Source of the DNA: Heptranchias perlo
Lineage: Eukaryota
Reading direction: 5' to 3'
NCBI RefSeq assembly: GCF_035084215.1
Contig: NC_090328.1
Coordinates: 5,642,001-5,706,000 of the forward strand
Length of the DNA stretch: 64,000 nucleotides
The notes beneath the pieces are model-generated. The model saw only the letters and a list, made by a program, of their open reading frames with translations. It was not told the DNA's origin and searched no databases. The position numbers were made by a program, and so were the translations under genes. Shown here piece after piece: positions 1-64,000 of the stretch; position 1 is the first letter of the stretch; each line of letters starts with the position of its first letter.

Positions 1-2914
1 GGGCAAAGACCAAGGGAAGTCTAGATTAAACTGCATTTATTTCAATGCAAGAAGTCTGATGGGCAAGGCAGATGAACTCAGGGCATGGATGGGTACATGG
101 GACTGGGATGTTATAGCTATTACTGAAACATGGCTAAGGGAGGGGCAGGACTGGCAGCTCAATGTTCCAGGGTACAGATGCTATAGGAAAGATAGAGCAG
201 GAGGTAAGAGAGGAGGGGGAGTTGCGTTCTTGATTAGGGAGAACATCACGGCAGTAGTGAGAGGGGATATATCCGAGGGTTCGCCCACTGAGTCCATATG
301 GGTAGAACTGAAAAATAAGAAGGGAGAGATCACTTTGATAGGATTGTACTACAGACCCCCAAATAGTCAACGGGAAATTGAGGAGCAAATATGTAAGGAG
401 ATTACAGACAGCTGCAAGAAAAATAGGGTGGTAATAGTAGGGGACTTTAACTTTCCCAACATTGACTGGGACAGCCATAGCATTAGGGGCTTGGATGGAG
501 AGAAATTTGTTGAGTGTATTCAGGAGGAATTTCTCATTCAGTATGTGGATGGCCCGACTAGAGAGGGGGCAAAACTTGACCTCCTCTTGGGAAATAAGGA
601 AGGGCAGGTGACAGAAGTGTTAGTGAGGGATCACTTTGGGACCAGTGATCATAATTCCATTAGTTTTAAGATAGCTATGGAGAAGGATAGGTCTGGCCCA
701 AAAGTTAAAATTCTAAATTGGGGAAAGGCCAATTTTGATGGTATTAGACAGGAACTTTCAGAAGTTGATTGGGAGAGTCTGTTGGCAGGCAAAGGGACGT
801 CTGGTAAGTGGGAGGCTTTCAAAAGTGTGTTAACCAGGGTTCAGGGTAAGCACATTCCTTATAAAGTGAAGGGCAAGGCTGGTAGAAGTAGGGAACCTTG
901 GATGACTCGGGAGATTGAGGCACTAGTCAAAAAGAAGAAGGAGGCATATGACATGCATAGGCAGCTGGGATCAAGTGGATCCCTTGAAGAGTATAGAGAT
1001 TGCCGGAGTAGAGTTAAGAGAGAAATCAGGAGGGCAAAAAGGGGATATGAGATTGCTTTGGCAGATCAGGCAAAGGTGAATCCAAAGAGCTTCTACAAAT
1101 ACATAAAGGGCAAAAGGGTAACTAGGGAGAGAGTAGGGCCTCTTAAGGATCAACAAGGTCATCTATGTGCGGAACCACAAGAAATGGGTGAGATCCTAAA
1201 TGAATATTTCACATCGGTATTTACGGTTGAGAAAGGCATGGATGTTAGGGAACTTGGGGAAATAAATAGTGATGTCTTGAGGAGTGTACATATTACAGAG
1301 AGGGAGGTGCTGGAAGTCTTAACGCGCATCAAGGTAGATAAATCTCCGGGACCTGATGAAATGTATCCCAGGACGTTATGGGAGGTTAGGGAGGAAATTG
1401 CGGGTCCCCTAGCAGAGATATTTGAATCATCCACCACTACAGGTGAGGTGCCTGAAGATTGGAGGGTAGCAAATGTTGTGCCTTTGTTTAAGAAGGGCGG
1501 CAGGGAAAAGCCTGGGAACTACAGACCAGTGAGCCTGACATCTGTAGTGGGTAAGTTGTTAGAGGGTATTCTGAGGGACAGGATCTACAGGCATTTGGAG
1601 AGGCAGGGACTAATTAGGAACAGTCAGCATGGTTTTGTGAGAGGAAAATCATGTCTCACGAATTTGATTGAGTTTTTTGAAGGGGTAACCAAGAAGATAG
1701 ATGAGGGCTGTGCAGTAGACGTGGTCTACATGGACTTCAGCAAAGCATTTGACAAGGTACCGCATGGTAGGTTGTTACATAAGGTTAAATCTCATGGGAT
1801 CCAAGGTGAGGTAGCCAATTGGATACAAAATTGGCTTGACGACAGAAGACAGAGGGTGGTTGTCGAGGGTTGTTTTTCAAACTGGATGCCTGTGTCCAGC
1901 GGTGTGCCTCAGGGATCGGTGCTGGGTCCGCTGTTATTTGTTATTTATATTAATGATTTGGATGAGAATTTAGGAGGCATGGTTAGTAAGTTTGCAGATG
2001 ACACCAAGATTGGTGGCATTGTGGACAGTGAAGAAGGTTATCTAGGATTGCAACGGGATCTTGATAAATTGGGCCAGTGGGCCGATGAATGGCAGATGGA
2101 GTTTAATTTAGATAAATGTGAGGTGATGCATTTTGGTAGATCGAATCGGGCCAGGACCTACTCCGTTAATGGTAGGGCGTTGGGGAGAGTTATAGAACAA
2201 AGAGATCTGGGAGTACAGATTCATAGCTCCTTGAAAGTGGAGTCACAGGTGGATAGGGTGGTGAAGAAGGCATTCAGCATGCTTGGTTTCATTGGTCAGA
2301 ACATTGAATGCAGGAGTTGGGATGTCTTGTTGAAGTTGTACAGGGCATTGGTGAGGCCACACTTGGAGTACTGTGTACAGTTCTGGTCACCCTATTATAG
2401 AAAGGATATTATTAAACTAGAAAGAGTGCAGAAAAGATTTACTAGGATGCTACCGGGACTTGATGGTTTGACTTACAGGGAGAGGTTAGACAGACTGGGA
2501 CTTTATTCCCTGGAGAGTAGGAGGTTAAGGGGTGATCTTATAGAAGTCTATAAAATAATGAGGGGCATAGATAAGGTCGATAGTCAAAATCTTTTCCCAA
2601 AGGTAGGGGAGTCTATAACGAGGGGGCACAGATTTAAGGTGAGAGGGGAGAGATACAAAAGGATCCAGAGGGGCAATTTTTTCACTCAAAGGGTGGTGAG
2701 TGTCTGGAACGAGCTGCCAGAGGCAGTAGTAGAGGCGGGTACAATTTTGTCTTTTAAAAAGCATTTGGACAGTTACATGGGGAAGATGGGTATCGAGGGA
2801 TATGGGCCAAGTGCAGGCAATTGGGACTAGCTTAGTGGTATAAACTGGGCGACATGGACATGTTGGGCCGAAGGGCCTGTTTCCATGTTGTAACTTCTAT
2901 GATTCTATGATTCT
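1..2914 (+). mobile_element. Young CR1-clade LINE (ORF2 + 3' UTR), runs off the left edge
   Basis: Uninterrupted APE+RT ORF. The 3' UTR has the GGGCCGAAGGGCC stem-loop and ends in the CR1-type (TTCTATGA)n tail at about 2896-2914. Confidence 0.97.
59..2830 (+). CDS. CR1 ORF2 endonuclease/reverse transcriptase (frame is already open from base 2: GKDQGKSRLNCIYFNARSL...)
   Basis: 923 aa ORF with APE motifs (ITETWL, GDFN, SDH) and RT motifs (YRPVSLTS, GVPQGSVLGP, FADD); no stops or frameshifts. Confidence 0.97.
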   Translation: MGKADELRAWMGTWDWDVIAITETWLREGQDWQLNVPGYRCYRKDRAGGKRGGGVAFLIRENITAVVRGDISEGSPTESIWVELKNKKGEITLIGLYYRPPNSQREIEEQICKEITDSCKKNRVVIVGDFNFPNIDWDSHSIRGLDGEKFVECIQEEFLIQYVDGPTREGAKLDLLLGNKEGQVTEVLVRDHFGTSDHNSISFKIAMEKDRSGPKVKILNWGKANFDGIRQELSEVDWESLLAGKGTSGKWEAFKSVLTRVQGKHIPYKVKGKAGRSREPWMTREIEALVKKKKEAYDMHRQLGSSGSLEEYRDCRSRVKREIRRAKRGYEIALADQAKVNPKSFYKYIKGKRVTRERVGPLKDQQGHLCAEPQEMGEILNEYFTSVFTVEKGMDVRELGEINSDVLRSVHITEREVLEVLTRIKVDKSPGPDEMYPRTLWEVREEIAGPLAEIFESSTTTGEVPEDWRVANVVPLFKKGGREKPGNYRPVSLTSVVGKLLEGILRDRIYRHLERQGLIRNSQHGFVRGKSCLTNLIEFFEGVTKKIDEGCAVDVVYMDFSKAFDKVPHGRLLHKVKSHGIQGEVANWIQNWLDDRRQRVVVEGCFSNWMPVSSGVPQGSVLGPLLFVIYINDLDENLGGMVSKFADDTKIGGIVDSEEGYLGLQRDLDKLGQWADEWQMEFNLDKCEVMHFGRSNRARTYSVNGRALGRVIEQRDLGVQIHSSLKVESQVDRVVKKAFSMLGFIGQNIECRSWDVLLKLYRALVRPHLEYCVQFWSPYYRKDIIKLERVQKRFTRMLPGLDGLTYRERLDRLGLYSLESRRLRGDLIEVYKIMRGIDKVDSQNLFPKVGESITRGHRFKVRGERYKRIQRGNFFTQRVVSVWNELPEAVVEAGTILSFKKHLDSYMGKMGIEGYGPSAGNWD

Positions 2915-3113
2915 CAGAGGGCTGTGGAGGCTCAGTCATTGAGTACATTCAAAACAGAGATCGATAGATTTCTAGATATTAAAGGCATCAAGGGATATGG
3001 GGATGGTGCAGGAAAATGGCGTTGAGGTAGAAGATCAGCCATGATCTTGTTGAATGGTGGAGCAGCTCGAGGGGCCGGATGGCCTACTCCTGCTCCTATT
3101 TCTTATGTTCTTA
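2915..3113 (+). mobile_element. 3' end of an older CR1 family, directly after the young CR1
   Basis: Degenerate ORF2 C-terminus (FKTEIDRFLDIKGIKGYG) and a 3' UTR ending TTCTTATGTTCTTA. Confidence 0.85.
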
Positions 3114-3880
3114 AACCGCAATATTCCCCCATCCTCCTCCACCATTTCCCTCCACCAACCCCCTCCTCCTGCCCCATCGCCCTGCCCCTACCCCATCCCC
3201 CTCCTCATCCACCATCCCACTCCACCATCCCCCTCTCCCACCCCCTCCCCATCCCTCTCTCCCACCCCCTCCACCAAACCTCCAGGAATACATCAAATCA
3301 CAGTTGACAACCCTCACCTCCCTCCCCCCTCCCTCTCCACCATCCCTTCCTCCCTCTCCCTCCACCATCCCTCTCCAAGCGGTTAATGCATTAACCGGAA
3401 GTCCCACCCCAACCCCCAACCCTCTGCGAGGCAGCTTGAGAAACCTCACGGGATACTTTGACCGTTTGAAATCCGGCCACAGCACCAAAGCCTTTTAGGA
3501 TTATGCGGAGTGATGGGGGGAGGGCAGGTTCGGAGAAGAGTGCTGCCATTTTGTCTCCATTTCCCTCAATTCCTCAAGCACAGGGTCAGGGCCCTGCTGC
3601 TCAAACACAGCGTATCGCTACAGGACACCGTAACTATCGAGAGTGGTCGTCGTCCAGTGTGTAAATAAACACAGCACCTCATGTACATTGTTTGCAGCCT
3701 TCCCTCTGTTGTAACAGAGGGTTATAGCAAGGGTAGACTCTGAGCCTGTGGCAGTAGGTACCTGGAACTTGATGGCAGGGAATGGCAGGAACTCCGAGCT
3801 CCATTCTCTGATTGCTGCAACTTAGCTGACCACTTGGTGAGAGCTTAGAAAGTTTCCTACTGAGATACCTGATGATCGTA

Positions 3881-4479
3881 CCCTATCATGGACTCTACCC
3901 ACCCATTTAATCTCCTCCCACAGCCCATGTACACTCTCCCCTATCATGGACTCTCCCCACCCATTTAATCTCCTCCCACAGCTCATGTACACTCTCCCCT
4001 ATCATGGACTCTACCCACCCATTTAATCTCCTCCCACAGCCCATGTACACTCTCCCCTATCATGGACTCTACCCACCCGTTTAATCTCCTCCCACAGCCC
4101 ATGTACACTCTCCCCTATCATGGACTCTACCCACCCATTTAATCTCCTCCCACAGCCCATGTACACTCTCCCCTATCATGGACTCTACCCACCCATTTAA
4201 TCTCCTCCCACAGCCCATGTACACTCTCCCCGATCATGGACTCTACCCACCCATTTAATCTCCTCCCACAGCCCATGTACACTCTCCCCTATCATGGACT
4301 CTCCCCACCCATTTAATCTCCTCCCACAGCCCATGTACACTCTCCCCTATCATGGACTCTCCCCACCCATTTAATCTCCTCCCACAGCCCATGTACACTC
4401 TCCCCTATCATGGACTCTACCCACCCATTTAATCTCCTCCCACAGCCCATGTACACTCTCCCCTATCATGGACTCTACC
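3881..4479. repeat. 58-bp tandem repeat, about 10 copies
   Basis: Unit CCTATCATGGACTCTACCCACCCATTTAATCTCCTCCCACAGCCCATGTACACTCTCC is repeated almost perfectly. Confidence 0.97.
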
Positions 4480-4741
4480 TCACCAATTCCTGAGGGAAAG
4501 TGCTGTAAACATACTCCCTGATCCCCATCTAACATCACTTTAGTTTATTCATCCATCTTGACGCTTCACTGTTCAGCTTTTGCCCGCTGTCCTGGAGATA
4601 ACATTCATCTCTGCCCCAACAACAAAGAGCCAATGTGCCCCATACAATATTTAAAATCACTGGCCAGAAGGAAGCTGGGGACAGGCGTCTTGCACAGACG
4701 GCCGTTCTAAACGAGTTGTATAATGTGGATGGTGAAAGGAA

Positions 4742-5198
4742 GAAAACTTGCATTTATATTGCACCTTTCACATCCTCAGGACATCCCAAAGCACTTTACA
4801 GCCAATGAAGTAATTTTGAAGTATAGTCACTGTTGTAATGTAGGAAACGCAGCAGCCAATTTGCGCACAGCAAGATCCCACAAACAGCAACGTGATAATC
4901 ACCAGATAATCTGTTTTAGTGATGTCAACTGAGATATATATATTGTCTAGGACACCGGGGAGAACTCCCCTGCTCAAAATTGTGGCCATGGGATCTTTTA
5001 TGTCCACCTGAGAGGACAGACGGGGCCTCAGTTTAACATTTCATCTGAAAGTACTCCACTGACAGTGCAGCACTCCCTCAGTATTGGCACTGGGAGTGTC
5101 AGCCTGGATTATGTGCTCAAGTCTCTGGAGTGGGACTTGAACCCACGACCTTCTGTCTCAGCAGATGAGCGTGCTACCCAGTGAGCCACAGCAGACAC
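4742..5198 (-). mobile_element. tRNA-headed Deu-domain SINE (SacSINE1-like), near full length
   Basis: On the minus strand: A box TGGCTCACTGG, B box GGTTCAAGTCC, central GAGGGAGTGCTGCACTGTC block, and a 3' tail ATAAATGCAAGTT shared with the L2 3' ends in this window. Confidence 0.85.
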
Positions 5199-5446
5199 TA
5201 CAATATGGTGGGAGAATGGCCAAGAGCGCACTAGAGAGGTTAAGGCGAGGTGGTAAAGGCAGGGTTTAGGATTTTGGCAGTGGGGGAAGGGAGAGAGATA
5301 AAGGTGGAGGTCAGCGATGTTACAGAAGTGGAAGAGAGTGATCTTGGTAACGGAACGGATGTGGTGACTCAGTAAAACGCAGCTTCTCCTTTAACAGAAC
5401 CAGTGAAATGTCTTTAGCAAGTCCAGCACAATGGAAGGGTCAGATT

Positions 5447-6105
5447 ACACAACAACAACTTGCATTTATATAGCACCTTCAACATAGCAAAACATCCCAA
5501 GGTGCTTCACAGGAGTGATTATCAAACAAAATTTGACACCGAGCCATATAAGGAGATACTAGGACAGGTGACAAATAGCTCGGTCAAAGAGGTAGGTTTT
5601 AAGGAGCGTCTTAAAGGAGGAGAGGTAGAGAGGTGGAGAGGTTTAGGGAGGGAATTCCAGAGCTTAGAGCCTATGCAGCTGAAGGCACGGCCGCCAATGG
5701 TGGATCGATTAAAATCGGGGATGCGCAAGAGGCAAGAATTGGAGGAGCGCAGAGATCTCAGAGGGTTGTAGGGCTGGAGGAGTATGTAGGAGTGAGGCCA
5801 TGGTGGAATTTGAAAACAAGGATGAGAATTTTAAAATCAAGGTGTTCCTGGACCAGGAACCAATGTAGGTCAGCGAGCACAGGATGATGGGTGAACAGGA
5901 CTTGATGCGAGTTAGGATACGGGCAGCAGAGTTTTCGATGAGCTCAAGTTTACGGAGGGTGGAAGATGGGAGGCCGGCCAGGAGAGCATTGGAATAGCCC
6001 AGTCTGGAGGTAACAAAGGCATGGATGAGGGTTTCAGCAGCAGATGAGCTGAGGCAGAGGCGGAGACGGGTGATGTTATGGAGATAGAAGTAGGTAGTCT
6101 TGGTA
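5447..6105 (-). mobile_element. L2-clade LINE 3' fragment
   Basis: Minus-strand peptide AETLIHAFVTSRLGYSNALLAGLP...AARILT and GGRAFS..KLWNSLP; tail ATAAATGCAAGTTGTTGTT. Confidence 0.9.
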
Positions 6106-6106
6106 G

Positions 6107-6340
6107 GCTTTTTTATATTCATTCTTGGGATGTGGGCGTCGCTGGCGAGGCCGGCATTTATTGCCCATCCCTAATTGCCCTTGAGAAGGTGGTGGTGAGC
6201 CGCCTTCTTGAACCGCTGCAGTCCGTGTGGTGAAGGTTCTCCCACAGTGCTGTTAGGAAGGGAGTTCCAGGATTTTGACCCAGCAACGATGAAGGAACGG
6301 CCGATATATGTCCAAGTCGGGATGGTGTGTGACTTGGAGT
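6107..6340 (-). mobile_element. 3' end of a CR1/L2-group LINE (second copy at 52628-52880)
   Basis: Minus-strand SKSWNSLPNSTV..FKKAAHHHLL ORF end, followed by a short UTR and A-rich tail; near-identical copy at about 52630. Confidence 0.7.
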
Positions 6341-6796
6341 GTTAGAGAGCTTGAGATAATAAAGGTGGAGATTAGGATTTTGGTAGAGGGGGGAGGGAAA
6401 AGAGAAAGGGGCAGAGGTCAGAAATGTTACAGAGATGGTCTTTGTAACGTAACGGATGTGGGTGACTCTGTAAAACACAGCAACTCCTATAATAGGACCA
6501 ATGAAGCAGGTCTTTAGCAGGTCCGACTGTTTCCACACACGGTGCAAGGGTCAGATTAGACGAAGGCTGCCTCCCAATGTCCAGCAGCGAGTCACGGACT
6601 GAAGGAAAGCCACCTTCTGAAAGGACACGATACCCCTGTTCTTCGACCGATGGAATGAGTACAATGGAGATCTGAATCAGGGGCCCGACTCATGGGGTGT
6701 GTTCGTTCTGTGAGGTGCAGGGAGTGGGAGTGGTGAGCTGCACTGAGCGGGAGGGGTGAGCTGCACTGAGCCAGAGCACTGCAGGGGGAGCTTTTT

Positions 6797-7530
6797 AAAG
6801 AAAGAACTTGCATTTATATGGCACCTTTCATGACCGCAAGATGTCCCAAAGCACTTTTCAGCCAATTAAGTACTTTTGAAGTGTAGTACCTGTTATAATA
6901 TAGGTTCTTCTAATATAATATAAGGCCGTTCTCCAAGGCGGCCTTCGAGACACACGACAACGCAAAATCATCGAGCAGAAATTGATAGCCAAGTTCCGCA
7001 CCCATGAGGACGGCCTCAACCGGGATCTTGGGTTCATGTCACGCTACACGTAACCCCACCAGCAAAAAAAAGTTATCTGTTTTTAATACAACGGGTCATT
7101 CTCTCTCTTTCTCTTCCTTTCGGATGTTTCTCTCTCTCCCTCTCTCTGTCTTTTGTTCTGGCCGTTTGTATATTCGGTGGTCCTGTATGTAATGTCTCTC
7201 TGTCTGAACATTTTGATTGCCTTGACAACGGGCAGTTGGAAAGATTATCTGTAATCACCAGGTATTGTTCTCTGACTATAAATGCGGTAACTTTCAAGGA
7301 GTCCCACACTTCACCTGACGAAGGAGAAAGCTTGTGATTTTCAAATAAAACTGTTGGACTATAACATGGTGTTGTAAGATTCCGTACATTTATAATATAG
7401 GAAACATGACAACCACTTTGTGCACAGCAAGATTCCACAAACAGCAATAAGATAACGAGCAGATAATCTGTTTTAGTGTTGTTGGTTGAGGGATAAATAT
7501 TGCCCAGGACATCGAGGACCCTGCTCTTCG
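6797..7530 (-). mobile_element. Deu-type SINE 3' half, split by a Penelope insertion
   Basis: SINE tail at 6797-6904 resumes at 7390. TTATAATATAGG is duplicated at 6893-6904 and 7390-7401. Confidence 0.75.
6920..7389 (+). mobile_element. Penelope-like element 3' fragment (GIY-YIG C-terminus + pseudo-LTR)
   Basis: Encodes LQGGLRDTRQRKIIEQKLIAKFRTHEDGLNRDLGFMSRYT*. Degenerate hammerhead core at about 7310-7337. Flanked by a 12-bp duplication. Confidence 0.85.
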
Positions 7531-7759
7531 AATACTTTACAACAGTGACTATACTTCAAAACACTTTGGGACGTCCTGAGGTCGAGAAAGGTGCTCTATA
7601 AATGCAAGCCTTTCTTTCTTTCTTCTTCTTCAACATCTAAACATCCACCTGTAAACTGATGTATCATTACACTGTCCGCATTCCCACCTTTTCATTGTAC
7701 AGCAGGTGAGCTGAGCTACAATTAAACCGTCCCCCACGCCTCTTATCCCCAAACGGTTG

Positions 7760-8110
7760 TTCCTACCCCTTGAACAAAGAGAAACTGTTCCCATTGGCGG
7801 AAGGGTCGAGAACCAGAGGACACAGACTTAAGGTGATTGGCAAAAGAATCAAAGGCGACATGAGGAAAAACATTTTTAGGCAGCGAGTAGTTACGATCTG
7901 GAATGCGCTGCCCGTGGGGTTGGTGGAGGCAGATTCAATTGTGGCTTTCACAAAGGAATTGGATAAATATTTGAAGGGAAAAAACTTGCAGGGCTACGGG
8001 GAAAGGGCGGGGGAGTGGGACTAGCTGGGATTGCTCTCACAAAGAGCCGGCACAGGCTCGTTGGGCCGAATGGCCTCTTTCTGTGCTGTAACCATTCTAT
8101 GATTCTATGA
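7760..8110 (+). mobile_element. 5'-truncated CR1 3' end
   Basis: KLFPLAEGSRTRGHRLK...WNALP peptide and (ATTCTATG)n tail. Confidence 0.9.
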
Positions 8111-8409
8111 ATGGAGAAGAGCAGCAGCCCACCTGCCTACACCGGTCCCTGGCTCCCTGTGGATCACAGCAGACGCAGGGTCCGGTACAGCTCCGTGCTC
8201 AGAAACAATCGCCTGGCCGCTCCTCTACATCAAACCTGCAAAATGCTGCCGCAGTTTAAAAATTTAAGATCCCCGCAATAAATTAATCAACAGACATCTG
8301 GCAAAGGGCTGGAGGATGAGACGAACACTGGCTGTCTATCTCAATGTCACAGGACCTCATCGTTCAGTCAGTGCAACTGACCATTTAATAAATAATTAAC
8401 CTTTAATTA

Positions 8410-8680
8410 AGGCAGTTAAGAGTCAACCGTCTTGATGTGGGGAATACAGTCACAAATGGGCCCAGACCGGGTAAGGACGGCTGGTTTCCTTCTCCTAAAG
8501 GACATCAGTGAACCAGTTGGGTTTTTACGACAATCCGACAGCTTCACGGTCACTTTTACTGATTCCAGCTTTTTATTTCCAGATTTTTCAAAATTGAATT
8601 CAATTTCTTAAACTGCCCACAGTGGGATTTGAACTCTTAATTGTCTGGGTCACTAGTCCAGTAACATAACCACTACACCA
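8410..8680 (-). mobile_element. tRNA-headed SINE of a second family
   Basis: Minus strand starts TGGTGTAGTGGTTATGTTACTGGACTAGT...GAGTTCAAATCCC (A/B boxes); a similar head fragment occurs at about 46345-46385. Confidence 0.6.
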
Positions 8681-9015
8681 TCCGCACCATCGGGGGCATA
8701 GCTGGTCGGCGCCTGGTTTCTGTGCGCCAAGTCAGCAGTGTGGGCCTGAACCCAGCAGAGCCCGAGGCCGGCCCCAAATTGGGCCGGGTTGATATTAATT
8801 GGGTGCCCGTTGAGCCTCCGCAGGCATCTCGCCCTTCTGATGGAGGGAATTTGAAGGCCAGTCACCGCAGCAGCTCAAAGCTAAATCTCGGGGAGTGGGG
8901 TGGGGTGTGTGTGTGGAGGGGCAACGGGGGTCGTAGGGGGCAGGGGGGGGGGCCGAGCGAGATACTGTGGTGTCGGGGAGAACTCCCGCTCCTCCTGGCT
9001 CCACAGTAACGATTA

Positions 9016-10262
9016 TAGAATCATAGAATGGTTACAGCACGGAAGGAGGCCATTCGGCCCATCGAGTCCGCGCCGGCTCTATGCAAGAGCAATCCAGCCA
9101 GTCCCACTCCCCCCGCCCTATCCCCGTAGCCCTGCACATTTTTTTCCTTGCAAGTACTTATCCAGTTCCCTTTTGAAGGCCATGATTGAATCTGCCTCCA
9201 CCACCCCCTCGGGCAGTGCATTCCAGATCCTAACCACTCGCTGTGTAAAAAAGTTTTTCCTCAGGTCACCTTTGGTTCTTTTGCCAATCACCTTAAATCT
9301 ATGTCCTCTGGTTCTTGACCCTTCCGCCAATGGGAACAGTTTCTCTCTATCTACTCTGTCTAACCCAGCTTCTCCAGTCTATCCACGTAACTAAAGTCCC
9401 TCATCCCTGGAATCATTCTAGTAAATCTTTTCTGTACCCTCTCTAAGGTCTTCACATCTTTCCTAAAGTGTGGCGCCCAGAACTGGACACAATACTCCAT
9501 AACTTCCTTGCTTTTGTTCTCTATTTATTGTACTTAATTTATAAATCCCAGGATCCTGTATGCTTTTTTAACCACTTTCTCAACCTGCCCTGCCACCTTC
9601 AACGATTTGTGCACATAAACCCCCAGATCTCTCTGTTCCTGTACCCCTTTTAGAATTGTACCCTTTAGTTTATATAGCCTCTCCTCATTCTTCCTACCAA
9701 AATGTATCACCTCACATTTCTCTGCGTTAAATTTCATCTGCCCATGCCACCAGCCTGTCTTAATCCTCTTGAAGTCTATCACTATCCTCCTCACTGTTTA
9801 CTACACCTCCAAGTTTTGTGTCATTTGCAAATTTGGAAATTGTGCCCTGTACACCCAAGTCCAAGTCAAGGAAAGCAGTGGTCCCGGCACTGACCCCTGG
9901 GGAACACCACTGTACACCTCCCTCCAGTCCGAAAAACAACCGTTCAACACTACTCTCTGTTTCCTGTCCCTTAGCCAATTCTGTATCCATGTTGCTACTG
10001 CCCTCTTTATTCCATGGGCCGCAATCTTGATGATAAGCCTACCCTGCGGCACTTTATCAAACGCCTTTTAAAAGTCCGTATACACCACATCAACTGCATT
10101 GCCCTCATCTACCCTCTCTGTTACCTCATCAAAAAACTCTATCAGTTTAGTTAAACACGATTTGCCTTTAACAAATCCGTGCTGGCTTTCCCTAATCAAT
10201 CCACGCTCGTCCAAGTGACTGTTAATTATGTCCCGGATTATCGTTTCTAAAAGCTTCCCCAC
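9016..10262 (-). mobile_element. Decayed CR1 ORF2 3' portion with internal deletions
   Basis: Minus-strand fragments QHGFVKGKSCLT, GVPQGSV, MKFNAEKCEVIHFG, TRGHRFK; CR1 tail at about 9016. Confidence 0.92.
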
Positions 10263-10812
10263 TTTACCTTTTGGTGGCGGTCGACCAACGAACATTGAAG
10301 AATCTCGAGCAGAGCAGGCCGGAGTTCGGCTCCAGCCTGTCACATCCAACTTCGGCAAGGGACCCTAAACCAGGAGTTAGGGCCCTCATTTGCATACCCA
10401 AGGGAAGCTAATGCCTGTTTTTAGGCAGGGGGGGGGAAAAAAAAATCGCCCGACCCAATATTGGGTTGGACATCTTTCAGGCGCGGGGCATTGATCCCCG
10501 AAATCGTTCCTTGTTGTGCCCGTTTGATGCCTATGAAACAGGAGCAACAAGGTCCAGTTTCTAAGTCCTCGTGTTTCCACCTCTCTTGCTATCTGTGCCT
10601 GCGGCATGACTCTTTGTCTCTATCCTGCCGTCTCTCTCTCTCTCTCTGCGTGACTGTCTGGCTCCTCCGCCTGCACTCTCTGTCTCCGTCTCGCTCCCTC
10701 TGCTGTTTACTTATTCATTTTCTTCTACCCTCCTTGCCCATGAGAGTGCTGAATTATTAACGGCCAGCCAATGCCAATCCCTCACACACACTTCCACTGC
10801 CTTTCTCCAAGG

Positions 10813-11306
10813 CCTTCGAGACACACGACAACGCAAAATCGTCGAGCAGAAATTGATAGCCAAGTTCCGCACCCATGAGGACGGCCTCAACCGGGATCTT
10901 GGGTTCATATCACGCTACACGTAACCCCACCAGCGAACAAAAGCTATCCGTTTTTAATATAACGGGTCATTTGGTGTCTTTCTCTTCCTTCCGGATGTTT
11001 CTGCCTCTCTCTCTCTCTGTTTTTTTTTGGTATTTGTATATTCGGTGGCCCTGTAGGTGACACCTCTCTGTCTGAACACTCTGATTGCCTTGGCAACGGG
11101 CAGTTGGAAAGACTATCTGTAACCACCAGCTATTGTTCTGTGATTTATAAATGCGATAGGTTCGAGGATTTCATTTCCACATTCACCTGAGGAAGGAGGA
11201 AGCCTCTGAAAGCTTGTGATTTTCAAATAAAATAGTTGGACTATAACTTGGTGTTGTAAAATTGTTTACAATTGTCAACCCCAGTCCATCACCGGCATCT
11301 CCACAT
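10813..11306 (+). mobile_element. Penelope-like element 3' fragment, same family as 6920-7389
   Basis: Same GIY-YIG C-terminus and pseudo-LTR; flanked by the 13-bp direct repeat CCTTTCTCCAAGG (10800-10812 and 11307-11319). Confidence 0.88.
11181..11219 (+). ncRNA. Minimal type I hammerhead ribozyme motif in a Penelope pseudo-LTR
   Basis: TCAC-CTGAGGA-A-GGAGG/AAG/CCTCT-GAAA-GCTT-GTGA: stem I, CUGANGA core, stem II, GAAA, palindromic AGCT in place of stem III. Confidence 0.65.
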
Positions 11307-11538
11307 CCTTTCTCCAAGGACAATGAGACCTTAATAAGCAGGTGGAATGGGTTTCCAAGGAGGGGGATCAGGTTACAGTAACATTCACATCAAACAAGAC
11401 AATAGCGAGTGGGACAAAACAACCAGTTACAGAGAGCCCCATCGGGCCTGGTTAGCAAACAAACCAGAACTTTCTCCACCCTCTCATCCCACAGCATCCA
11501 ATACGCTCGTCTCCACCTCTGTGCTATTAAATTTCCAC

Positions 11539-11579
11539 ATTCACCTGAGGAAGGAGGAAGCCTCCGAAAGCTTGTGAAT
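11539..11579 (+). ncRNA. Minimal type I hammerhead ribozyme motif (best-preserved copy)
   Basis: ATTCAC-CTGAGGA-A-GGAGG/AAG/CCTCC-GAAA-GCTT-GTGAAT, with a perfect 6-bp stem I and 5-bp stem II. Confidence 0.72.
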
Positions 11580-11926
11580 TTCAAATAAAATTGCTGGACT
11601 ATAACTTGGTGTTGTAAAATTGTTTACAACTATTAAAGGGAGTGTCACTTCCAGGAACCCTCGTTGAGGGTTCAAAGGGCATTCGAAACTGCTTGTCCAT
11701 ACCGTTAAGCTGCTCAAACCAACGGGAGAACATGTCCTTACAACTTCGAGCCCGAGCTCTACTCTGTCGGAGATTGAGGTGGAGATGCCGGTGATGGACT
11801 GGGGTGGACAAATGTAAGGAATCTTACAACACCAGGTTATAACATCTGTTGGAGATTGGCTGCAGTCCATTCTGCAGTCAGCCCCCATACAACACTCTTG
11901 GAAACCCAATATCTCCCTCCCATTTG

Positions 11927-12425
11927 CAACAACAACAACCTGCATTTATATAGCGCCTTTAACGTAGTAAAACATCCCAAGGCGTTTCATAGGAGCGATT
12001 ATCAAACAAAATTGAACACCAAGCCACATAAGGAGACATTAGGACAGGTGACCAAAAGCTTGGTCAAAGAGGTAGATTTTAAGGAGCGTCTTAAAGGAGG
12101 AGAAAGAGAGGAAGAGAGGTGGAGAGGTTTAGGGAGGGAATTCCAGAGCTTAGGGCCTAGGCAGCTGAAGGCACGGCCGCCAATGGTGGGGCGAAGAAAA
12201 CCAGGGATGCGCGAGAGACAAGAACTGGAGGAGCGCAGAGATCTCGGAGGGTTGTAGGGCTGGAGGAGGTTACAGAGGCAGGGAGGGGGCGAGGCCATGG
12301 ATGGATTTGAAAACCAGGATAAGAATTTTAAAATCGAGGCGTTCCCGGACCGGGAGCCAATGTAGGTCAGCGAGTGACAGGGGGTGATGGGTGAACGGGA
12401 CTTGGTGCGAGTTAGGATACGGGCA
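11927..12425 (-). mobile_element. L2-clade LINE 3' fragment
   Basis: Same family as 5447-6105 (LHWLPV, GGRAFSCLGPKLWNSLP, tail GCAGGTTGTTGTTG). Confidence 0.9.
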
Positions 12426-12562
12426 GTGTCCAACATGTGCCCAATGCTCCTCCATCAGCCAATAACACTGGAGTGTTTATCATATGAAGATACGTGCAGA
12501 GGGGAGGGAGTCAATGGTGAAACAATATAAACACATCTATAACCGGTCACCTGTCTACACTG

Positions 12563-12735
12563 CACTGCCTGAAAGCAGATTCAATAGTAACTTTCAATAG
12601 GGAACTGGATAAAGACTGTAAAAGGAAAACAATTGCAGGGCTATGGGGAAAGAGCAGGAGAGTGGGACTAATTGGATATCTCTTTCAAAGAGCCAGCACA
12701 GGCACGATGGGCCGAATGGCCTCCTTCTGTGCTAC
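12563..12735 (+). mobile_element. Short CR1 3' end
   Basis: GGGCTATGGGGAAAGAGCAGG...GGGCCGAATGGCCTCCTTCTGTGCT, matching the other CR1 3' UTRs. Confidence 0.75.
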
Positions 12736-13342
12736 CCTAGTGCAGTGTGTTATAACTCAGGGTTAATGATGCCTCTCCATTCTGTCTATATCCTGGTGCA
12801 GTGTGTTATATTTTATGGTTTAATAAAACACAGCCAATTTTTTTTTTAAAAAGAGGCATGCAACATTCCTTCTTCCACAGAACTGTTGAAATGAACTCAA
12901 ATGACCCCTCTTCTACCTCAGACTGTGGAGCAGATTACAGCTCCGAGTTAATAGGGATTAAATCACAAGTAAATCACCTCTCACAGCCTGCAGTTTATTG
13001 TGTTTCGGTTTAAAGGTTGAGTTTAATGACTTGGTCTTAAAGCAGTAATTAGAATCTCACGACACTGTACCTCAAAAAAGCCAGTCAGCCCCTCCCGGCC
13101 CCTCCCAGTCCCAGTCCCGGCCCCGGCCCATCCCCGGCCGCGGTTCCTCCCCGGCCCTCCCAGTCCCTGTGACGGCCCATCCCGGTCCCTCCCAGCCCTT
13201 TCAAGTCCCAGTGGAGGTGTTTAGCTGCTCTGTGCTCCACACATTCCTGTGTTGAAAGTTAAGGGTCCATGTTGGGTATCCCTGCCTCATCCCCCTGTGC
13301 GCGCACTCGATGATCAAGTGGGTGGGTCAGGGGGAGCTCTAA

Positions 13343-13812
13343 TACAACAACAAGAACAACAACTTGCATTTATATAGCGCCTTTAACGTAGTAAAACGTC
13401 CCAAGGTGCTTCACAGGAACGATTATCAAGTAAAATTTAACACCGAGCCACATAAGGAGATATTAGGACAGGTGACCAAAAGCTTGGACAAAGAGGTAGG
13501 TTTTAAGGACTGTCTTTAAGGAGGAGAGAGGGGTAGAGAGGTGGAGAAGTTAAGGGAGGGAATTCCAGAGCTTAGGGTCCAGGCAGCTGAAGGCACGGCC
13601 ACCAATGGTGGAATGATGAAAATCGGGGATGCGCAAGAGGCCAGAACTGGAGGAGCGCAGAGATCTCGGAGGGTTGGAGGGCTGGAGGAGGTTACAGAGA
13701 TAGGGAGGGGGGAGGGCCACGGAGGGATTTGAAAACAAGGATGAGAATTTTAAAATCGAGGCGTTGCCAGACCGGGAGCCAATGTAGGTCAGCGAGCGAC
13801 AGGGGGTGATGT
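13343..13812 (-). mobile_element. L2-clade LINE 3' fragment
   Basis: Third copy of the same L2 3' end. Confidence 0.9.
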
Positions 13813-14649
13813 GATAGGTGTGGGTAACGCAAGAGAGAGAGAGGGGGAAAGAATTGTTTTCCGAAGCAAAGGGCTGGAGAGGGTTGGGGGGAGGGTTGGG
13901 GTCATGATCTCATAGGGAACACGGAGTGTGACAGCGTGGAGGTGGAGAGGGTTGACACAAAGTGGGGGAGTGGTGGGCAGTGCTTGAGAAACTATTTTTC
14001 ACAAGCAAATGTCTGCAGGGGTCACAATGGAAAGATTTAGGCCTAGAAATTCGATGGTGCTGCGCCCGGTTATCAGGCGCGTAGCGGGGACCAATGCATC
14101 CAATATGGCGGGAGGAATGGGACGCAGGCCCTCATTGCCTGCAGAAAGTGCACCGTCCGCCATATTGGTGAAGGCAGAAAAAGAGATGTCCTGGGACCGT
14201 GCCTGAAACAGGCGGGAGGCCCCCTGCACGGGCTGGGCGGGGGGTGGAAATGGAGGTAATCTGGTGTCTGGGAGCCTGTGCGAGGTGTGAAATACGACCA
14301 GGAGGAGGCCATTCAGCCCCTCGAGCCGGTTCCACCATTTAACCAGGTCATGGCTGATCTGCACCTTAACTCCATTTACCTGCCCTTGTACTATATAGCA
14401 CGGGTGAGGAAGGGAGACATATCCGTGCTCCCTCCTCATCCCTCCTCCCTCCCCCGTCCCCCTCCCTCCCTCCCCCCCCCCCCCAACTTCCGAGCTGCAC
14501 TCCTATAATATCGAAGTATTGACCAGGAGACGGTCGGAGTCGGTGGGGACGGAGCTGCGGGTGAGGAGAAAGGACGTTGAGAGAGACTTTTTTTTAAACC
14601 CTCGCTCTAGTATGACAGAATCACCACTCAGTGGCACTGAAATAGTGTC

Positions 14650-15085
14650 AGGTGTGGTTCAGTGGGCAGCGCTCTCGCCTCTGAGTCAGACGGTTGTGGG
14701 TTCAAGTCACCACAATATCTTGCTCATAATATCCAGCCTCCTCAGGTAGATGTGAAAGATCCCATGGCCACTATTTCAAAGTAAAAGCAGGGGAGTTCTC
14801 CCTGGTGTCCTGGCCATTGAAGTACTCCTGAACTGTAGTCACTGCCAGAAACATAGCAGCTAATTTGCACACAGCAAGCTCCCACAAACAGCAATGTGAT
14901 AATAGAAAATAGGAGCAGAGTTGGCCCTTTGGGCCCGCTCCGCCATTCAAATGATGACCAGGTAATCTGTTTTTAACGATGTTGGTTGAGGGATAAACAC
15001 CGGGGAGAACTCTTCGAAACACTGGCCGTGGGAACTTTTACATCCACCTGAAAGGGCAGACGGGGCCTTGGTTTAACGTCTCTTC
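14650..15085. mobile_element. Rearranged Deu-SINE pieces (plus-strand head, then minus-strand body)
   Basis: TGGTTCAGTGG...GGTTCAAGTC head at about 14655-14710; reverse-oriented body pieces at 14820-15085. Confidence 0.6.
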
Positions 15086-15218
15086 CGGGAGGCCTGATTC
15101 AGCCTTTTCCCCGGTCGTCTGCATCAGGTGTGCGAGAGCAGGCAGCTCCCAGGGTAATCTGATCAGATCCGTGCTCTGGTGGAAGCAAATTGACAGCTGA
15201 GGAAATTAACACCAGGAC

Positions 15219-16230
15219 CTGAATTGGTGCCCAGGACGCCAGGCCTGCTTGGTGTGAATTGGTGCCCAGGACGCCAGGCCTGCTTGGTGTGAATTGGTGC
15301 CCAGGACGCCAGGCCTGCTTGGTGTGAATTGGTGCCCAGGACGCCAGGCCTGCCTGGTGTGAATTGGTGCCCAGGACGCCAGGCCTGCCTGGTGTGAATT
15401 GGTGCCCAGGACGCCAGGCTTGCTTGGTGTGAATTGGTGCCCAGGACGCCAGGCCTGCCTGGTGTGAATTGGTGCCCAGGACGCCAGGCTTGCTTGGTGT
15501 GAATTGGTGCCCAGGACGCCAGGCTAGCTTGGTGCGAATTGGTGCCCAGGACGCCAGGCCTGCCTGGTGTGAATTGGTGCCCAGGACGCCAGGCCTGCTT
15601 GGTGTGGATAGGTGCCCAGGACGCCAGGCCTGCCTGGTGTGAATTGGTGCCCAGGACGCCAGGCTTGCTTGGTGTGAATTGGTGCCCAGGACGCCAGGCT
15701 TGCTTGGTGTGAATTGGTGCCCAGGACGCCAGGCCTGCCTGGTGTGAATTGGTGCCCAGGACGCCAGGCTTGCTTGGTGTGAATTGGTGCCCAGGACGCC
15801 AGGCCTGCCTGGTGTGAATTGGTGCCCAGGACGCCAGGCCTGCCTGGTGTGAATTGGTGCCCAGGACGCCAGGCTTGCTTGGTGTGAATTGGTGCCCAGG
15901 ACGCCAGGCCTGCCTGGTGTGAAATGGTGCCCAGGACGCCAGGCCTGCCTGGTGTGAATTGGTGCCCAGGACGCCAGGCCTGCCTGGTGTGAAATGGTGC
16001 CCAGGACGCCAGGCTTGCTTGGTGTGAATTGGTGCCCAGGACGCCAGGCCTGCCTGGTGTGAAATGGTGCCCAGGACGCCAGGCCTGCCTGGTGTGAATT
16101 GGTGCCCAGGACGCCAGGCCTGCCTGGTGTGAATTGGTGCCCAGGACGCCAGGCTTGCTTGGTGTGAATTGGTGCCCAGGACGCCAGGCCTGCTTGGTGT
16201 GAATTGGTGCCCAGGACGCCAGGCCTGCCT
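15219..16230. repeat. 35-bp GC-rich minisatellite, about 29 copies
   Basis: Unit GGTGTGAATTGGTGCCCAGGACGCCAGGCCTGCCT. Confidence 0.98.
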
Positions 16231-16554
16231 GTCAGGGGAACGGTTACTTTGAGCCAAAGGGCACGAGTGACCTGCCTGATTTCGCAGCAAGCATCAAAAC
16301 TAACTAACGCTCTTCCTTACTCTCCCCTCATGGCACCACCCTCATGAAACGATCATCTTTTAAGTTCAGATGTTTCCTCCCCTCTGGAGGCCTCTTCTCT
16401 TAACCAGTACTCTCCCACTTCCTCTCGCTGCTGAGAGCACAGCATATGGGCAGAGGGGAGGGGGGGGGTCACAGATCTCCTAGACTCCAATAGATGCTGC
16501 AGCTGCCTCTCATCAACAGGTGATGGTTAACTTTATACCTGAAGAAGGTGCCAG

Positions 16555-17725
16555 CAGTGGGTAGCACTCTCATCTCTGCGTCAGAAGGTCATGAGTTCAA
16601 GTCCCCCTCCAGAGACGTGAGTACAAATTCTAAGCCGTCACTCCCAGTGCCAGTACTGAGCGAGCACTACACTGTCAGAAGTGCCATCTTTCGGATGAGA
16701 CATTAAACCAAGGCCCTATCTGCCTACTCAGGCTGATATAAAGGATCCCATTGCCGCTATTTTGAAGAAGAGCAGGGGAGATCTCCCTGGTGTCCTGGGC
16801 CAATATTTATCCCTCAATCATTAATAAAAACAGATGATCTGGTCATTTAAGAACATAAGAAATAGGAGCAGGAGTAGGCCAATCGGCCCCTCGAGCCTGC
16901 TTCGCCATTCAATAAGATCATGGCTGATCTGATCCTAACCTCAAATCGAAAAAACACAAGAAGTAGGAGCAGGACCCGGCCACTCAGCCCCTGGGCCCTC
17001 TCCGCCACCCACAGGGCCTTGACCAATCCGAACTCAGCTTCATGTCCAATTTCCTGCCCGCTCCCCATAACCCCTAATTCCCTTTACTTCCAGGAAACTG
17101 TCTTTTTCTGTTTTAAATTTATTTAATGATGTAGCTTCCACAGCTTCCTGGGGCAGCAAATTCCACAGACCTACTACCCTCTGAGTGAAGAAGTTTCTCC
17201 TCATCTCAGTTTTGAAAGAGCAGCCCCTTATTCTAAGATTATGCCCCCTCGTTCTAGTTTCACCCATCCTTGGGAACATCCTTACCGCATCCACCCGATC
17301 AAGCCCCTTCACAATCTTATATGTTTCAATAAGATCGCCTCTCATTCTTCTGAACTCCAATGAGTAGAGTCCCAATCTACTCAACCTCTCCTCATATGTC
17401 CGCCCCCTCATCCCCGGGATTAACCGAGTGAACCTTCTTTGTACTGCCTCGAGAGCAAGTATGTCTTTTCTTAAGTATGGACATCAAAACTGTATGCAGT
17501 ATTCCAGGTGCGGTCTCACCAATACCTTATATAACTGCAGCAATACCTCCCTGTTTTTATATTCTATCCCCCTAGCAATAAAAGCCAACATTCCGTTCCA
17601 CACTGCTGTTTGTGGGACCTTCCTGTGCACAAATTGACTGCCGTGTTTCCTACATTACAATAGTGACGACACTTGGTAAAAGTGCCTCACTGGCTGTAAA
17701 GCGCTTTGGGACTTCCTGAGGTCAC
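16555..17725 (+). mobile_element. Deu-type SINE split by the CR1 at 16847-17596
   Basis: Head with GAGTTCAAGTCC at about 16593; the body breaks at GATCTGGTCATT (16846) and resumes at ACACTGCTGTTTGTGGGA (about 17600). Confidence 0.75.
16847..17596 (-). mobile_element. 5'-truncated CR1
   Basis: Minus-strand YEERLSRLGLYSLEFRRMRGDLIETYK...TRGH...WNLLP; tail (TTCTTATG)n. Confidence 0.92.
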
Positions 17726-18471
17726 GCAGGAGCCAACGTAGGTCAGCAAGCACAGGGGTGATGGGTGAACGGTGACTTGGTGAGAGTCAGGATACGGGCA
17801 GCAGAGGTTTTGGTCGAGAGGCGTGGGCCCCACAAGCCACTCCCCATAAGATCCCCTTTTAATTCTAATCACCCTCGGGGCCACGTGATAAAAGCAGGGT
17901 GAAACCGCCCTGTCACAGGACCCGCAAACATAACAAGCTGTCTCACCTGCCCTTCTCCTCACGAATTGAGAGGTGGGGGGAAAGGTCAAGAGTTAGTCCA
18001 GCACAATGAACCGCTTTGGGACATCCCGAGGTCGTGAAAGATGCCACATAAACGCAAGTTCTTTTAATTTCTTTCTTACTCCAAGAGAATCCACCACACA
18101 GATTTGTTTTGTCAGAGCCTTGGTGATGGACCAAGAGAATCGCTCGAAAATCTTCTATGAAAAATATTTGCAACTCAAATTTTAAAATAAAGGTTTTAAA
18201 CAAAACAAAATACATATTTCACAATAGCATGGCCTTTATTTACCCACCGAATCGTCTTTTGTGCCTCTTTACCACTTTGACTGAGGTTTTGAATTGAAGG
18301 CTGCAGCCTCTTCCCAAAAGTCGGGGATTCGACGGAGTTTTTTTTTTACACTGAGCTCATGGCCACATTCTGAGCAGGTGCAGTCTGCAGAATTTTGCAG
18401 CATGCAATCTGTGCCTCGCTGTGAGTTGATGTCTCTTCATCCTGTGAGGACTTGAGATTTTCTTAGCTTTT

Positions 18472-18780
18472 TAGAATCATACAGTGCAGAATGAGGCCAT
18501 TCGGCCCATCGTGCCTGTGCCTGCTCTTTGAAAGAGCTATTCCAATTAGTCCCATTCCCCTTGCTCTTTCACCAGAGCCCTGCAAATTTTTTCCCTTCAA
18601 GTATTTATCCAATTCCCCTTTGAAAGTTATTATTGAATCTGCTTCCACCACCCTTTCAGGCAGTGCATTCCAGATCATAACAACTCGCTGAGTAAATAAA
18701 CTTCTCCTCATCTGTCTGGTTCTTTTGCCAATTACCTAAAAACTGTCACTGACCCTCCTGCCATTGGAAACAGTTTCTCC
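18472..18780 (-). mobile_element. CR1 3' end
   Basis: FTQRVVMIWNALP...ELDKYL peptide plus 3' UTR. Confidence 0.85.
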
Positions 18781-18838
18781 CCATACCTCAGCTAGACATT
18801 GTACCTTGAATACAGGACAATACCTCAGGTACTCTGGG

Positions 18839-18984
18839 CAGTTACATGGGTAAGATGGGTATAGAGGGATATGGGCCAAGTGCAGGCAATTGGGACTAGC
18901 TTAGTGGTATAAACTGGGCGACATGGACATGTTGGGCCGAAGGGCCTGTTTCCATGTTGTAAACTTCTATGATTCTATGATTCT
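18839..18984 (+). mobile_element. About 145-bp 5'-truncated copy of the young CR1 family at 1-2914
   Basis: Near-identical to 2770-2914, including the tail. Confidence 0.95.
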
Positions 18985-19967
18985 AATACCTCAGGTGGAC
19001 AGGACAGTACCTCAGGTGGACAGGACAGTACCTCAGGTGGACAGGACAGTACCTCAGGTGGACAGGACAGTACCTCAGGTGGACAGGACAGTACCTCAGG
19101 TGGACAGGACAATACCTCAGGTACTCTGGGCAATACCTCAGGTGGACAGGACAGTACCTCAGGTGGACAGGACAGTACCTCAGGTGGACAGGACAATACC
19201 TCAGGTACTCTGGGCAATACCTCAGGTGGACAGGACAGTACCTCAGGTGGACAGGACAGTACCTCAGGTGGACAGGACAATACCTCAGGTACTCTGGGCA
19301 ATACCTCAGGTGGACAGGACAGTACCTCAGGTGGACAGGACAGTACCTCAGGTGGACAGGACAATACCTCAGGTGGACAGGACAATACCTCAGGTGGACA
19401 GGACAATACCTCAGGTACTCTGGGCAATACCTCAGGTGGACAGGACAGTACCTCAGGTGGACAGGACAATACCTCAGGTACTCTGGGCAATACCTCAGGT
19501 GGACAGGACAGTACCTCAGGTGGACAGGACAGTACCTCAGGTGGACAGGACAGTACCTCAGGTGGACAGGACAGTACCTCAGGTGGACAGGACAGTACCT
19601 CAGGTGGACAGGACAGTACCTCAGGTGGACAGGACAATACCTCAGGTGGACAGGACAATACCTCAGGTGGACAGGACAATACCTCAGGTGGACAGGACAA
19701 TACCTCAGGTGGACAGGACAATACCTCAGGTGGACAGGACAATACCTCAGGTGGACAGGACAATACCTCAGGTGGACAGGACAGTACCTCAGGTGGACAG
19801 GACAATACCTCAGGTGGACAGGACAATACCTCAGGTGGACAGGACAATACCTCAGGTGGACAGGACAATACCTCAGGTACTCTGGGCAATACCTCAGGTG
19901 GACAGGACAGTACCTCAGGTGGACAGGACAGTACCTCAGGTGGACAGGACAATACCTCAGGTGGACA
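18985..19967. repeat. 21-bp minisatellite, about 47 copies
   Basis: Unit ATACCTCAGGTGGACAGGACA, with interspersed GTACTCTGGGCA variant units. Confidence 0.98.
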
Positions 19968-20699
19968 ACACCTCATTGGCTGTAAAGAGCTTTGGGACGC
20001 CCTGAGGATGTGAAAAGCATGCTATAAATGCAAGTTTTTTCCTTATCCTGATTATCACAGCATGTCTCGGACACAGATGGACCCTCTGGTGAAGGACAAT
20101 ACTGCAGGTACCAGTCAGCAGATCATATTACTTTAGTATCAGGCAGCCCCTCAGGCAAAGACAATGCCTCAGGTAAATACATAGAAATACGTAGAACTTC
20201 CGACAGCAAAGCAGGCCATTCGGTCCAACCAGTCCGTGTTGGTGTTTCCCCTCCACGCAAGCAATGGTCCCCATCACATTTACCCGCCCTGTTCCCATAT
20301 CCCTGTCCCTTCATCCACCTCTCCAGTCTAATCTTTTCCTTTTTTTTCATCTAAATGAGGAAACCGCCTCTCCCCGAGTTGTTATAGGTGCTGCGAGAGG
20401 GGCTTCCTCGTTGAATTAAATGAATGAGAAACTGTCTCTCTAGACAGAAAGGAGAGAGAGCGAGAGGGGGAAGGGGAGGAGGGAGGCTGTAGGGGTGGGC
20501 TGCTGCAGAAGGAGGTGGAAGTGGGGTGGGGCTGCACCTCTAAAAGGTGATTCTTGCTGGTGGGTGCTACTGTTGCTGGTATTCTGCTTAAGTGGGTGGG
20601 TGGGTGGGTAGGAGGGGAGAAAATGGTGACATAGTTTCTGCTTAAGCAACAAACTCTGGAAGTGAATTCTACAACTTAAACTGTGTGTGTGAAGAAGTT

Positions 20700-21245
20700 T
20701 CTGCCCTCTGAGTGCACAGCTCTGGTCTCCATATCATAGAAAGGATATAGAGGCACTGGAGAAGATGCAAAAAAAATGTATTAGGATGATCGCCGAATTG
20801 AGAGGTTATAACTATCAGGAAAGGCTGGAACTCTCTAGAAAGGAGAAGGCTGAGGGGGTGACCTGAAGGAGGTTTTTAAGATAATGATGGTGTTCGATAG
20901 GGTAGACGTGGAGAAAATGTTTCCACTTGTGGGGGAGACCAAAACTAGGGGCCATAAATCTAAGATAGTCACTAATAAATCCAATCGGGAATTCAGGAGA
21001 AACTTCTTCACCCAGAGAGTGGTGAGAATGTGGAACTCGCTCCCACAAGGAGCAGTTGAGGCGAATAGAATAGATGCATTTAAGGGGAAGTTGGATAAAC
21101 ACATAAGGGAGAAAGGAATAGAAGGATATGCTGATAGGGTGAGATGAAGTAGGGAGGGAGGAGGCTCGTGTGGAGCATAAACGCCGGCATAGACCAGTTG
21201 GGCTGAATGGCCTGTTTCTGTGCTGTAGTTTCGATGTAACTCTGC
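20700..21245 (+). mobile_element. Decayed CR1 3' portion
   Basis: MFPLVGETKTRGH..FRRNFFTQRVVRMWNSLP peptide and 3' UTR. Confidence 0.85.
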
Positions 21246-21384
21246 TCTAAATCTCTTACATTTAATCTTGTATCTATGGCCCCCTTGTTCTTGACCCCTC
21301 AACTACTGGAACCAGTTTGCTATTATCTACCCCGTCCCATCATTTTAAACACTTCTATTATATTTCCCCGTAATCCGTATTGTT

Positions 21385-22075
21385 CTAGAAACATAGGAGC
21401 AGGAGTAGGCCATTCAGCCCCTTAGGTCTGTTCCATGACATCGTGGCTGATGTGAACCTCAACTCCATTTACCCACTCTTGATCCGTATCCCTCGATACC
21501 CTTACCCAACAAAAATCAATCGATCTCAGTCTTGAACACTTCCAATTGACCCCCAGCGTCCACAGCCTTTTGTGGGAGTGAGTTCCAGATTTCCACTCCC
21601 CTTTGTGTGAAAAAGTGCTTCCTGATTTCACTCCTGAACGGCCGAGCTCTGATTTTAAGATTGTGCCCCCTTGTTCTGGACTCCCCCCACCTGAGGAAAT
21701 GGCTTCTCTGTATCTACCCTATCGAATCCCTTAATCATTGTAGACACCTCAATTCGATCACCCTTCAACCTTCTAAACTCAAGGGAATACAAGCCAGGTT
21801 TATGCAGCCTGTCCTGATAACTTAACTCTTTAAGACCTTGTATCATTCTGGTGAATCTTCTAAAGCCAATTTATCCTTCCTGAGGTGCGATGCCCAGAAC
21901 TGAATGCAGTCTCTCTAAATGGGGTCTGACCAAGGCTCTGTGCAACTGAAGCAACACCTCCTCGCTTTTGTTTTCCAAACCCACTTGAGATAAAGGCCAA
22001 CATTCTATTAGCCTTTTTGATTAGTTTTTGTACCTGTGCACCAGCTTTTAGTGATTTGTCCACCTCGACACCCGA
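21385..22075 (-). mobile_element. Decayed CR1 3' portion
   Basis: IKKANRMLAFI and LYSLEFRRLKGD peptides; UTR tail at about 21390. Confidence 0.85.
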
Positions 22076-22621
22076 ATCCCATTCCTCCTCCACAATAAGA
22101 CCCAATTATCTTCCTTCATTATTTGTATTTCCTCATACCAGGCAGCATCCCAGTGAATCTGTGCTGTACCATCACTAAAGCCTCAATATCCTTCCTATAG
22201 TGTGGTGCACACGGTCCTCCAACTGAGGTCTTATTAAGGATTAATATCAGATCATCATTACCTCTTGGATTTTATATTCTATGCCTCTGAGATAAAACTT
22301 AGAATTCTATGAGCAATTTTTACCACTTTATCGACCTGAGGTGCTGCCTTTAATGTCCTGTGAAGCCCCAAATCCCTCTGCTCTTCCCCAGCACTGAGCC
22401 GACTCCCATTCAGTGTATAATTAATGCCGTCATCCCCTCACATTTACTGACACTCAATTCCATCTCCCTCTTTTTAACCCCATCTTATCAATATCCCTTT
22501 ACTGCTTCCTTTAGTCTTCTAAAGAATTATCTACACTTACGATTTTGGTGTCATCTGAGCAGAGACCCCCTCAGGTAGCAGAGACCCCCTCAGGTATGGA
22601 CAGAACCTCGGGTACATGCAG

Positions 22622-23064
22622 AATTTGCAAGGATGTTGCTAGGACTGGAGAATTTTAGCTATGAGGAAAGATTGGATAGGCTGGGGTTGTTTTCCTTGGA
22701 ACAGAGGAGGCAGAGGGGAGATTTAACTGGGATATATAAAATTATGAGGGGCCTAGATAGAGTGGATAGGAAGGACCTATTCCCCTTAGCAGAGGGGTCA
22801 ATGATCAGGGGACATAGGTTTAAAGAAATCTTTTCACCCAGAGGGTGGTGGGGGTCTGGAACTCACTGCCTGAAAGGGTGGTAGAGGCAGAAACCCTCAA
22901 CTCATTTAAAAAGTACCTGGATGTGCTCCTGAAGTGCCGAAACCTACAGGGCTATGGACCAAGTGCTGGGAAATGGGATTAAGCTGGATAGCTCTTTTTC
23001 GGCCGGCACGGACACGATGGGCCGAATGGCCTCCTTCTGTGTCGTAAATTTCTATGATTCTATG
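22622..23064 (+). mobile_element. CR1 3' portion
   Basis: YEERLDRLGLFSLEQRR peptide; tail TTCTATGATTCTATG. Confidence 0.88.
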
Positions 23065-23090
23065 TATGGGCACAACCTCAGGTAACAGAG

Positions 23091-24051
23091 AGTGTCTCGG
23101 GGATTAGACAGTGGGGATCAGACTGTGTCTCGGGGATCAGACAGGGTGTCTCAGGGATCAGACAGTGGGGATCAGACTGTGTCTCGGGGATCAGACAGTG
23201 GGGATCAGACTGTGTCTTGGGGATCAGACAGTGGGGATCAGACTGTGTCTCGGGGATCAGACAGTGTCTCGGGGATCAGACAGTGGGGATCAGACTGTGT
23301 CTTGGGGATCAGACAGTGGGGATCAGACAGGGTGTCTCGGGGATCAGACAGTGTCTCGGGGATCACACAGTGGGGATCAGACAGGGGGGATCAGACAGGG
23401 TGTCTCGGGGATCATACAGGGTGTCTCGGGGATCAGACAGTGGGGATCAGACAGTGTCTCGGGTATCAGACAGTGGGGATCAGTGTCTCAGGGATCAGAC
23501 AGTGGGGATCAGACTGTGTTTCGGGGATCAGACAGTGTCTCGGGGATCAAACAGGGTGTCTCGGGTATCAGACAGTGGGGATCAGACAGGGTGTCTCGGG
23601 GATCATACAGGGTGTCTCGGGTATCAGACAGTGGGGATCAGACAGTGTCTCAGGGATCAGACAGTGGGATTCAGACTGTGTTTCGGGGATCAGACTGTGT
23701 TTCGGGGATCAGACAATGTCTCGGGGATCAAACAGTCGGGATCAGACAGTGTCTCAGGGATCAGACAGTGGGGATCAGACTGTGTTTCGGGGATCAGACA
23801 GGGTGTCTCGGGGATCAGACAGGGTGTCTCGGGGATCAGACAGTGTCTCGGAGATCAGACAGTGTGTCTCGGGGATCAGACAGTGTCTCGGGGATCAGAC
23901 AGGGTGTCTCGGGGATCAGACAGGGTGTCTCGGGGATCAGACAGGGTGTCTCGGGGATCAGACAGGGTGTCTCGGGGGTCAGACAGGGTGTCTCGGGGAT
24001 CAGACAGGGTGTCTCGGGGGTCAGACAGGGTGTCTCGGGGGTCAGACAGTG
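23091..24051. repeat. Compound minisatellite (13-21 bp units built on GGGGATCAGACA)
   Basis: Units GGGGATCAGACAGGGTGTCTC and GGGGATCAGACAGT; the array ends about 45 bp from the TESK1 exon donor. Confidence 0.96.
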
Positions 24052-24095
24052 CCTCTTACCGGACACCTGTTATCGGCAGAGTCACAACCTCGTAC

Positions 24096-24314
24096 CTTGA
24101 ACACCTCGGAGAAGAAGCCGGAGCCGATTTTCTCGCAGTAGAAGTCGTCGATCCTGGCCAAGGTGGAGACGGCGCTGCGGAGCGCCCTGTACGAGGAGGG
24201 TCGGAGGCGGCTGCAGCCGGGCATGGAGCCGAGCACCGGGGCCGAGTACGGTCCAGGGTCTGGTATCAGGACATCGCTGGACAGGTCCAGCCTGAGCGTG
24301 GATCCTCTCGCCAT
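24096..24314 (-). CDS. TESK1: Dual-specificity testis-specific protein kinase 1, first coding exon (73 codons)
   Basis: Encodes [36 protein letters not shown], matching the TESK1 N-terminus and Gly-rich loop. ATG in good context (GAGATGG); phase-0 donor AAG|GTACGA at 24096/24095. TESK2 is not fully excluded from one exon. Confidence 0.88.
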
Positions 24315-24732
24315 CTCCCGGGAGGATGAACCGAGCCCCCCTCCCCTCCCCCCCGCCTGCCCAAATCTGATTCACATCTTTCCCCACATCCAGCAGCCTT
24401 TTGGAGGGAGGGTGAGGAGACGGGAGTTTGCAGGGATTGAGGGAGGAGGAGGAGGAGGGCTTCACTCCGCCAAACCCCGGTTAATAGGGGCGGGCTGATC
24501 GGCAGCAATCGATAACCCGGGACCGGCCGCCGAGCAGAGTTTGCAAATAATCCGGAAATGTTCAATCGATAATCCGACAACGATCAGTCAGTGATCCATC
24601 GATCAGTTAATAATCCGGCTCTGGTCAATCGGTAATCCGGCGATGAGGAATCGATAATCTGGTTCCAATCAATCATTAATAAATCAATCCTCCAGCACCG
24701 ATCAATCGTTAATTGACCAATTAGTCAACAAC

Positions 24733-26420
24733 CTGGTCTGATCCCAGTCCCCCCCTAACGCTACTCCGGGTCTGATCCGGGTTCCCCCCTAACGCTACTC
24801 CTGGTCTGATCCGGGTTCCCCCCTAACGCTACTCCTGGTCTGATCCCAGTTCCCCCTAACGCTACTCCGGGTCTGATCCGGGTTCCCCCCTAACGCTACT
24901 CCTGGTCTGATCCCAGTCCCCCTCTAACGCTACTCCTGGTCTGATCCCAGTCCCCCCCTAACCCTACTCCGGGTCTGATCCCAGTCCCCCTCTAACGCTA
25001 CTCCTGGTCTGATCCCAGTCCCCCTCTAACGCTACTCCTGGTCTGATCCGGGTTCCCCCCTAACGCTACTCCTGGTCTGACCCCAGTCCCCCTCTAACGC
25101 TACTCCTTGTCTGATCCGGGTTCCCCCTCTAACGCTACTCCTGGTCTGATCCGGGTTACCCCTAACGCTACTCCTGGTCTGACCCCAGTCCCCCTCTAAC
25201 GCTACTCCTGGTCTGATCCGGATTACCCCTAATGCTACTCCTGGTCTGATCCGGGTTCCCCCTAACGCTACTCCTGCTCTGATCCGGGTTCCCCCTAATG
25301 CTACTCCTGCTCTGATCCGGGTTCCCCCTAACGCTACTCCTGGTCTGATCCAGGTTCCCCCTAATGCTACTCCTGGTCTGATCCGGGTTCCCACTAACGC
25401 TACTCCTGGTTCCCCCTAACCCTACTCCGGCTCTGATCCCAGTTCCCCTCTAACCCTACTCCTGGTATGATCCCAGTTCCCCTCTAACGCTACTCCAGAT
25501 CTGATCCCAGTTCCTCCTCTAACTCCACTCCAGGTCTGATCCTGGTTTCTCCTCTAACCCTACTCCGGGTCTGATCCCGGTTTCTCCTCTAACCCTACTC
25601 GGGTCTGATCCTGGTTTCTCCTCTAACCCCACTCCGGGTCTGATCCCGGTTTCTCCTCTAACCCCACTCCGCGTCTAATCCAGGTTCCTCCACTAACCCC
25701 ACTCTGGGTCCGATCCCGGTTACTCCTCTAACCCCACTCTGGGTCTAATCCAGGTTCCTCCTCTAACCCCACTCCGGGTCTAATCCAGGTTCCTCCACTA
25801 ACCCCACTCTGGGTCTGATCCTGGTTGCTCCTCTAACCCTACTCGGGTCTGATCCCGGTTTCTCCTCTAACCCTACTCCGGGTCTGATCCCAGTTCCTCC
25901 TCTAACCCCACTCCGGGTCTAATCCAGGTTCCTCCTCTAACCCTACTCCGGGTCTAATCCAGGTTACTCCTCTAACCCTACTCCGGGTCTGATCCCAGTT
26001 CCTCCTCTAACCCCACTCCGGGTCTAATCCAGGTTCCTCCTCTAACCCTACTCCGGGTCTAATCCAGGTTACTCCTCTAACCCTACTCCGGGTCTGATCC
26101 CAGTTCCTCCTCTAACCGCACTCCGGGTCTAATCCAGGTTCCTCCTCTAACCCTACTCCGGGTCTAATCCAGGTTACTCCTCTAACCCTACTCCGGGTCT
26201 GATCCCAGTTCCTCCTCTAACCGCACTCCGGGTCTAATCCAGGTTCCTCCTCTAACCCTACTCCGGGTCTAATCCAGGTTACTCCTCTAACCCTACTCCG
26301 GGTCTGATCCCAGTTCCTCCTCTAACCCCACTCTGGGTCTAATCCAGGTTCCTCCTCTAACCCCACTCCGGGTCTAATCCAGGTTCCTCCTCTAACCCTA
26401 CTCCGGGTCTGATCCCGGTT
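24733..26420. repeat. 33-35 bp minisatellite, about 48 copies, upstream of the TESK1 ATG
   Basis: Unit CTCCGGGTCTAATCCAGGTTCCTCCTCTAACCCTA in the right half and CTCCTGGTCTGATCCGGGTTCCCCCTAACGCTA in the left half. Confidence 0.97.
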
Positions 26421-26800
26421 CCCGGCTGCGGCGAACACTCAGGTCGATATTCACAATGTTGCCGCTGTCATTTCTGCCTCGAAGTTTTGCAGATGATCTG
26501 GGTCCGGGTCCGGGTTCCGAGTCGGGGTCACTCCAGGAGCCGGGAAGCACCGAGCTCTGGCTGGGTTCCGGATTGCTGCCGCTCCGGGTGTGATCGCTGC
26601 TTTGCACACATCACTGCCGGTGTTATTCCGGATTGCTCTCGCTCTCTCTGACGATGCGCTGTTGACAATCCTTATCTGGAAGCAGGGCGGACGGAGAGGC
26701 TGGAGAGGAGGCGGCGCTCCCTCTGATACCCCCGCCCCGCAAAACCCTTCATCCTCCCCCGGTCACAGAGACACTGGGCGCCGCCTGCGGGTCACAGGGA
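26421..26800 (-). promoter_or_regulatory. CpG-rich unique segment; candidate TESK1 promoter or non-coding first exon
   Basis: High CpG density, GC-box-like CCCCGCCCC at about 26730, non-repetitive, positioned 5' of the TESK1 coding exon. Confidence 0.45.
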
Positions 26801-26944
26801 CTCACTGCGAGGACTGGGTACCAAGATACACCGCTAAACAGGACAGAAACCAAACTGAGCCTTGCCCCACAGTGAGATTCAACATGAGATCAAATAAAAT
26901 ACAGATTTTAAATCAGTCTGAATAAACCCCAATGTCTCCATAGC

Positions 26945-27180
26945 GAAGAAGAGCAGGGGAGTTCTCCCCGGTGTCCTGGGGCCAATGTTTATCCCTCAAC
27001 CAACATCACTAAAAAAACAGATGATCTGGTCATTATCTCATTGCTGTCTGTGGGAGCTTGCTGTGCGCAAATTGGCTGCTGCGTTTCCTAAATTACACTT
27101 TAAAAGTACTTCATTGGCTGTGAGAAGCTTATGGCAGGTCCTGGAGTCATGAACGGTGATATATAAATGCAAGTCTTTCA
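26945..27180 (+). mobile_element. Deu-type SINE 3' half
   Basis: GAAGAAGAGCAGGGGAGTTCTCCCCGGTGTCCTGG...ATAAATGCAAGTC. Confidence 0.8.
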
Positions 27181-27199
27181 TTGTATGATGCACAACATA

Positions 27200-29205
27200 A
27201 GGATTTCATTCGGCCCATCGTACCTGTGCCAGCTCTTTGAAAGAGCTATCCAATTGGTCCCACTCCCCTTGCCCTTTCCCCGTAGTCCTGCAAATTTTTC
27301 CCCTTCAAGTATTTATCCAGTTCCCTTTTGAAAGTTATTATTGAATCTGCTTCCACTGCCCATTCAGGCAGCGCATTCCAGATCATAACAACTTGCTGCG
27401 TAAAAACATTTCCCCTCATGTCCCCTCTGGTTCTTTTGCCGATCACCTTAAATCTGTGTCCTCTGGTTACCGACCCTCCTGCCACTGGAAACAGTTTCTC
27501 CTTATTTACTCTATCAAAACCGTTCATGATTTTGAACACCTCTATCAAATCTCCCCTTAACCTTCTCTGTTGTAAGGAGAATAATCCCAGCTTCTCCAGT
27601 CTCTCCACATAACTGAAGTCCCTCATCCCTGGTACCATTCTAGTAAATCTCTTCTGCACCCTCTCTAAGGCCTTGACATCCTTCCTAAAATGTAGTGCCC
27701 AGAATTGACCACAATACTCCAGCTGAGGTCTAACCAGTGTTTTATAAAGGTTTAGCATAACTTCCTTGCTTTTGTACTCAATGCCTCTATTAATAAAGCC
27801 CAGAATCCCATATGCTTTTTTAACAGCCTTCTCAACTTGTCCTGCCACCTTCAAAGATTTGTGTACATACACCCCCAGGTCTCTTTGTTCCTGCACCCCC
27901 TTTAAAATTGTACCAGTTAGTTTATATTGCCTCTCCTCATTCTTCCTACCAAAATGTATCACTTCACACTTCTCTGCATTAAATTTCATCTGCCATGTGT
28001 CTGCCCATTTCACCAGTCTGTCCATGTCCTCCTGAAGTCTGTTACTATTCTCCACATTGTTTACTCCATTTCCAAGTTTTGTGTCATCTGCAAACTTTGA
28101 AATTATACCCTCTATACCCAAGTCCAGGTCATTAATATATATCAAAAAGAGCAATGGTCCCAACATTGCCCCCTGGGGAACACCACTGTATACTTCCCTC
28201 CCATCCGAAAAACAACCGCTTACCACCACTCTCTGCTTTCTGTCCCTTAGCTAATTTCATATCCACGCTGCCACTGTCCCTTTAATCCCATGGGCTTTAA
28301 TTTTGCTAACAAGTCTATTATGTGTTACTTTATCAAACGCCTTTTGAGAGTCCATATACACAACATCAACCACACTACCCTCATCAACCCTCTTTGTTAC
28401 CTCATCAAAGAACTCAATCAAGTTAGTCAAACACAATTTGCCTTTAACAAATCCGTGCTGACTTTCATTTATTAACCCATATTTTTCCAAGCGATAATTA
28501 ATTTTATCCCGGATTATTGTCTCTAAAAGTTTCCCCACCACCAACTTTACCCTGACTGGCTTATAATTGCTGGATTTATCCCTCTCCTCTTTTTTTGAAC
28601 AGGGGTGTAACATTTGCAATCCTCCAGTCCTCTGGCACCACTCCCCTATCGAAGGTGGATTGGAAGATTGTGGCCAGAGCCTCTGCAATTTCCACCCTCA
28701 GTAACCGACCTTGAGCGCTGCTAATCTTCTCAGTGCCTCTTTATCGATTTTTAATCTATCTAATTTCTTTACTCCCTCCTCTGTTACTGTGACACTGGCA
28801 GACCTCTCTTTAGTGAAGTATTCTTTCAGTACCTCAGCCACACCCTCTGCCTCCACAAGAAGATCTCCTTTTTGGTCGCTGTTCGACCCCACCTTTCCTT
28901 TGACTGCTTTTTTACTATTTATAAGTTTATAAATACTTTTGGGTTCCTTTTAAGTTACCTGTTAATCTATTCTCATACACTCTCTTTGCCCCTCTTACTT
29001 CCTTTCTCAGTTCTCCCCTGTCCTTTCTATATTCAGCCTGGGTCTCTACTGAATTAGGAATCCAACATTTATCATAAGCCTCCTTTTTCTGTTTCATTTT
29101 AATCTCTATATCTTTAGTCATCCAGGGAGCTCTAGCTTTGGATGCCCTTCCTTTCCCGCTCGTGGGATTGTGTCTAGTCTGTACCCGAGCTATCTCCTCC
29201 CATTG
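27200..29205 (-). mobile_element. CR1 ORF2 3' part, about 2 kb, frameshifted
   Basis: ORFs 27246-28229, 28257-28688 and 28927-29244 carry consecutive RT motifs (QHGF, GVPQG, FADD). Confidence 0.95.
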
Positions 29206-29611
29206 CTCATTTACTTTCTTCTTGAAAGTACAATATAAATTCAAGGTGTTGCAGTACTGAGGGAGTGCTGCATTGTCAGAGGTGCCGTTTTGGATGAGAC
29301 GTTAAACCAAGGCCCAGTTGCCCTCTCAGGTGGATGTTAAAGATCCCATGGCACTATTCGAGGAAGAGCAAGGAATTCCTCCCATCTCCTGGTAAACATT
29401 CCTCCCCCAACCAACACCCCAGAAAGCAGATTTACTTGCAATTCATCTCACTTGCAGTTGGTGGGACCTCACTGAGCACCATGTTTGCCTAAACAACAAG
29501 TGACCAATTCGTTGGATGGGACATGCTCTGTCCTCGAGGACATGACAAGTCACCAAATAAATACAAGTTCTTTCATTCTTCAAACTTGAAGGGAGGATAT
29601 GTCCTCACACA

Positions 29612-29985
29612 TGTCAGCTGTGGCTCAGTGGTAGCATTTTTGCCTCTGACTCACAGGGTCATGGGTTCAAATCCACACTACAGAAACTTCAGCACATAAC
29701 CTAGGCTGACACTTCAGTGTAGTACAGAGGGAGTGCTGCACTGTCGGAGGTCCTGTCTCTCCGACAAGGCATTATCCTGAGGCAGAGTCTGCCTCTCAGG
29801 TGGATGTAAAAGATCTCATGGCACTTTTCGAGGAAGAGCAGGGGAGTTCTCCCTGATGTCCTGGCTAATATTTATCGCTCAACCAACATCGCTGAAAACA
29901 GATTATCTGGTCATTTGCCTCTTTGCTCTTTGTAGGGCCTTGCAGTGCGCAAATTGGCTGCTGCGTTTTCTACATTACAACAGAG
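29612..29985 (+). mobile_element. Deu-type SINE with tRNA head (an older partial copy lies at about 29250-29580)
   Basis: A box TGGCTCAGTGG, B box GGTTCAAATCC, Deu block GAGGGAGTGCTGCACTGTC. Confidence 0.85.
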
Positions 29986-30072
29986 GCTTTACTTCAGTAT
30001 TTGGAACTGAACTCTCCTCAGCTGGTTATTCAGCATTTAGTACAGAACTCCCCCCAGATAGTTATTCAGTAT

Positions 30073-31370
30073 CGTAGAGAAATTTGGGACTTCCCAGAGA
30101 TTCATGGAACTGGACAATAGTTCAGACAAAGAAAGACACCCTCACGCGATAGTTTCGTTAATCAAAGTGATTATTTAATGATTTAAAAAGGAATACATAA
30201 ACATGGAGCAACTCAATCAAAATGTGCATTACTCTACCCGATTCCTACAAGCAGGCATAAAGCAAAAGCAAGTAGCACCTACAACCTTTATCAAACATCA
30301 AGGCAGCCATCTAGAAGTAGGTCGCTGCAGTAACCAGTGCGTCGTTGAGGGATGTGTCGAGTGATGTGTTGGGGTCCTTTGGCTTCTCATCAAGGTTTGC
30401 CTCTTTGTTGAAGTTCAGAAGTAAAGTATTTCTCAAAGTTCAGAAGCAAAGTCTTTCTGTCAAAGTTCAGAAGCAAAGTCTTCCTGTCGGGAGGAGCTCT
30501 GACCGCAGTACTTGTTCGACTGTTGCTTCCTGCAACTGTTGACCGTTAAAGCTTCTACGATGTCCTATCTGTATACAGTTTTGAGCTGACAGAGGGTGCT
30601 CCAAATTACGAGGAGGCCCAGTTTGGCCACTCACCCATCGTTGCATTAATGATGGATGGTTGTTTGGATCACTCAAGAACCATGTGAATCCACCATATCT
30701 TCTGCTCTGTGTGAACCCAGGTGCATTTAATGAGCTCTTTAGTTTTGAAAACCAGATTGTTGTTGAACATGACAAATGTCCTGAGAACTGATGTCGTTAG
30801 AACCTCCTCAAAGCTCCTCTACTGCTGTCGTCCCATCGGTTGTTTATCCTTTGCATTTACGGTGAGAACCGGAGACCGGTTCAAACTTTCTCAAAGCCCC
30901 TCGAAGCTTCTGGAAGGCGACAAAAGCTTCTGTCTTTCGTGCATATCAGTTGTTACTGAAAACCACGGTTGATTGATGTTTCTGTACTTTGCTGCTTTGG
31001 CCGTTTTAATCTAATGTCCAAATGTCCAGTTTGAACTGACTGCGCTTTGCTGTCTTTGCAGTTGTGAATTTATACTGTCCAATTGTCCAGAGGTAATGAC
31101 AAGGGGCGAGTTAACCCTTGCTTTCACATGCACTGTCCTAAAGGGACTAGTTAACCCTTTACTTTGAGTCATCCAGTAGATCTTCTGTGCACATCACTGT
31201 CCAAATGTAATGTGAAGGGACGAGTTAACACTTGCTTTCAAATGTACTGTAAATGTACTGTCCAAATGAATATCCAAATCCTTAAAGGGACTAGTTAACC
31301 GTTTACATCGAAACGGCCAGCAGTTCAAAAGAGTAAAATGGAGTCTGACGCAATGTCCAAAATCCTTACA
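30073..31370 (-). mobile_element. Solo LTR, about 1.3 kb
   Basis: Minus strand begins TGTAAGGATTTTGGAC and ends GTCCCAAATTTCTCTACG (imperfect inverted termini). 4-bp TSD GTAT at 30069-72 and 31371-74. It interrupts a short CAGTATTTAGTACTGAACTCCCC repeat. Confidence 0.75.
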
Positions 31371-32903
31371 GTATTTAGTACTGAACTCCCCTCCGATAGT
31401 TATTCAGTATTAAGTACTCAGATAGTTATTTAGTATTTGTTGAGTAAAGCTGGGATTTTGAAGGGGAGTTTGATATTTGAAACAAAACAATTTAAAATGT
31501 AAACCAAGTGTCTGCCCAGGAGGAGCCAATGAAAATACACAAACAGCTGTTCATTTATTGCACTGTTCACAATGATTGCAGCTCCATCATGTAACTTTGA
31601 TACACTGACAGTGAAACCCCCGACTCACTCTGAGACCAGCGAGTGAAAGCTGACTGACCTCCTGCAATGACCTCCCGTCACAGCCGATGATTTGGAAACA
31701 GCAGCCAGTTCCCCGAGCAAAGCACCCGTAATAATTGGTGTTTCGATCCCGTGAACCCGTCATACCCACAGTCACCTCTGCTCCTTGACCTCTCCCACTA
31801 CTTACATCATAGGTAAAGCCTGTGGCCTATAAATTGGTCCGTTTTCCGGGCGCTAACCGGCCTACTCAACCCCCAATATGGCGGGCAGGAAGCACACACA
31901 CACATTTCAGGCCTGAAGTGCCCAGCCTGCCATATTGGTGCAGGAGAAAAACAACAGGCGTCCAGGGCCCAGGCCTGAAACAGGTGTTAGGCCCTTTGCA
32001 TATGGAAATAAGGAGTCTAATGCCTGGTTCAGGCTCTCACTGCAAGATTGGTTTGCCCTGTGGCAGCCTGCACTGGCATTCAGTGAATCCGGCTTTGGGA
32101 CAGCCTGCTACCTACAAGGTAAGTTTTAGAAATTTACTTACCTGAATGTGGAGTCAGGAGGAGCAGGACTGTTCGCCCTGACCCCAATTTAACAATCGCA
32201 CGCTCCCACTCCCAACCCTCCCTCCCCACCGATCTCTGTCACTCCCGAACCCCGGCCTCCTCTCCTGACCCCCGGCCTCCTCTCCCGACCCCCGACCTCC
32301 TCTCCCGACCCCCCGACCTCCTCTCCCGACCACCGACCCCCTCTCCCGACCCCCGACCTCCTCTCCCAACCACTGACCCCCTCTCCCGACCCCCGACCTC
32401 ATTTACCTGAGGATCGCTGCGACACGAGCAACGGCCCGATCTTGGTCTCCTCATCGCTGACTGGCTGTTCGCATCTCGCAAGCTCCATTACAATGAGGCC
32501 GAGGCCCAATATTGGGGGAGCACCATTCAGGTGCAGGGAGGCCTCACCTCCTCCTCTCCCGTCCCCTCCTCCTCCTCTCCCGTTCCCACTTCCCCTCCCC
32601 ACTCCCCCGCCCCATGCCCGAAATTGCGGTGCTGTAATTGTTACCCCTGTGTGTTTATACAGACTTGTATTGAGAATGATCGTATACGGATTTCATTGGA
32701 ATGACAGTGTGATGCAGAGCCGAGCCGAATAGCTGATTAACAGGAATAATTTTGCACTCAGGACCCAGGATCACTGGGTGAATGATCGCTAAAACGAGTA
32801 CAGGTTAAATTGCTGGATGAGATTCAGTGCGGGGGGCTGGGGGGGAGAGGAACAGCTTTATATTGCAGTTTGGACATTGGGTTTCTCAGCCTCCTGGGAT
32901 GAA

Positions 32904-32919
32904 TCATTCCTGCTCCTTC
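32904..32919 (-). CDS. Candidate terminal coding exon of the Siglec-15-like gene (R-KEQE*)
   Basis: Strong acceptor CTCACTTTAATTGTTCTTGTTTTATCCACAG|G; reading phase 2 from the TM exon gives R-K-E-Q-E-stop. No homology support. Confidence 0.3.
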
Positions 32920-33214
32920 CTGTGGATAAAACAAGAACAATTAAAGTGAGCCGTGTTATCTGTAAAATAGGAGCACTTTTCAGCCCCTCCGTTTACAACC
33001 AGCAGCTGTTTAAATAGGATTCCCCGCGCATTTAAAACTAGATTTGATTGTCAGTCTCGGTGTTAAGGACATGGGTTGCAAACCTAAACATGCAAAGGCA
33101 AATCGAATTAATGGCAGATGCCATTAGATGCCCAGCTACAGCAAATTATGGCCCATTACCATGAATATAGTCTCCATGGATTCTGCATCTATGGGTAAGA
33201 AAATAAGAACATAA

Positions 33215-36200
33215 GGAGTTAGGAGATAAATTAAAAAGCAGGACTTCAAAGTGATCTCAGGATTACTACCAGTGCCACGTGCTAGTGAGTATAGGAACAG
33301 GAGAATAGACAGGATGAATGCGTGGCTGCAGGGATGGTGTAGGAGGGAGGGATTTAGATTCCTGGGACATTGGGACCGGTTCCGGGGAAGGTGGGACCTG
33401 TACAAGCGGGACGGGTTACACCCGAGCAGGACCGGGACCGATTTCCTCGTGGGGGTGTTTGCTAGTGCTGTTGGGGAAGGTTTAAACTAGAATGGCAGGG
33501 GGATGGGAACCTGAGCGGGGAGTCAGAAGGGAGTAAAGTTGAGAGCAGCAAGAGAGGGGAAGACCCAGGGGAAATTTACAATACAAATAGTACAAACAGT
33601 TGTTCATGAACAAGTGAAAGGGAAAAGCGTAGAGCAGCAGAAAGAAAGTGTACTTTAGGCACTACAGATAAAGTGAAAACTAGAAGGCGCAAGGCGATTA
33701 ACCCAGCATCAAAGCTAAAGGTCAGGCTGGGGTGTGTGGCCCAACTAAGAGTTCTATATACAAATGCACAGAGTATAAGGAATAAATTAAATGAACTACA
33801 GGTTCAAATTCAAATTGGAGGGTATGACATGATAGCTATTACTGAGACATGGCTGCAGGATGGTCAGGATTGGGAACTAAATATACCAGGTTATAAGGTC
33901 CACAGGAGAGATGGGGAAAATGGAAGAGGGGGAGGAGTAGCCTTAGTGATTAGAGATGAAATCACTTCAATGATAAAGGAGGATATAACGAGAGGTAAGC
34001 AGCCAACAGAGACCTTATGGGTTGAATTGAGAAATAGGAAAGGATCTAAGACTATAGTGGGAGTTGTGTATAGGACCCCTGGCAGCAGCTCTGAAGTGAT
34101 AGATTGTTTCAATGCAGAGATTAAACAAGCGTGTAAGAAAGGCATAGTGGTCTTAATGGGGGACTTTAACCTTCACGTAGATTGGGAAAAGCAGACTAGC
34201 AACTGTCAGAAAGGTAGTGAATTTCTTGAGTGTGTCCGGGATAGTTTTCTACAGTAGTATATCCTAGAGGCAACAAGGGGGCAAGCCATACTAGATTTAA
34301 TAATGAGTAATGAACCAGATTTAGTTAACAGCTTAACTGTGCGTGAACATCTATCCAATAGTGATCATAACATGATCGAGTTCAATGTAGTGTTTGAAAG
34401 GGAAAAAAGTGAATCAGCTGCTAAGATTCTGGACTTGGGTAAGGCCAACTTCAATGGGATGAGACAGAGACTGTCCACAGTAAACTGGGCAAATCTGTTA
34501 ATGGGTCAAACGACTGATGATCAGTGGGAAATGTTTAAAGAAACATTTAATATGATACAGAACCGGTTTATACCCCTGAGGGGCAAGAACTCGACTTGCC
34601 AAAAAAAACAACCATGGACAACTAAAGAGGTAAGGGACAGTATAAAACATAAGGAAAGGGCATACAAAAAGGCAAAAAATGGCACAGATCCTGGCGAATG
34701 GGAAAGATACAAAGATCAACAAAGGGTCACAAAACAGATAGTAAGAGCTGCAAAAAGAGAGTATGAAAAGAAACTTGCAAGGGATATCAAATCCAATACA
34801 AAGAACTTTTAGTTATATTAGGACAAAGAGGGTGGTCAGGAGCAGTGTTGGCCCCTTAAAAACTGAAAGTGGGGATATTGTCATTGACAATGGGGAAATC
34901 GCGGACATGTTGAATAATTACTTTGCATCAGTATTTACAGTAGAAAAAGAGGATAGCATGCCGGAAATCCCAAGAAAACTAATATTGAATCGGGGACAGG
35001 GACTCGATAAAGTTAATATAAGTAAAGCAACAGTAATGAAGAAAATAATAGCACTAAAGAGTGACAAATCCTCAGGGTTTTAAAGGAAGTAGGTGAGCAC
35101 ATTGCAGATGCCCTAAGTATAATCTTTCAAAGTTCTCTAGATTCAGGAACTGTCCCTCTAGATCGGAAAATTGCACATGTCACTGCGCTTTTTAAGAAAG
35201 GAGAGAGAGGGAAACCAGGGAATTATAGACCAGTTAGCCTAACATCTGTTGTGGGGAAATTACTGAAGTCTATAATTAAGGATAGGGTGATTGAACACCT
35301 CGAGAATTTTCAGTTAATCAGAGAGAGCGAGCATGGATTTGTGAAAGGTAGGTCGTGCCTGACAAACCTGATTGAATTTTTTGAAGAGGTGACTAAAGTA
35401 GTGGACAGGGGAATGTCAATGGATGTTATTTATATGGACTTCCAGAAGGCATTTGATAAGGTCCCACATAAGAGACTGTTAGCTAAGATAGAAGCCCATG
35501 GAATCGAGGGAAAAGTACGGACTTGGTTAGGAAATTGGCTGAGCGAAAGGCGACAGAGAGTAGGGATAATGGGTAGGTACTCACATTGGCAGGATGTGAC
35601 TAGTGGAGTCCCGCAGGGATCTGTCTTGGGGCCTCAATTATTCACAATATTTATTAACGACTTAGATGAAGGCATAAAAAGTCTCATATCTAAGTTTGCC
35701 GATGACACAAAGATTGGTGGCATTGTAAGCAGTGTAGATGAAAACATAAAATTACAAAGCGATATTGATAGATTAGGTGAATGGGCAAAACTGTGGCAAA
35801 TGGAATTCAATGTCGGCAAATGTGAGGTCATCAAAAAAGGATAGAACAGGGTACTTTCTAAATGGTAAAAAGTTAAAAACAGTGGATGTCCAAAGGGACT
35901 TAGGGGTTCAGGTACATAGATCATTGAAGTGTCATGAACAGGTGCAGAAAATAATCAAGAAGGCAAATGGAATGCTGGCCTTTATATCTAGAGGACTAGA
36001 GTACAAAGGGGCAGAAGTTAAGCTGCAGCTATACAAAACCTTGGTTAGACCGCACCTGGAGTACTGTGAGCAGTTCTGGGCACCGCACCTTCGGAAGGAC
36101 ATATTGGCCTTGGAGGGAGTGCAGCGTAGGTTTACTAGAATTATACCCGGACTTCGAGGGTTAAGTTATGAGGAGAGATTACACAAATTGGGGTTGTATT

Positions 36201-36610
36201 CTCTAGAGTTTAGAAGGTTAAGGGGTGATCTGATCGAAGTTTATAAGATATTAAGGGGAACAGATAGGGTGGATAGAGAGAAACTATTTCCGCTGGTTGG
36301 GGATTTTAGGAGTAGGGGGCACAGTCTAAAAATTAGAGCCAGACCTTTCAGGAGTGAGATTAGAAAACATTTCTACACACAAAGGGTGGTAGAAGTTTGG
36401 AACTCTCTTCCGCAATCGGCAATTGATACTAGCTCAATTGCTAAATTTAAATCTGAGATAGATAGCTTTTTGGCAACCAAAGGTATTAAGGGATATGGGC
36501 CAAAGGCAGGTATATGGAGTTAGATCACAGATCAGCCATGATCTTATCAAATGGCGGAGCAAGCTCGAGGGGCTGAATGGCATACTCCTGTTCCTATGTT
36601 CCTATATTCC
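33215..36610 (+). mobile_element. 5'-truncated CR1 (ORF1 3' end + disrupted ORF2)
   Basis: Esterase-domain end (SGLLPVP...DGLHP), then APE/RT fragments with stops and frameshifts; tail TTCCTATGTTCCTATATTCC. Confidence 0.96.
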
Positions 36611-37031
36611 TAAGAACTAGAGCAGCAGTAGGCCATACAACCCCTCGAACCTGCTCCGCCATTCAATAAGATCATGGCTGATCTTTAACCTCAACTCCAC
36701 TTTCCCGCCCGATCCCCATTTCGCTTGATTCCTCCAGTGTCCAAAAATTTATCGATTTCAGAGTTGAATATATTCAATGATTGAGCATCCACAGCCCTTT
36801 GAGGGAGAGAATTCCAAAGATTCACAACCCTCTGAGTGAAAAAATTCCTCCTCATCTCAGTCCCAAATGGCCAACTCCTTATCCTGAGACTATGCACCCA
36901 GTTCGAGACTTTCCAGCCAGGGGAAACAGCCGCTCAGCTTCTACCCTGTCACGTCCCCTCAGAATTTTATATGTTTCAATGAGATCACCTCTCTTTCCTC
37001 TAAACTTCAGAGAGTATAGACCCTTTCCACT
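36611..37031 (-). mobile_element. Older CR1 3' end whose tail is split by the plus-strand CR1
   Basis: MRRNFFTQRVVNLWNSLP peptide; tail AAGAAAATAAGAACATAAG stranded at 33197-33215. Confidence 0.85.
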
Positions 37032-40000
37032 TAATCTCCATGGATTCAGTATCGAGGGGTAATCTCCATGGATTCAGTATCCAGGGGTAATCTCCATGGA
37101 TTCAGTATCTATGGGTAATCTCTATGGATTCAGTATCTATGGGTAATCTCCATGGATTCAGTATCTACGGGTAATCTCTATGGATTCAGTATCTATGGGT
37201 AATCTCTATGGATTCAGTATCTACGGGTAATCTCTATGGATTCAGTATCTATGGGTAATCTCTATGGATTCAGTATCTACGGGTAATCGCCATGGATTCA
37301 GTATCTATGTGTAATCTCCATGGATTCAGTATCCATGGGTAATCTCTATGGATTCAGTGTCTATGGGTAATCTCCATGGATTCAGTATCTACGGGTAATC
37401 TCTATGGATTCAGTATCTACGGGTATTCGCCATGGATTCAGTATCTATGGGTAATCTGCATGGATTCAGTATCTATGGGTAATCTCTATGGATTCAGTAT
37501 CCATGGGTAATCTCTATGGATTCAGTATCTACGGGTATTCGCCATGGATTCAGTATCTATGGGTAATCTCCATGGATTCAGCATCAATGGGTAATCTCCA
37601 TGTGTTCAGTATCTATGGGTAATCTCCATGAATTCAGTATCTACGGGTAATCTCCATGCATTCAGTATCTATGGGTAATCTCCATGGATTCAGTATCTAC
37701 GGGTAATCTCCATGGATTCAGTATCTATGGGTAATCTCCATGGATTCAGTATCTATGGGTAATCTCCAAGGATTCAGGATCCATGGATAATCTCCATGGG
37801 TTCAGTATCTATGGGTAATCTCCATCGATTCAGGATCTATGGGTAATCTCTATGGATTCAGTATCTGTGGGTAATCTCCATGGATTCAGTATCGATGAGT
37901 AATCTCGACGGATTCAGTATCTATGAGTAATCTCCATGGATTCAGTAACGATGTGTAATCTCCATGGATTCAGTATCGATGAGTAATCTCCATGGATTCA
38001 GTTTCTATGGGTAATCTCCATGGATTCAGTATCTACGGGTAATCTCCACGGATTCAGTATCTATGGGTAATCAGTATGGATTCAGTATCTATGAGTAATC
38101 TCCATGGATTCAGTATCTACGGGTAATGTCCATGGATTCAGTTTCTATGGGTAATCTCAATGGATTCAGTATCTACGGGTAATCTCCACGGATTCAGCAT
38201 CCATGGGTAATCTGAATGGATTCAGTATCAATGGATAATCTCCATGGATTCAGTATCTATGAGTAATCTCCATAGATTCAGTATCTATGGGTGATCTCCA
38301 TGGATTCAGTATCTACGGGTAATCTCCACGGATTCAGTATCTACGGGTAATCTCCACGGATTCAGTATCTATGAGTAATCTCCATAGATTCAGTATCTAT
38401 GGGTGATCTCCATGGATTCAGTAGCTATGAGTAATCTCCATGGATTCAGTATCTATGGGTAATCTCCATGGATTCAGTATCTATGAGTAATCTCAATGCA
38501 TTTAGCATCTACGGGTAATCTCCATGGATTCAGTTTCTACGGGTAATCTCCACGGATTCAGTATCTATGGGTAATCTGTATGGATTCAGTATCCATGAAT
38601 AATCTCCATGGATTCAGTATCGATGGGTAATCTCCATGGATTCAGTATCTATGGGTAATCTCTATGGATTCAGTATCCATGGGTAATCTCTATGGATTCA
38701 GTATCTACGGGTATTCGCCATGGATTCAGTATCTATGGGTAATCTCCATGGATTCAGCATCAATGGGTAATCTCCATGTGTTCAGTATCTATGGGTAATC
38801 TCCATGAATTCAGTATCTACGGGTAATCTCCATGCATTCAGTATCTATGGGTAATCTCCATGGATTCAGTATCTACGGGTAATCTCCATGGATTCAGTAT
38901 CTATGGGTAATCTCCATGGATTCAGTATCTATGGGTAATCTCCAAGGATTCAGGATCCATGGATAATCTCCATGGGTTCAGTATCTATGGGTAATCTCCA
39001 TCGATTCAGGATCTATGGGTAATCTCTATGGATTCAGTATCTGTGGGTAATCTCCATGGATTCAGTATCGATGAGTAATCTCGACGGATTCAGTATCTAT
39101 GAGTAATCTCCATGGATTCAGTAACGATGTGTAATCTCCATGGATTCAGTATCGATGAGTAATCTCCATGGATTCAGTTTCTATGGGTAATCTCCATGGA
39201 TTCAGTATCTACGGGTAATCTCCACGGATTCAGTATCTATGGGTAATCAGTATGGATTCAGTATCTATGAGTAATCTCCATGGATTCAGTATCTACGGGT
39301 AATGTCCATGGATTCAGTTTCTATGGGTAATCTCAATGGATTCAGTATCTACGGGTAATCTCCACGGATTCAGCATCCATGGGTAATCTGAATGGATTCA
39401 GTATCAATGGATAATCTCCATGGATTCAGTATCTATGAGTAATCTCCATAGATTCAGTATCTATGGGTGATCTCCATGGATTCAGTAGCTATGAGTAATC
39501 TCCATGGATTCAGTATCTATGGGTAATCTCCATGGATTCAGTATCTATGAGTAATCTCAATGCATTTAGCATCTACGGGTAATCTCCATGGATTCAGTTT
39601 CTACGGGTAATCTCCACGGATTCAGTATCTATGGGTAATCTGTATGGATTCAGTATCCATGAATAATCTCCATGGATTCAGTATCGATGGGTAATCTCCA
39701 TGGATTCAGTATCTACGGGTAATCTCCATGGATTCAGTATCCACGGGTAATCTCCATGGATTCAGTATCTATGGGTAGTCTCCATGGATTCAGTGTCTAT
39801 GGGTAATCTCTATGGTTTCAGTATCTATGAGTAATCCCATGGATTCAGCATCTATGGGTAATCGCACTGGTTTCAGTATCTATGGGTAATCTCCATGGAT
39901 TCAGTATCGATGAGTAATCTCGATGGATTCAGTATCTATGAGTAATCACCATGGATTCAGTAACTATGGGTAATCTCCATGGATTCAGTATCGATGAGTA

Positions 40001-43000
40001 ATCTCCATGGATTCAGTTTCTATGGGTAATCTGACTGGTTTCTGTATCTGTGGGTAATCTCCATGGATTCAGTATCTATGGGTAATCTCCATGGATTCAG
40101 TATCCATGGGTAATCTCAATGGATTCAGTATCTATGGGTAATCTCTATGGATTCAGTATCTATGGGTAATCTCCATGGATTCAGTATCTATGGGTAATCT
40201 CTATGGATTCAGTATCTATGGGTAATCTCAATCGATTCAGTATCTATGGGTAATCTCTATGGATTCAGTATCTATGGGTAATCTCCATGGTTTCCGTATC
40301 TATGGGTAATCGCCATGGATTCAGTTTCGATGGGAAAACTCCATGGATTCAGTATCTATGGGTAATCTCCATGGATTCAGTATCTACGGGTAATCTTCAT
40401 GGATTCAGTATCTATGGGTAATCTCAATGGACTCAGTATCTATGGGTAATCTCCATGGATTCAGTATCTATGGATAATCTCCATGGGTTCAGTATCTATG
40501 GGTAATCTCCATGGATTCAGTATCTATGGGTAATCTCTATGGATTCAGTATCTACGGGTAATCTCCATGGATTCAGTATCTATGGGTAATCTCCATGGAT
40601 TCAGTATCAATGGGTAATCTCCATGGATTCAGTATCTACGGGTAATCTCCATGGATTCAGTATCTATGGGTAATCTCCATCGATTCAGTATCTACGGGTA
40701 ATCTCCATGGATTCAGTATCTATGGGTAATCTCCATGGATTCAGTATCTACGGGTAATCTCCATGGATTCAGTATCTCTGGGTAATCTCCATCGATTCAG
40801 TATCTATGGGTAATCTCTATGGATTCAGTATCTGTGGGTAATCTCCATGGATTCACTATCTGTGGGTAATCTCCATGGATTCAGTATCCATGGGTAATCT
40901 CCATGGATTCAGTATCTATGGATAATCTGCATGGATTCAGTATCTATGGGTAATCTCCATGGATTCAGTATCTATGGGTAATCTCCATGGATTCAGTATC
41001 TATGAGTAATCTCCATGGATTCATTATCTATGGGTAATCTCCATGGATACATTATCTATGAGTAATCTCAATGGATTTAGCATTGACGGGTAATCTCCAT
41101 GGATTCAGTTTCTACGGGTAATCTCCACGAATTCAGTATCTATGGGTAATCTGTATGGATTCAGTATCCATGAATAATCTCCATGGATTCAGTTTCTATG
41201 GGTAATCTCCATGGATTCAGTATCCATGGGTAATCTCCATGGATTCAGTATCTATGGGTAATCTCCATGGATTCAGTATCTATGGGTAATCTCTATGGTT
41301 TCAGTATCTATGGGTGATCTCTATGGATTCAGTATCGATGAGTAATCTCGATGGATTCAGTATCTATGAGTAATCTCCATGGATTCAGTAACTATGTGTA
41401 ATCTCCATGGATTCAGTATCGATGAGTAATCTCCGTGGATTCAGTTTCTATGGGTAATCTCCATGGATTCAGTATCTACGGGTAATCTCCACGGATTCAG
41501 TATCTATGGGTAATCAGTATGGATTCAGTATCCATGAGTAATCTCCATGGATTCAGTATCTACGGGTAATCTCCATGGATTCAGTTTCAATGGGTAATCT
41601 CCATGGATTCAGTATCTACGGGTAATCTCCACGGATTCAGTATCCATGGGTAATCTGAATGGATTCAGTATCTATGGGTAATCTCCATGGATTCAGTATC
41701 CATGGGTAATCTCCATGGATTCAGTATCTACGGGTAATCTCCATGGATTCAGTATCTATGGATAATCTCCATGGATTCAGTATCTATGAGTAATCTCCGT
41801 GGATTCAGTATCTATGGGTAATCTCCATGGATTCAGTAGCTATGAGTAATCTCCATGGATTCAGTATCTATGGGTAATCTCCATGGATTCAGTATCTATG
41901 AGTAATCTCAATGGATTTAGCATCTACGGGTAATCTCCATGGATTCAGTTTCTACGGGTAATCTCCACGGATTCAGTATCCATGAATAATCTCCATGGAT
42001 TCAGTATCTATGGGTAATCTCTATGGATTCAGTATCTATGGGTAAACTCTATGGTTTCAGTATCTATGAGTAATCCCATGGATTCAGCATCTATGGGTAA
42101 TCTCACTGGTTTCAGTATCTATGGGTAATCTCTATGGATTCAGTATCGATGAGTAATCTCCATGGATTCAGTATCTATGAGTAATCTCCATTGATTCAGC
42201 AACTATGGGTAATCTCCATGGATTCAGTATCGATGAGTAATCTCCATGGATTCAGTTTCTATGGGTAATCTCCATGGATTCAGTATCTATGGGTAAACTC
42301 TATGGTTTCAGTATCTATGAGTAATCCCATGGATTCAGCATCTATGGGTAATCTCACTGGTTTCAGTATCTATGGGTAATCTCTATGGATTCAGTATCGA
42401 TGAGTAATCTCCATGGATTCAGTATCTCTGAGTAATCTCCATTGATTCAGCAACTATGGGTAATCTCCATGGATTCAGTATCGATGAGTAATCTCCATGG
42501 ATTCTGTATCTACGGGTAATCTCCACAGATTCAGTATTTATGGCTAATCAGTATGGATTCAGTATCCATGAGTGATCTCCATGGATTCAGTATCTACGGG
42601 TAATCTCCACGGATTCAGTATCTATGGGTAATCTGACTGGTTTCAGTATTTATGGATAATCTCTATGGATTCAGTATCGATGAGTAATCTCCATGGATTC
42701 AGTATCTATGAGTAATCTCCATTGATTCAGCAACTATGGGTAATCTCCATGGATTCAGTATCTATGGGTAATCTCCATGGATTCAGTATCTATGGGTAAT
42801 CTCCATGGATTCAGTATCTATGGGTCAGCTCAATGGATTCAGTATCTATGGGTAATCTCCATGGATTCAGTATCTATGGGTAATCTCCATGGATTCAGTA
42901 TCTATGGGAAAACTCCATGGATTCAGTATCTATGGGTAATCTCGATGGATTCAGTATCTATGGGTAATCTCCATGGATTCAGTTTCTATGGGTAATCTCC

Positions 43001-44059
43001 ATGGATTCAGTATCTATGGGTAATCTCCATGGATTCAGTATCTATGGGTAATCTCCATGGATTCAGCATCTATGGGTAATCTCCATGGATTCAGTATCTA
43101 TGGGTTATTTCCATGGATTCAGTATCTATGGGTAATCTCCATGGATTCAGTATCCATGGGTAATCTCCATGGATTCAGTATCTATGGGTTATTTCCATGG
43201 ATTCAGTATCTATGGGTAATCTCCATGGATTCAGCATCTATGGGTAATCTCCATGGATTCAGTATCTATTAGTTATTTCCATGGATTCAGTATCTATGGG
43301 TAATCTCCATGGATTCAGTATCCATGGGTAATCTCCATGGATTCAGTATCTATGGGTTATTTCCATGGATTCAGTATCTATGGGTAATCTCCATGGACTC
43401 AGTATATATGAGTAATCTCCATGGACTCAGTATCTATGGGTAATCTCCATGGATTCAGTCTCTCTGGGTAATCTCCATGGATTCAGTATCTATGGGTAAT
43501 CTCCATGGACTCAGTATATATGAGTAATCTCCATGGACTCAGTATCTATGGGTAATCTCCATGGATTCAGTATCTATGGGTAATCTCCATGGACTCAGTA
43601 TCTCTGGGTAATCTCCATGGATTCAGTATCGATGGGTAATCTCCATGGATTCAGTATCTATGGGTAATCTCCATGGATTCAGTATCTATGGGTAATCTCC
43701 ATGGACTCAGTATCTCTGGGTAATCTCCATGGATTCAGTATCGATGGGTAATCTCCATGGATTCAGTATCTATGGGTAATCTCCATGGACTCAGTATCTA
43801 TGGGTAATCTCCATGTGTTCAGTATCTATGGGTAATCTCCATGGATTCAATATCTATGGGTAATCTCCATGGATTCAGTATCTATGGGTAATCTCCATGG
43901 ATTCAGTATCTACGGGTAATCTCCATGGATTCAGTATCTACGGGTAATCTCCATGGATTCAGTATCTATGGGTAATCTCCATGGATTCAGTATCTACGGG
44001 TAATCTCCATGGATGCAGTATCGATGGGTAATCTCCATGGATTCAGTATCTCTGGGTAC

Positions 44060-44597
44060 AGATTCTACTCTTTTATTGACCAATAAAGAAACATTGGGTT
44101 GCCCTAGTGTCATCAAGCCAAATAAATTAACTAAAGTTAGAGGGGCACAACTACTAAAACTCAAATCATTTCTTAAAAAAGGAGGAAATTTAATAAATTA
44201 AATAATAATATTGTTGCTCATGTCAACTGCACCCTCCAGTGCCTGCGGTGCCCACTGGTTGTGGACGGCCTCACATGTACCAGTGAACACTGCGAGCTCC
44301 TTCTCCAGTGCATAGACAAGGCTGCGGAAGGGAGGTAGGCTGCCAGAGCGATCACCCCCATGAGCCGTGTCCAACCTGGACCTGTGGATGGCCACCTTGG
44401 CCAGGCCCAGGAACAGACACACGAGGAGCTCCTCAGACTTGCCCGTCCTCCTCCGCACCGGGTGGCCAAAGATCAGGAGCGTGGAACTGAAGTGCAGCCA
44501 GAAAGTACAGAGCAGCCCCTTCAAATAGTGGAAGAGGGGCTGCAATCTCTCGCAGTCTATGAACACGTGGTACATGGACTCACCCAGGCTGCAACAG
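44060..44597 (-). mobile_element. Tx1/L1-clade LINE 3' fragment
   Basis: Minus-strand CCSLGESMYHVFIDCERLQPLF...LGLAKVAIHRSR is a C-terminal CCHC knuckle region typical of Tx1/L1 ORF2; AT-rich 3' UTR with AATAAA. Confidence 0.75.
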
Positions 44598-44764
44598 TGG
44601 ATACACTATCTATGGGTGGTCTCCATGGATACACTATGTATGGGTAGTCTCCATGGATACACTATCTATGGGTACAGTTTCCATGGATACACTATCTATG
44701 GGTACAGTTTCCATGGATACACTACCTTTGGGTACAGTTTCCATGGTTACACTATCTATGGGTA

Positions 44765-45163
44765 TGTTGGACAAGTTGGAGAGTTAAGGATTAATAATCG
44801 AACTAACTTGTATGACTATACTTGGTGATGGAAGCAGCAGTCTTCTTTACAGAATGCACTCAACTAAGACTGTTTATGTAAATAAATCGTTCATGAAAGA
44901 ATCCAAGAACAGATCAATCAAGAAGTCTTTTTTGTGAAATATGCCTTTGAAATAGGCAAACTGAGGTGAATAAGAAGTGTAGATCTTTACAGTTAGTTGA
45001 GAGATCTCAAAAGAGAGAGTGACCTGTAACTACTCCTGAATATGGTATAGATTGATCACCCGCACTGTGTATCAATAAAGCCTGTTCCATATATTTCACT
45101 ATATAGTGTCTCGTACTTACTCGAAGCATGTTGTGGTGAACCTAAGAAGGAAGGAGGTCAACG
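44765..45163 (+). mobile_element. Solo LTR, 399 bp
   Basis: Termini TGTTG...CAACG, 5-bp TSD GGGTA (44760-64 and 45164-68), AATAAA at 45074. The satellite register is restored when it is removed. Confidence 0.85.
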
Positions 45164-46116
45164 GGGTAATCTCCATGGATACACTATCTATGGGTAATCT
45201 CCATGGGTTTAGTATCTATGGGTAATCTCCATGGATTCAGTATCTATGGGTAATCTCCATGGATACAGTACCTATGGGTAGTCTCCATGGATTCTGTATC
45301 TATGAGTAGTCTCCATGGATTCTGTATCTATGGGTAATCTCCATGGATACAGTATCTGTGGGTAATCTCCATGGATACACTCTATGTCTCTGTCGGAGGC
45401 ATCATTCTCATGCAATGTAAATTCTAGTCTCGAGAGTGATTATAAGGCCCTCTAGTGACATATTTTGGTCATTAAAGGGAATGGCAAAACTTTTACAACA
45501 TCGATAACCATTATTTTCAATATCTCAACAGCAGCCAATACCCAGTGTTCAATTCTTTTCCTAGTATCGAGGTGAATGGTGGTGTTAACCATTAGGCATT
45601 GGGAAAAGACTGAGATTGGAAAGTGAACAGGAATCTGATTGTCAATAACCCATCACTGACATGAAATTCAACTAAATCAGATTTGAATCCTAATATCCCC
45701 TGACAGGTTAACCTTTGCAGATTAAAATAGACCACAGTGAATAGAGTTGGTCTGGGAGATTAATCAGGTGCCCAATAGCTCAGTAAGCTCATGCCGTGAG
45801 GAGCTGAATTGTCCAGACCAGGAAGGGGCCAGTTTCAATCCCCGGTCTGGGCTGAGTTGGCCGATCCCAGTTGGGGCTGTGGTTGGGGAGCTCCAATTGG
45901 TCTAAGTGCTACTGGGATAGGGAGAGGGAACATTGCCCAGGGTTCCTGCTCCTGCTGGTATCCAGCGATCCCTGCTGGACGTGTACTGTGTGGTCATTGG
46001 CTCGACTGGGATGGCTCAAGTGTTTGAATCACCCGCCAACACACACTGACCAAGGCTCACCCATGAATCGGGCTTCAGGCTTTTCAAGGCAAGAGTCTCC
46101 CAGCAATATTACATAC

Positions 46117-46216
46117 CTGGTTTTGTCCCTGAGTAAAATGATCCACATCACTAAAAGGGCGAGGAGTTTCAATCCAAGTGAAATGGACAACATCGCAATG
46201 GGGAAAAGCTCTGTAA
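46117..46216 (-). CDS. Transmembrane exon of the Siglec-15-like receptor, with intramembrane Lys
   Basis: Pyrimidine tract + CAG acceptor (phase 1; alternative in-frame AG 6 nt downstream) and donor CAG|GTATGT (phase 2). Encodes TELFPIAMLSISLGLKLLALLVMWIILLRDKT; LGLKLL parallels the LGFKAL of mammalian Siglec-15. Confidence 0.82.
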
Positions 46217-46284
46217 CTGAACAGAGAATGAGAGAGATCAAATCGGAGACAAGCAAAGGTGAGAGACTAACAGTGAGAGGCACT

Positions 46285-47002
46285 GGGCTAGAAATTGGGC
46301 CGTGTAGCGGCTGGCAGCGGGTAAAGTAGGGAAGAATATGCATGGGTACGGTAGCATAGTCCTTATGTTACTGGACTAGTAATCCTGAGTATAGTGCATG
46401 GAGCAGTGGATGTGGCTAGTGGTGCAGTTGGTAGGAGATGCCACTTGACATTTGACCTCACTCACCTTGACCACTCGTGCCAAAGCATTGAACTTCTTCC
46501 TGCACTGCGTTCATGTTCATGATGCTATGCTCCTGGGCAATGACTGCCTCTCCTACTGCCTCCTACTGCCTTTTGAGCATATGTCTGGAGGGCCTCTTGC
46601 CTACCTCCACCTTGGATATAGGATGTCCCCTCCTTCTGTCCACCTCTTGCACCAAGCGCATCACTAGTGCATCAGCAGAGAACCTTGGTGCACGCACTCT
46701 CGCAGGCCTGGTACCAACTCAGATTGGCAGATTGGTGAGGTCTGGTGTGCAGATTGGAGGATGTGGGATTTAGTAGTGCACAACCTTTATTCAATGTTTT
46801 AACATAACTCAGTAGTGTGTAAATGTAGGGACAGGAGCTGCATCTGTGTTTTACGGGTGTGATGTCTGATCTCCGTTCAGACTCCGTGCAGACAGCAGAC
46901 TTATTTTTAGCAAATAACAGGTACCGGCAACCTTTAAGAGATTTTGGCAGGCTGTCAGATCGCAATACCCGCCCCGGTTTCGGGCCCGACACAATTTAAC
47001 CC
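46285..47002 (-). mobile_element. Internally deleted PIF/Harbinger-like DNA transposon remnant
   Basis: Imperfect termini GGGCTAGAAATTG / CAATTTAACCC; decayed Myb/SANT-like coding (RAPRFSADAL...LVQEVDRRR...QCRKKFNALARVVK|GTGAGT). Confidence 0.55.
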
Positions 47003-47149
47003 TCACTTAATCAAAACCTGTAGGACTGTAGGCAAGTGTGACACTCGACTGTAGGGCAGAAATATGGTGATTGACGTGATGGAGCTGAGCTAGACAAGGT
47101 ATATGGGCTGTGAATGAAGAACGACAAACGGATAGTAACAATAATATAG

Positions 47150-50100
47150 TATCTCACAGTGACAGGTTAATACTGTAGTATAGTGAGAGGTTAATACTGT
47201 AGTACTTACAGTGACAGGGTTAATACTGTAGTACTTACAGTGACAGGGTTAATTCTGTAGTACTTACAGTGACAGGGTTAATACTGTAGTACTTACAGTG
47301 ACGGGGGTATATACTATAGTACTTACAGTGATGGGGGTATATACTATAGTACTTACAGTGATGGGGTATATACTATCGTACTTACAGTGACAGGGTTAAT
47401 ACTGTAGTACTTACAGTGACAGGGTTAATTCTGTAGTACTTACAGTGACAGGGTTAATACTGTAGTACTTACAGTGACGGGGGTATATACTATAGTACTT
47501 ACAGTGATGGGGGTATATACTATAGTACTTACAGTGATGGGGTATATACTATCGTACTTACAGTGACGGGGGTATATACTATAGTACTTACAGTGACGGG
47601 GGTATATACTATAGTACTTACCGTGATGGGGTCTCTACTATAGTACTTACAGTGATGGGGTATACACTATAGTACTTACAGTGACGGGGTATATACTATA
47701 GTACTTACAGTGATGGGGCATATACTATAGTACATACAGTGACAGAGGTAAATACTCCAGTACTTACAGTGATGGGGCATATACTATAGTACTTACAGTG
47801 ACGGGGGTAAATACTATAGTACTTACCGTGATGGGGCATATACTATAGTACTTACAGTGACAGGGGTAAATACTATAGTACTTACAGTGATGGGGCATAT
47901 ACTATAGTACTTACAGTGATGGGGCATATACCATAGTACTTACAGTGACAGGGGTAAATACTATAGTATTTACAGTGATGGGGCATATACTATAGTACTT
48001 ACAGTGATGGGGGTATATAATATAGCACTTACAGTGATGGGGGTATATACTATAGTACTTACAGTGACGGGGTAAATACTATAGTACTTACAGTGATGGG
48101 GCATATACTATAGTACTTACAGTGATGGGGGTATATATTATAGTACTTACCGTGATGGGGTCTCTACTATAGTACTTACAGTGATGGGGTATATACTATA
48201 GTACTTACAGTGATGGGGTATATACTATAGTACTTACAGTGAAAGGGGTATATACTCTAGTACTTACAGTGAAAGGGGTATATACTCTAGTACTTACAGT
48301 GACAGGGTATATAATATAGTACTTACAGTGACGGGTAAATACTATAGTACTTACAGTGACCGTGGTAATTACAATAGTACTCACAGTGATGGGTAAATAC
48401 TATAGTACTCACAGTGTCAGGGGCAAATACTATAGTAGTTACAGTGACAGGGGTAAATACTATAGTACTTACAGTGACAGGGCAAATACTGTAGTACTTA
48501 CAGTGACAGGAGTAAATACTATAGTACTTACAGTGACAGGTAAATACTATAGTACTGACAGTGATGGGGTAAATACTATAGTACTTACGGTGACAGGAGT
48601 AAATACTATAGTACTTACAGTGATGGGTAAATACTATAGTACTTACAGTGACAGGAGTAAATACTATAGTACTTACCGTGACAGGAGTAAATACTATAGT
48701 ACTTACAGTGATGGGTAAATACTATAGTACTTACGGTGACAGGAGTAAATACTATAGTACTTACAGTGATGGGTAAATACTATAGTACTTACAGTGACAG
48801 GAGTAAATACTATAGTACTGACAGTGACAGGAGTAAATACTATAGTACTTACAGTGATGGGTAAATACTATAGTAGTTACAGTGACAGGAGTAAATACTA
48901 TGGTAATTACTGTGACAGGGTAAATACTATAGAACTTACAGTGACAGGAGTAAATACTATAGTAGTTACAGTGACAGGAGTAAATACTATAGTACTTACA
49001 GTGACAGGAGTAAATACTATAGTAGTTACAGTGACAGGACTAAATACTATTGTACTTACTGTGACGGGGCAAATACTATAGTACTTACAGTGACAGGTAA
49101 ATACTATAGTACTCACAGTGTCAGGGGAAAATACTATAGTAGTTACAGTGACAGGGGTAAATACTATAGTACTTACAGTGACAGGGCAAATACTGTAGTA
49201 CTTACAGTGACAGGAGTAAATACTATAGTACTTAAAGTGACAGGTAAATACTATAGTACTTACAGTGATGGGGTATATACTATAGTACTTACAGTGACAG
49301 GGTATATACTATAGTACTTACAGTGAAAGGGGTATATACTCTAGTACTTACAGTGACAGGGTATATAATATAGTACTTACAGTGACGGGGGTAAATACTA
49401 TAGTACTTGAAGTGACAGGTAAATACTATAGTACTTACAATGGTAGGTGTAAATATTATAGTACTCACAGTGAAAGGGGTATATACTATAGTACTCACGG
49501 TAGCAGGGGTAAATACTATAGTAATTACAGTGGTCAGGGTAAATACTATATTACTTACAGTGATGGGTATATAATATAATAGTTACAGTGATGTGGTATA
49601 TACTATAGTACTTACAGTGGTAGGTGTAAATATTATAGTACTCACAGTGAAAGGGGTAAATACTATAGTACTCACGGTAACATGGGTAAATACTATAGTA
49701 CTTACAGTGACAGGTAAGTACTATAGTACTTACAGTGATGGGTAAATACTATAGTACTTACAGTGATGGTTAAATACTATAGTACTTACAGTGACCGGGG
49801 TAATTACAATAGTACTCACAGTGATGGGTCAATACTATAGTACTCACAGTGTCAGGGGCAAATACTATAGTAGTTACAGTGACAGGGGTAAATACTATAG
49901 TACTTCCAGTGACAGGGCAAATACTGTAGTACTTACAGTGACAGGAGTAAATACTATAGTACTGACAGTGACGGGGTAAATACTATAGTACTTACGGTGA
50001 CAGGAGTAAATACTATAGTACTTACAGTGATGGGTAAATACTATAGTACTTACAGTGACAGGGCAAATACTGTAGTACTTACAGTGACATGAGTAAATAC

Positions 50101-52627
50101 TATAGTACTTACAGTGACCGGGGTAATTACAATAGTACTCACAGTGATGGGTAAATACTATAGTACTCACAGTGTCAGGGGCAAATACTATAGTAGTTAC
50201 AGTGACAGGGGTAAATACTATAGTACTTCCAGTGACAGGGCAAATACTGTAGTACTTACAGTGACAGGAGTAAATACTATAGTACTGACAGTGACGGGGT
50301 AAATACTATAGTACTTACGGTGACAGGAGTAAATACTATAGTACTTACAGTGATGGGTAAATACTATAGTACTTACAGTGACAGGGCAAATACTGTAGTA
50401 CTTACAGTGACATGAGTAAATACTATAGTACTTACTGTGACGGGGTAAATACTATAGTACTTACAGTGACAGGAGTAAATACTATAGTACTTACCGTGAT
50501 GGGTAAATACTATAGTACTTACAGTGACAGGGGTAAATACTATCGTACTTACAGTGACAGGAGTAAATACTATAATACTTACAGTGATGGGTAAATACTT
50601 TAGTACTTACAGTGACAGGTAAATACTATAGTACTTACAGTGACAGGAGTAAATACTCTAGTAGTTACAGTGACAGGACTAAATACTATTGTACTTACTG
50701 TGACGGGGCAAGTACTATAGTACTGACAGTGACAGGAGTAAATACTATAGTACTTACAGTGATGGGTAAATACTATAGTAGTTGCAGTGACAGGACTAAA
50801 TACTATTGTACTTACTGTGACGGGGCAAATACTATAGTACTTACAGTGACAGGTAAATACTATAGTACTCACAGTGTCAGGGGAAAATACTATAGTAGTT
50901 ACAGTGACAGGGGTAAATACTATAGTACTTACAGTGACAGGGTATATAATATAGTACTTACAGTGACGGGGGTAAATACTATAGTACTTGCAGTGACAGG
51001 TAAATACTATAGTACTTACAATGGTAGGTGTAAATATTATAGTACTCACAGTGAAAGGGGTATATACTATAGTACTCACGGTAACAGGGGTAAATACTAT
51101 CGTAATTACAGTGGTCAGGGTAAATACTATATTACTTACAGTGATGGGTATATAATATAGTAGTTACAGTGATGTGGTATATACTATAGTACTTACAGTG
51201 GTAGGTGTAAATATTATAGTACTCACAGTGAAAGGGGTAAATACTATAGTACTCACGATAACATGGGTAAAAACTATAGTACTTACAGTGATGGGTAAAT
51301 ACTATAGTACTTACAGTGACCGGGGTAATTACAATAGTACTCTCAGTGATGGGTAAATACTATAGTACTCACAGTGTCAGGGGCAAATACTATAGTAGTT
51401 ACAGTGACAGGGGTAAATACTATAGTACTTACAGTGACAGGGCAAATACTGTAGTACTTACAGTGACAGGAGTAAATACTATAGTAATTACAGTGACAGT
51501 TAAATACTATAGTACTGACAGTGACGGGGTAAATACTATAGTACTTACGGTACAGGAGTAAATACTATAGTACTTACAGTGATGGGTAAATACTATAGTA
51601 CTTACAGTGACAGGAGTAAAGACTATCGTAGTTACAGTGACAGGAGTAAATACTATAGTACTTACTGTGACAGGGTAAATACTATAGCACTTACAGTGAC
51701 AGGAATAAATACTGTAGTAGTTACAGTGACAGGAGTAAATACTATAGTACTTACTGTGACGGGGTAAATACTATAGTACTTAAAGTGACACGAGTAAATA
51801 CTATAGTACTTACCGTGATGGGTAAATACTATAGTACTTACAGTGACAGGGGTAAATACTATAGTACTTACAGTGACAGGACTAAATACTATTGTACTTA
51901 CTGTGACGGGGCAAATACTATAGTACTTACAGTGACAGGAGTAAATATTATAGTAGTTACAGTGACAGGACTAAATACTATTGTACTTACTGTGACGGGG
52001 TAAGTACTATAGTACTTACAGTGACAGGAGTAAATACTATAGTAGTTACAGTGACAGGAGTAAATACCGTAGTACTTACAGTGCCAGGAGTAAATACTAT
52101 AGTACTTACAGTGACAGGAGTAAATACTATAGTACTTACAGTGACAGGAGTAAATACTATAGTTCTTACAGTGACAGGAGTAAATACTATAGTACTTACA
52201 GTGACAGGGGTAAATACTATAGTACTTACAGTGACGGGGTATATAGTACTTACAGCGACAGGAGTAAATACTATAGTACTCAGTGTCAGGGGTAAATACT
52301 ATAGTAGTTACAGTGACAGGAGTAAATACTATAGTACTCACAGTGTCAGGGGTAAATACTATAGTACTTACAGTGACAGGAGTAAATATTATAGTACTCA
52401 CAGTGTCATGGGTAAATACTACAGTACTTACAGTGACAGGAGTAAATACTATAGTATTCAGTGTCGGGGTAAATACTATAGTACTTACAGTGACAGGAGT
52501 AAATACTATAGTACTTACAGTGACAGGAGTAAATATTATAGTACTTACAATGGTAGGTGTAAATATTATAGTACTCACAGTGAAAGGGGTATATACTATA
52601 GTACTCATGGTAACAGGGGTAAATACC
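47150..52627. repeat. About 30-bp AT-rich minisatellite, about 185 copies
   Basis: Unit GGAGTAAATACTATAGTACTTACAGTGACA (28-30 bp variants). Confidence 0.99.
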
Positions 52628-52880
52628 TTGTTTTTTTTTTATTCGTTCATGGGATGTGGGCGCCGCTGGCAAGGCCAGCATTTATTGCCCATCCCTAATT
52701 GCCCTCGAGAAGGTGGTGGTGAGCCGCCTTCTTGAACCGCTGCAGTCCGTGTGGTGACGGTTCTCCCACAGTGCTGTTAGGAAGGGAGTTCCAGGATTTT
52801 GACCCAGCGACGATGAAGGAACAGCGATATATTTCCAAGTTGGGATGGTGTGTGACTTGGAGGGGAATGTGCAGGTGGTG
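52628..52880 (-). mobile_element. 3' end of a CR1/L2-group LINE (same family as 6107-6340)
   Basis: Near-identical sequence with poly(A) tail (T-run on plus). An older CR1 fragment follows at about 52905-53190. Confidence 0.75.
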
Positions 52881-53199
52881 TTTGGATTCTCTGCTTCAAA
52901 TGTTGATCTACTCTTCCATTAAAAGATACAATAGTCTCTGCCTCAACCATTCCCTCTGACAGAGCATTCCATGCTCCAATAACCCTCTGTGTGAAGAAAT
53001 TTCTCCCAACTCTCTCCTCACTCTGTTAGTGATCGTTTCAAACTGCTGACCCCTCGTCACTGGCTCCCCAACCGGAGGGAATGGATCTTTCCCTATCCAT
53101 CCTATCAAAACCCTTCACTACTTCAAAAACCTCTATCAAATCTCCTCTTAACCTTTTCTGCTCCAGTGGAAACAGTCGCAGTATCTCAAGTCTGCCCAA

Positions 53200-54440
53200 T
53201 AGACAAGCTCCCAATCAGTGTCATTCCCGATGCCAAGGGAGGAAAGAACAAAAGGGAAGGACTCTGATAGGGTGGAGGGCAGGAGTGATTAAATTACAAA
53301 AGGGATGATGATGGTGCAAGGCAAGGAGGGTGGGAATGGGAGAAGTAAAGAAACAAAAGATTGGTCAGGAGTAGCTGTGAATGGCAGCAGCAGAACCATT
53401 ACCAGCACCTACTGTCCGAAAAAATGGGAGCAGTGGTTATGATCTGAAGTTATTGAAATCAATGTTAAGTCCAGAAGGTTGTAAAGTCCCTAATTGAAAG
53501 ATGAGGTGCTGTTTCTTGAGCTTCTGTTGAGCTTCATTGGAACAGTGTAAGAGGCCGAGGACAGAGGGGTCAGAGTGGGAATGGGACGGGGGATTAAAAT
53601 GGCAAACGACCGGCAGGTCAGGGTCTCACTTGCAGACAGAGCGGAGGTGTTCAGCAAAGCGATCACCCAATCTGTGTTTGGTCTCCCCAGTGTAGAGGAG
53701 ACCGCATAGTGAGCAGTGAATACAGTATAGTAAATTGAAAGAAGTGCAAGTAAATCACTGTTTCACCTGGAAGGAGTGTTTGGGGCCGTGGATGGTGGGA
53801 AGGGAGGAGGTGAAAGGGCAGGTGTTGCATCTCCTGCGCTCGCACGGGAAGGTGCCGTGGGGAGGAGAGCGGGTGTTGGGGGTGATGGAAGAGTGGACCA
53901 GGGTGTCACGGAGGGAGCGGTCCCTTCGGGATACTGAAAGGGGAGAGGAGGGGAAGATGGGATCGCGCTGGAGGTGGCGGAAATGGCGGAGGATGATACG
54001 TTGAATGTGGAGGCTGGTGGGGTGGAAGGTGAGGACAAGGGGGACCCTATCATGGTTCTGGGAGGGGAGGGAAGGGGTGAGGGCAGAAGTGAGGGAAATA
54101 GGATGGACACGGTCGAGGCCCCTGTCAACTACAGTGGAGGGAAATCCTCGGTTGAGGATAAAGGAAGACCTAGCAGAAGCACTGGTGTGGAAGGTGACAT
54201 TGTCAGAACAGATGCGACGGAGACGGAGAAACTAGGAGAAGGGAATAGAATCCTCACAGGAAGCAGGGTGGGAGGAAGTGTAATCAAGGTAGCTGTGGGA
54301 GTCGGTGGGCTTATAATAAATATTGGTTGACAGCCTATCACCAGAAATGGAGATAGAGAAGTCGAGGAAGGGAAGGGAAGAGTCGGAGATGGACCAGGTG
54401 AAGACAACGGAAGGGTGGAAATTGGAAGCAAAGTTGATTT
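53200..54440 (-). mobile_element. Penelope-like (Neptune-type) element fragment, copy A
   Basis: Minus-strand RT-thumb/linker (RVPLVLTFHP, RDRSLRDTLV), CxxxxCxxC motif and GIY-YIG-like region. Confidence 0.85.
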
Positions 54441-54442
54441 TT

Positions 54443-55201
54443 TACATCAACGTCAGAGAGCAAATGGGGCCTCGGTTTAACGCCTCATCCGAAAGACAGG
54501 ACCGCCGACAGTGCAGCACTCCCTTAGTACTGCCCCACGGACAGTGCAGCACTCCCTCAGTACAGCCCCTCCGACATTGCAGCACTCCCTCAGCTCTGCC
54601 CCACCGACAGTGCAGCACTCCCTCAGTACCGCCCCTCCGACAGTGCAGCACTCCCTCAGTACCACCCCTCCGACAGTGCAGCACTCCCTCAGTACCACCC
54701 CTCCGACAGTGCAGCACTCCCTCAGTACCGCCCCTCCGACAGTGCAGCACTCCCTCAGTACCACCCCTCCGACAGTGCAGCACTCCCTCAGTATCTCCCC
54801 TCCGACAGTACAGCACTCCCTCAGTATCTCCCCTCCGACAGTACAGCATTCCCTCAGTATCTCCCCTCCGACAGTGCAGCACTCCCTCAGTATCTCCCCT
54901 CCGACAGTACAGCACTCCCTCAGTATCTCCCCTCCGACAGTACAGCGCTCCCTCAGTACTGCCCCTCCGACAGTACAGCACTCCCTCAGTATCTCCCCTC
55001 CGACAGTGCAGCACTCCCTCAGTATCTCCCCTCCGACAGTGCAGCACTCCCTCAGTATCTCCCCTCCGACAGTACAGCACTCCCTCTGTACTGGCACTGG
55101 AGCAACAGCCTGGATTTTGTGCTCAAATCTCTGGAATGGGGACTTGAACCTTTGATCTTCTGACTCAGAGCGACAGTGCTCCCCACTGAGCCATGGCTGA
55201 C
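54443..55201 (-). mobile_element. Deu-type SINE 5' part with an internally amplified 33-bp minisatellite
   Basis: Head TGGCTCAGTGG/GGTTCAAGTCC on the minus strand; unit CCGACAGTGCAGCACTCCCTCAGTACTGCCCCT, about 18 copies. Confidence 0.9.
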
Positions 55202-55275
55202 GAGTGTTTTCTGTTACACCGTCCCCCTCACTGTACAACCTCTCAACACTGGAGAATGTGGGAATGTTTTCTTAC

Positions 55276-55638
55276 TTTGAAAGACCTGCAGCCGTGTCTC
55301 ATTCTGGACCAGATAGTCATTAGGTTTATTTTTGTTCCATCCCTTGTGCTCCACCAGACACAGGTAAGTGCTGCTGTTCTTCACACTCAGCTGGTTTATC
55401 CTGGTTGAGGCGTTTCCCTTCATTGGGTCCCCGACGAGCTCGTACCGATTTCCACCGTTTACCGTAGTCCACGATCCGTTCGATTGGGCTCTAAATGTGA
55501 CTTTGTGTTGGTAGGGCTCCTTCCTCATCCATGTAACACTGAGCTGGAGGGTGATCCCACTGGGCGGTGTGAACATACAGGGCAATGTAACCGAACCTCC
55601 CTCGGTCCCACTCACCACTGGGACATTTCCACCAGCAG
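55276..55638 (-). CDS. Ig V-set exon (domain 3, duplicate of domain 2) of the Siglec-15-like receptor
   Basis: Acceptor TTTGTCCTTTCCTCAG|, donor CAAA|GTAAGA, 363 nt, phase 1/1; GGSVTLPC...W...YLC V-set motifs. Confidence 0.88.
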
Positions 55639-56121
55639 CTGAGGAAAGGACAAACATCAGAATGGATCAGTGTCTTGATGAGAACTTTAATTTATTTCAG
55701 TTCAGTGCTCTCCCTGTGGCCCAGTAGGTAGAGGCCCTGCCCGGTGTAGTTCTCAGCCACTAAAGATTCTGTCTTGATCCTACCTACCTGCATCACACTG
55801 TATTTGTTTAGGTTAAATGCCATTTGCCATTGGTCCCAGAAACGCCAAGAAGATTCCATCGATTTCAGGGGCAATATCGGAGGAGGGTTAAGGTACAGGT
55901 AACGGCACCTCCGACAGTGCAGCACTCTCTCAGTACTGCCCTGAAGGGTGAGCTTAGCAGCAGTGATCCAATCGGCAATGTCTCCCTGAGATCCACCCAC
56001 CAATTCTCCACAGGTCCAACCCGCCCCCATCAGCTTTGGGCTGGACACTGCAGACCCACAGAACTGAGACTGGGCGGTGGGAATCGCTGATTTCAATAAT
56101 ATAAGAACAAATCTCTCGCAT

Positions 56122-57068
56122 CGAAAGATGAGGTGCTGTTCCTCGAGATTACGTTGAGCTTTATTGGAACAATGCAGGAGTCCGAGGACAGAGGGGTCAG
56201 AGTGGGAATGGGACGGGGGATTAAAATGGCAATCGACCGGCAGGTCAGGGTCTCACTTGCGGACAGAGCGGAGGTGTTCAGCAAAGTGATCACCCAATCT
56301 GCGTCTGGTCTCCCCAGTGTAGAGGAGACCGCATTGTGAGCAGTGAATACAGTATAGTAAATTGAAAGAAGTGCAAGTAAATCACTGTTTCACCTGGAAG
56401 GAGTGTTTGGGGCCGTGGATGGTGGGAAGGGAGGAGGTGAAGGGGCAGGTGTTGCATCTCCTGCGCTCGCACGGGAAGGTGCCGTGGGGAGGAGAGCGGG
56501 TGTTTGGGGTGATGGAAGAGTGGACCAGGGTGTCACGGAGGGAGCGGTCCCTTCGGGATACTGAAAGGGGAGAGGAGGGGAAGATGGGATCGCGCTGGAG
56601 GTGGCGGAAATGGCGGAGGATGATACGTTGAACGTGGAGGCAGGTGGGGTGGAAGGTGAGGACAAGGGGGACCCTATCATAGTTCTGGGAGGGAAGGGAA
56701 GGGGTGAGGGCAGAAGTGAGGGAAATAGGACAGACACGGTCGAGGCCCCTGTCAACTACAGTGGAGGGAAATCCTCGGTTGAGGATAAAGGAAGACCTAG
56801 CAGAAGCACTGGTGTGGAAGGTGACATTGTCAGAACAGATGCGACGGAGACGGAGAAACTGGGAGAAGGGAATAGAATCCTCACAGGAAGCAGGGTGGGA
56901 GGAAGTGTAATCAAGGTAGCTGTGGGAGTCAGTGGGCTTACAATAAATATTGGTTGACAGCCTATCACCAGAAATGGAGATAGAGAAGTCGAGGAAGGGA
57001 AGGGTGGAGTCGGAGATGGACCAGGTGAAGACAACGGAAGGGTGAAAATTGGAAGCAAAGTTGATTTT
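56122..57068 (-). mobile_element. Penelope-like fragment, recombinant copy (left part like copy B, right part like copy A)
   Basis: 56122-56190 matches 58880-58950; from about 56190 onward it matches 53563-54440. Confidence 0.88.
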
Positions 57069-57069
57069 T

Positions 57070-57959
57070 TACATCAACGTCAGAAAGCAAATGGGGCCTC
57101 GGTTTAACGCCTCATCTGAAAGACAGGACCGCCGACAGTGCAGCACTCCCTCAGTGCTGCTCCACGGACAGTGCAGCACTCCCTCAGTACTGCCCCTCCG
57201 ACAGTGCAGCACTCCCTCAGTACCACCCCTCCGACAGTGCAGCACTACCTCAGTACCTCCGCTCCGACAGTGCAGCACTCCCTCTGTACTACCCCTCCGA
57301 CAGTACAGCCCTCCCTCTGTACTGCCCCTCCGACAGTGCAGCACTCCCTCTGTACTGCCCCTCCGACAGTGCAGCACTCCCTCTGTACTACCCCTCCGAC
57401 AGTACAGCCCTCCCTCAGTACTGCCCCTCCGACAGTGCAGCACTCCCTCAGTATCTCCCCTCCGACAATGCAGCACTCCCTCTGTACTGCCCCTCCGACA
57501 GTACAGCACTCCCTCTGTAACTCCCCTCCGACAGTGCAGCACTCCCTCAGTATCTCCCCTCCGACAGTGCAGCACTCCCTCAGTACCTCCCCTCCGACAG
57601 TGCAGCACTCCCTCTGTACTGCCCCTCCGACAGTACAGCACTCCCTCTGTAACTCCCCTCCGACAGTGCAGCACTCCCTCAGTATCTCCCCTCCGACAGT
57701 ACAGCGCTCCCTCAGTATCTCCCCTCCGACAGTGCAGCACTCCCTCAGTATCTCCCCTCCGACAGTGCAGCACTCCCTCTGTACTGCCCCTCCGACAGTG
57801 CAGCACTCCCTCAGTATCTCCCCTCCGACAGTACAGCGCTCCCTCTGTACTGCACTGGAGCAACAGCCTGGATTTTGTGCTCAAATCTCTGGAATGGGGA
57901 CTTGAACCTTTGATCTTCTGACTCAGAGCGACAGTGCTCCCCACTGAGCCATGGCTGAC
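57070..57959 (-). mobile_element. Duplicated Deu-type SINE with 33-bp minisatellite (about 22 copies)
   Basis: Paralogue of 54443-55201, about 131 bp longer. Confidence 0.9.
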
Positions 57960-58033
57960 GAGTGTTTTCTGTTACACCGTCCCCCTCACTGTACAACCTC
58001 TCGACACTGGAGAATGTGGGAATGTTTTCTTAC

Positions 58034-58396
58034 TTTGAAAGACCTGCAGCCGTGTCTCATTCTGGACCAGATATTCATTAGGTTTATTTTTGTTCCATCC
58101 CTTGTGCTCCACCAGACACAGGTAAGTGCTGCTGTTCTTCACACTCAGCTGGTTTATCCTGGTTGAGGCGTTTCCCTTCATTGGGTTCCCGACGAGCTCG
58201 TACCGATTTCCACCGTTTACCGTAGTCCACGATCCGTTCGATTGGACTCTAAATGTGACTTTGTGTTGGTAGGGCTCCTTCCTCATCCATGTAACACTGA
58301 GCTGGAGGGTGATCCCACTGGGCGGTGTGAACATACAGGGCAATGTAACCGAACCTCCCTCGGTCCCACTCACCACTGGGACATTTCCACCAGCAG
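58034..58396 (-). CDS. Ig V-set exon (domain 2) of the Siglec-15-like receptor
   Basis: Same splice sites as 55276-55638; 363 nt, phase 1/1. SVTLPCMFTPP..VTWMRKEPY..RYELVGNP..YLCLVE resembles the Siglec-15 V domain. Confidence 0.9.
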
Positions 58397-58879
58397 CTGA
58401 GGAAAGGACAAACATCAGAATGGATCAGTGTCTTGATGAGAACTTTAATTTATTTCAGTTCAGTGCTCTCCCTGTGGCCCAGTAGGTAGAGGCCCTGCCC
58501 GGTGTAGTTCTCAGCCACTAAAGATTCTGTCTTGATCCTACCTACCTGCATCACACTGTATTTGTTTTGGTTAAATGCCATTTGCCATTGGTCCCAGAAA
58601 TGCCAAGAAGATTCCATCGATTTCAGGGGCAATATCGGAGGAGGGTTAAGGTTCAGGTAACGGCACCTCCGACAGTGCAGCACTCTCTCAGTACTGCCCT
58701 GAAGGGTGAACTTAGCAGCAGTGATCCAATCGGCAATGTCTCCCTGAGATCCACCCACCAATTCTCCACAGGTCCAACCCGCCCCCATCAGCTTTGGGCT
58801 GGACACTGCAGACCCACAGAACTGAGACTGGGCGGTGGGAATCGCTGATTTCAATAATATAAGAACAAATCTCTCGCAT

Positions 58880-59625
58880 CGAAAGATGAGGTGCTGTTCC
58901 TCGAGATTACGTTGAGCTTCATTGGAACAATGCAGGAGTCCGAGGACAGAGGTCAGAGTGGGAGTGGGACAGAGAACTAAAATGGCAAGCGACCAGAATC
59001 TCTGGGTCAATACTGCGGACTGAGTGGAGGTGTTCAACAAGGCGATCACCCAGTCTGCGTTTGGTCTCCCCAGTGTAGAGGAGACCTCATTGTGAGTTGG
59101 AAGAAGTGCAAGTAAATTGCTGTTTCACCTGGAAGGAGTGTTTGGGGCCCTGGACGGTGGGAAGGGAGGAGGTGAAGGGGCAGGTGTTGCATCTCCTGCG
59201 CTCACACGGGAAGGTGCCGTGGGGAGGAGAGCGGGTGTTGGGGGTGATGGAAGAGTGGACCAGGGTGTCACGGAGGGAACGGTCTCTTCGGAATGCTGAG
59301 AGGGGAGGGGTGGGAAAGAGATATTTGGCGATGCCATCGGCTGGAAGTGGTGGGTAATGGCGGAAGATGATCCGTTGAACCTGGAGGCTGGTGGGGTAGA
59401 AGGTGAGGACAAGGGGGACCCTATCGTGGTACTGGAAGGGTGGGGGATGTGTGAGGGCAGAAGTGCGGGAAATGGGACGGACACGGTCGAGGGCCCTGTG
59501 AACCACAGTGGAGGGGTATCCTCAGTTGAGGAGAAAGGAAGACGTATCGGATATATCGGAAGCACTGGTGTGGAAGGTGGCATCATCGGAACAGATGTAA
59601 CGGAGATGGAGAAACTGGGAGTAAT
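58880..59625 (-). mobile_element. Penelope-like fragment, copy B
   Basis: ORF 59087-59506: RVPLVLTFYP...FRRDRSLRDTLVHS...PCERRRCNTC...FTCTSSN. Confidence 0.85.
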
Positions 59626-60132
59626 GTGAGAAGTCATGTGAGACTATCACAGGTCTGTACACCCGACCAAGTGGTCTGTTCTCAATCACCTGCGAGACTC
59701 CGTTATTGCTGTTTGGGAAGATCTTTGAAAAGCTGAAGACTTTGAAAATCTGGACTTAATTCCAACTCTATAAACAGGTTCATTTTCCAGTGGTTCAGAA
59801 ACAGGGAAGGTTTAGCACCAGCCTGGCACACAGAGACAGTCTCGACCTTGCCCAGAGACACTGAAGTTTATTTTACTAATTTACTCCGCTCCTCTCCTGA
59901 ATTGCTTGGCTTATGTCTTTGGCATCTAGATAACATCGGTAAGACCAAGGTAACATATTGCTAGACGAGGAAAGACCAAGGTCCATCTACTTCACCTTCT
60001 ACCATCCCGATCCCCTTCAAAGCCCGGGGCTGCTGAGAGCTTATTGATCTGTGGGGCTCAGGACCAGACCAGGTGGAGCCTTTACCCATTGAACTATTGG
60101 GGCAGGTACAGCCCCTGAACATTGTTCCTTAC

Positions 60133-60525
60133 CTCTCACTCCCAGGCTCGTTAGTTCCAATGATTCAAATTTGCCAATATTGAGCTCCACATGACACTTA
60201 TAATAACCGCTGTCCATCTGGTTCAGTCCTTCCATCATTATCGAGGCATCGTTGTCGCTGAGATTCCCCACGAATCTGTATCGATTCCCGCCGTCCTTCT
60301 GTATCACATTCTCACACAGCTTACTCCGTGAATGGCCGGGACCATAATATATACAGTTAAAAGGAACGTGTCTGCTCAATGAGTCCTTTTTGAACCATAT
60401 CACAGAGCCACTGACTGTACGACCAGGGAATGGGGCGGTAAACCTGCACGGCAAGACAGCAGACTGCCCTTCCTCAGCAATCACTTCATCCGGGCCGTGC
60501 ATTGTCCAACCATTAAGATTATACT
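60133..60525 (-). CDS. Ig V-set exon (domain 1) of the Siglec-15-like receptor
   Basis: Acceptor (CT)n-CCCCACACAG|, donor GAG|GTAAGG, 393 nt, phase 1/1. WTMHGPDEVIAEEGQSAVLPCRFT, the FNC...KLC extra Cys pair, RYRFVGN and YKCHVEL..KFES align by eye with the Siglec-15 V-set domain. Confidence 0.92.
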
Positions 60526-60698
60526 CTGTGTGGGGAGAGAGAGAGAGAGAGAGGGGCAATATTAAAACAGCACTGGGTCAGACATTAGTGTTTCGATAAC
60601 ATACTGTGAGACAATATACTGACTCTGATATACAGTGACAACGGATATAACATCACATGGTCAAATTGGGATGGTTTATACTTGGAGAGTGGACATTG

Positions 60699-61292
60699 TG
60701 GAGTGAGTTACAGGCGGGAATCTAATCGAGGGGTTCGGGTGGTTTATAAAAAGAATAATGGAGACCTGGGAGTGAGTTACAGGCTGGAATCTAATCGAGG
60801 GGTTCGGGTGGTTTATAAAAAGAATAATGGAGACCTGGGAGTGAGTTACAGGCTGGAATCTAATCGAGGGGTTCGGGTGGTTTATAAAAAGAATAATGGA
60901 GACCTGGGAGTGAGTTACAGGCTGGAATCTAATCGAGGGGTTCGGGTGGTTTATAAAAAGAATAATGGAGACCTGGGAGTGAGTTACAGGCTGGAATCTA
61001 ATCGAGGGGTTTGGGTGGTTTATAAAAAGAATAATGGAGACCTGGGAGTGAGTTACAGGCGGGAATCTAATCGAGGGGTTTGGGTGGTTTATAAAAAGAA
61101 TAATGGAGACCTGGGAGTGAGTTACAGGCGGGAATCTAATCGAGGGGTTCGGGTGGTTTATATATAGAATAATGGAGACCTGGGAGTGAGTTACAGGCGG
61201 GAATCTAATCGAGGGGTTCGGGTGGTTTATATATAGAATAATGGAGACCTGGGAGTGAGTTACAGGCGGGAATCTAATCGAGGGGTTCGGGT
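60699..61292. repeat. 69-bp tandem repeat, about 8.5 copies
   Basis: Unit GGAGTGAGTTACAGGCTGGAATCTAATCGAGGGGTTCGGGTGGTTTATAAAAAGAATAATGGAGACCTG. Confidence 0.97.
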
Positions 61293-61359
61293 GATTGATA
61301 TATTGGGATTGAGAATCCAGTCCTGATGCAGTGACAGTGGGACCTTGTTCTTCAAAACA

Positions 61360-64000
61360 GCTGAGAGGAGCGGCTCAGAGCAGAGGGAGCTGCGACGGAC
61401 TTCAAAGTGACGTCAGGAATCAGAAAGGGACGCGACACAGGGCAGGAACCTGATTGGTAAGTAGGTTCAGGTGAGTATTTCTACTATTCTACAGTAACTA
61501 AAGTAAAAAGAAAGGCAAGGTCTGTAGCTCTTCCAGCAAGCAGTGTTTTTTAGTGAATCAAGGTCCCTAGTGTAGTTAACATTCTCTAAATTAAGAGTAA
61601 TTTAAAGGAGTAAACTCCTTAAAGGGAGTAACTAACGAGCTTAATCTCAGGCAAGTCATGGCTCGCACCCGTGATATGCTCCTCCTGCACTATGTGGGAA
61701 GTCGTAGACACTACCGGTGTCTCTGGCAACTGTGTGTGCAGGAAGTGTGTCCAGCTGCAGCTACTGGCTAACCACATTTCGGAGCTGGAGCTGCGGGTGG
61801 ATTCACTGTGGAGCATCCGCGATGCTGAGATTATCGTCGATAGCACGTTCAGTGAAGTGGTCACACCGCAGGTAAAGATTACGCAGGCAGAAAGGAAATG
61901 GGTGACCGCCAGGAAGAGTCGAAGGACTAGGCAGGTAGAGCAGGAGTCCCCTGGGGCCATCTCCCTCTCATACAAATATTCTGCTTTAGATACTGTTGGG
62001 GGAGATGGCTTATCAGGGGAAAGCAGCAAGAGCCAAATTCGTGGCACCACGGGTGGCTCTGCTGCACAGGAGGGGAGGAATAAGAGTGGCAGAGCTATAG
62101 TGATGGGGGATTCAATTGTAAGGGGAACAGATAGGCGTTTCTGTGGCCGCAAACGTGACTCCAGGATGGTATGTTGCCTCCCTGGTGCTAGGGTCAAGGA
62201 TGTCACGGAGCGGCTGCAGGGCATTCTGGAGGGGGAGGGTGAACAGCCAGTAGTCGTGGTCCATATCGGTACCAACGACATAGGTAAAAAAAGGGATGAG
62301 GTCCTGCAAGGTGAATTTAAGGAATTAGGAGATAAATTAAAAAGCAGGACCTCAAAGGTAGTGATCTCAGGATTACTACCAGTGCCACGTGCTAGTGAGT
62401 ATAGGAACAGGAGAATAGACAGGATGAATGTGTGGCTGCAGGGATGGTGTAGGAGGGAGGGATTTAGATTCCTGGGACATTGGGACCGGTTCTGGGGAAG
62501 GTGGGACCTGTACAAGCGGGACGGGTTACACCCGAGCAGGACCGGGACCAATGTCCTCGTGGGGGTGTTTGCTAGTGCTGTTGGGGAAGGTTTAAACTAG
62601 AATGGCAGGGGGATGGGAACCTGAGCAGGGAGACAGAGGAGGGGGAAACAAGGATCGAAACAAAAGACAGAAAGAGGAGAAGCAATAGTGGAAGGCAGAG
62701 AAAACAAGCGCGTAAAACAAATAGGGTCATAGTGCAAAATAAAACAATCTTAAAAAGACAAGTCTAAAGGCATTGTGTCTTAATGCGAGGAGCATTCACA
62801 ATAAGGTAGATGAATTAACAGCCCAAAGAGATATTAACGGTTATGATATAGTTGTGATTACGGAGACATGGCTGCAGGCTGACCAAGGATAGGAACTGAA
62901 CATCCAGAGGTATTCAATATTTAGGAAGGACAGGCAAAAAGGGAAAGGAGGTGGGGTAGTTTTGTTAGTAAAGGAGGAAATCAATGCAATAGTGAGGAAG
63001 GATATTGGCTCGGAAAATCAGGATGTGGAATCTGTATGGGTGGAGCTAAGAAACACCAAGGGGCAGAAAACGTTGGTGGGGGTTGTCTATAGGCCCCCAA
63101 ACAGTAGTGAAGATGCAGGGGAGGGCATTAAACAGGAAATTAGAGATGCATGCAAGAAGAGTACAACTATAATCATAGGTGACTTAACATACATATAGAT
63201 TGGTCAAACCAAATTAGCAATAATACTGTGGGGGAGGAATTCCTGGAGTGTGTACATGATGGTTTTCTAGACCAATACATTGAGGAACCAACTAGAGGAC
63301 AGGCGATCCTAGACTGGATAACGTGCAATGAGAAAGGATTAATTAACAATCTTGTTGTGCGGGGTCCCTTAGGGAAGAGCGACCATAACATGATAGAATT
63401 CTTCATTAAGATGGAGAGTGAAGTCGTTGAATCCGAAACTAGGGTCCTGAATCTAAATACAGGAAATTATGAAAGTATGAGGTGTGAGTTGGCTATGATA
63501 GATTGGGGAACTTTACTAAAAGGGATGATGGTGGATAGGCAATGGCTAATATTTAAAGAATGTGTGCAGGAATTACAACAATTATTCATTCCTGTCTGGC
63601 GCAAAAATAAAACAGGAAAGGTAGCTCAACAGTGGCTTACAAAAGAAATTAGGGATAGTATTAGATCCAAAGAGGAGACATACAAAATTGCCAGAAAAAG
63701 CGGCAAGCCTGAGGATTGGGAGCAGTTCAGAATTCAGCAAAGGAGAACAAAGAGATTGATTAAGAGGGGAAAAATAGAGTATGAGAGTAAACTAGCAGGG
63801 AACATAAAAACTGACTGTAAAAGCATCTATAAATATGTCAAGAGAAAAAGATTAGTGAAGACAAATGTAGGTCCCTTACAGTCAGAAATGGGGGAAATTA
63901 TAATGGGGAACAAAGAAATGGCAGAACAATTAAACACATACTTTGGTTCTGTCTTCACAAAGGAGGATACAAATAACCTGCCAGAAATGTTAGGGAACCA
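61360..64000 (+). mobile_element. CR1 LINE 5' part (5' UTR, ORF1, disrupted ORF2), runs off the right edge; 5' boundary approximate
   Basis: ORF1 followed by an APE domain (LCLNARS, ITETWL, YRPP, SDH) with stops and frameshifts. Confidence 0.93.
61671..62600 (+). CDS. CR1 ORF1p (zinc finger/coiled coil + SGNH esterase domain)
   Basis: CSSC...CRKC, GDSIVRG, CLPGA, HIGTND and DGLH motifs. The nearest ATG (61658) is out of frame, so the copy may be non-functional. Confidence 0.88.
   Translation: MICSSCTMWEVVDTTGVSGNCVCRKCVQLQLLANHISELELRVDSLWSIRDAEIIVDSTFSEVVTPQVKITQAERKWVTARKSRRTRQVEQESPGAISLSYKYSALDTVGGDGLSGESSKSQIRGTTGGSAAQEGRNKSGRAIVMGDSIVRGTDRRFCGRKRDSRMVCCLPGARVKDVTERLQGILEGEGEQPVVVVHIGTNDIGKKRDEVLQGEFKELGDKLKSRTSKVVISGLLPVPRASEYRNRRIDRMNVWLQGWCRREGFRFLGHWDRFWGRWDLYKRDGLHPSRTGTNVLVGVFASAVGEGLN

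What the first reader, a model, noticed from the sequence alone, without database searches (positions are those of the whole stretch)
46117..60525. Siglec-15-like activating receptor with non-canonical V-V-V-TM(Lys) architecture
Seen: three symmetric phase-1 V-set exons and a phase-1 TM exon on the same strand join in frame, and the TM helix carries a Lys in LGLKLL. Known: Siglec-15 is V + C2 + TM, and its TM Lys recruits DAP12. Here no C2-set exon is visible, because nearly all sequence between V3 and the TM exon is assignable to repeats. Inference: a lineage-specific multi-V, adaptor-coupled Siglec-15 paralogue. The leader exon was not found and probably lies beyond the right edge.
Basis: partly seen in the sequence, partly recalled or inferred. 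Interest (0 to 1): 0.8.

Follow-up and report, generated by a model that had tools for sequence, protein, structure and literature searches.

The report
Shark Siglec-15-like three-V-domain receptor gene
This stretch of sevengill-shark DNA holds one unit of a tandem family of immune receptors related to Siglec-15, with a recently duplicated third antibody-like domain and an activating-type membrane anchor; the family is already in automatic gene models but I found no paper on it.

Summary
On the minus strand there are three intact, phase-1/phase-1 V-set exons (V1 60133-60525, V2 58034-58396, V3 55276-55638) and a 100-nt transmembrane exon with a Lys (46117-46216). No C2 exon and no leader exon lie anywhere in the 64 kb. 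I add a terminal exon at 32.9 kb.

The organism is Heptranchias perlo. NCBI models XP_067838504/505 carry V1-V2-V3 at 100% identity. XP_067838210 carries the TM(Lys)+RKEQE tail at 100% identity.

V1 is a Siglec-15-type V domain: a family profile hits 7ZOZ at E 1.7e-23, next hit 1e-10. His replaces the essential Arg.

The missing C2 is not special to this locus. V1-V2-TM(Lys) and V1-V2-TM-ITIM genes form a paired family across sharks and rays, sister to the annotated V-V-C2 "SIGLEC15" genes. Only the third V is local, from a ~2.76-kb tandem duplication with 3 exon differences, all non-synonymous.

RNA contigs show V1 expressed and spliced to a V2-type exon. The V3-to-TM(Lys) junction was never seen, and NCBI joins these exons differently.

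The scan met this family before, 320 and 370 kb beyond this window's end. Verdict: real, a new variant of a known kind, of moderate interest.

The parts
60133..60525 (-). V1 exon: Siglec-15-type V-set domain, phase 1/1, His at the position of the essential Arg (YKCHVEL)
   Evidence: Splice sites read. Pfam V-set E 3e-13. Best PDB hit is Siglec-15 7ZOZ. 100% identical to residues 21-151 of XP_067838504. An RNA contig of run X1 matches 60186-60518 with no difference.
58034..58396 (-). V2 exon: second, different V-set domain (V2 type), phase 1/1
   Evidence: 100% identical to the second V of XP_067838504. V2-type clade supported at 100/99. V2-specific letters were not seen in RNA contigs.
55276..55638 (-). 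V3 exon: tandem duplicate of V2 with 3 nucleotide differences, all non-synonymous (A/V, D/N, D/E)
   Evidence: 100% identical to the third V of XP_067838504. A 363-nt RNA contig of run X1 ends exactly at both exon borders and has 1 difference.
46117..46216 (-). Transmembrane exon with Lys in LGLKLL; phase 1 in, phase 2 out
   Evidence: 100% identical to the TM of XP_067838210. The LG-x-K motif is shared with SIGLEC15 of bony vertebrates.
32858..32919 (-). Coding part of the terminal exon, read in two frames. After the TM exon it gives R-KEQE-stop (stop at 32904-32906). Joined directly to a V exon (TM skipped) it gives RRSRNDSSQEAEKPNVQTAI-stop (stop at 32858-32860).
   Evidence: sequence, acceptor AG at 32920-32921. 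(100% match to the tail of XP_067838211). (RKEQE tail of XP_067838210). The first AATAAA on this strand is at 31554-31559.
53493..59056 (.). Two tandem copies of a ~2.7-kb unit (about 53493-56300 and 56120-59056). Each holds a dispersed repeat, a 33-bp satellite and one V2-type exon. A third, older copy of the dispersed repeat lies at 58878-59621.
   Evidence: Unit identity is about 95%. The 400 nt upstream of the exons differ at 4 places. The satellites have 17.8 and 21.9 copies.
47140..52626 (.). 5.4-kb 30-bp minisatellite filling most of the V3-TM intron
   Evidence: 185 copies, 84% matches.

Best explanation
The window holds all but the leader exon of one unit of a tandem cluster of Siglec-15-related receptors in the sevengill shark Heptranchias perlo. 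The unit encodes a type I membrane protein. It has a Siglec-15-type V domain (V1), then two nearly identical copies of a second kind of V domain (V2, V3) made by a recent ~2.76-kb tandem duplication. Next come a transmembrane helix with a mid-membrane Lys and a five-residue tail (RKEQE) from a terminal exon 13 kb downstream. By analogy with Siglec-15, the Lys would pair with the Asp of a DAP12-type ITAM adaptor, making this the activating half of a paired activating/inhibitory family. The inhibitory halves carry the same V1-V2 ectodomain on an uncharged TM with ITIM tails. His replaces the essential sialic-acid-binding Arg in V1, so canonical sialic-acid binding is probably weakened or lost. 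The same replacement is seen in about a third of the activating members and in none of the inhibitory ones. Skipping the TM exon would give a soluble form that reads the terminal exon in another frame. Shown: the exons, their phases, their family and expression of V1, including a V1 to V2-type splice. Inferred: the V3 to TM(Lys) junction, adaptor pairing, and ligand.
For: Exon anatomy and phases. Pfam V-set for all three V exons. V1 matches Siglec-15 7ZOZ at E 2e-10 alone and 1.7e-23 with a profile, and the four Cys align. Family-wide V1-V2-TM(Lys)-RK(E/R)Q(D/E) and V1-V2-TM-ITIM models occur in at least 20 elasmobranch species. In the tree, winV1 lies inside the elasmobranch V-V clade (100/99), which is sister to the chondrichthyan V-V-C2 clade (95/87); the V2 type forms one clade (100/99). 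The TM exon and RKEQE tail are identical to XP_067838210, and V1-V2-V3 are identical to XP_067838504/505. RNA contigs cover exons and leave unique intron stretches empty (the repeat-filled intron bins are deep, as expected of repeats transcribed elsewhere); V1 is matched exactly, with a GT..AG joint 60133 to 58396 (V2 or V3 start); a V2-type donor to V2-type acceptor joint is also present. A stingray model has V1-V2-V2-TM(Lys)-RKRQD. Arg census: 23 of 23 ITIM-type first V1 domains keep Arg against 14 of 22 TM-Lys-type (Fisher p 0.0015, not corrected for relatedness), so a His V1 fits the activating class. The LG-x-K TM motif is shared with SIGLEC15 from fish to mammals.
Against: The V3 to TM(Lys) junction was not observed. 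NCBI's models splice V3 to a fourth V (WPRGIITR variant) plus an ITIM tail lying outside the window, and give the TM(Lys)/RKEQE tail to a different V1'-V2' pair. One RNA contig does join a V2-type exon end to the WPRGIITR-variant exon. V2-specific letters were not found in RNA contigs, and the V3-like contig differs by one letter (Q to E), so some RNA comes from alleles or paralogues. The backbone of the tree does not resolve the chondrichthyan V1 domains with bony-vertebrate SIGLEC15 against other groups.
Confidence: 0.58

Rival explanations
1. NCBI's annotation is literally right. V1-V2-V3 are the 5' half of a long inhibitory receptor (V-V-V-V-TM-ITIM, XP_067838504/505) whose remaining exons lie more than 55 kb downstream. 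The TM(Lys) and terminal exons in the window are 3' exons used by an upstream V1'-V2' unit (XP_067838210-213). The locus would then be a set of V-exon cassettes sharing or exchanging 3' signalling modules.
For: V1-V2-V3 are 100% identical to XP_067838504/505, and the TM/RKEQE and soluble tails are 100% identical to XP_067838210/211. An RNA contig of run X2 joins a V2-type exon end to the WPRGIITR-variant V exon. V1-V2-V1-V2-ITIM models recur in other sharks and rays. All V exons are phase 1/1, so any such join stays in frame.
Against: Each unit has its own leader, and so probably its own promoter. The window's TM(Lys) and terminal exons lie at ordinary intron distances (9 and 13 kb) behind V3. 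The last 30 nt of V2-type exons are identical between copies, so junction reads can be threaded onto the wrong donor. It would be the only ITIM-type model of 24 with a non-Arg first V1. Identical 38- and 19-residue tails can also be explained by recent duplication, given about 2% nucleotide divergence.
Confidence: 0.27
2. The third V is not real biology. The V2/V3 duplication is an assembly artefact or a haplotype-specific copy-number variant, and the usual product is the family-standard V1-V2-TM(Lys).
For: The exons and near flanks are 99% identical, and satellites flank both copies. No V2-specific letter appears in the contigs of four RNA runs (depth 0 at 58064-58242). The NCBI models come from the same assembly, so they are not independent.
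Against: The two units differ in satellite copy number and are only about 95% identical overall, with three non-synonymous exon differences. A collapsed or expanded artefact would be expected to be identical. Logan contigs drop minor variants, so absence is weak evidence. A V2-type to V2-type splice exists in RNA. An independent V2 duplication is modelled in Hemitrygon akajei.
Confidence: 0.1
3. It is the shark orthologue of SIGLEC15 itself, having swapped its C2 domain for V domains.
For: The best solved-structure match is Siglec-15. The TM has the LG-x-K motif. NCBI names many members of this family 'sialic acid-binding Ig-like lectin 15'.
Against: H. perlo has a separately annotated SIGLEC15 (286-aa model, V-V-C2-TM(Lys)) on the same chromosome-sized record. 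The tree places the window's V1 in a different, well-supported clade from that gene's relatives. The window's family has many copies per genome, including ITIM forms.
Confidence: 0.04

Closest known systems
Siglec-15 (SIGLEC15) of bony vertebrates; structure 7ZOZ
   Same: The N-terminal V domain is of the same type, including the extra Cys pair. The TM Lys sits in an LG-x-K-(L/V)-L motif at the same depth. The cytoplasmic tail is short. The exons are phase 1.
   Different: There is no C2 domain and there are two extra V domains of another type. His replaces the essential Arg (R143 in human). The gene belongs to a multicopy tandem family with inhibitory partners, whereas SIGLEC15 is a single conserved gene. 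It is not the orthologue.
Chondrichthyan V-V-C2 'SIGLEC15' and its ITIM partner (e.g. H. perlo P0293 and XP_067838218, Callorhinchus XP_042192165)
   Same: V1 type followed by V2 type. There are TM(Lys) and ITIM versions. It is the sister clade of the window's family.
   Different: These genes keep a C2 domain before the membrane and lack the extra Cys pair in V1. The window's family has lost C2.
NCBI automatic models XP_067838504/505 (pIgR-like), XP_067838210-213 of Heptranchias perlo, and Hemitrygon akajei V1-V2-V2-TM(Lys) (P0249)
   Same: Their residues are identical to the window's V1-V2-V3 and to its TM(Lys)/tails. The stingray model has the same V-V-V-TM(Lys) plan.
   Different: No H. 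perlo model joins V3 to the TM(Lys) exon. The models carry uninformative names, and I found no paper describing them.
Paired activating/inhibitory Siglecs of primates (Siglec-5/14, Siglec-11/16) and other paired Ig receptors (PILR, SIRP, KIR, teleost NITR, skate MDIR)
   Same: Near-identical ectodomains sit on either an ITIM tail or a charged-TM, adaptor-coupled anchor. Partners cluster by species in the tree, as expected from gene conversion or recent duplication. (family knowledge.)
   Different: The lineage and domain make-up differ. Here the activating partners, but never the inhibitory ones, lose the essential Arg. The relation to skate MDIRs could not be tested because no MDIR sequence was available.

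Membership tests
Siglec-15 (orthologue group) | N-terminal V-set domain of Siglec-15 type with the additional Cys pair | tested here: met
   7ZOZ is the top hit alone (E 2e-10) and with a family profile (E 1.7e-23; next hit JAML at 1.2e-10). All four Cys align.
Siglec-15 (orthologue group) | Essential Arg on strand F (human R143, motif CRVE) | tested here: not met
   V1 reads YKCHVEL, so His aligns with R of YFCRVEF. V2 and V3 have Leu at that position.
Siglec-15 (orthologue group) | One C2-set domain between V and the membrane | tested here: not met
   A C2 HMM built from 22 Siglec-15-type C2 domains finds no exon in any frame of the 64 kb. tblastn with P0053 and P0018 finds none either.
Siglec-15 (orthologue group) | Lys in the transmembrane helix | tested here: met
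   LGLKLL lies in exon 46117-46216. The Lys is in register with LGIK/LGLK/LGAK of lungfish, bird, mammal, frog and teleost SIGLEC15. Linkage of this exon to V3 is not shown.
Siglec-15 (orthologue group) | Orthology: a single-copy gene that groups with SIGLEC15 of other species | tested here: not met
   A separate H. perlo SIGLEC15 model (P0293) exists, and winV1 lies in a different starred clade. Synteny was not testable.
Siglec-15 (orthologue group) | Association with DAP12/DAP10 and binding of sialylated glycans | not testable with these tools
   Needs co-immunoprecipitation and glycan binding assays.
Elasmobranch V1-V2 Siglec-15-related paired receptors (unnamed, automatic models only) | V1-type domain followed by V2-type domain, each on a phase-1/1 exon | tested here: met
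   winV1 lies in the family clade at 100/99, and winV2/V3 lie in the V2-type clade at 100/99. Phases were read.
Elasmobranch V1-V2 Siglec-15-related paired receptors (unnamed, automatic models only) | Activating module: TM(Lys) exon plus a short RK(E/R)Q(D/E) tail spliced after the last V | tested here: inconclusive
   Both exons are present, in frame and 100% identical to XP_067838210. The junction 55276 to 46216 was not covered by the RNA contigs laid.
Classical (CD33-related / MAG-type) Siglecs | V domain with the F-R-(I/V)-E motif type, followed by C2 domains | tested here: not met
   Shark classical Siglecs form a separate clade on a branch of 1.87 changes per column. CD33 and Siglec-8 are weak PDB hits, E 1e-4 to 1e-3.
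Skate modular-domain immune-type receptors (MDIR) | Sequence relationship to published MDIR domains | not tested
   No MDIR sequence was reachable with the tools. None of the named hits carried that name. Only one paper in the library mentions the family.

The most novel reading that the evidence does not exclude
The cluster may work as a cassette system. Because every V exon is phase 1/1, one promoter-plus-V-exon unit can be spliced either to the nearby TM(Lys) module or, by skipping it, to the next unit's V exons and ITIM module. The same ligand-binding head would then be made in activating, inhibitory and soluble forms from one transcription unit. The interleaved NCBI models and the V2-type to WPRGIITR-exon RNA joint would be real products and not annotation noise.
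Probability: 0.15. Interest if true: 0.7.

Novelty: new variant of a known kind. Interest (0 to 1): 0.4.

Why it matters
The finding places a Siglec-15-derived, paired activating/inhibitory receptor family in cartilaginous fishes. The adaptor-coupling Lys motif matches that of mammals, so this signalling design would date to the base of jawed vertebrates. It also gives a clean natural example of domain gain by tandem exon duplication. The activating members, but not the inhibitory ones, lose the sialic-acid-binding Arg, which bears on how paired receptors avoid self-reactivity. The family has automatic gene models but, as far as my searches reach, no description in the literature.

Tried and rejected

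Literature searches found no paper on this family: 'Siglec-15' + shark; Siglec + cartilaginous fish + paired receptors; modular domain immune-type receptor.

A leader exon was sought in the window with a low-stringency tblastn and not found.

The reading that this is the SIGLEC15 orthologue was rejected.

The dispersed repeat flanking the V2-type exons was called Penelope in another first-stage note. Pfam gave no hit on its ORFs, so I leave it unnamed.

A kinase-like ORF at 24045-24371 gave no Pfam or PDB hit.

Each exon was searched apart, and only proteins already in public databases were used whole. No structure prediction was run, because sequence evidence for the V-domain type was already decisive and V-set folds discriminate poorly.

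Full report
ANATOMY. The gene lies on the minus strand. Reading the sequence gives four exons.
- V1 is 60133-60525, 393 nt. Its acceptor is ...cacag|AG and its donor AGAG|gtaagg. It is phase 1 at both ends.
- V2 is 58034-58396, 363 nt, with ...cctcag|CT and CAAA|gtaaga, phase 1/1.
- V3 is 55276-55638, with the same sites, phase 1/1.
- The TM exon is 46117-46216, 100 nt, with ...gttcag|TT and CCAG|gtatgt. It encodes TELFPIAMLSISLGLKLLALLVMWIILLRDKT.

The TM exon leaves in phase 2, so the reading frame must continue in another exon.

I found that exon by tblastn with relatives and read it. The acceptor AG is at 32920-32921 and the exon starts at 32919. After the TM exon it gives R-K-E-Q-E-stop, with TGA at 32904-32906. 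Joined directly to a phase-1 V exon it gives RRSRNDSSQEAEKPNVQTAI-stop, with TAA at 32858-32860. So one exon is read in two frames, depending on whether the TM exon is included.

The window has no N runs.

NOT CHANCE, AND NOTHING HIDDEN. All three V exons match Pfam V-set, at E 3e-13 to 4e-15. An HMM of the V1 family run against every stop-to-stop segment in six frames finds exactly these three exons in 64 kb. An HMM built from 22 Siglec-15-type C2 domains finds only weak cross-hits on the same three exons, and nothing else below E = 3. tblastn with bird Siglec-15 and with a same-species V-V-C2 protein also finds no C2 exon.

The V3-TM intron is 9.06 kb and is mostly repeat. It holds a 30-bp minisatellite at 47140-52626, a 33-bp satellite at 54505-55092, and a dispersed repeat at 53493-54238. 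No leader exon is in the window.

ORGANISM AND EXISTING MODELS. A search of 1.84 billion representatives with V1 alone, followed by cluster look-ups, leads to Heptranchias perlo. Three sets of NCBI models are relevant.
They then continue into a fourth V2-type domain (WPRGIITR variant), an uncharged TM and an ITIM tail. None of those exons is in the window.
- XP_067838210 carries ITELFPIAMLSISLGLKLLALLVMWIILLRDKTRKEQE. This is identical to the window's TM and terminal exons, but it sits behind a V1'-V2' pair that is only 87-92% identical to the window's V exons and is not in the window.
- XP_067838211 has the TM-skipped tail, identical to the window's terminal exon in the other frame.

So V-V-V is already modelled, and so is the TM(Lys) tail, but no model joins the two.

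RNA. One search for runs gave four runs of one sample. About a fifth of the sampled words were held, which is the exon share of the stretch. Laid on 55200-60560, their contigs end exactly at exon borders. Unique intron bins have zero depth (58064-58242 is actually the V2 exon interior; the empty intron bins are 58422-58600 and 59675-59853), so these runs behave as RNA.
- Run X1 matches V1 with no difference over 60186-60518 and 60140-60215.
- X1 has a GT..AG joint 60133 to 58396. The 30 letters on the V2 side are identical in V2 and V3.
- A 363-nt contig of X1 fits V3 at all three V2/V3-diagnostic sites. It has one difference, 55393, which changes Q to E.
- Run X2 has a contig joining the end of a V2-type exon to a V exon with the WPRGIITR variant. 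This is a V2-type to V2-type splice.
- Contigs of X2-X4 carry the letters of the V1'/V2' paralogue.
- V2-specific letters were not seen. Logan contigs drop minor variants, so this is weak evidence of absence.
- The junction from V3 to the TM exon lay outside the 6,000-letter limit.

WHAT FAMILY. V1 alone hits human Siglec-15 (7ZOZ) best, at E 2e-10, with all four Cys aligned and His opposite R143. A profile of ten family members raises this to E 1.7e-23, while the next hit (JAML) stays at 1.2e-10. V2/V3 is a different V-set type, roughly equidistant from TIM-1, Siglec-15 V, CD276 and pIgR at E about 1e-8.

Homologue searches show a large family in sharks and rays. Its members take several forms:
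- V1-V2-TM(Lys)-RK(E/R)Q(D/E);
- V1-V2-TM-ITIM;
- V1-TM;
- TM-less;
- V1-V2-V1-V2-ITIM.

NCBI names these variously Siglec-15, Siglec-12, JAML-like, pIgR-like or 'uncharacterized'. A second, related set keeps a C2 domain. It includes V1-V2-C2-TM(Lys) genes (among them the annotated H. perlo SIGLEC15, P0293, and Callorhinchus) and V1-V2-C2-TM-ITIM genes (XP_067838218).

In a maximum-likelihood tree of 63 V domains:
- winV1 groups with the two other H. perlo V1s (99/95);
- that group lies inside the elasmobranch V-V family (100/99);
- the V-V family is sister to the V-V-C2 set (95/87);
- all V2-type domains form one clade (100/99);
- shark classical Siglecs sit on a long separate branch;
- the backbone joining these groups to bony-vertebrate SIGLEC15 is not resolved.

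Activating and inhibitory members cluster by species, as in other paired receptor families.

The missing C2 is therefore a trait of a whole subfamily, and V-V is old. Only the third V is local.

THE DUPLICATION. Units of about 2.7 kb (53493-56300 and 56120-59056) are about 95% identical overall and 99% identical around the exons, with 4 differences in the 400 nt upstream. Their satellites have 17.8 and 21.9 copies. The two exons differ at three nucleotides, all non-synonymous: A/V, D/N and D/E. A stingray model (Hemitrygon akajei, P0249) shows an independent V1-V2-V2-TM(Lys)-RKRQD. That shows the V-V-V-TM(Lys) plan is viable and recurrent.

HOW IT PROBABLY WORKS. Aligned on the Lys, the window's TM (SLGLKLL) shares an LG-x-K-(L/V/T)-L motif at the same depth with SIGLEC15 of lungfish, bird, mammal, frog and teleost. 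In Siglec-15 that Lys recruits DAP12; this is established knowledge and was not tested here. I therefore read the TM(Lys)+RKEQE module as an adaptor-coupled, activating anchor.

Among distinct first V1 domains of the family, 23 of 23 on ITIM tails keep the Arg. On TM(Lys) anchors 14 of 22 keep it, and 8 have H, H, H, Y, C, S, K or Q (Fisher p 0.0015). This is not corrected for relatedness, but the replacements differ between lineages.

The window's His-bearing V1 thus fits the activating class. NCBI's V1(His)...ITIM join would be the only exception. Together with the ordinary spacing of the TM and terminal exons behind V3, and each unit having its own leader, this makes V1-V2-V3-TM(Lys)-RKEQE the most likely main product. 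I put it at about 0.58. The annotation-literal reading gets about 0.27 and an artefactual or polymorphic third V about 0.1.

COMPARISON AND NOVELTY. It works like Siglec-15 or like the activating half of Siglec-5/14-type pairs. It is not a SIGLEC15 orthologue, because three defining features fail (Arg, C2, orthology). It is a member of an unnamed chondrichthyan family that exists only as automatic models. Three literature searches found no description.

Earlier notes of this scan had already met the family 320 and 370 kb beyond this window's end, and had noted the duplication and the Arg loss on this same stretch. I re-tested those points here.

Exons were searched one by one. I made no joined spliced sequence for any tool.

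Noticed in passing
window 32858-32919 (-): The terminal exon is read in two frames. After the TM exon it gives RKEQE-stop. After a V exon, with the TM skipped, it gives RRSRNDSSQEAEKPNVQTAI-stop. Both tails occur in models of H. perlo, Heterodontus and Pristiophorus, so the dual use looks conserved.
   Followed up: partly
family-wide (proteins); window 60199-60201 (His codon of V1): The essential Arg of V1 is kept in 23 of 23 ITIM-type members but in only 14 of 22 TM(Lys)-type members. The elasmobranch V-V-C2 'SIGLEC15' TM(Lys) genes also have Leu there, while their ITIM partner keeps Arg.
   Followed up: partly
window 55276-55638 and 60133-60525: Differences between paralogous V exons are almost all non-synonymous. 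V2 against V3 is 3 of 3. RNA-contig variants on V3 are 10 of 11. On V1, 5 changes alter 4 codons. This suggests diversifying selection or patchy gene conversion.
   Followed up: partly
window 55393: All four RNA runs read C instead of G (Q to E, INELSV) on an otherwise V3-type exon. This combination is in no annotated H. perlo protein, so it may be an allele or a further paralogue.
   Followed up: no
window 24045-24371 (-): An open frame ends in ...[14 protein letters not shown]. From memory this resembles the glycine loop of a TESK/LIMK-type kinase first exon. Pfam and PDB gave no hit, so it is unverified. If real, a same-strand gene lies between this unit and any downstream ITIM exons.
   Followed up: partly
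window 47140-52626: A 5.4-kb minisatellite (30-bp unit, 185 copies) produces many long spurious ORFs on both strands inside the V3-TM intron.
   Followed up: yes
window 2-2827 (+), 61671-62600 (+), 33230-33487 (+): LINE fragments. One ORF has endonuclease plus reverse transcriptase. Another is an ORF1 with a GDSL-type esterase domain (Pfam), and a copy of it lies just upstream of the terminal exon.
   Followed up: partly
window 15102-16316, 18905-20021, 23058-24326, 60700-61300: There are several further long tandem arrays, including a 69-bp array starting about 175 bp (60700) upstream of V1. They give long ORFs in several frames.
   Followed up: no

Follow-up and report, generated by a model that had tools for sequence, protein, structure and literature searches.

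Rearrangements guided by transposable elements have been described in detail in human genomes. In the excerpts of Balachandran et al. 2022 (PMC9675761) used here, transposon-mediated rearrangements of the homology type (TEMR-HR), formed between Alu or LINE-1 copies, have a median microhomology of 17 bp between repeats about 80% similar, and the figure given for classical non-allelic homologous recombination (NAHR) is more than 100 bp of identity. In the human KIR complex, the excerpted text of Traherne et al. (PMC2816608) narrows breakpoints down to 93 bp of an Alu and to 44 bp of an MLT1. Among Penelope-like elements, the EN+ Neptune and Nematis types carry a CX2-5CxxC motif upstream of GIY-YIG, according to the sections of Craig et al. 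2021 (PMC8557442) at hand. In the titles and abstract openings searched, no transposon-guided exon duplication was described for Penelope-like elements, and PMC13172734 was rejected as a precedent since the duplication in its excerpt is intra-exonic and without transposons.

In the 64,000-nucleotide stretch of Heptranchias perlo DNA analysed (the window), a tandem duplication of about 2.7 kb was found, each unit of which holds a Penelope-like fragment, a SINE minisatellite and a V exon. This bears out an earlier note on the same DNA, and the sequence motifs quoted in that note are present where it placed them. Unit 1 spans 53555-56181 (2627 bp) and unit 2 spans 56182-58939 (2758 bp), and they differ in size because the 33-bp minisatellite differs, with 17.8 copies in unit 1 (54436-55092, including the SINE head) and 21.9 copies in unit 2 (57063-57853, likewise). 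The heads of the 33-bp repeats are presumably SINEs, judged by the look of the repeat and its copies across the window and carrying no library match, and an Rfam scan gave just two chance matches, both in the minisatellite. Between the two units, 22 mismatches were counted over the 946 bp of the Penelope half and 9 over the 1112 aligned bp of the half following the minisatellite.

Three Penelope-like fragments were found on the minus strand. L (53237-54438) is a 5'-truncated fragment with the ORF end and the 3' part, R (58878-59626) is cut at both ends and is also present in a paralogue of the gene (paralogue B), and M (56120-57065) lies between them, with R as the parent of its left 62 bp and L as the parent of its right portion. 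L and R are 87% identical (94 of 723 sites differ), on the same strand and in direct orientation, and thus two direct copies of one element family flank the changed segment, as in TE-mediated rearrangement of the homology type. The three-way alignment of L, M and R proposed in the earlier note gave 94 ungapped sites at which L differs from R, and after two sites were dropped where M matches neither parent, 92 informative sites were scored. M is R-type at 10 sites and L-type at none to the left of 56182, and L-type at 75 of the 82 sites to the right, indicating that the middle fragment is a hybrid, R-like leftward and L-like rightward, as had been proposed, with the switch placed at 56182. The Fisher p of this switch is 2.7e-9 for a split picked post hoc, and about 2.5e-7 when multiplied by the 91 possible splits (Bonferroni). 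At 56117-56194, M equals R at 77 of 78 bases and L at 65 of 78.

The junction in M is in register, in direct orientation and without filler. The 13-bp crossover interval proposed earlier, 56182-56194, holds against the window's R, but it depends on a 2-bp deletion and one substitution, both absent from the R of paralogue B. Any point of 56182-56214 may therefore be the site of the junction, and M is R-type at 56120-56181 and L-type from 56215 at the latest. The identity tract at the junction is 11-13 bp against the window's R and up to 33 bp using the R of paralogue B; a chimeric element in register, without filler and with 11-33 bp of microhomology, is in line with the homology type, for which at least 5 bp is expected.

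L and M share 25 letters that no more than 20% of 28 other genomic copies have (the best matches to L; 884 columns), together with an identical 5' junction with the SINE. In the 62 bp at the left of M, five letters are common to M and R and occur in 0-1 of the 28 copies. An origin of M as a separate young insertion was rejected on the 25 rare letters, on the 5' junction in common with L and on the identity to L, which is 97.7% for M and 93% for the next best of 40 copies scored.

The window's L, M and R lack most of the reverse transcriptase (RT) and contain stops, and Pfam gave no match on these fragments. In longer genomic copies, matches to RVT_1 (E 0.0021, L031) and GIY-YIG (E 0.0012, L029) were found, both under Pfam's cut-off, and the frame of L029 has the order RT then EN. 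The frames of L, M and R contain C-x4-C-x2-C, corresponding to the CX2-5CxxC motif upstream of GIY-YIG in the Neptune/Nematis type. Inverted partial 3' copies were found at 2 of 28 loci (L035 and L041) and a direct partial copy in L022, as in pLTR-type arrangements; no partial tandem or inverted copies were found at L, M or R, and no hammerhead ribozyme was matched by Rfam at E<=1 in 52900-60000. The shark element resembles the Neptune/Nematis EN+ elements, as presented in the excerpts of PMC8557442, in a CX4CxxC linker, 5' truncation and inverted partial copies in the genome, and tentatively, given matches under the cut-off, in having RT followed by a C-terminal GIY-YIG in its longer copies. 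At this locus it was likely just a passive homology substrate.

An RNA-templated origin, in which unspliced pre-mRNA (R-V2-L, on the gene's strand) served as template for the element's reverse transcriptase from a nick in R with priming on L, agrees with L, M and R all being sense to the gene and with a junction in the 3' part that such elements repeat, as in the inverted partial copies L035 and L041 (excerpts of PMC8557442). It is nevertheless highly improbable, because the join lacks a target-site duplication, tail, inversion or filler and falls in mid-ORF, not at the element end, and because the fragments at this locus contain stops and little of the RT.

The tandem 2.7-kb doubling with a hybrid at the join probably arose from mispairing and unequal exchange of the two 87%-identical fragments flanking the exon. 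From an ancestral order V1-R-V2-minisatellite-L-TM, the L of one chromatid would have paired with the R of another, and an exchange inside the 11-33-bp identical tract would have given V1-R-V2a-minisatellite-[L/R hybrid]-V2b-minisatellite-L-TM. Within this duplication model, unequal crossover between chromatids or alleles is modestly favoured and a replication template switch is a substantial possibility; the two fit the data equally well and are indistinguishable here. With parents 87% identical, the event belongs with ordinary rearrangements mediated by transposons, such as those between two Alu copies. Since the 11-33 bp of perfect identity at the junction lies below the more than 100 bp quoted for classical NAHR in the excerpts of PMC9675761, crossover has no better fit than template switch. 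Of the earlier proposal of non-allelic homologous recombination, the repeat-guided junction of two direct fragments stands, but the identity length of classical NAHR was not found. The longest L/R identity tract is 74 bp (123 bp against the R of paralogue B) and lies about 240 bp from the junction; it could have seeded the pairing of L and R, and the position of the junction outside it counts against the main explanation.

Paralogue B (C4, 5.803-5.845 Mb) is inverted, lies about 110 kb away and has 94-99% identity. It contains V1, R, one V2, TM and the tail, but L is missing and the SINE head differs. It likely represents the pre-duplication layout (one V2 exon, R fragment only), although the exact ancestral order R-V2-L was found in no copy. 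Three letters unite V2a and V2b against paralogue B as well as paralogue C, and T56181 is common to M and R against B, indicating that the doubling postdates the split from B.

The two halves of the duplication have diverged unequally, L and M differing at 20 of 881 sites (2.27%) and the V half at 9 of 1085 (0.83%; p 0.013), and the L-M divergence is also above that of R against the R of paralogue B (9 of 743, p 0.13). CpG decay as the cause was unsupported, with CpG changes making up 7 of 20 and 2 of 9 differences at 31 CpG each. Since one clean event would have left both halves equally old, the unequal-exchange explanation needs diverged alleles or later conversion in addition. An older doubling, as old as the 2.3% L-M difference, with its exon half homogenised later by conversion or unequal exchange among the units and paralogue B, would account for the unequal halves, for the perfect tracts of 321 and 209 bp between units in the exon half, and for derived changes numbering 20 in unit 2 and 9 in unit 1 (p 0.06), and later exchange perhaps shifted the apparent switch point. 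This is unlikely, since a hybrid at the homologous position would still be needed for M, three sites place V2a with V2b and apart from B and C, and the 7 R-type sites to the right of 56182 do not cluster, five of them being changes in L. The 321- and 209-bp tracts would suffice for further unequal exchange, and later exchange between the units is plausible, though none was observed. The proneness to copy-number change suggested earlier agrees with these tracts, although the instability itself is something that we infer: one sample alone has the stretch at high share, and no second allele was directly observed.

X1 and X4, both runs of DNA type, each yielded a 74-nt contig that covers 56165-56238 with one letter different, beside R-type contigs; small-share runs of organisms B-F form no part of this evidence. 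The contig has 17 words starting at 56165-56181 that M alone has among the local copies, and it continues L-type, but with 17 letters left of the junction it falls under the 31-letter bridging rule and is no formal bridge; it comes from one sample, possibly the assembled one, and holds no M-private letter for certain. Concatenation of two haplotypes of a one-exon gene at the Penelope repeats during assembly would agree with the allele-like difference of 0.8% in the exon half and with the absence of a V2-V2 splice from RNA contigs. It also agrees with contig depth in X4, for which the false (6.6-8.7 per allele), heterozygous (5.6-6.9) and homozygous (4.3-5.5) duplication models fit about equally. 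Such an artefact is very unlikely, as the window has no N and lies within a 141.9 Mb contig, a misjoin would need to hit the matching register of two repeats, 87% identical, within 33 bp, the junction-only words of the short-read contigs from two runs continue in L-type letters, and M carries 14 private changes.

The gene lies on the minus strand. V2b (55276-55638) and V2a (58034-58396) are exons of 363 nt, phase 1-1, with AG/GT ends, a Pfam V-set match and no stop, which makes both symmetric exons. They differ by three amino acids, with 3 non-synonymous and 0 synonymous codons, too few for reading selection. V1 lies at 60133-60526 (upper limit approximate), the transmembrane (TM) exon, with a lysine within the hydrophobic stretch, at 46117-46216, and the last coding exon at 32858-32919, giving a short tail after TM or a secreted-type end if joined to V2. 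V1-V2 and V2-TM splices were present in RNA contigs. The V2-V2 joint was absent from the 15/17 joints shown for four RNA-type runs and from the complete X5 and X6 joint lists, and V2a-specific letters at 58074 or 58246 were in no V2 contig aligned, these contigs being of a kind that drops variants and loops. X5-X8 were taken as RNA by guess; no run is recorded as RNA, but in their contigs exons are spliced together at splice sites and introns are not covered. The database models P0001 and P0052 join both V2 exons, but look chimeric, and the label of P0001 is polymeric immunoglobulin receptor (pIgR), while the pIgR matches of V2 are weaker than those to TIM-1 and Siglec-15. The added in-frame Ig domain claimed earlier is thus permitted by the frame but not seen as a splice, and for a V1-V2-V2-TM protein, predicted by frame only, the chances are evenly balanced.

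Siglec-15 has a lysine in its TM stretch, the F-strand arginine of the Siglec V-set has a role in sialic-acid binding, and in Siglecs a C2-set domain follows the V-set domain. The gene appears to be the lysine-TM member of a family of paired shark receptors that are Siglec-15-like and have two to four V domains. It is like Siglec-15 in the TM lysine and in V1, whose best solved-structure match is Siglec-15 (PDB 7zoz, E 2.5e-10). Unlike Siglec-15, its second domain scores as V-set, the V1 of the window and of paralogue B has His at the aligned F-strand site where both Siglec-15 and paralogue C have Arg, and the family is multi-copy with varying domain number. V-exon doubling is found a second time at a distance of 380 kb. 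In the titles and abstract openings searched, nothing describing this receptor family was found.

As far as the excerpts of PMC9675761 go, the locus is like TEMR-HR in its direct repeats of about 80-90% identity and in-register chimeric element, duplications being included there, with 11-33 bp of microhomology against a median of 17 bp. The substrate, in contrast to Alu or LINE-1, is Penelope-like, the duplicated piece contains a whole symmetric coding exon, and the shark case is that of one genome. Like the KIR complex in the excerpts of PMC2816608, this is a cluster of Ig-superfamily immune receptors with breakpoints mapped by diagnostic letters, whereas there deletions fuse paralogous genes and here one exon is doubled within one gene, by exchange between two non-orthologous repeat copies.

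The mechanism is a textbook one, well known from human genomes, and the value of the case lies in the example and in the attention it draws to a cluster of paired receptors so far unstudied. The transposon-guided exon duplication is clean and datable, and one genome contains both its parents, the hybrid and a paralogue with a single exon. Tentatively, the locus may represent a domain-number allele that still segregates, in a paired Siglec-like family as yet undescribed, in which an activating-type member would gain a third V domain on one haplotype, V-exon doubling would recur in the cluster, and dead retroelements would act as a length dial; this reading is doubtful. If the V2-V2 splice is real, the duplication would provide one route for domain-number change in the shark receptor family.

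In a self-comparison of the window, 53493-55090 pairs with 56120-57717 and 54505-56865 with 57264-59621, both as long matches in direct orientation, and pairwise alignment placed the unit boundaries at 53555-56181 and 56182-58939, confirming the tandem duplication of about 2.7 kb described in the earlier note, with a Penelope fragment, a minisatellite and a V exon in each unit. Between units, the Penelope-plus-SINE-head half showed 22 mismatches and no gaps over 946 bp, the half after the minisatellite showed 9 mismatches in 1112 aligned bp, and the 33-bp minisatellite was present in 17.8 copies in one unit and 21.9 in the other. The doubled exon, V2b (55638-55276) and V2a (58396-58034), lies on the minus strand; both copies are 363 nt long and stop-free, with AG and GT ends and phase 1 on both sides, match Pfam V-set (E about 1e-14), and differ in three codons, all non-synonymous. 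A contig letter combination at 55245-55488, seen in DNA and RNA (C at 55393 with the C of V2b at 55429), matches no assembled copy; an allele from a second haplotype or a mosaic contig could explain it.

The left, middle and right repeat fragments (L, M and R) had no Pfam match themselves. Longer genomic copies matched RVT_1 (E 0.0021) and, at the C terminus, GIY-YIG (E 0.0012), though neither hit reached the curated cut-off, and L, M and R all carry a C-x4-C-x2-C motif ahead of the nuclease region. These features make the label 'Penelope-like' well supported; PMC8557442 gives this type of motif for Neptune, Nematis and Naiad elements.

Of 723 ungapped sites, 94 distinguish L from R; two of these, where M resembles neither, were dropped, leaving 92 informative ones. 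The three-way alignment bore out the claim that the middle copy is a hybrid: M is R-type at 10/10 informative sites left of 56182 and L-type at 75/82 to the right (Fisher 2.7e-9 for a split picked post hoc; about 2.5e-7 after multiplication by 91 splits). Compared with a further 28 genomic copies, selected as the top matches to L, 25 rare letters are common to L and M over 884 columns, and five letters in the left 62 bp are common to M and R and present in 0-1 of those copies; the closest other copy to L among 40 scored has 93% identity. In addition, L and M share their end on the SINE, and M and R share theirs on the intron. The site switch, shared letters and shared ends indicate that M is a true L/R chimera, joined in register and without filler. 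The proposed crossover interval of 56182-56194 stands against the R of the window, which carries a 2-bp deletion and one substitution absent from R in paralogue B, a related gene copy; it holds if these changes predate the event and widens to 56182-56214 if they are later.

A false duplication introduced by assembly would fit the contig depths about as well as a homozygous or heterozygous duplication, but the window is N-free and sits on a 141.9-Mb contig, and two DNA-type runs of one sample (X1 and X4) each gave a 74-nt contig spanning 56165-56238 that departs from the window at one letter. Contig words starting at 56165-56181 occur, among local copies, in M only, and R-type contigs ending at 56194 adjoin the junction contigs. 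With 17 letters left of the junction interval, below the 31 set by the bridging rule, simplified contig paths, and a sample that is possibly the assembled individual, these contigs are support for a real junction, not proof; an artefact is considered very improbable.

For the duplication itself, L and R would have mispaired and then exchanged inside a short identical tract. Annealing alone gives deletions, so unequal crossover or template switch would be the remaining routes. In PMC9675761, homology-type transposon rearrangements have a median microhomology of 17 bp between repeats about 80% similar, less than the >100 bp that classical NAHR involves; annealing and microhomology-mediated replication are named as routes. 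The hybrid M supports a repeat-guided junction between L and R, as previously suggested, but the identity at the junction falls below the classical NAHR length, and a template switch fits about as well as a crossover. Pairing may have started at a perfect L/R tract of 74 bp (123 bp against R of paralogue B), which lies about 240 bp away from the junction. One clean event does not account for the unequal divergence of the halves (L-M 2.27% versus exon halves 0.83%, p 0.013). The exchanging alleles could already have diverged, conversion could have followed, or the copying could have been error-prone (14/20 L-M changes are located in M); CpG decay is not supported as the cause.

Four close copies of the V2 exon were found in the genome: V2a, V2b, and those of paralogues B (about 110 kb from the window gene, inverted) and C (about 730 kb away). 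Paralogue B has 94-99% identity to the window gene from leader through last exon. It carries V1, this same R fragment, a single V2 and the minisatellite; L is missing and the SINE head is another one. Divergence from the window gene is about 1.0-1.4% across R, the intron and the V half. The doubling is placed after the split from B by three letters that set V2a and V2b apart from both B and C, and by T56181, which M and R have in common and B lacks. The complete ancestral layout R-V2-L was not found among the genomic copies examined. The window and B diverge inside the SINE minisatellite (54436-54500 and 57063-57130 versus C4:5819000-5819051), with clearly different SINE heads, and their V2-TM introns measure about 9 and 24 kb, which may point to a further junction located in a repeat. 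Two large satellites are intronic in the window (37032-44058 and 47140-52626; 28 bp x 251 and 30 bp x 185), and B holds a related array in the corresponding intron (about 68-70% identity).

One Heptranchias perlo protein record, which agrees with V2a throughout, bears the label 'polymeric immunoglobulin receptor-like'. In this 641-aa model, which is probably chimeric, V1, V2a and V2b of the window are joined to V2 and a tail with tyrosine motifs from paralogue C. Models P0001/P0052 fuse window exons (60526-55276) to V2, TM and tail of C (C4:4952600-4966900), about 730 kb off, and P0006/P0053 match B; annotation of this receptor cluster looks chimeric. The window gene has its own lysine-bearing transmembrane (TM) exon (46216-46117) and short last exon (32858-32919, starting at 32919), which database models read in two frames, as a four-residue tail after TM or a 19-residue secreted-type end after V2. 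The closest solved structure to V1 is Siglec-15 (E 2.5e-10). The window gene and B (TM at C4:5842121-5842304) combine the lysine-bearing TM with a short tail and have His at the Siglec-15 arginine site, whereas C (C4:4952600-4962400) has Arg and a long tail that carries several tyrosine motifs; as judged from sequence, they would form a paired-receptor layout.

Among 55 related records, the domain order is V1-V2 in 43 and V1-V2-V1-V2 in 4, and consecutive V2 domains occur only in the two models of the window locus. In two of four RNA-type runs of one sample, window-type V1 is spliced to V2 (joint 58396-60133); the V1 contig of run X5 is identical to the window, and V2-TM splices are present in X5 and X6. 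No V2-V2 joint appeared among 15 of 17 joints from the four runs or in the full X5 and X6 lists, and no V2 contig carried the V2a letters at 58074 or 58246. Since contigs omit variants and may lose a loop, the missing joint neither proves nor excludes a three-domain (V1-V2-V2) protein, for and against which the chances are evenly balanced.

A more distant family member 380 kb off also carries a V-exon doubling (C4:6076415-6077534 and 6078244-6079363; L055:6415-9363). The two copies are 98.3% identical over 1120 bp and lie 1829 bp apart, each with an open frame, and LINE-like fragments stand in between; neither a flanking homologous pair nor a hybrid of flanking repeats was seen, and this doubling is independent of that in the window. 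The carpet-shark relatives (P0002-P0005) of this family, with V1-V2-V1-V2, show a doubling of another kind that takes in two exons. Among the literature matches listed on ectopic or non-allelic recombination of Penelope elements and on duplication, no such case appeared by title or abstract start. The window duplication is real and readable, a fresh instance of an already known mechanism, and since the present units have stretches of 321 and 209 bp without a single difference, further copy-number change between them is plausible.

Follow-up and report, generated by a model that had tools for sequence, protein, structure and literature searches.

Exon organization of the window gene

The window, a 64,000-nucleotide stretch of Heptranchias perlo (sevengill shark) DNA, lies within the cluster that holds this genome's closest Siglec-15 relatives. 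It contains three minus-strand V-set exons of one gene, here gene B, all with AG/GT ends and phase-1 junctions (Table 1). Re-reading these exons reproduced the motifs, cysteines and sequons described in the first-pass annotation, which overlooked the lysine-bearing transmembrane exon further along the strand. The predicted order in a single transcript is leader, V1, V2, V2', lysine-bearing membrane segment and short tail. Judged by sequence, the membrane exon and tail constitute an activating-type ending. A database model that leaves out the membrane exon reads the last exon in a second frame. The neighbours of the cluster include a TESK-type kinase, and PDB comparison of the kinase exon gave no match.

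Table 1. Features of gene B. Positions are those of the window except where contig C4 is given.
Feature	Position	Strand	Description
Leader exon	C4:5,725,781-5,725,840		Beyond window end
V1 exon (D1)	60133..60525	-	Siglec-15-type V-set with the extra Cys pair; retains Trp in strand A and Phe in strand G
His codon CAT (Siglec-15 Arg143 site)	60191..60193	-	CGT (Arg) in ITIM paralogue; CpG transition
V2 exon (D2)	58034..58396	-	Two Cys and four sequons; member of second V class
V2' exon (D3)	55276..55638	-	Tandem copy of D2; 3/363 bases differ
Tandem duplication, unit ~2.76 kb	53493..59621	.	Carries D2/D3 and a 33-bp minisatellite; copies 92-94% identical
Transmembrane exon with Lys	46117..46216	-	Lys codon 46169-46167, ...SLGLKLLALL...
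Last coding exon	32858..32919	-	Short tail, RKEQE-stop following the membrane exon; lacks a tyrosine motif

Assembled contigs were available from four runs of one sample, presumed to be RNA with no run recorded as RNA. An RNA-type contig matches the V1 exon across 60186-60518 with 0 differences, the V2-to-V1 splice joint (58396-60133) is present in contigs from two of the four runs, and other contigs connect the membrane exon with the end of a V2 exon on one side and the tail exon on the other. A base private to D3 was found in contigs from two of the four runs; neither of the two D2-private letters was among the contig letters listed, which does not speak for their absence since contigs drop rare variants.

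D2 and D3 both read YLCLVEH, with two cysteines and four sequons (NGS, NAS, NSS, NET) each, and are identified as one duplicated domain because only 3 of their 363 bases differ. That domain belongs to a second V class, which forms its own clade (SH-aLRT 96) and carries Leu, Gln or Val at the arginine site in 59/59 family sequences and Arg in none. D2/D3 is accordingly classed from these alignments as a recent duplicate of an ancient, separate domain type. The first-pass annotation held that the essential arginine had been replaced in all three V domains; since V2 is never seen with Arg, D2/D3 underwent no recent loss and "replaced" fits D1 only. Its further suggestion of a glycosylated spacer is possible but weak. 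V2 sequences average more sequons than V1 (3.1 versus 2.3) and are conserved as well as V1 (mean identity 61% versus 57%), and the NET sequon is found in only 7/59. V2-type repeats recur in other family members. V2 may be a fixed stalk domain, the duplication of which would lengthen the receptor.

The first domain and Siglec-15

D1 reads YKCHVEL and has cysteines at positions 26, 57, 70 and 110. The N-terminal V-set of Siglec-15 is defined by C64-C142 and C95-C104 disulfides and contacts sugar through W44 and Y154 beside Arg143; an R143A substitution abolishes binding (PMC10264397). The four cysteines of D1 lie at aligned places, so the extra pair is retained as first reported, and Trp and Phe occupy the W44 and Y154 positions in D1 and most relatives (Trp in 47/47 covering rows, Phe in 47/59). 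By sequence, the D1 histidine aligns with Arg143. The best sequence match to D1 is Siglec-15 (E 1e-26), and the top Foldseek match to its structure model is Siglec-15 7zoz (rank 1, E 4.5e-8; Z 15.5, rmsd 2.5 over 119 residues). These results identify D1 as a Siglec-15-type domain without the essential arginine, as the initial reading had it. An upstream Arg-bearing V exon, which would have changed this picture, was sought from D1 through the window end plus 30 kb, and only the leader was found there.

The likeness extends to the membrane segment, where ...SLGLKLLALL... of gene B compares with ...ALGFKALLLL... of Siglec-15. Lys274 is the transmembrane lysine of Siglec-15 for DAP12 (PMC6941304), and the gene B lysine is predicted to be of this DAP12 type. 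A DAP10 family search of the genome gave no match, and the control search likewise matched nothing.

Siglec-15 is a single conserved activating receptor and a drug target. It has a V-C2 architecture, whereas gene B is V-V-V without a C2 exon and belongs to a multigene paired cluster; a V-C2 gene lies 330 kb from gene B. The bony-vertebrate Siglec-15 clade contains no shark member in our tree. The Siglec-15 locus lies near SLC14A and ATP5F1A, both of which are on contig C1 in Heptranchias perlo, 25-28 Mb apart. In a search for a separate Siglec-15 gene, no V exon was detected in the 200 kb beyond the last SLC14A copy; EPG5 was not located, and this result does not prove such a gene absent. Two Siglec-15 queries found their best match in the C4 cluster.

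NKp30, PILR, TIM and pIgR all ranked below Siglec-15 by sequence, tree and structure. NKp30/NCR3 is recognized by a J-like FGxG motif in strand G and by MHC linkage. Strand G of D1 is GKFESLELTSLGV, without FGxG (some carpet-shark members have FGSG), and NKp30 matches D1 at residues 6-68 only (E 2e-5). PILR has one V domain and gene B three; PILR-like exons reside on contig C38 and form a separate clade. Two-V proteins such as JAML resembled the full-length model in layout only.

Paralogues and arginine loss across elasmobranchs

Three near-identical paralogues lie on contig C4. Gene A (4.97 Mb) has Arg at the Arg143 site, a membrane segment free of charge and an ITIM-type tail with three tyrosine motifs, whereas gene B and gene C (5.81 Mb) have His and a lysine-bearing membrane segment. 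Genes A and B are 730 kb apart and are 95% identical in V1, where 12/393 bases differ, and 93% identical in V2. The arginine-site codon is CGT in gene A and CAT in both lysine-type copies. Just two of the 16 V1 bases that vary among the three genes split A from B and C, and one of them is the Arg/His codon. The reading frames of genes B and C are open and both genes are represented by spliced contigs; letters of all three types occur in contigs from one sample. Paired receptors combine near-identical ectodomains with opposite signalling ends, expressed on the same cells. Genes A and B show the ectodomain likeness together with the contrasting ends, a lysine segment in B against an uncharged segment with three tyrosine motifs in A. 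RefSeq models XP_067838504-6 and XP_067838210-3 cover these exons and carry automatic names (pIgR-like, P0-like, uncharacterized). Their X1/X2 forms run from the window V exons into gene A, 730 kb away, and take up its V2, membrane and ITIM exons; this chimeric join hides the lysine type of gene B. Re-annotation corrects a model that shows gene B as inhibitory.

The arginine was surveyed in sharks and rays, with only first domains entering the counts. Arg was replaced in 11/34 lysine-type domains and 0/32 uncharged-membrane domains in the initial survey (Fisher p 4e-4, a test that ignores the relatedness of sequences). Rows found later gave 4/6 and 0/2, for a combined 15/40 versus 0/34. The first-pass annotation had proposed a ligand shift away from sialoglycans and a codon survey. 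A family-wide shift is contradicted by the ITIM paralogue and 32/32 uncharged-membrane first domains, all of which keep Arg; the survey places the loss in lysine-type first domains, and the retention of Arg in 25/40 of these means that loss is not obligatory. In the lysine class, none of the other columns in the set of 27 conserved among uncharged members is replaced as often as the Arg column (10/27 rows, seven different residues); the next column is replaced in 5/27, and the other 26 columns together show 17 changes. The Arg codon is a CpG, which makes His and Cys replacements cheap. A second conserved Arg, also a CpG codon in Heptranchias perlo, is replaced in 2/27 lysine-class rows.

Lysine and ITIM members cluster by species in the tree, a quick-method tree on 128 columns, and the arginine losses fall in at least seven lineages. 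A second subfamily of the same cluster, subfamily II, repeats the asymmetry, with Leu at the site in 8/9 lysine-type rows. Counter-cases are a Callorhinchus lysine-type member of subfamily II that keeps Arg, 2/6 uncharged subfamily II rows without it, and Hemiscyllium P0007, an uncharged-membrane model with two V1 domains, of which the second, alone complete, has Cys. Arg is absent in 3/16 models without a membrane segment, the class of which cannot be assigned.

A proposed sugar-blind activating partner

Gene B is probably an activating member of a Siglec-15-related shark paired family, in which the Arg-to-His change is predicted to blind the receptor to self sialic acid and the Arg-bearing ITIM twin likely senses it. 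The membrane lysine of gene B would recruit a DAP12-type adaptor, and gene A would bind self sialoglycans and damp the cell. Gene conversion may hold the outer surfaces of both twins alike, so a microbe gripping the inhibitory receptor by protein contacts would trigger the activating twin as well. Without the arginine, sugars on the same cell would no longer mask the receptor, nor would self ligands trigger it, and it would not fire on healthy self cells. We propose more tentatively, as a serious possibility, that sharks and rays have an undescribed paired system derived from Siglec-15 and that selection repeatedly removed the sialic acid-binding arginine from its activating partner only (at least seven times, and once anciently in subfamily II), leaving sugar-blind decoys that counter microbes exploiting the inhibitory receptor. 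A literature search found no paper on a shark Siglec-15-like paired family.

Activating twins typically have lower affinity for the self ligand: PILR-alpha and PILR-beta are listed at 2.2 versus 85 in a review affinity table, the activating twin binding weakly, and SIRP-beta does not bind CD47 (PMC3533184). The shark pair is predicted to resemble both systems in this respect, and would differ from SIRP in that the SIRP ligand is a protein, not a sugar. Primate Siglecs 5/14 and 11/16 also combine near-identical ectodomains with ITIM or DAP12-type ends and are kept alike by gene conversion (PMC6288428, PMC5701461). They share this opposite-ended layout with shark A and B, but conversion there keeps the glycan preferences of both partners similar. 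Chimpanzee Siglec-5 and -14 both bear the Arg mutation, whereas in the shark the inhibitory partner keeps Arg and the activating one drops it. Zebrafish Siglec-15 bound the tested glycans poorly, which counts against the sugar-blind explanation (PMC7226832).

The chief competitor of this preferred explanation is that dispensable copies simply decay. Activating copies would be short-lived under relaxed constraint, and their mutable CpG Arg codon would decay first with no adaptive meaning. The step from CGT to CAT is itself a CpG transition, humans frequently carry null alleles of the activating receptors Siglec-14 and -16 (PMC6288428), and several lysine-type sequences look degraded: Narcine P0078 sits on a very long branch, Rhincodon P0051 is without the F-strand Cys, and a subfamily II V exon in Heptranchias perlo is interrupted by a stop. 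Decay is nevertheless unlikely, as the other conserved columns, including the second CpG arginine, seldom changed, CpG transitions do not account for the Ser, Gly and Lys replacements, both gene B and gene C remain open and spliced, and the subfamily II Leu form is retained in eight shark and ray rows.

A further alternative is that the arginine never binds sialic acid in this family and instead contacts a protein ligand or supports the fold, which would make the asymmetry a loss of some other self ligand. TIM-1 has Arg at the same position (YCCRVE), and the shark genes have no C2 domain and lie on a different contig from SLC14A and ATP5F1A. We regard this as improbable given the sequence and structure match to Siglec-15, the conserved Trp and Phe positions, and the grouping of V1 with Siglec-15 apart from PILR (SH-aLRT 95). 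The original reading, in which the receptor acquired its own, new non-sialic ligand above a D2/D3 glycosylated spacer, draws on the His replacement, the duplicated four-sequon domains and the recurrence of V2-type repeats in other members. It is very improbable: the few differences from the Arg twin in V1 do not point to remodelling of the surface, the variety of replacements (seven residues) resembles loss rather than gain of function, and V2 is no less conserved than V1.

If the sugar-blind explanation is true, the shark system departs from the paired Siglecs of primates, and the counterbalance theory could be tested at a single residue. In sharks the relatives of Siglec-15 make up an expanded on/off family, suggesting an early origin of ITIM-bearing and multi-V forms, and the repeated loss of one residue from activating members alone would be a natural experiment of unusual clarity on why activating twins drop self recognition.

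Gene B and its twins

Translation of the D1 exon of gene B, the receptor gene of the window, bears out the YKCHVEL motif and four cysteines of the first-pass annotation; in D2 and D3 the motif is YLCLVEH, and each of the two has four sequons and two cysteines, as it described. A 2.76-kb tandem duplication carries D2 and D3, whose sequences differ by 3 bases in 363. The leader lies 19.8 kb past the window end, and examination of the leader-to-D1 interval for an upstream Arg-bearing V exon found no V exon. Downstream of the V exons are the lysine-bearing membrane exon and a short tail exon without a tyrosine motif. Sequence comparison aligns the membrane segment SLGLKLLALL with ALGFKALLLL of Siglec-15, whose membrane lysine is reported to bind DAP12 (PMC6941304). 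Two long minisatellite arrays flank the membrane exon and fill the introns on its two sides. Directly downstream of gene B, inside the receptor cluster, is the first coding exon of what we take to be a TESK-type kinase, likely TESK1; one paralogue is on contig C9.

Features of gene B and the receptor cluster (bare coordinates are window positions; C4 is the contig carrying the window, C38 another contig of the genome)
Feature	Position	Strand	Remarks
V exon D1	60133-60525	minus	normal splice sites, in phase
V exon D2	58034-58396	minus	normal splice sites, in phase
V exon D3	55276-55638	minus	normal splice sites, in phase
Membrane exon with lysine	46117-46216	minus	100 bases
Minisatellite array	47140-52626		30-bp unit, 5.5 kb
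Minisatellite array	37032-44058		28-bp unit, 7.0 kb
TESK-type kinase exon	24066-24200	minus	
Gene A	C4:4.94-4.97 Mb		leader, V1, V2, uncharged membrane segment, tail with three tyrosine motifs
Gene C	C4:5.80-5.84 Mb		V1, V2, lysine exon
Joined RefSeq isoforms XP_067838504/5	C4:4,943,022-5,725,840	minus	likely chimeric
V-V-C2 pair	C4:5,995,000-6,000,100	plus	
V-V-C2 pair	C4:6,076,000-6,082,800	minus	
V-C2 gene (L101-L102)	C4:6,034,415-6,037,123	plus	
V-V gene (L005)	C4:6,112,900-6,139,300	minus	Arg, uncharged membrane segment, tyrosine motifs
PILR-like V exons (L031, L034)	C38:24.22-24.25 Mb		

D1 has three close copies in the genome. At the Arg site, the position of Siglec-15 Arg143, the codon is CGT (Arg) in the ITIM twin, gene A, and CAT (His) in gene B and the second lysine-type copy, gene C. 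Sixteen bases vary in V1, the Siglec-15-type first domain class; two set A apart from B and C, the Arg/His codon among them. RefSeq isoforms X1 and X2 join the V exons of B to the lower half of A across 730 kb. These likely chimeric models were excluded from family counts.

Contigs were available from four sequencing runs of one sample, presumed to be RNA. The joint between D1 and V2, the second V class (D2 and D3), is present in contigs of two of the four runs, and a 333-base piece matches D1 of gene B with zero differences. Contigs also link the lysine exon with a V2 end on one side and the tail exon on the other; the lysine exon is letter-for-letter identical in B and C, so this joint does not assign the transcript to one of them. 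One gene B transcript with all three V exons is predicted. A V2-skipping form, in which a gene-C-type V1 end runs straight into the lysine exon at 46216, appears in loose contig ends.

Relationship to Siglec-15

Siglec-15 is the top match to D1 among solved structures by sequence (E = 2e-10), and the family profile matches it with E = 1e-26 (next Siglec, 1e-9). The predicted D1 fold (mean pLDDT 75.5) ranks Siglec-15 first by Foldseek, and structural comparison gives Z = 15.5 (next structure, 13.7). In the sequence alignment, His stands at the place of Arg143, as first annotated. Arg143 forms the salt bridge with sialic acid, and its change to Ala is reported to abolish binding (PMC10264397).

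Gull Siglec-15 and another Siglec-15-like query both found their best genome match in the C4 cluster. Shark V1 joins Siglec-15 and bony-vertebrate Siglec-15-like domains in the tree (SH-aLRT 95), apart from PILR and two further Siglec-like exons; Siglec-15 proper forms its own clade, in which no shark row was identified. SLC14A and ATP5F1A, neighbours of tetrapod SIGLEC15, are on contig C1; the receptor cluster is on C4. Gene B is a Siglec-15 relative; it lacks two defining features, the Arg and the C2 domain, and is not classed as Siglec-15.

The V-C2 gene, whose membrane segment is uncharged, matches human Siglec-15 along its full length (E = 3e-31), the best such match of three cluster proteins tested; proteins like it occur in several other sharks and rays. 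Bird Siglec-15 finds its best match in the genome in the V1 of L005. Proteins similar to the PILR-like exons occur in sawfish and caecilians. A newt has V-V relatives with tyrosine motifs, and a lamprey has a distant multi-V match (P0173, P0143).

The Arg site across sharks and rays

The V1-V2 layout was found in 22 shark and ray species, and carpet sharks (bamboo and epaulette) have V1-V2-V1-V2 models (P0002, P0003, P0004). The first-pass reading that the Arg was replaced in all three V domains does not hold as a recent loss in D2 and D3. V2 domains form a separate clade that includes a chimaera member (SH-aLRT 96), with the site occupied by Leu, Gln or Val in 59/59 sequences. V2 is as conserved as V1, has slightly more sequons and recurs as repeats in other family members; judged from sequence, a stalk role is plausible.

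Family rows were gathered by protein searches, cluster look-ups and a representative search of database models, which are imperfect. The first V1 per model was taken, identical V1s were merged within species, both chimeric models were dropped along with one V2 row that had been misassigned, and gene B was added. Arg loss recurs in lysine-type first domains: it is replaced in 11/34 lysine-type, 0/32 uncharged-membrane and 3/16 rows without a membrane segment (lysine versus uncharged, Fisher p = 4e-4, a value inflated by relatedness). Near-complete domains alone give 10/27 versus 0/30. Rows collected once the hypothesis stood give 4/6 versus 0/4 (two of the four repeat earlier rows), for combined counts of 15/40 versus 0/34. 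As a control, 27 columns with a conservation of 95% or more among uncharged rows were compared; lysine-type rows depart most often from the conserved residue at the Arg column (10/27 rows; His, Tyr, Cys, Gly, Gln, Lys or Ser). The runner-up has five changes, all conservative, and a second Arg column has two.

In a quick tree built from 69 rows and 128 columns, in which many forks stay open, lysine and uncharged types of one species fall together, a pattern that gene conversion or recent duplication would produce. On this tree seven lineages or more have lost the Arg; the odds of 7/7 falling on one side are near 0.01. The V-V-C2 subfamily of the same cluster replicates the asymmetry in part. 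Its lysine-type rows have Leu in 8/9, likely one old event, with Arg retained in Callorhinchus; Arg is present in 4/6 uncharged rows and 3/3 without a membrane segment. The Heptranchias perlo lysine-type member has Leu, and a stop splits its first V exon in the assembly; in the tyrosine-motif member Arg is retained, and the second V exon is likewise duplicated.

Decay and counterbalance as possible explanations

The absence of the Arg from D1 is a real feature. For the asymmetry between the types, the main rival explanation holds that activating copies are dispensable and that their CpG codon at this site decays. Some lysine-type rows appear decayed, 25/40 retain Arg, and in an uncharged Hemiscyllium model the second V1 carries Cys at the site; these observations count against a selected loss. 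The Arg column exceeds every other control column in the lysine class.

Literature searches, mostly outside subscription journals, returned no paper on the shark V1-V2 family, and an earlier description is possible; term look-ups in the main texts of the whale shark and elephant shark genome papers found no description of it. Shark NCR3 genes are reportedly covered elsewhere.

Beyond the observed anatomy, twin pairing, codon difference and recurrence across species, the proposed mechanism follows counterbalance theory and the precedent of PILR-beta and SIRP-beta, which are described as binding self more weakly (PMC3533184). In primate paired Siglecs gene conversion reportedly keeps glycan preference alike (PMC5701461), and in chimpanzee the Arg mutation is found in both Siglec-5 and -14 (PMC6288428), whereas the shark twins differ. 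Sugar binding by gene A is not to be assumed, because zebrafish Siglec-15 is reported to bind the glycans tested weakly (PMC7226832). The ITIM twin may sense self sialoglycans and act as a brake, and the lysine twin may signal through a DAP12-type adaptor. Microbes gripping the brake by protein contact would be caught by the lysine twin with its near-identical surface; without the Arg, this twin would not fire on self.
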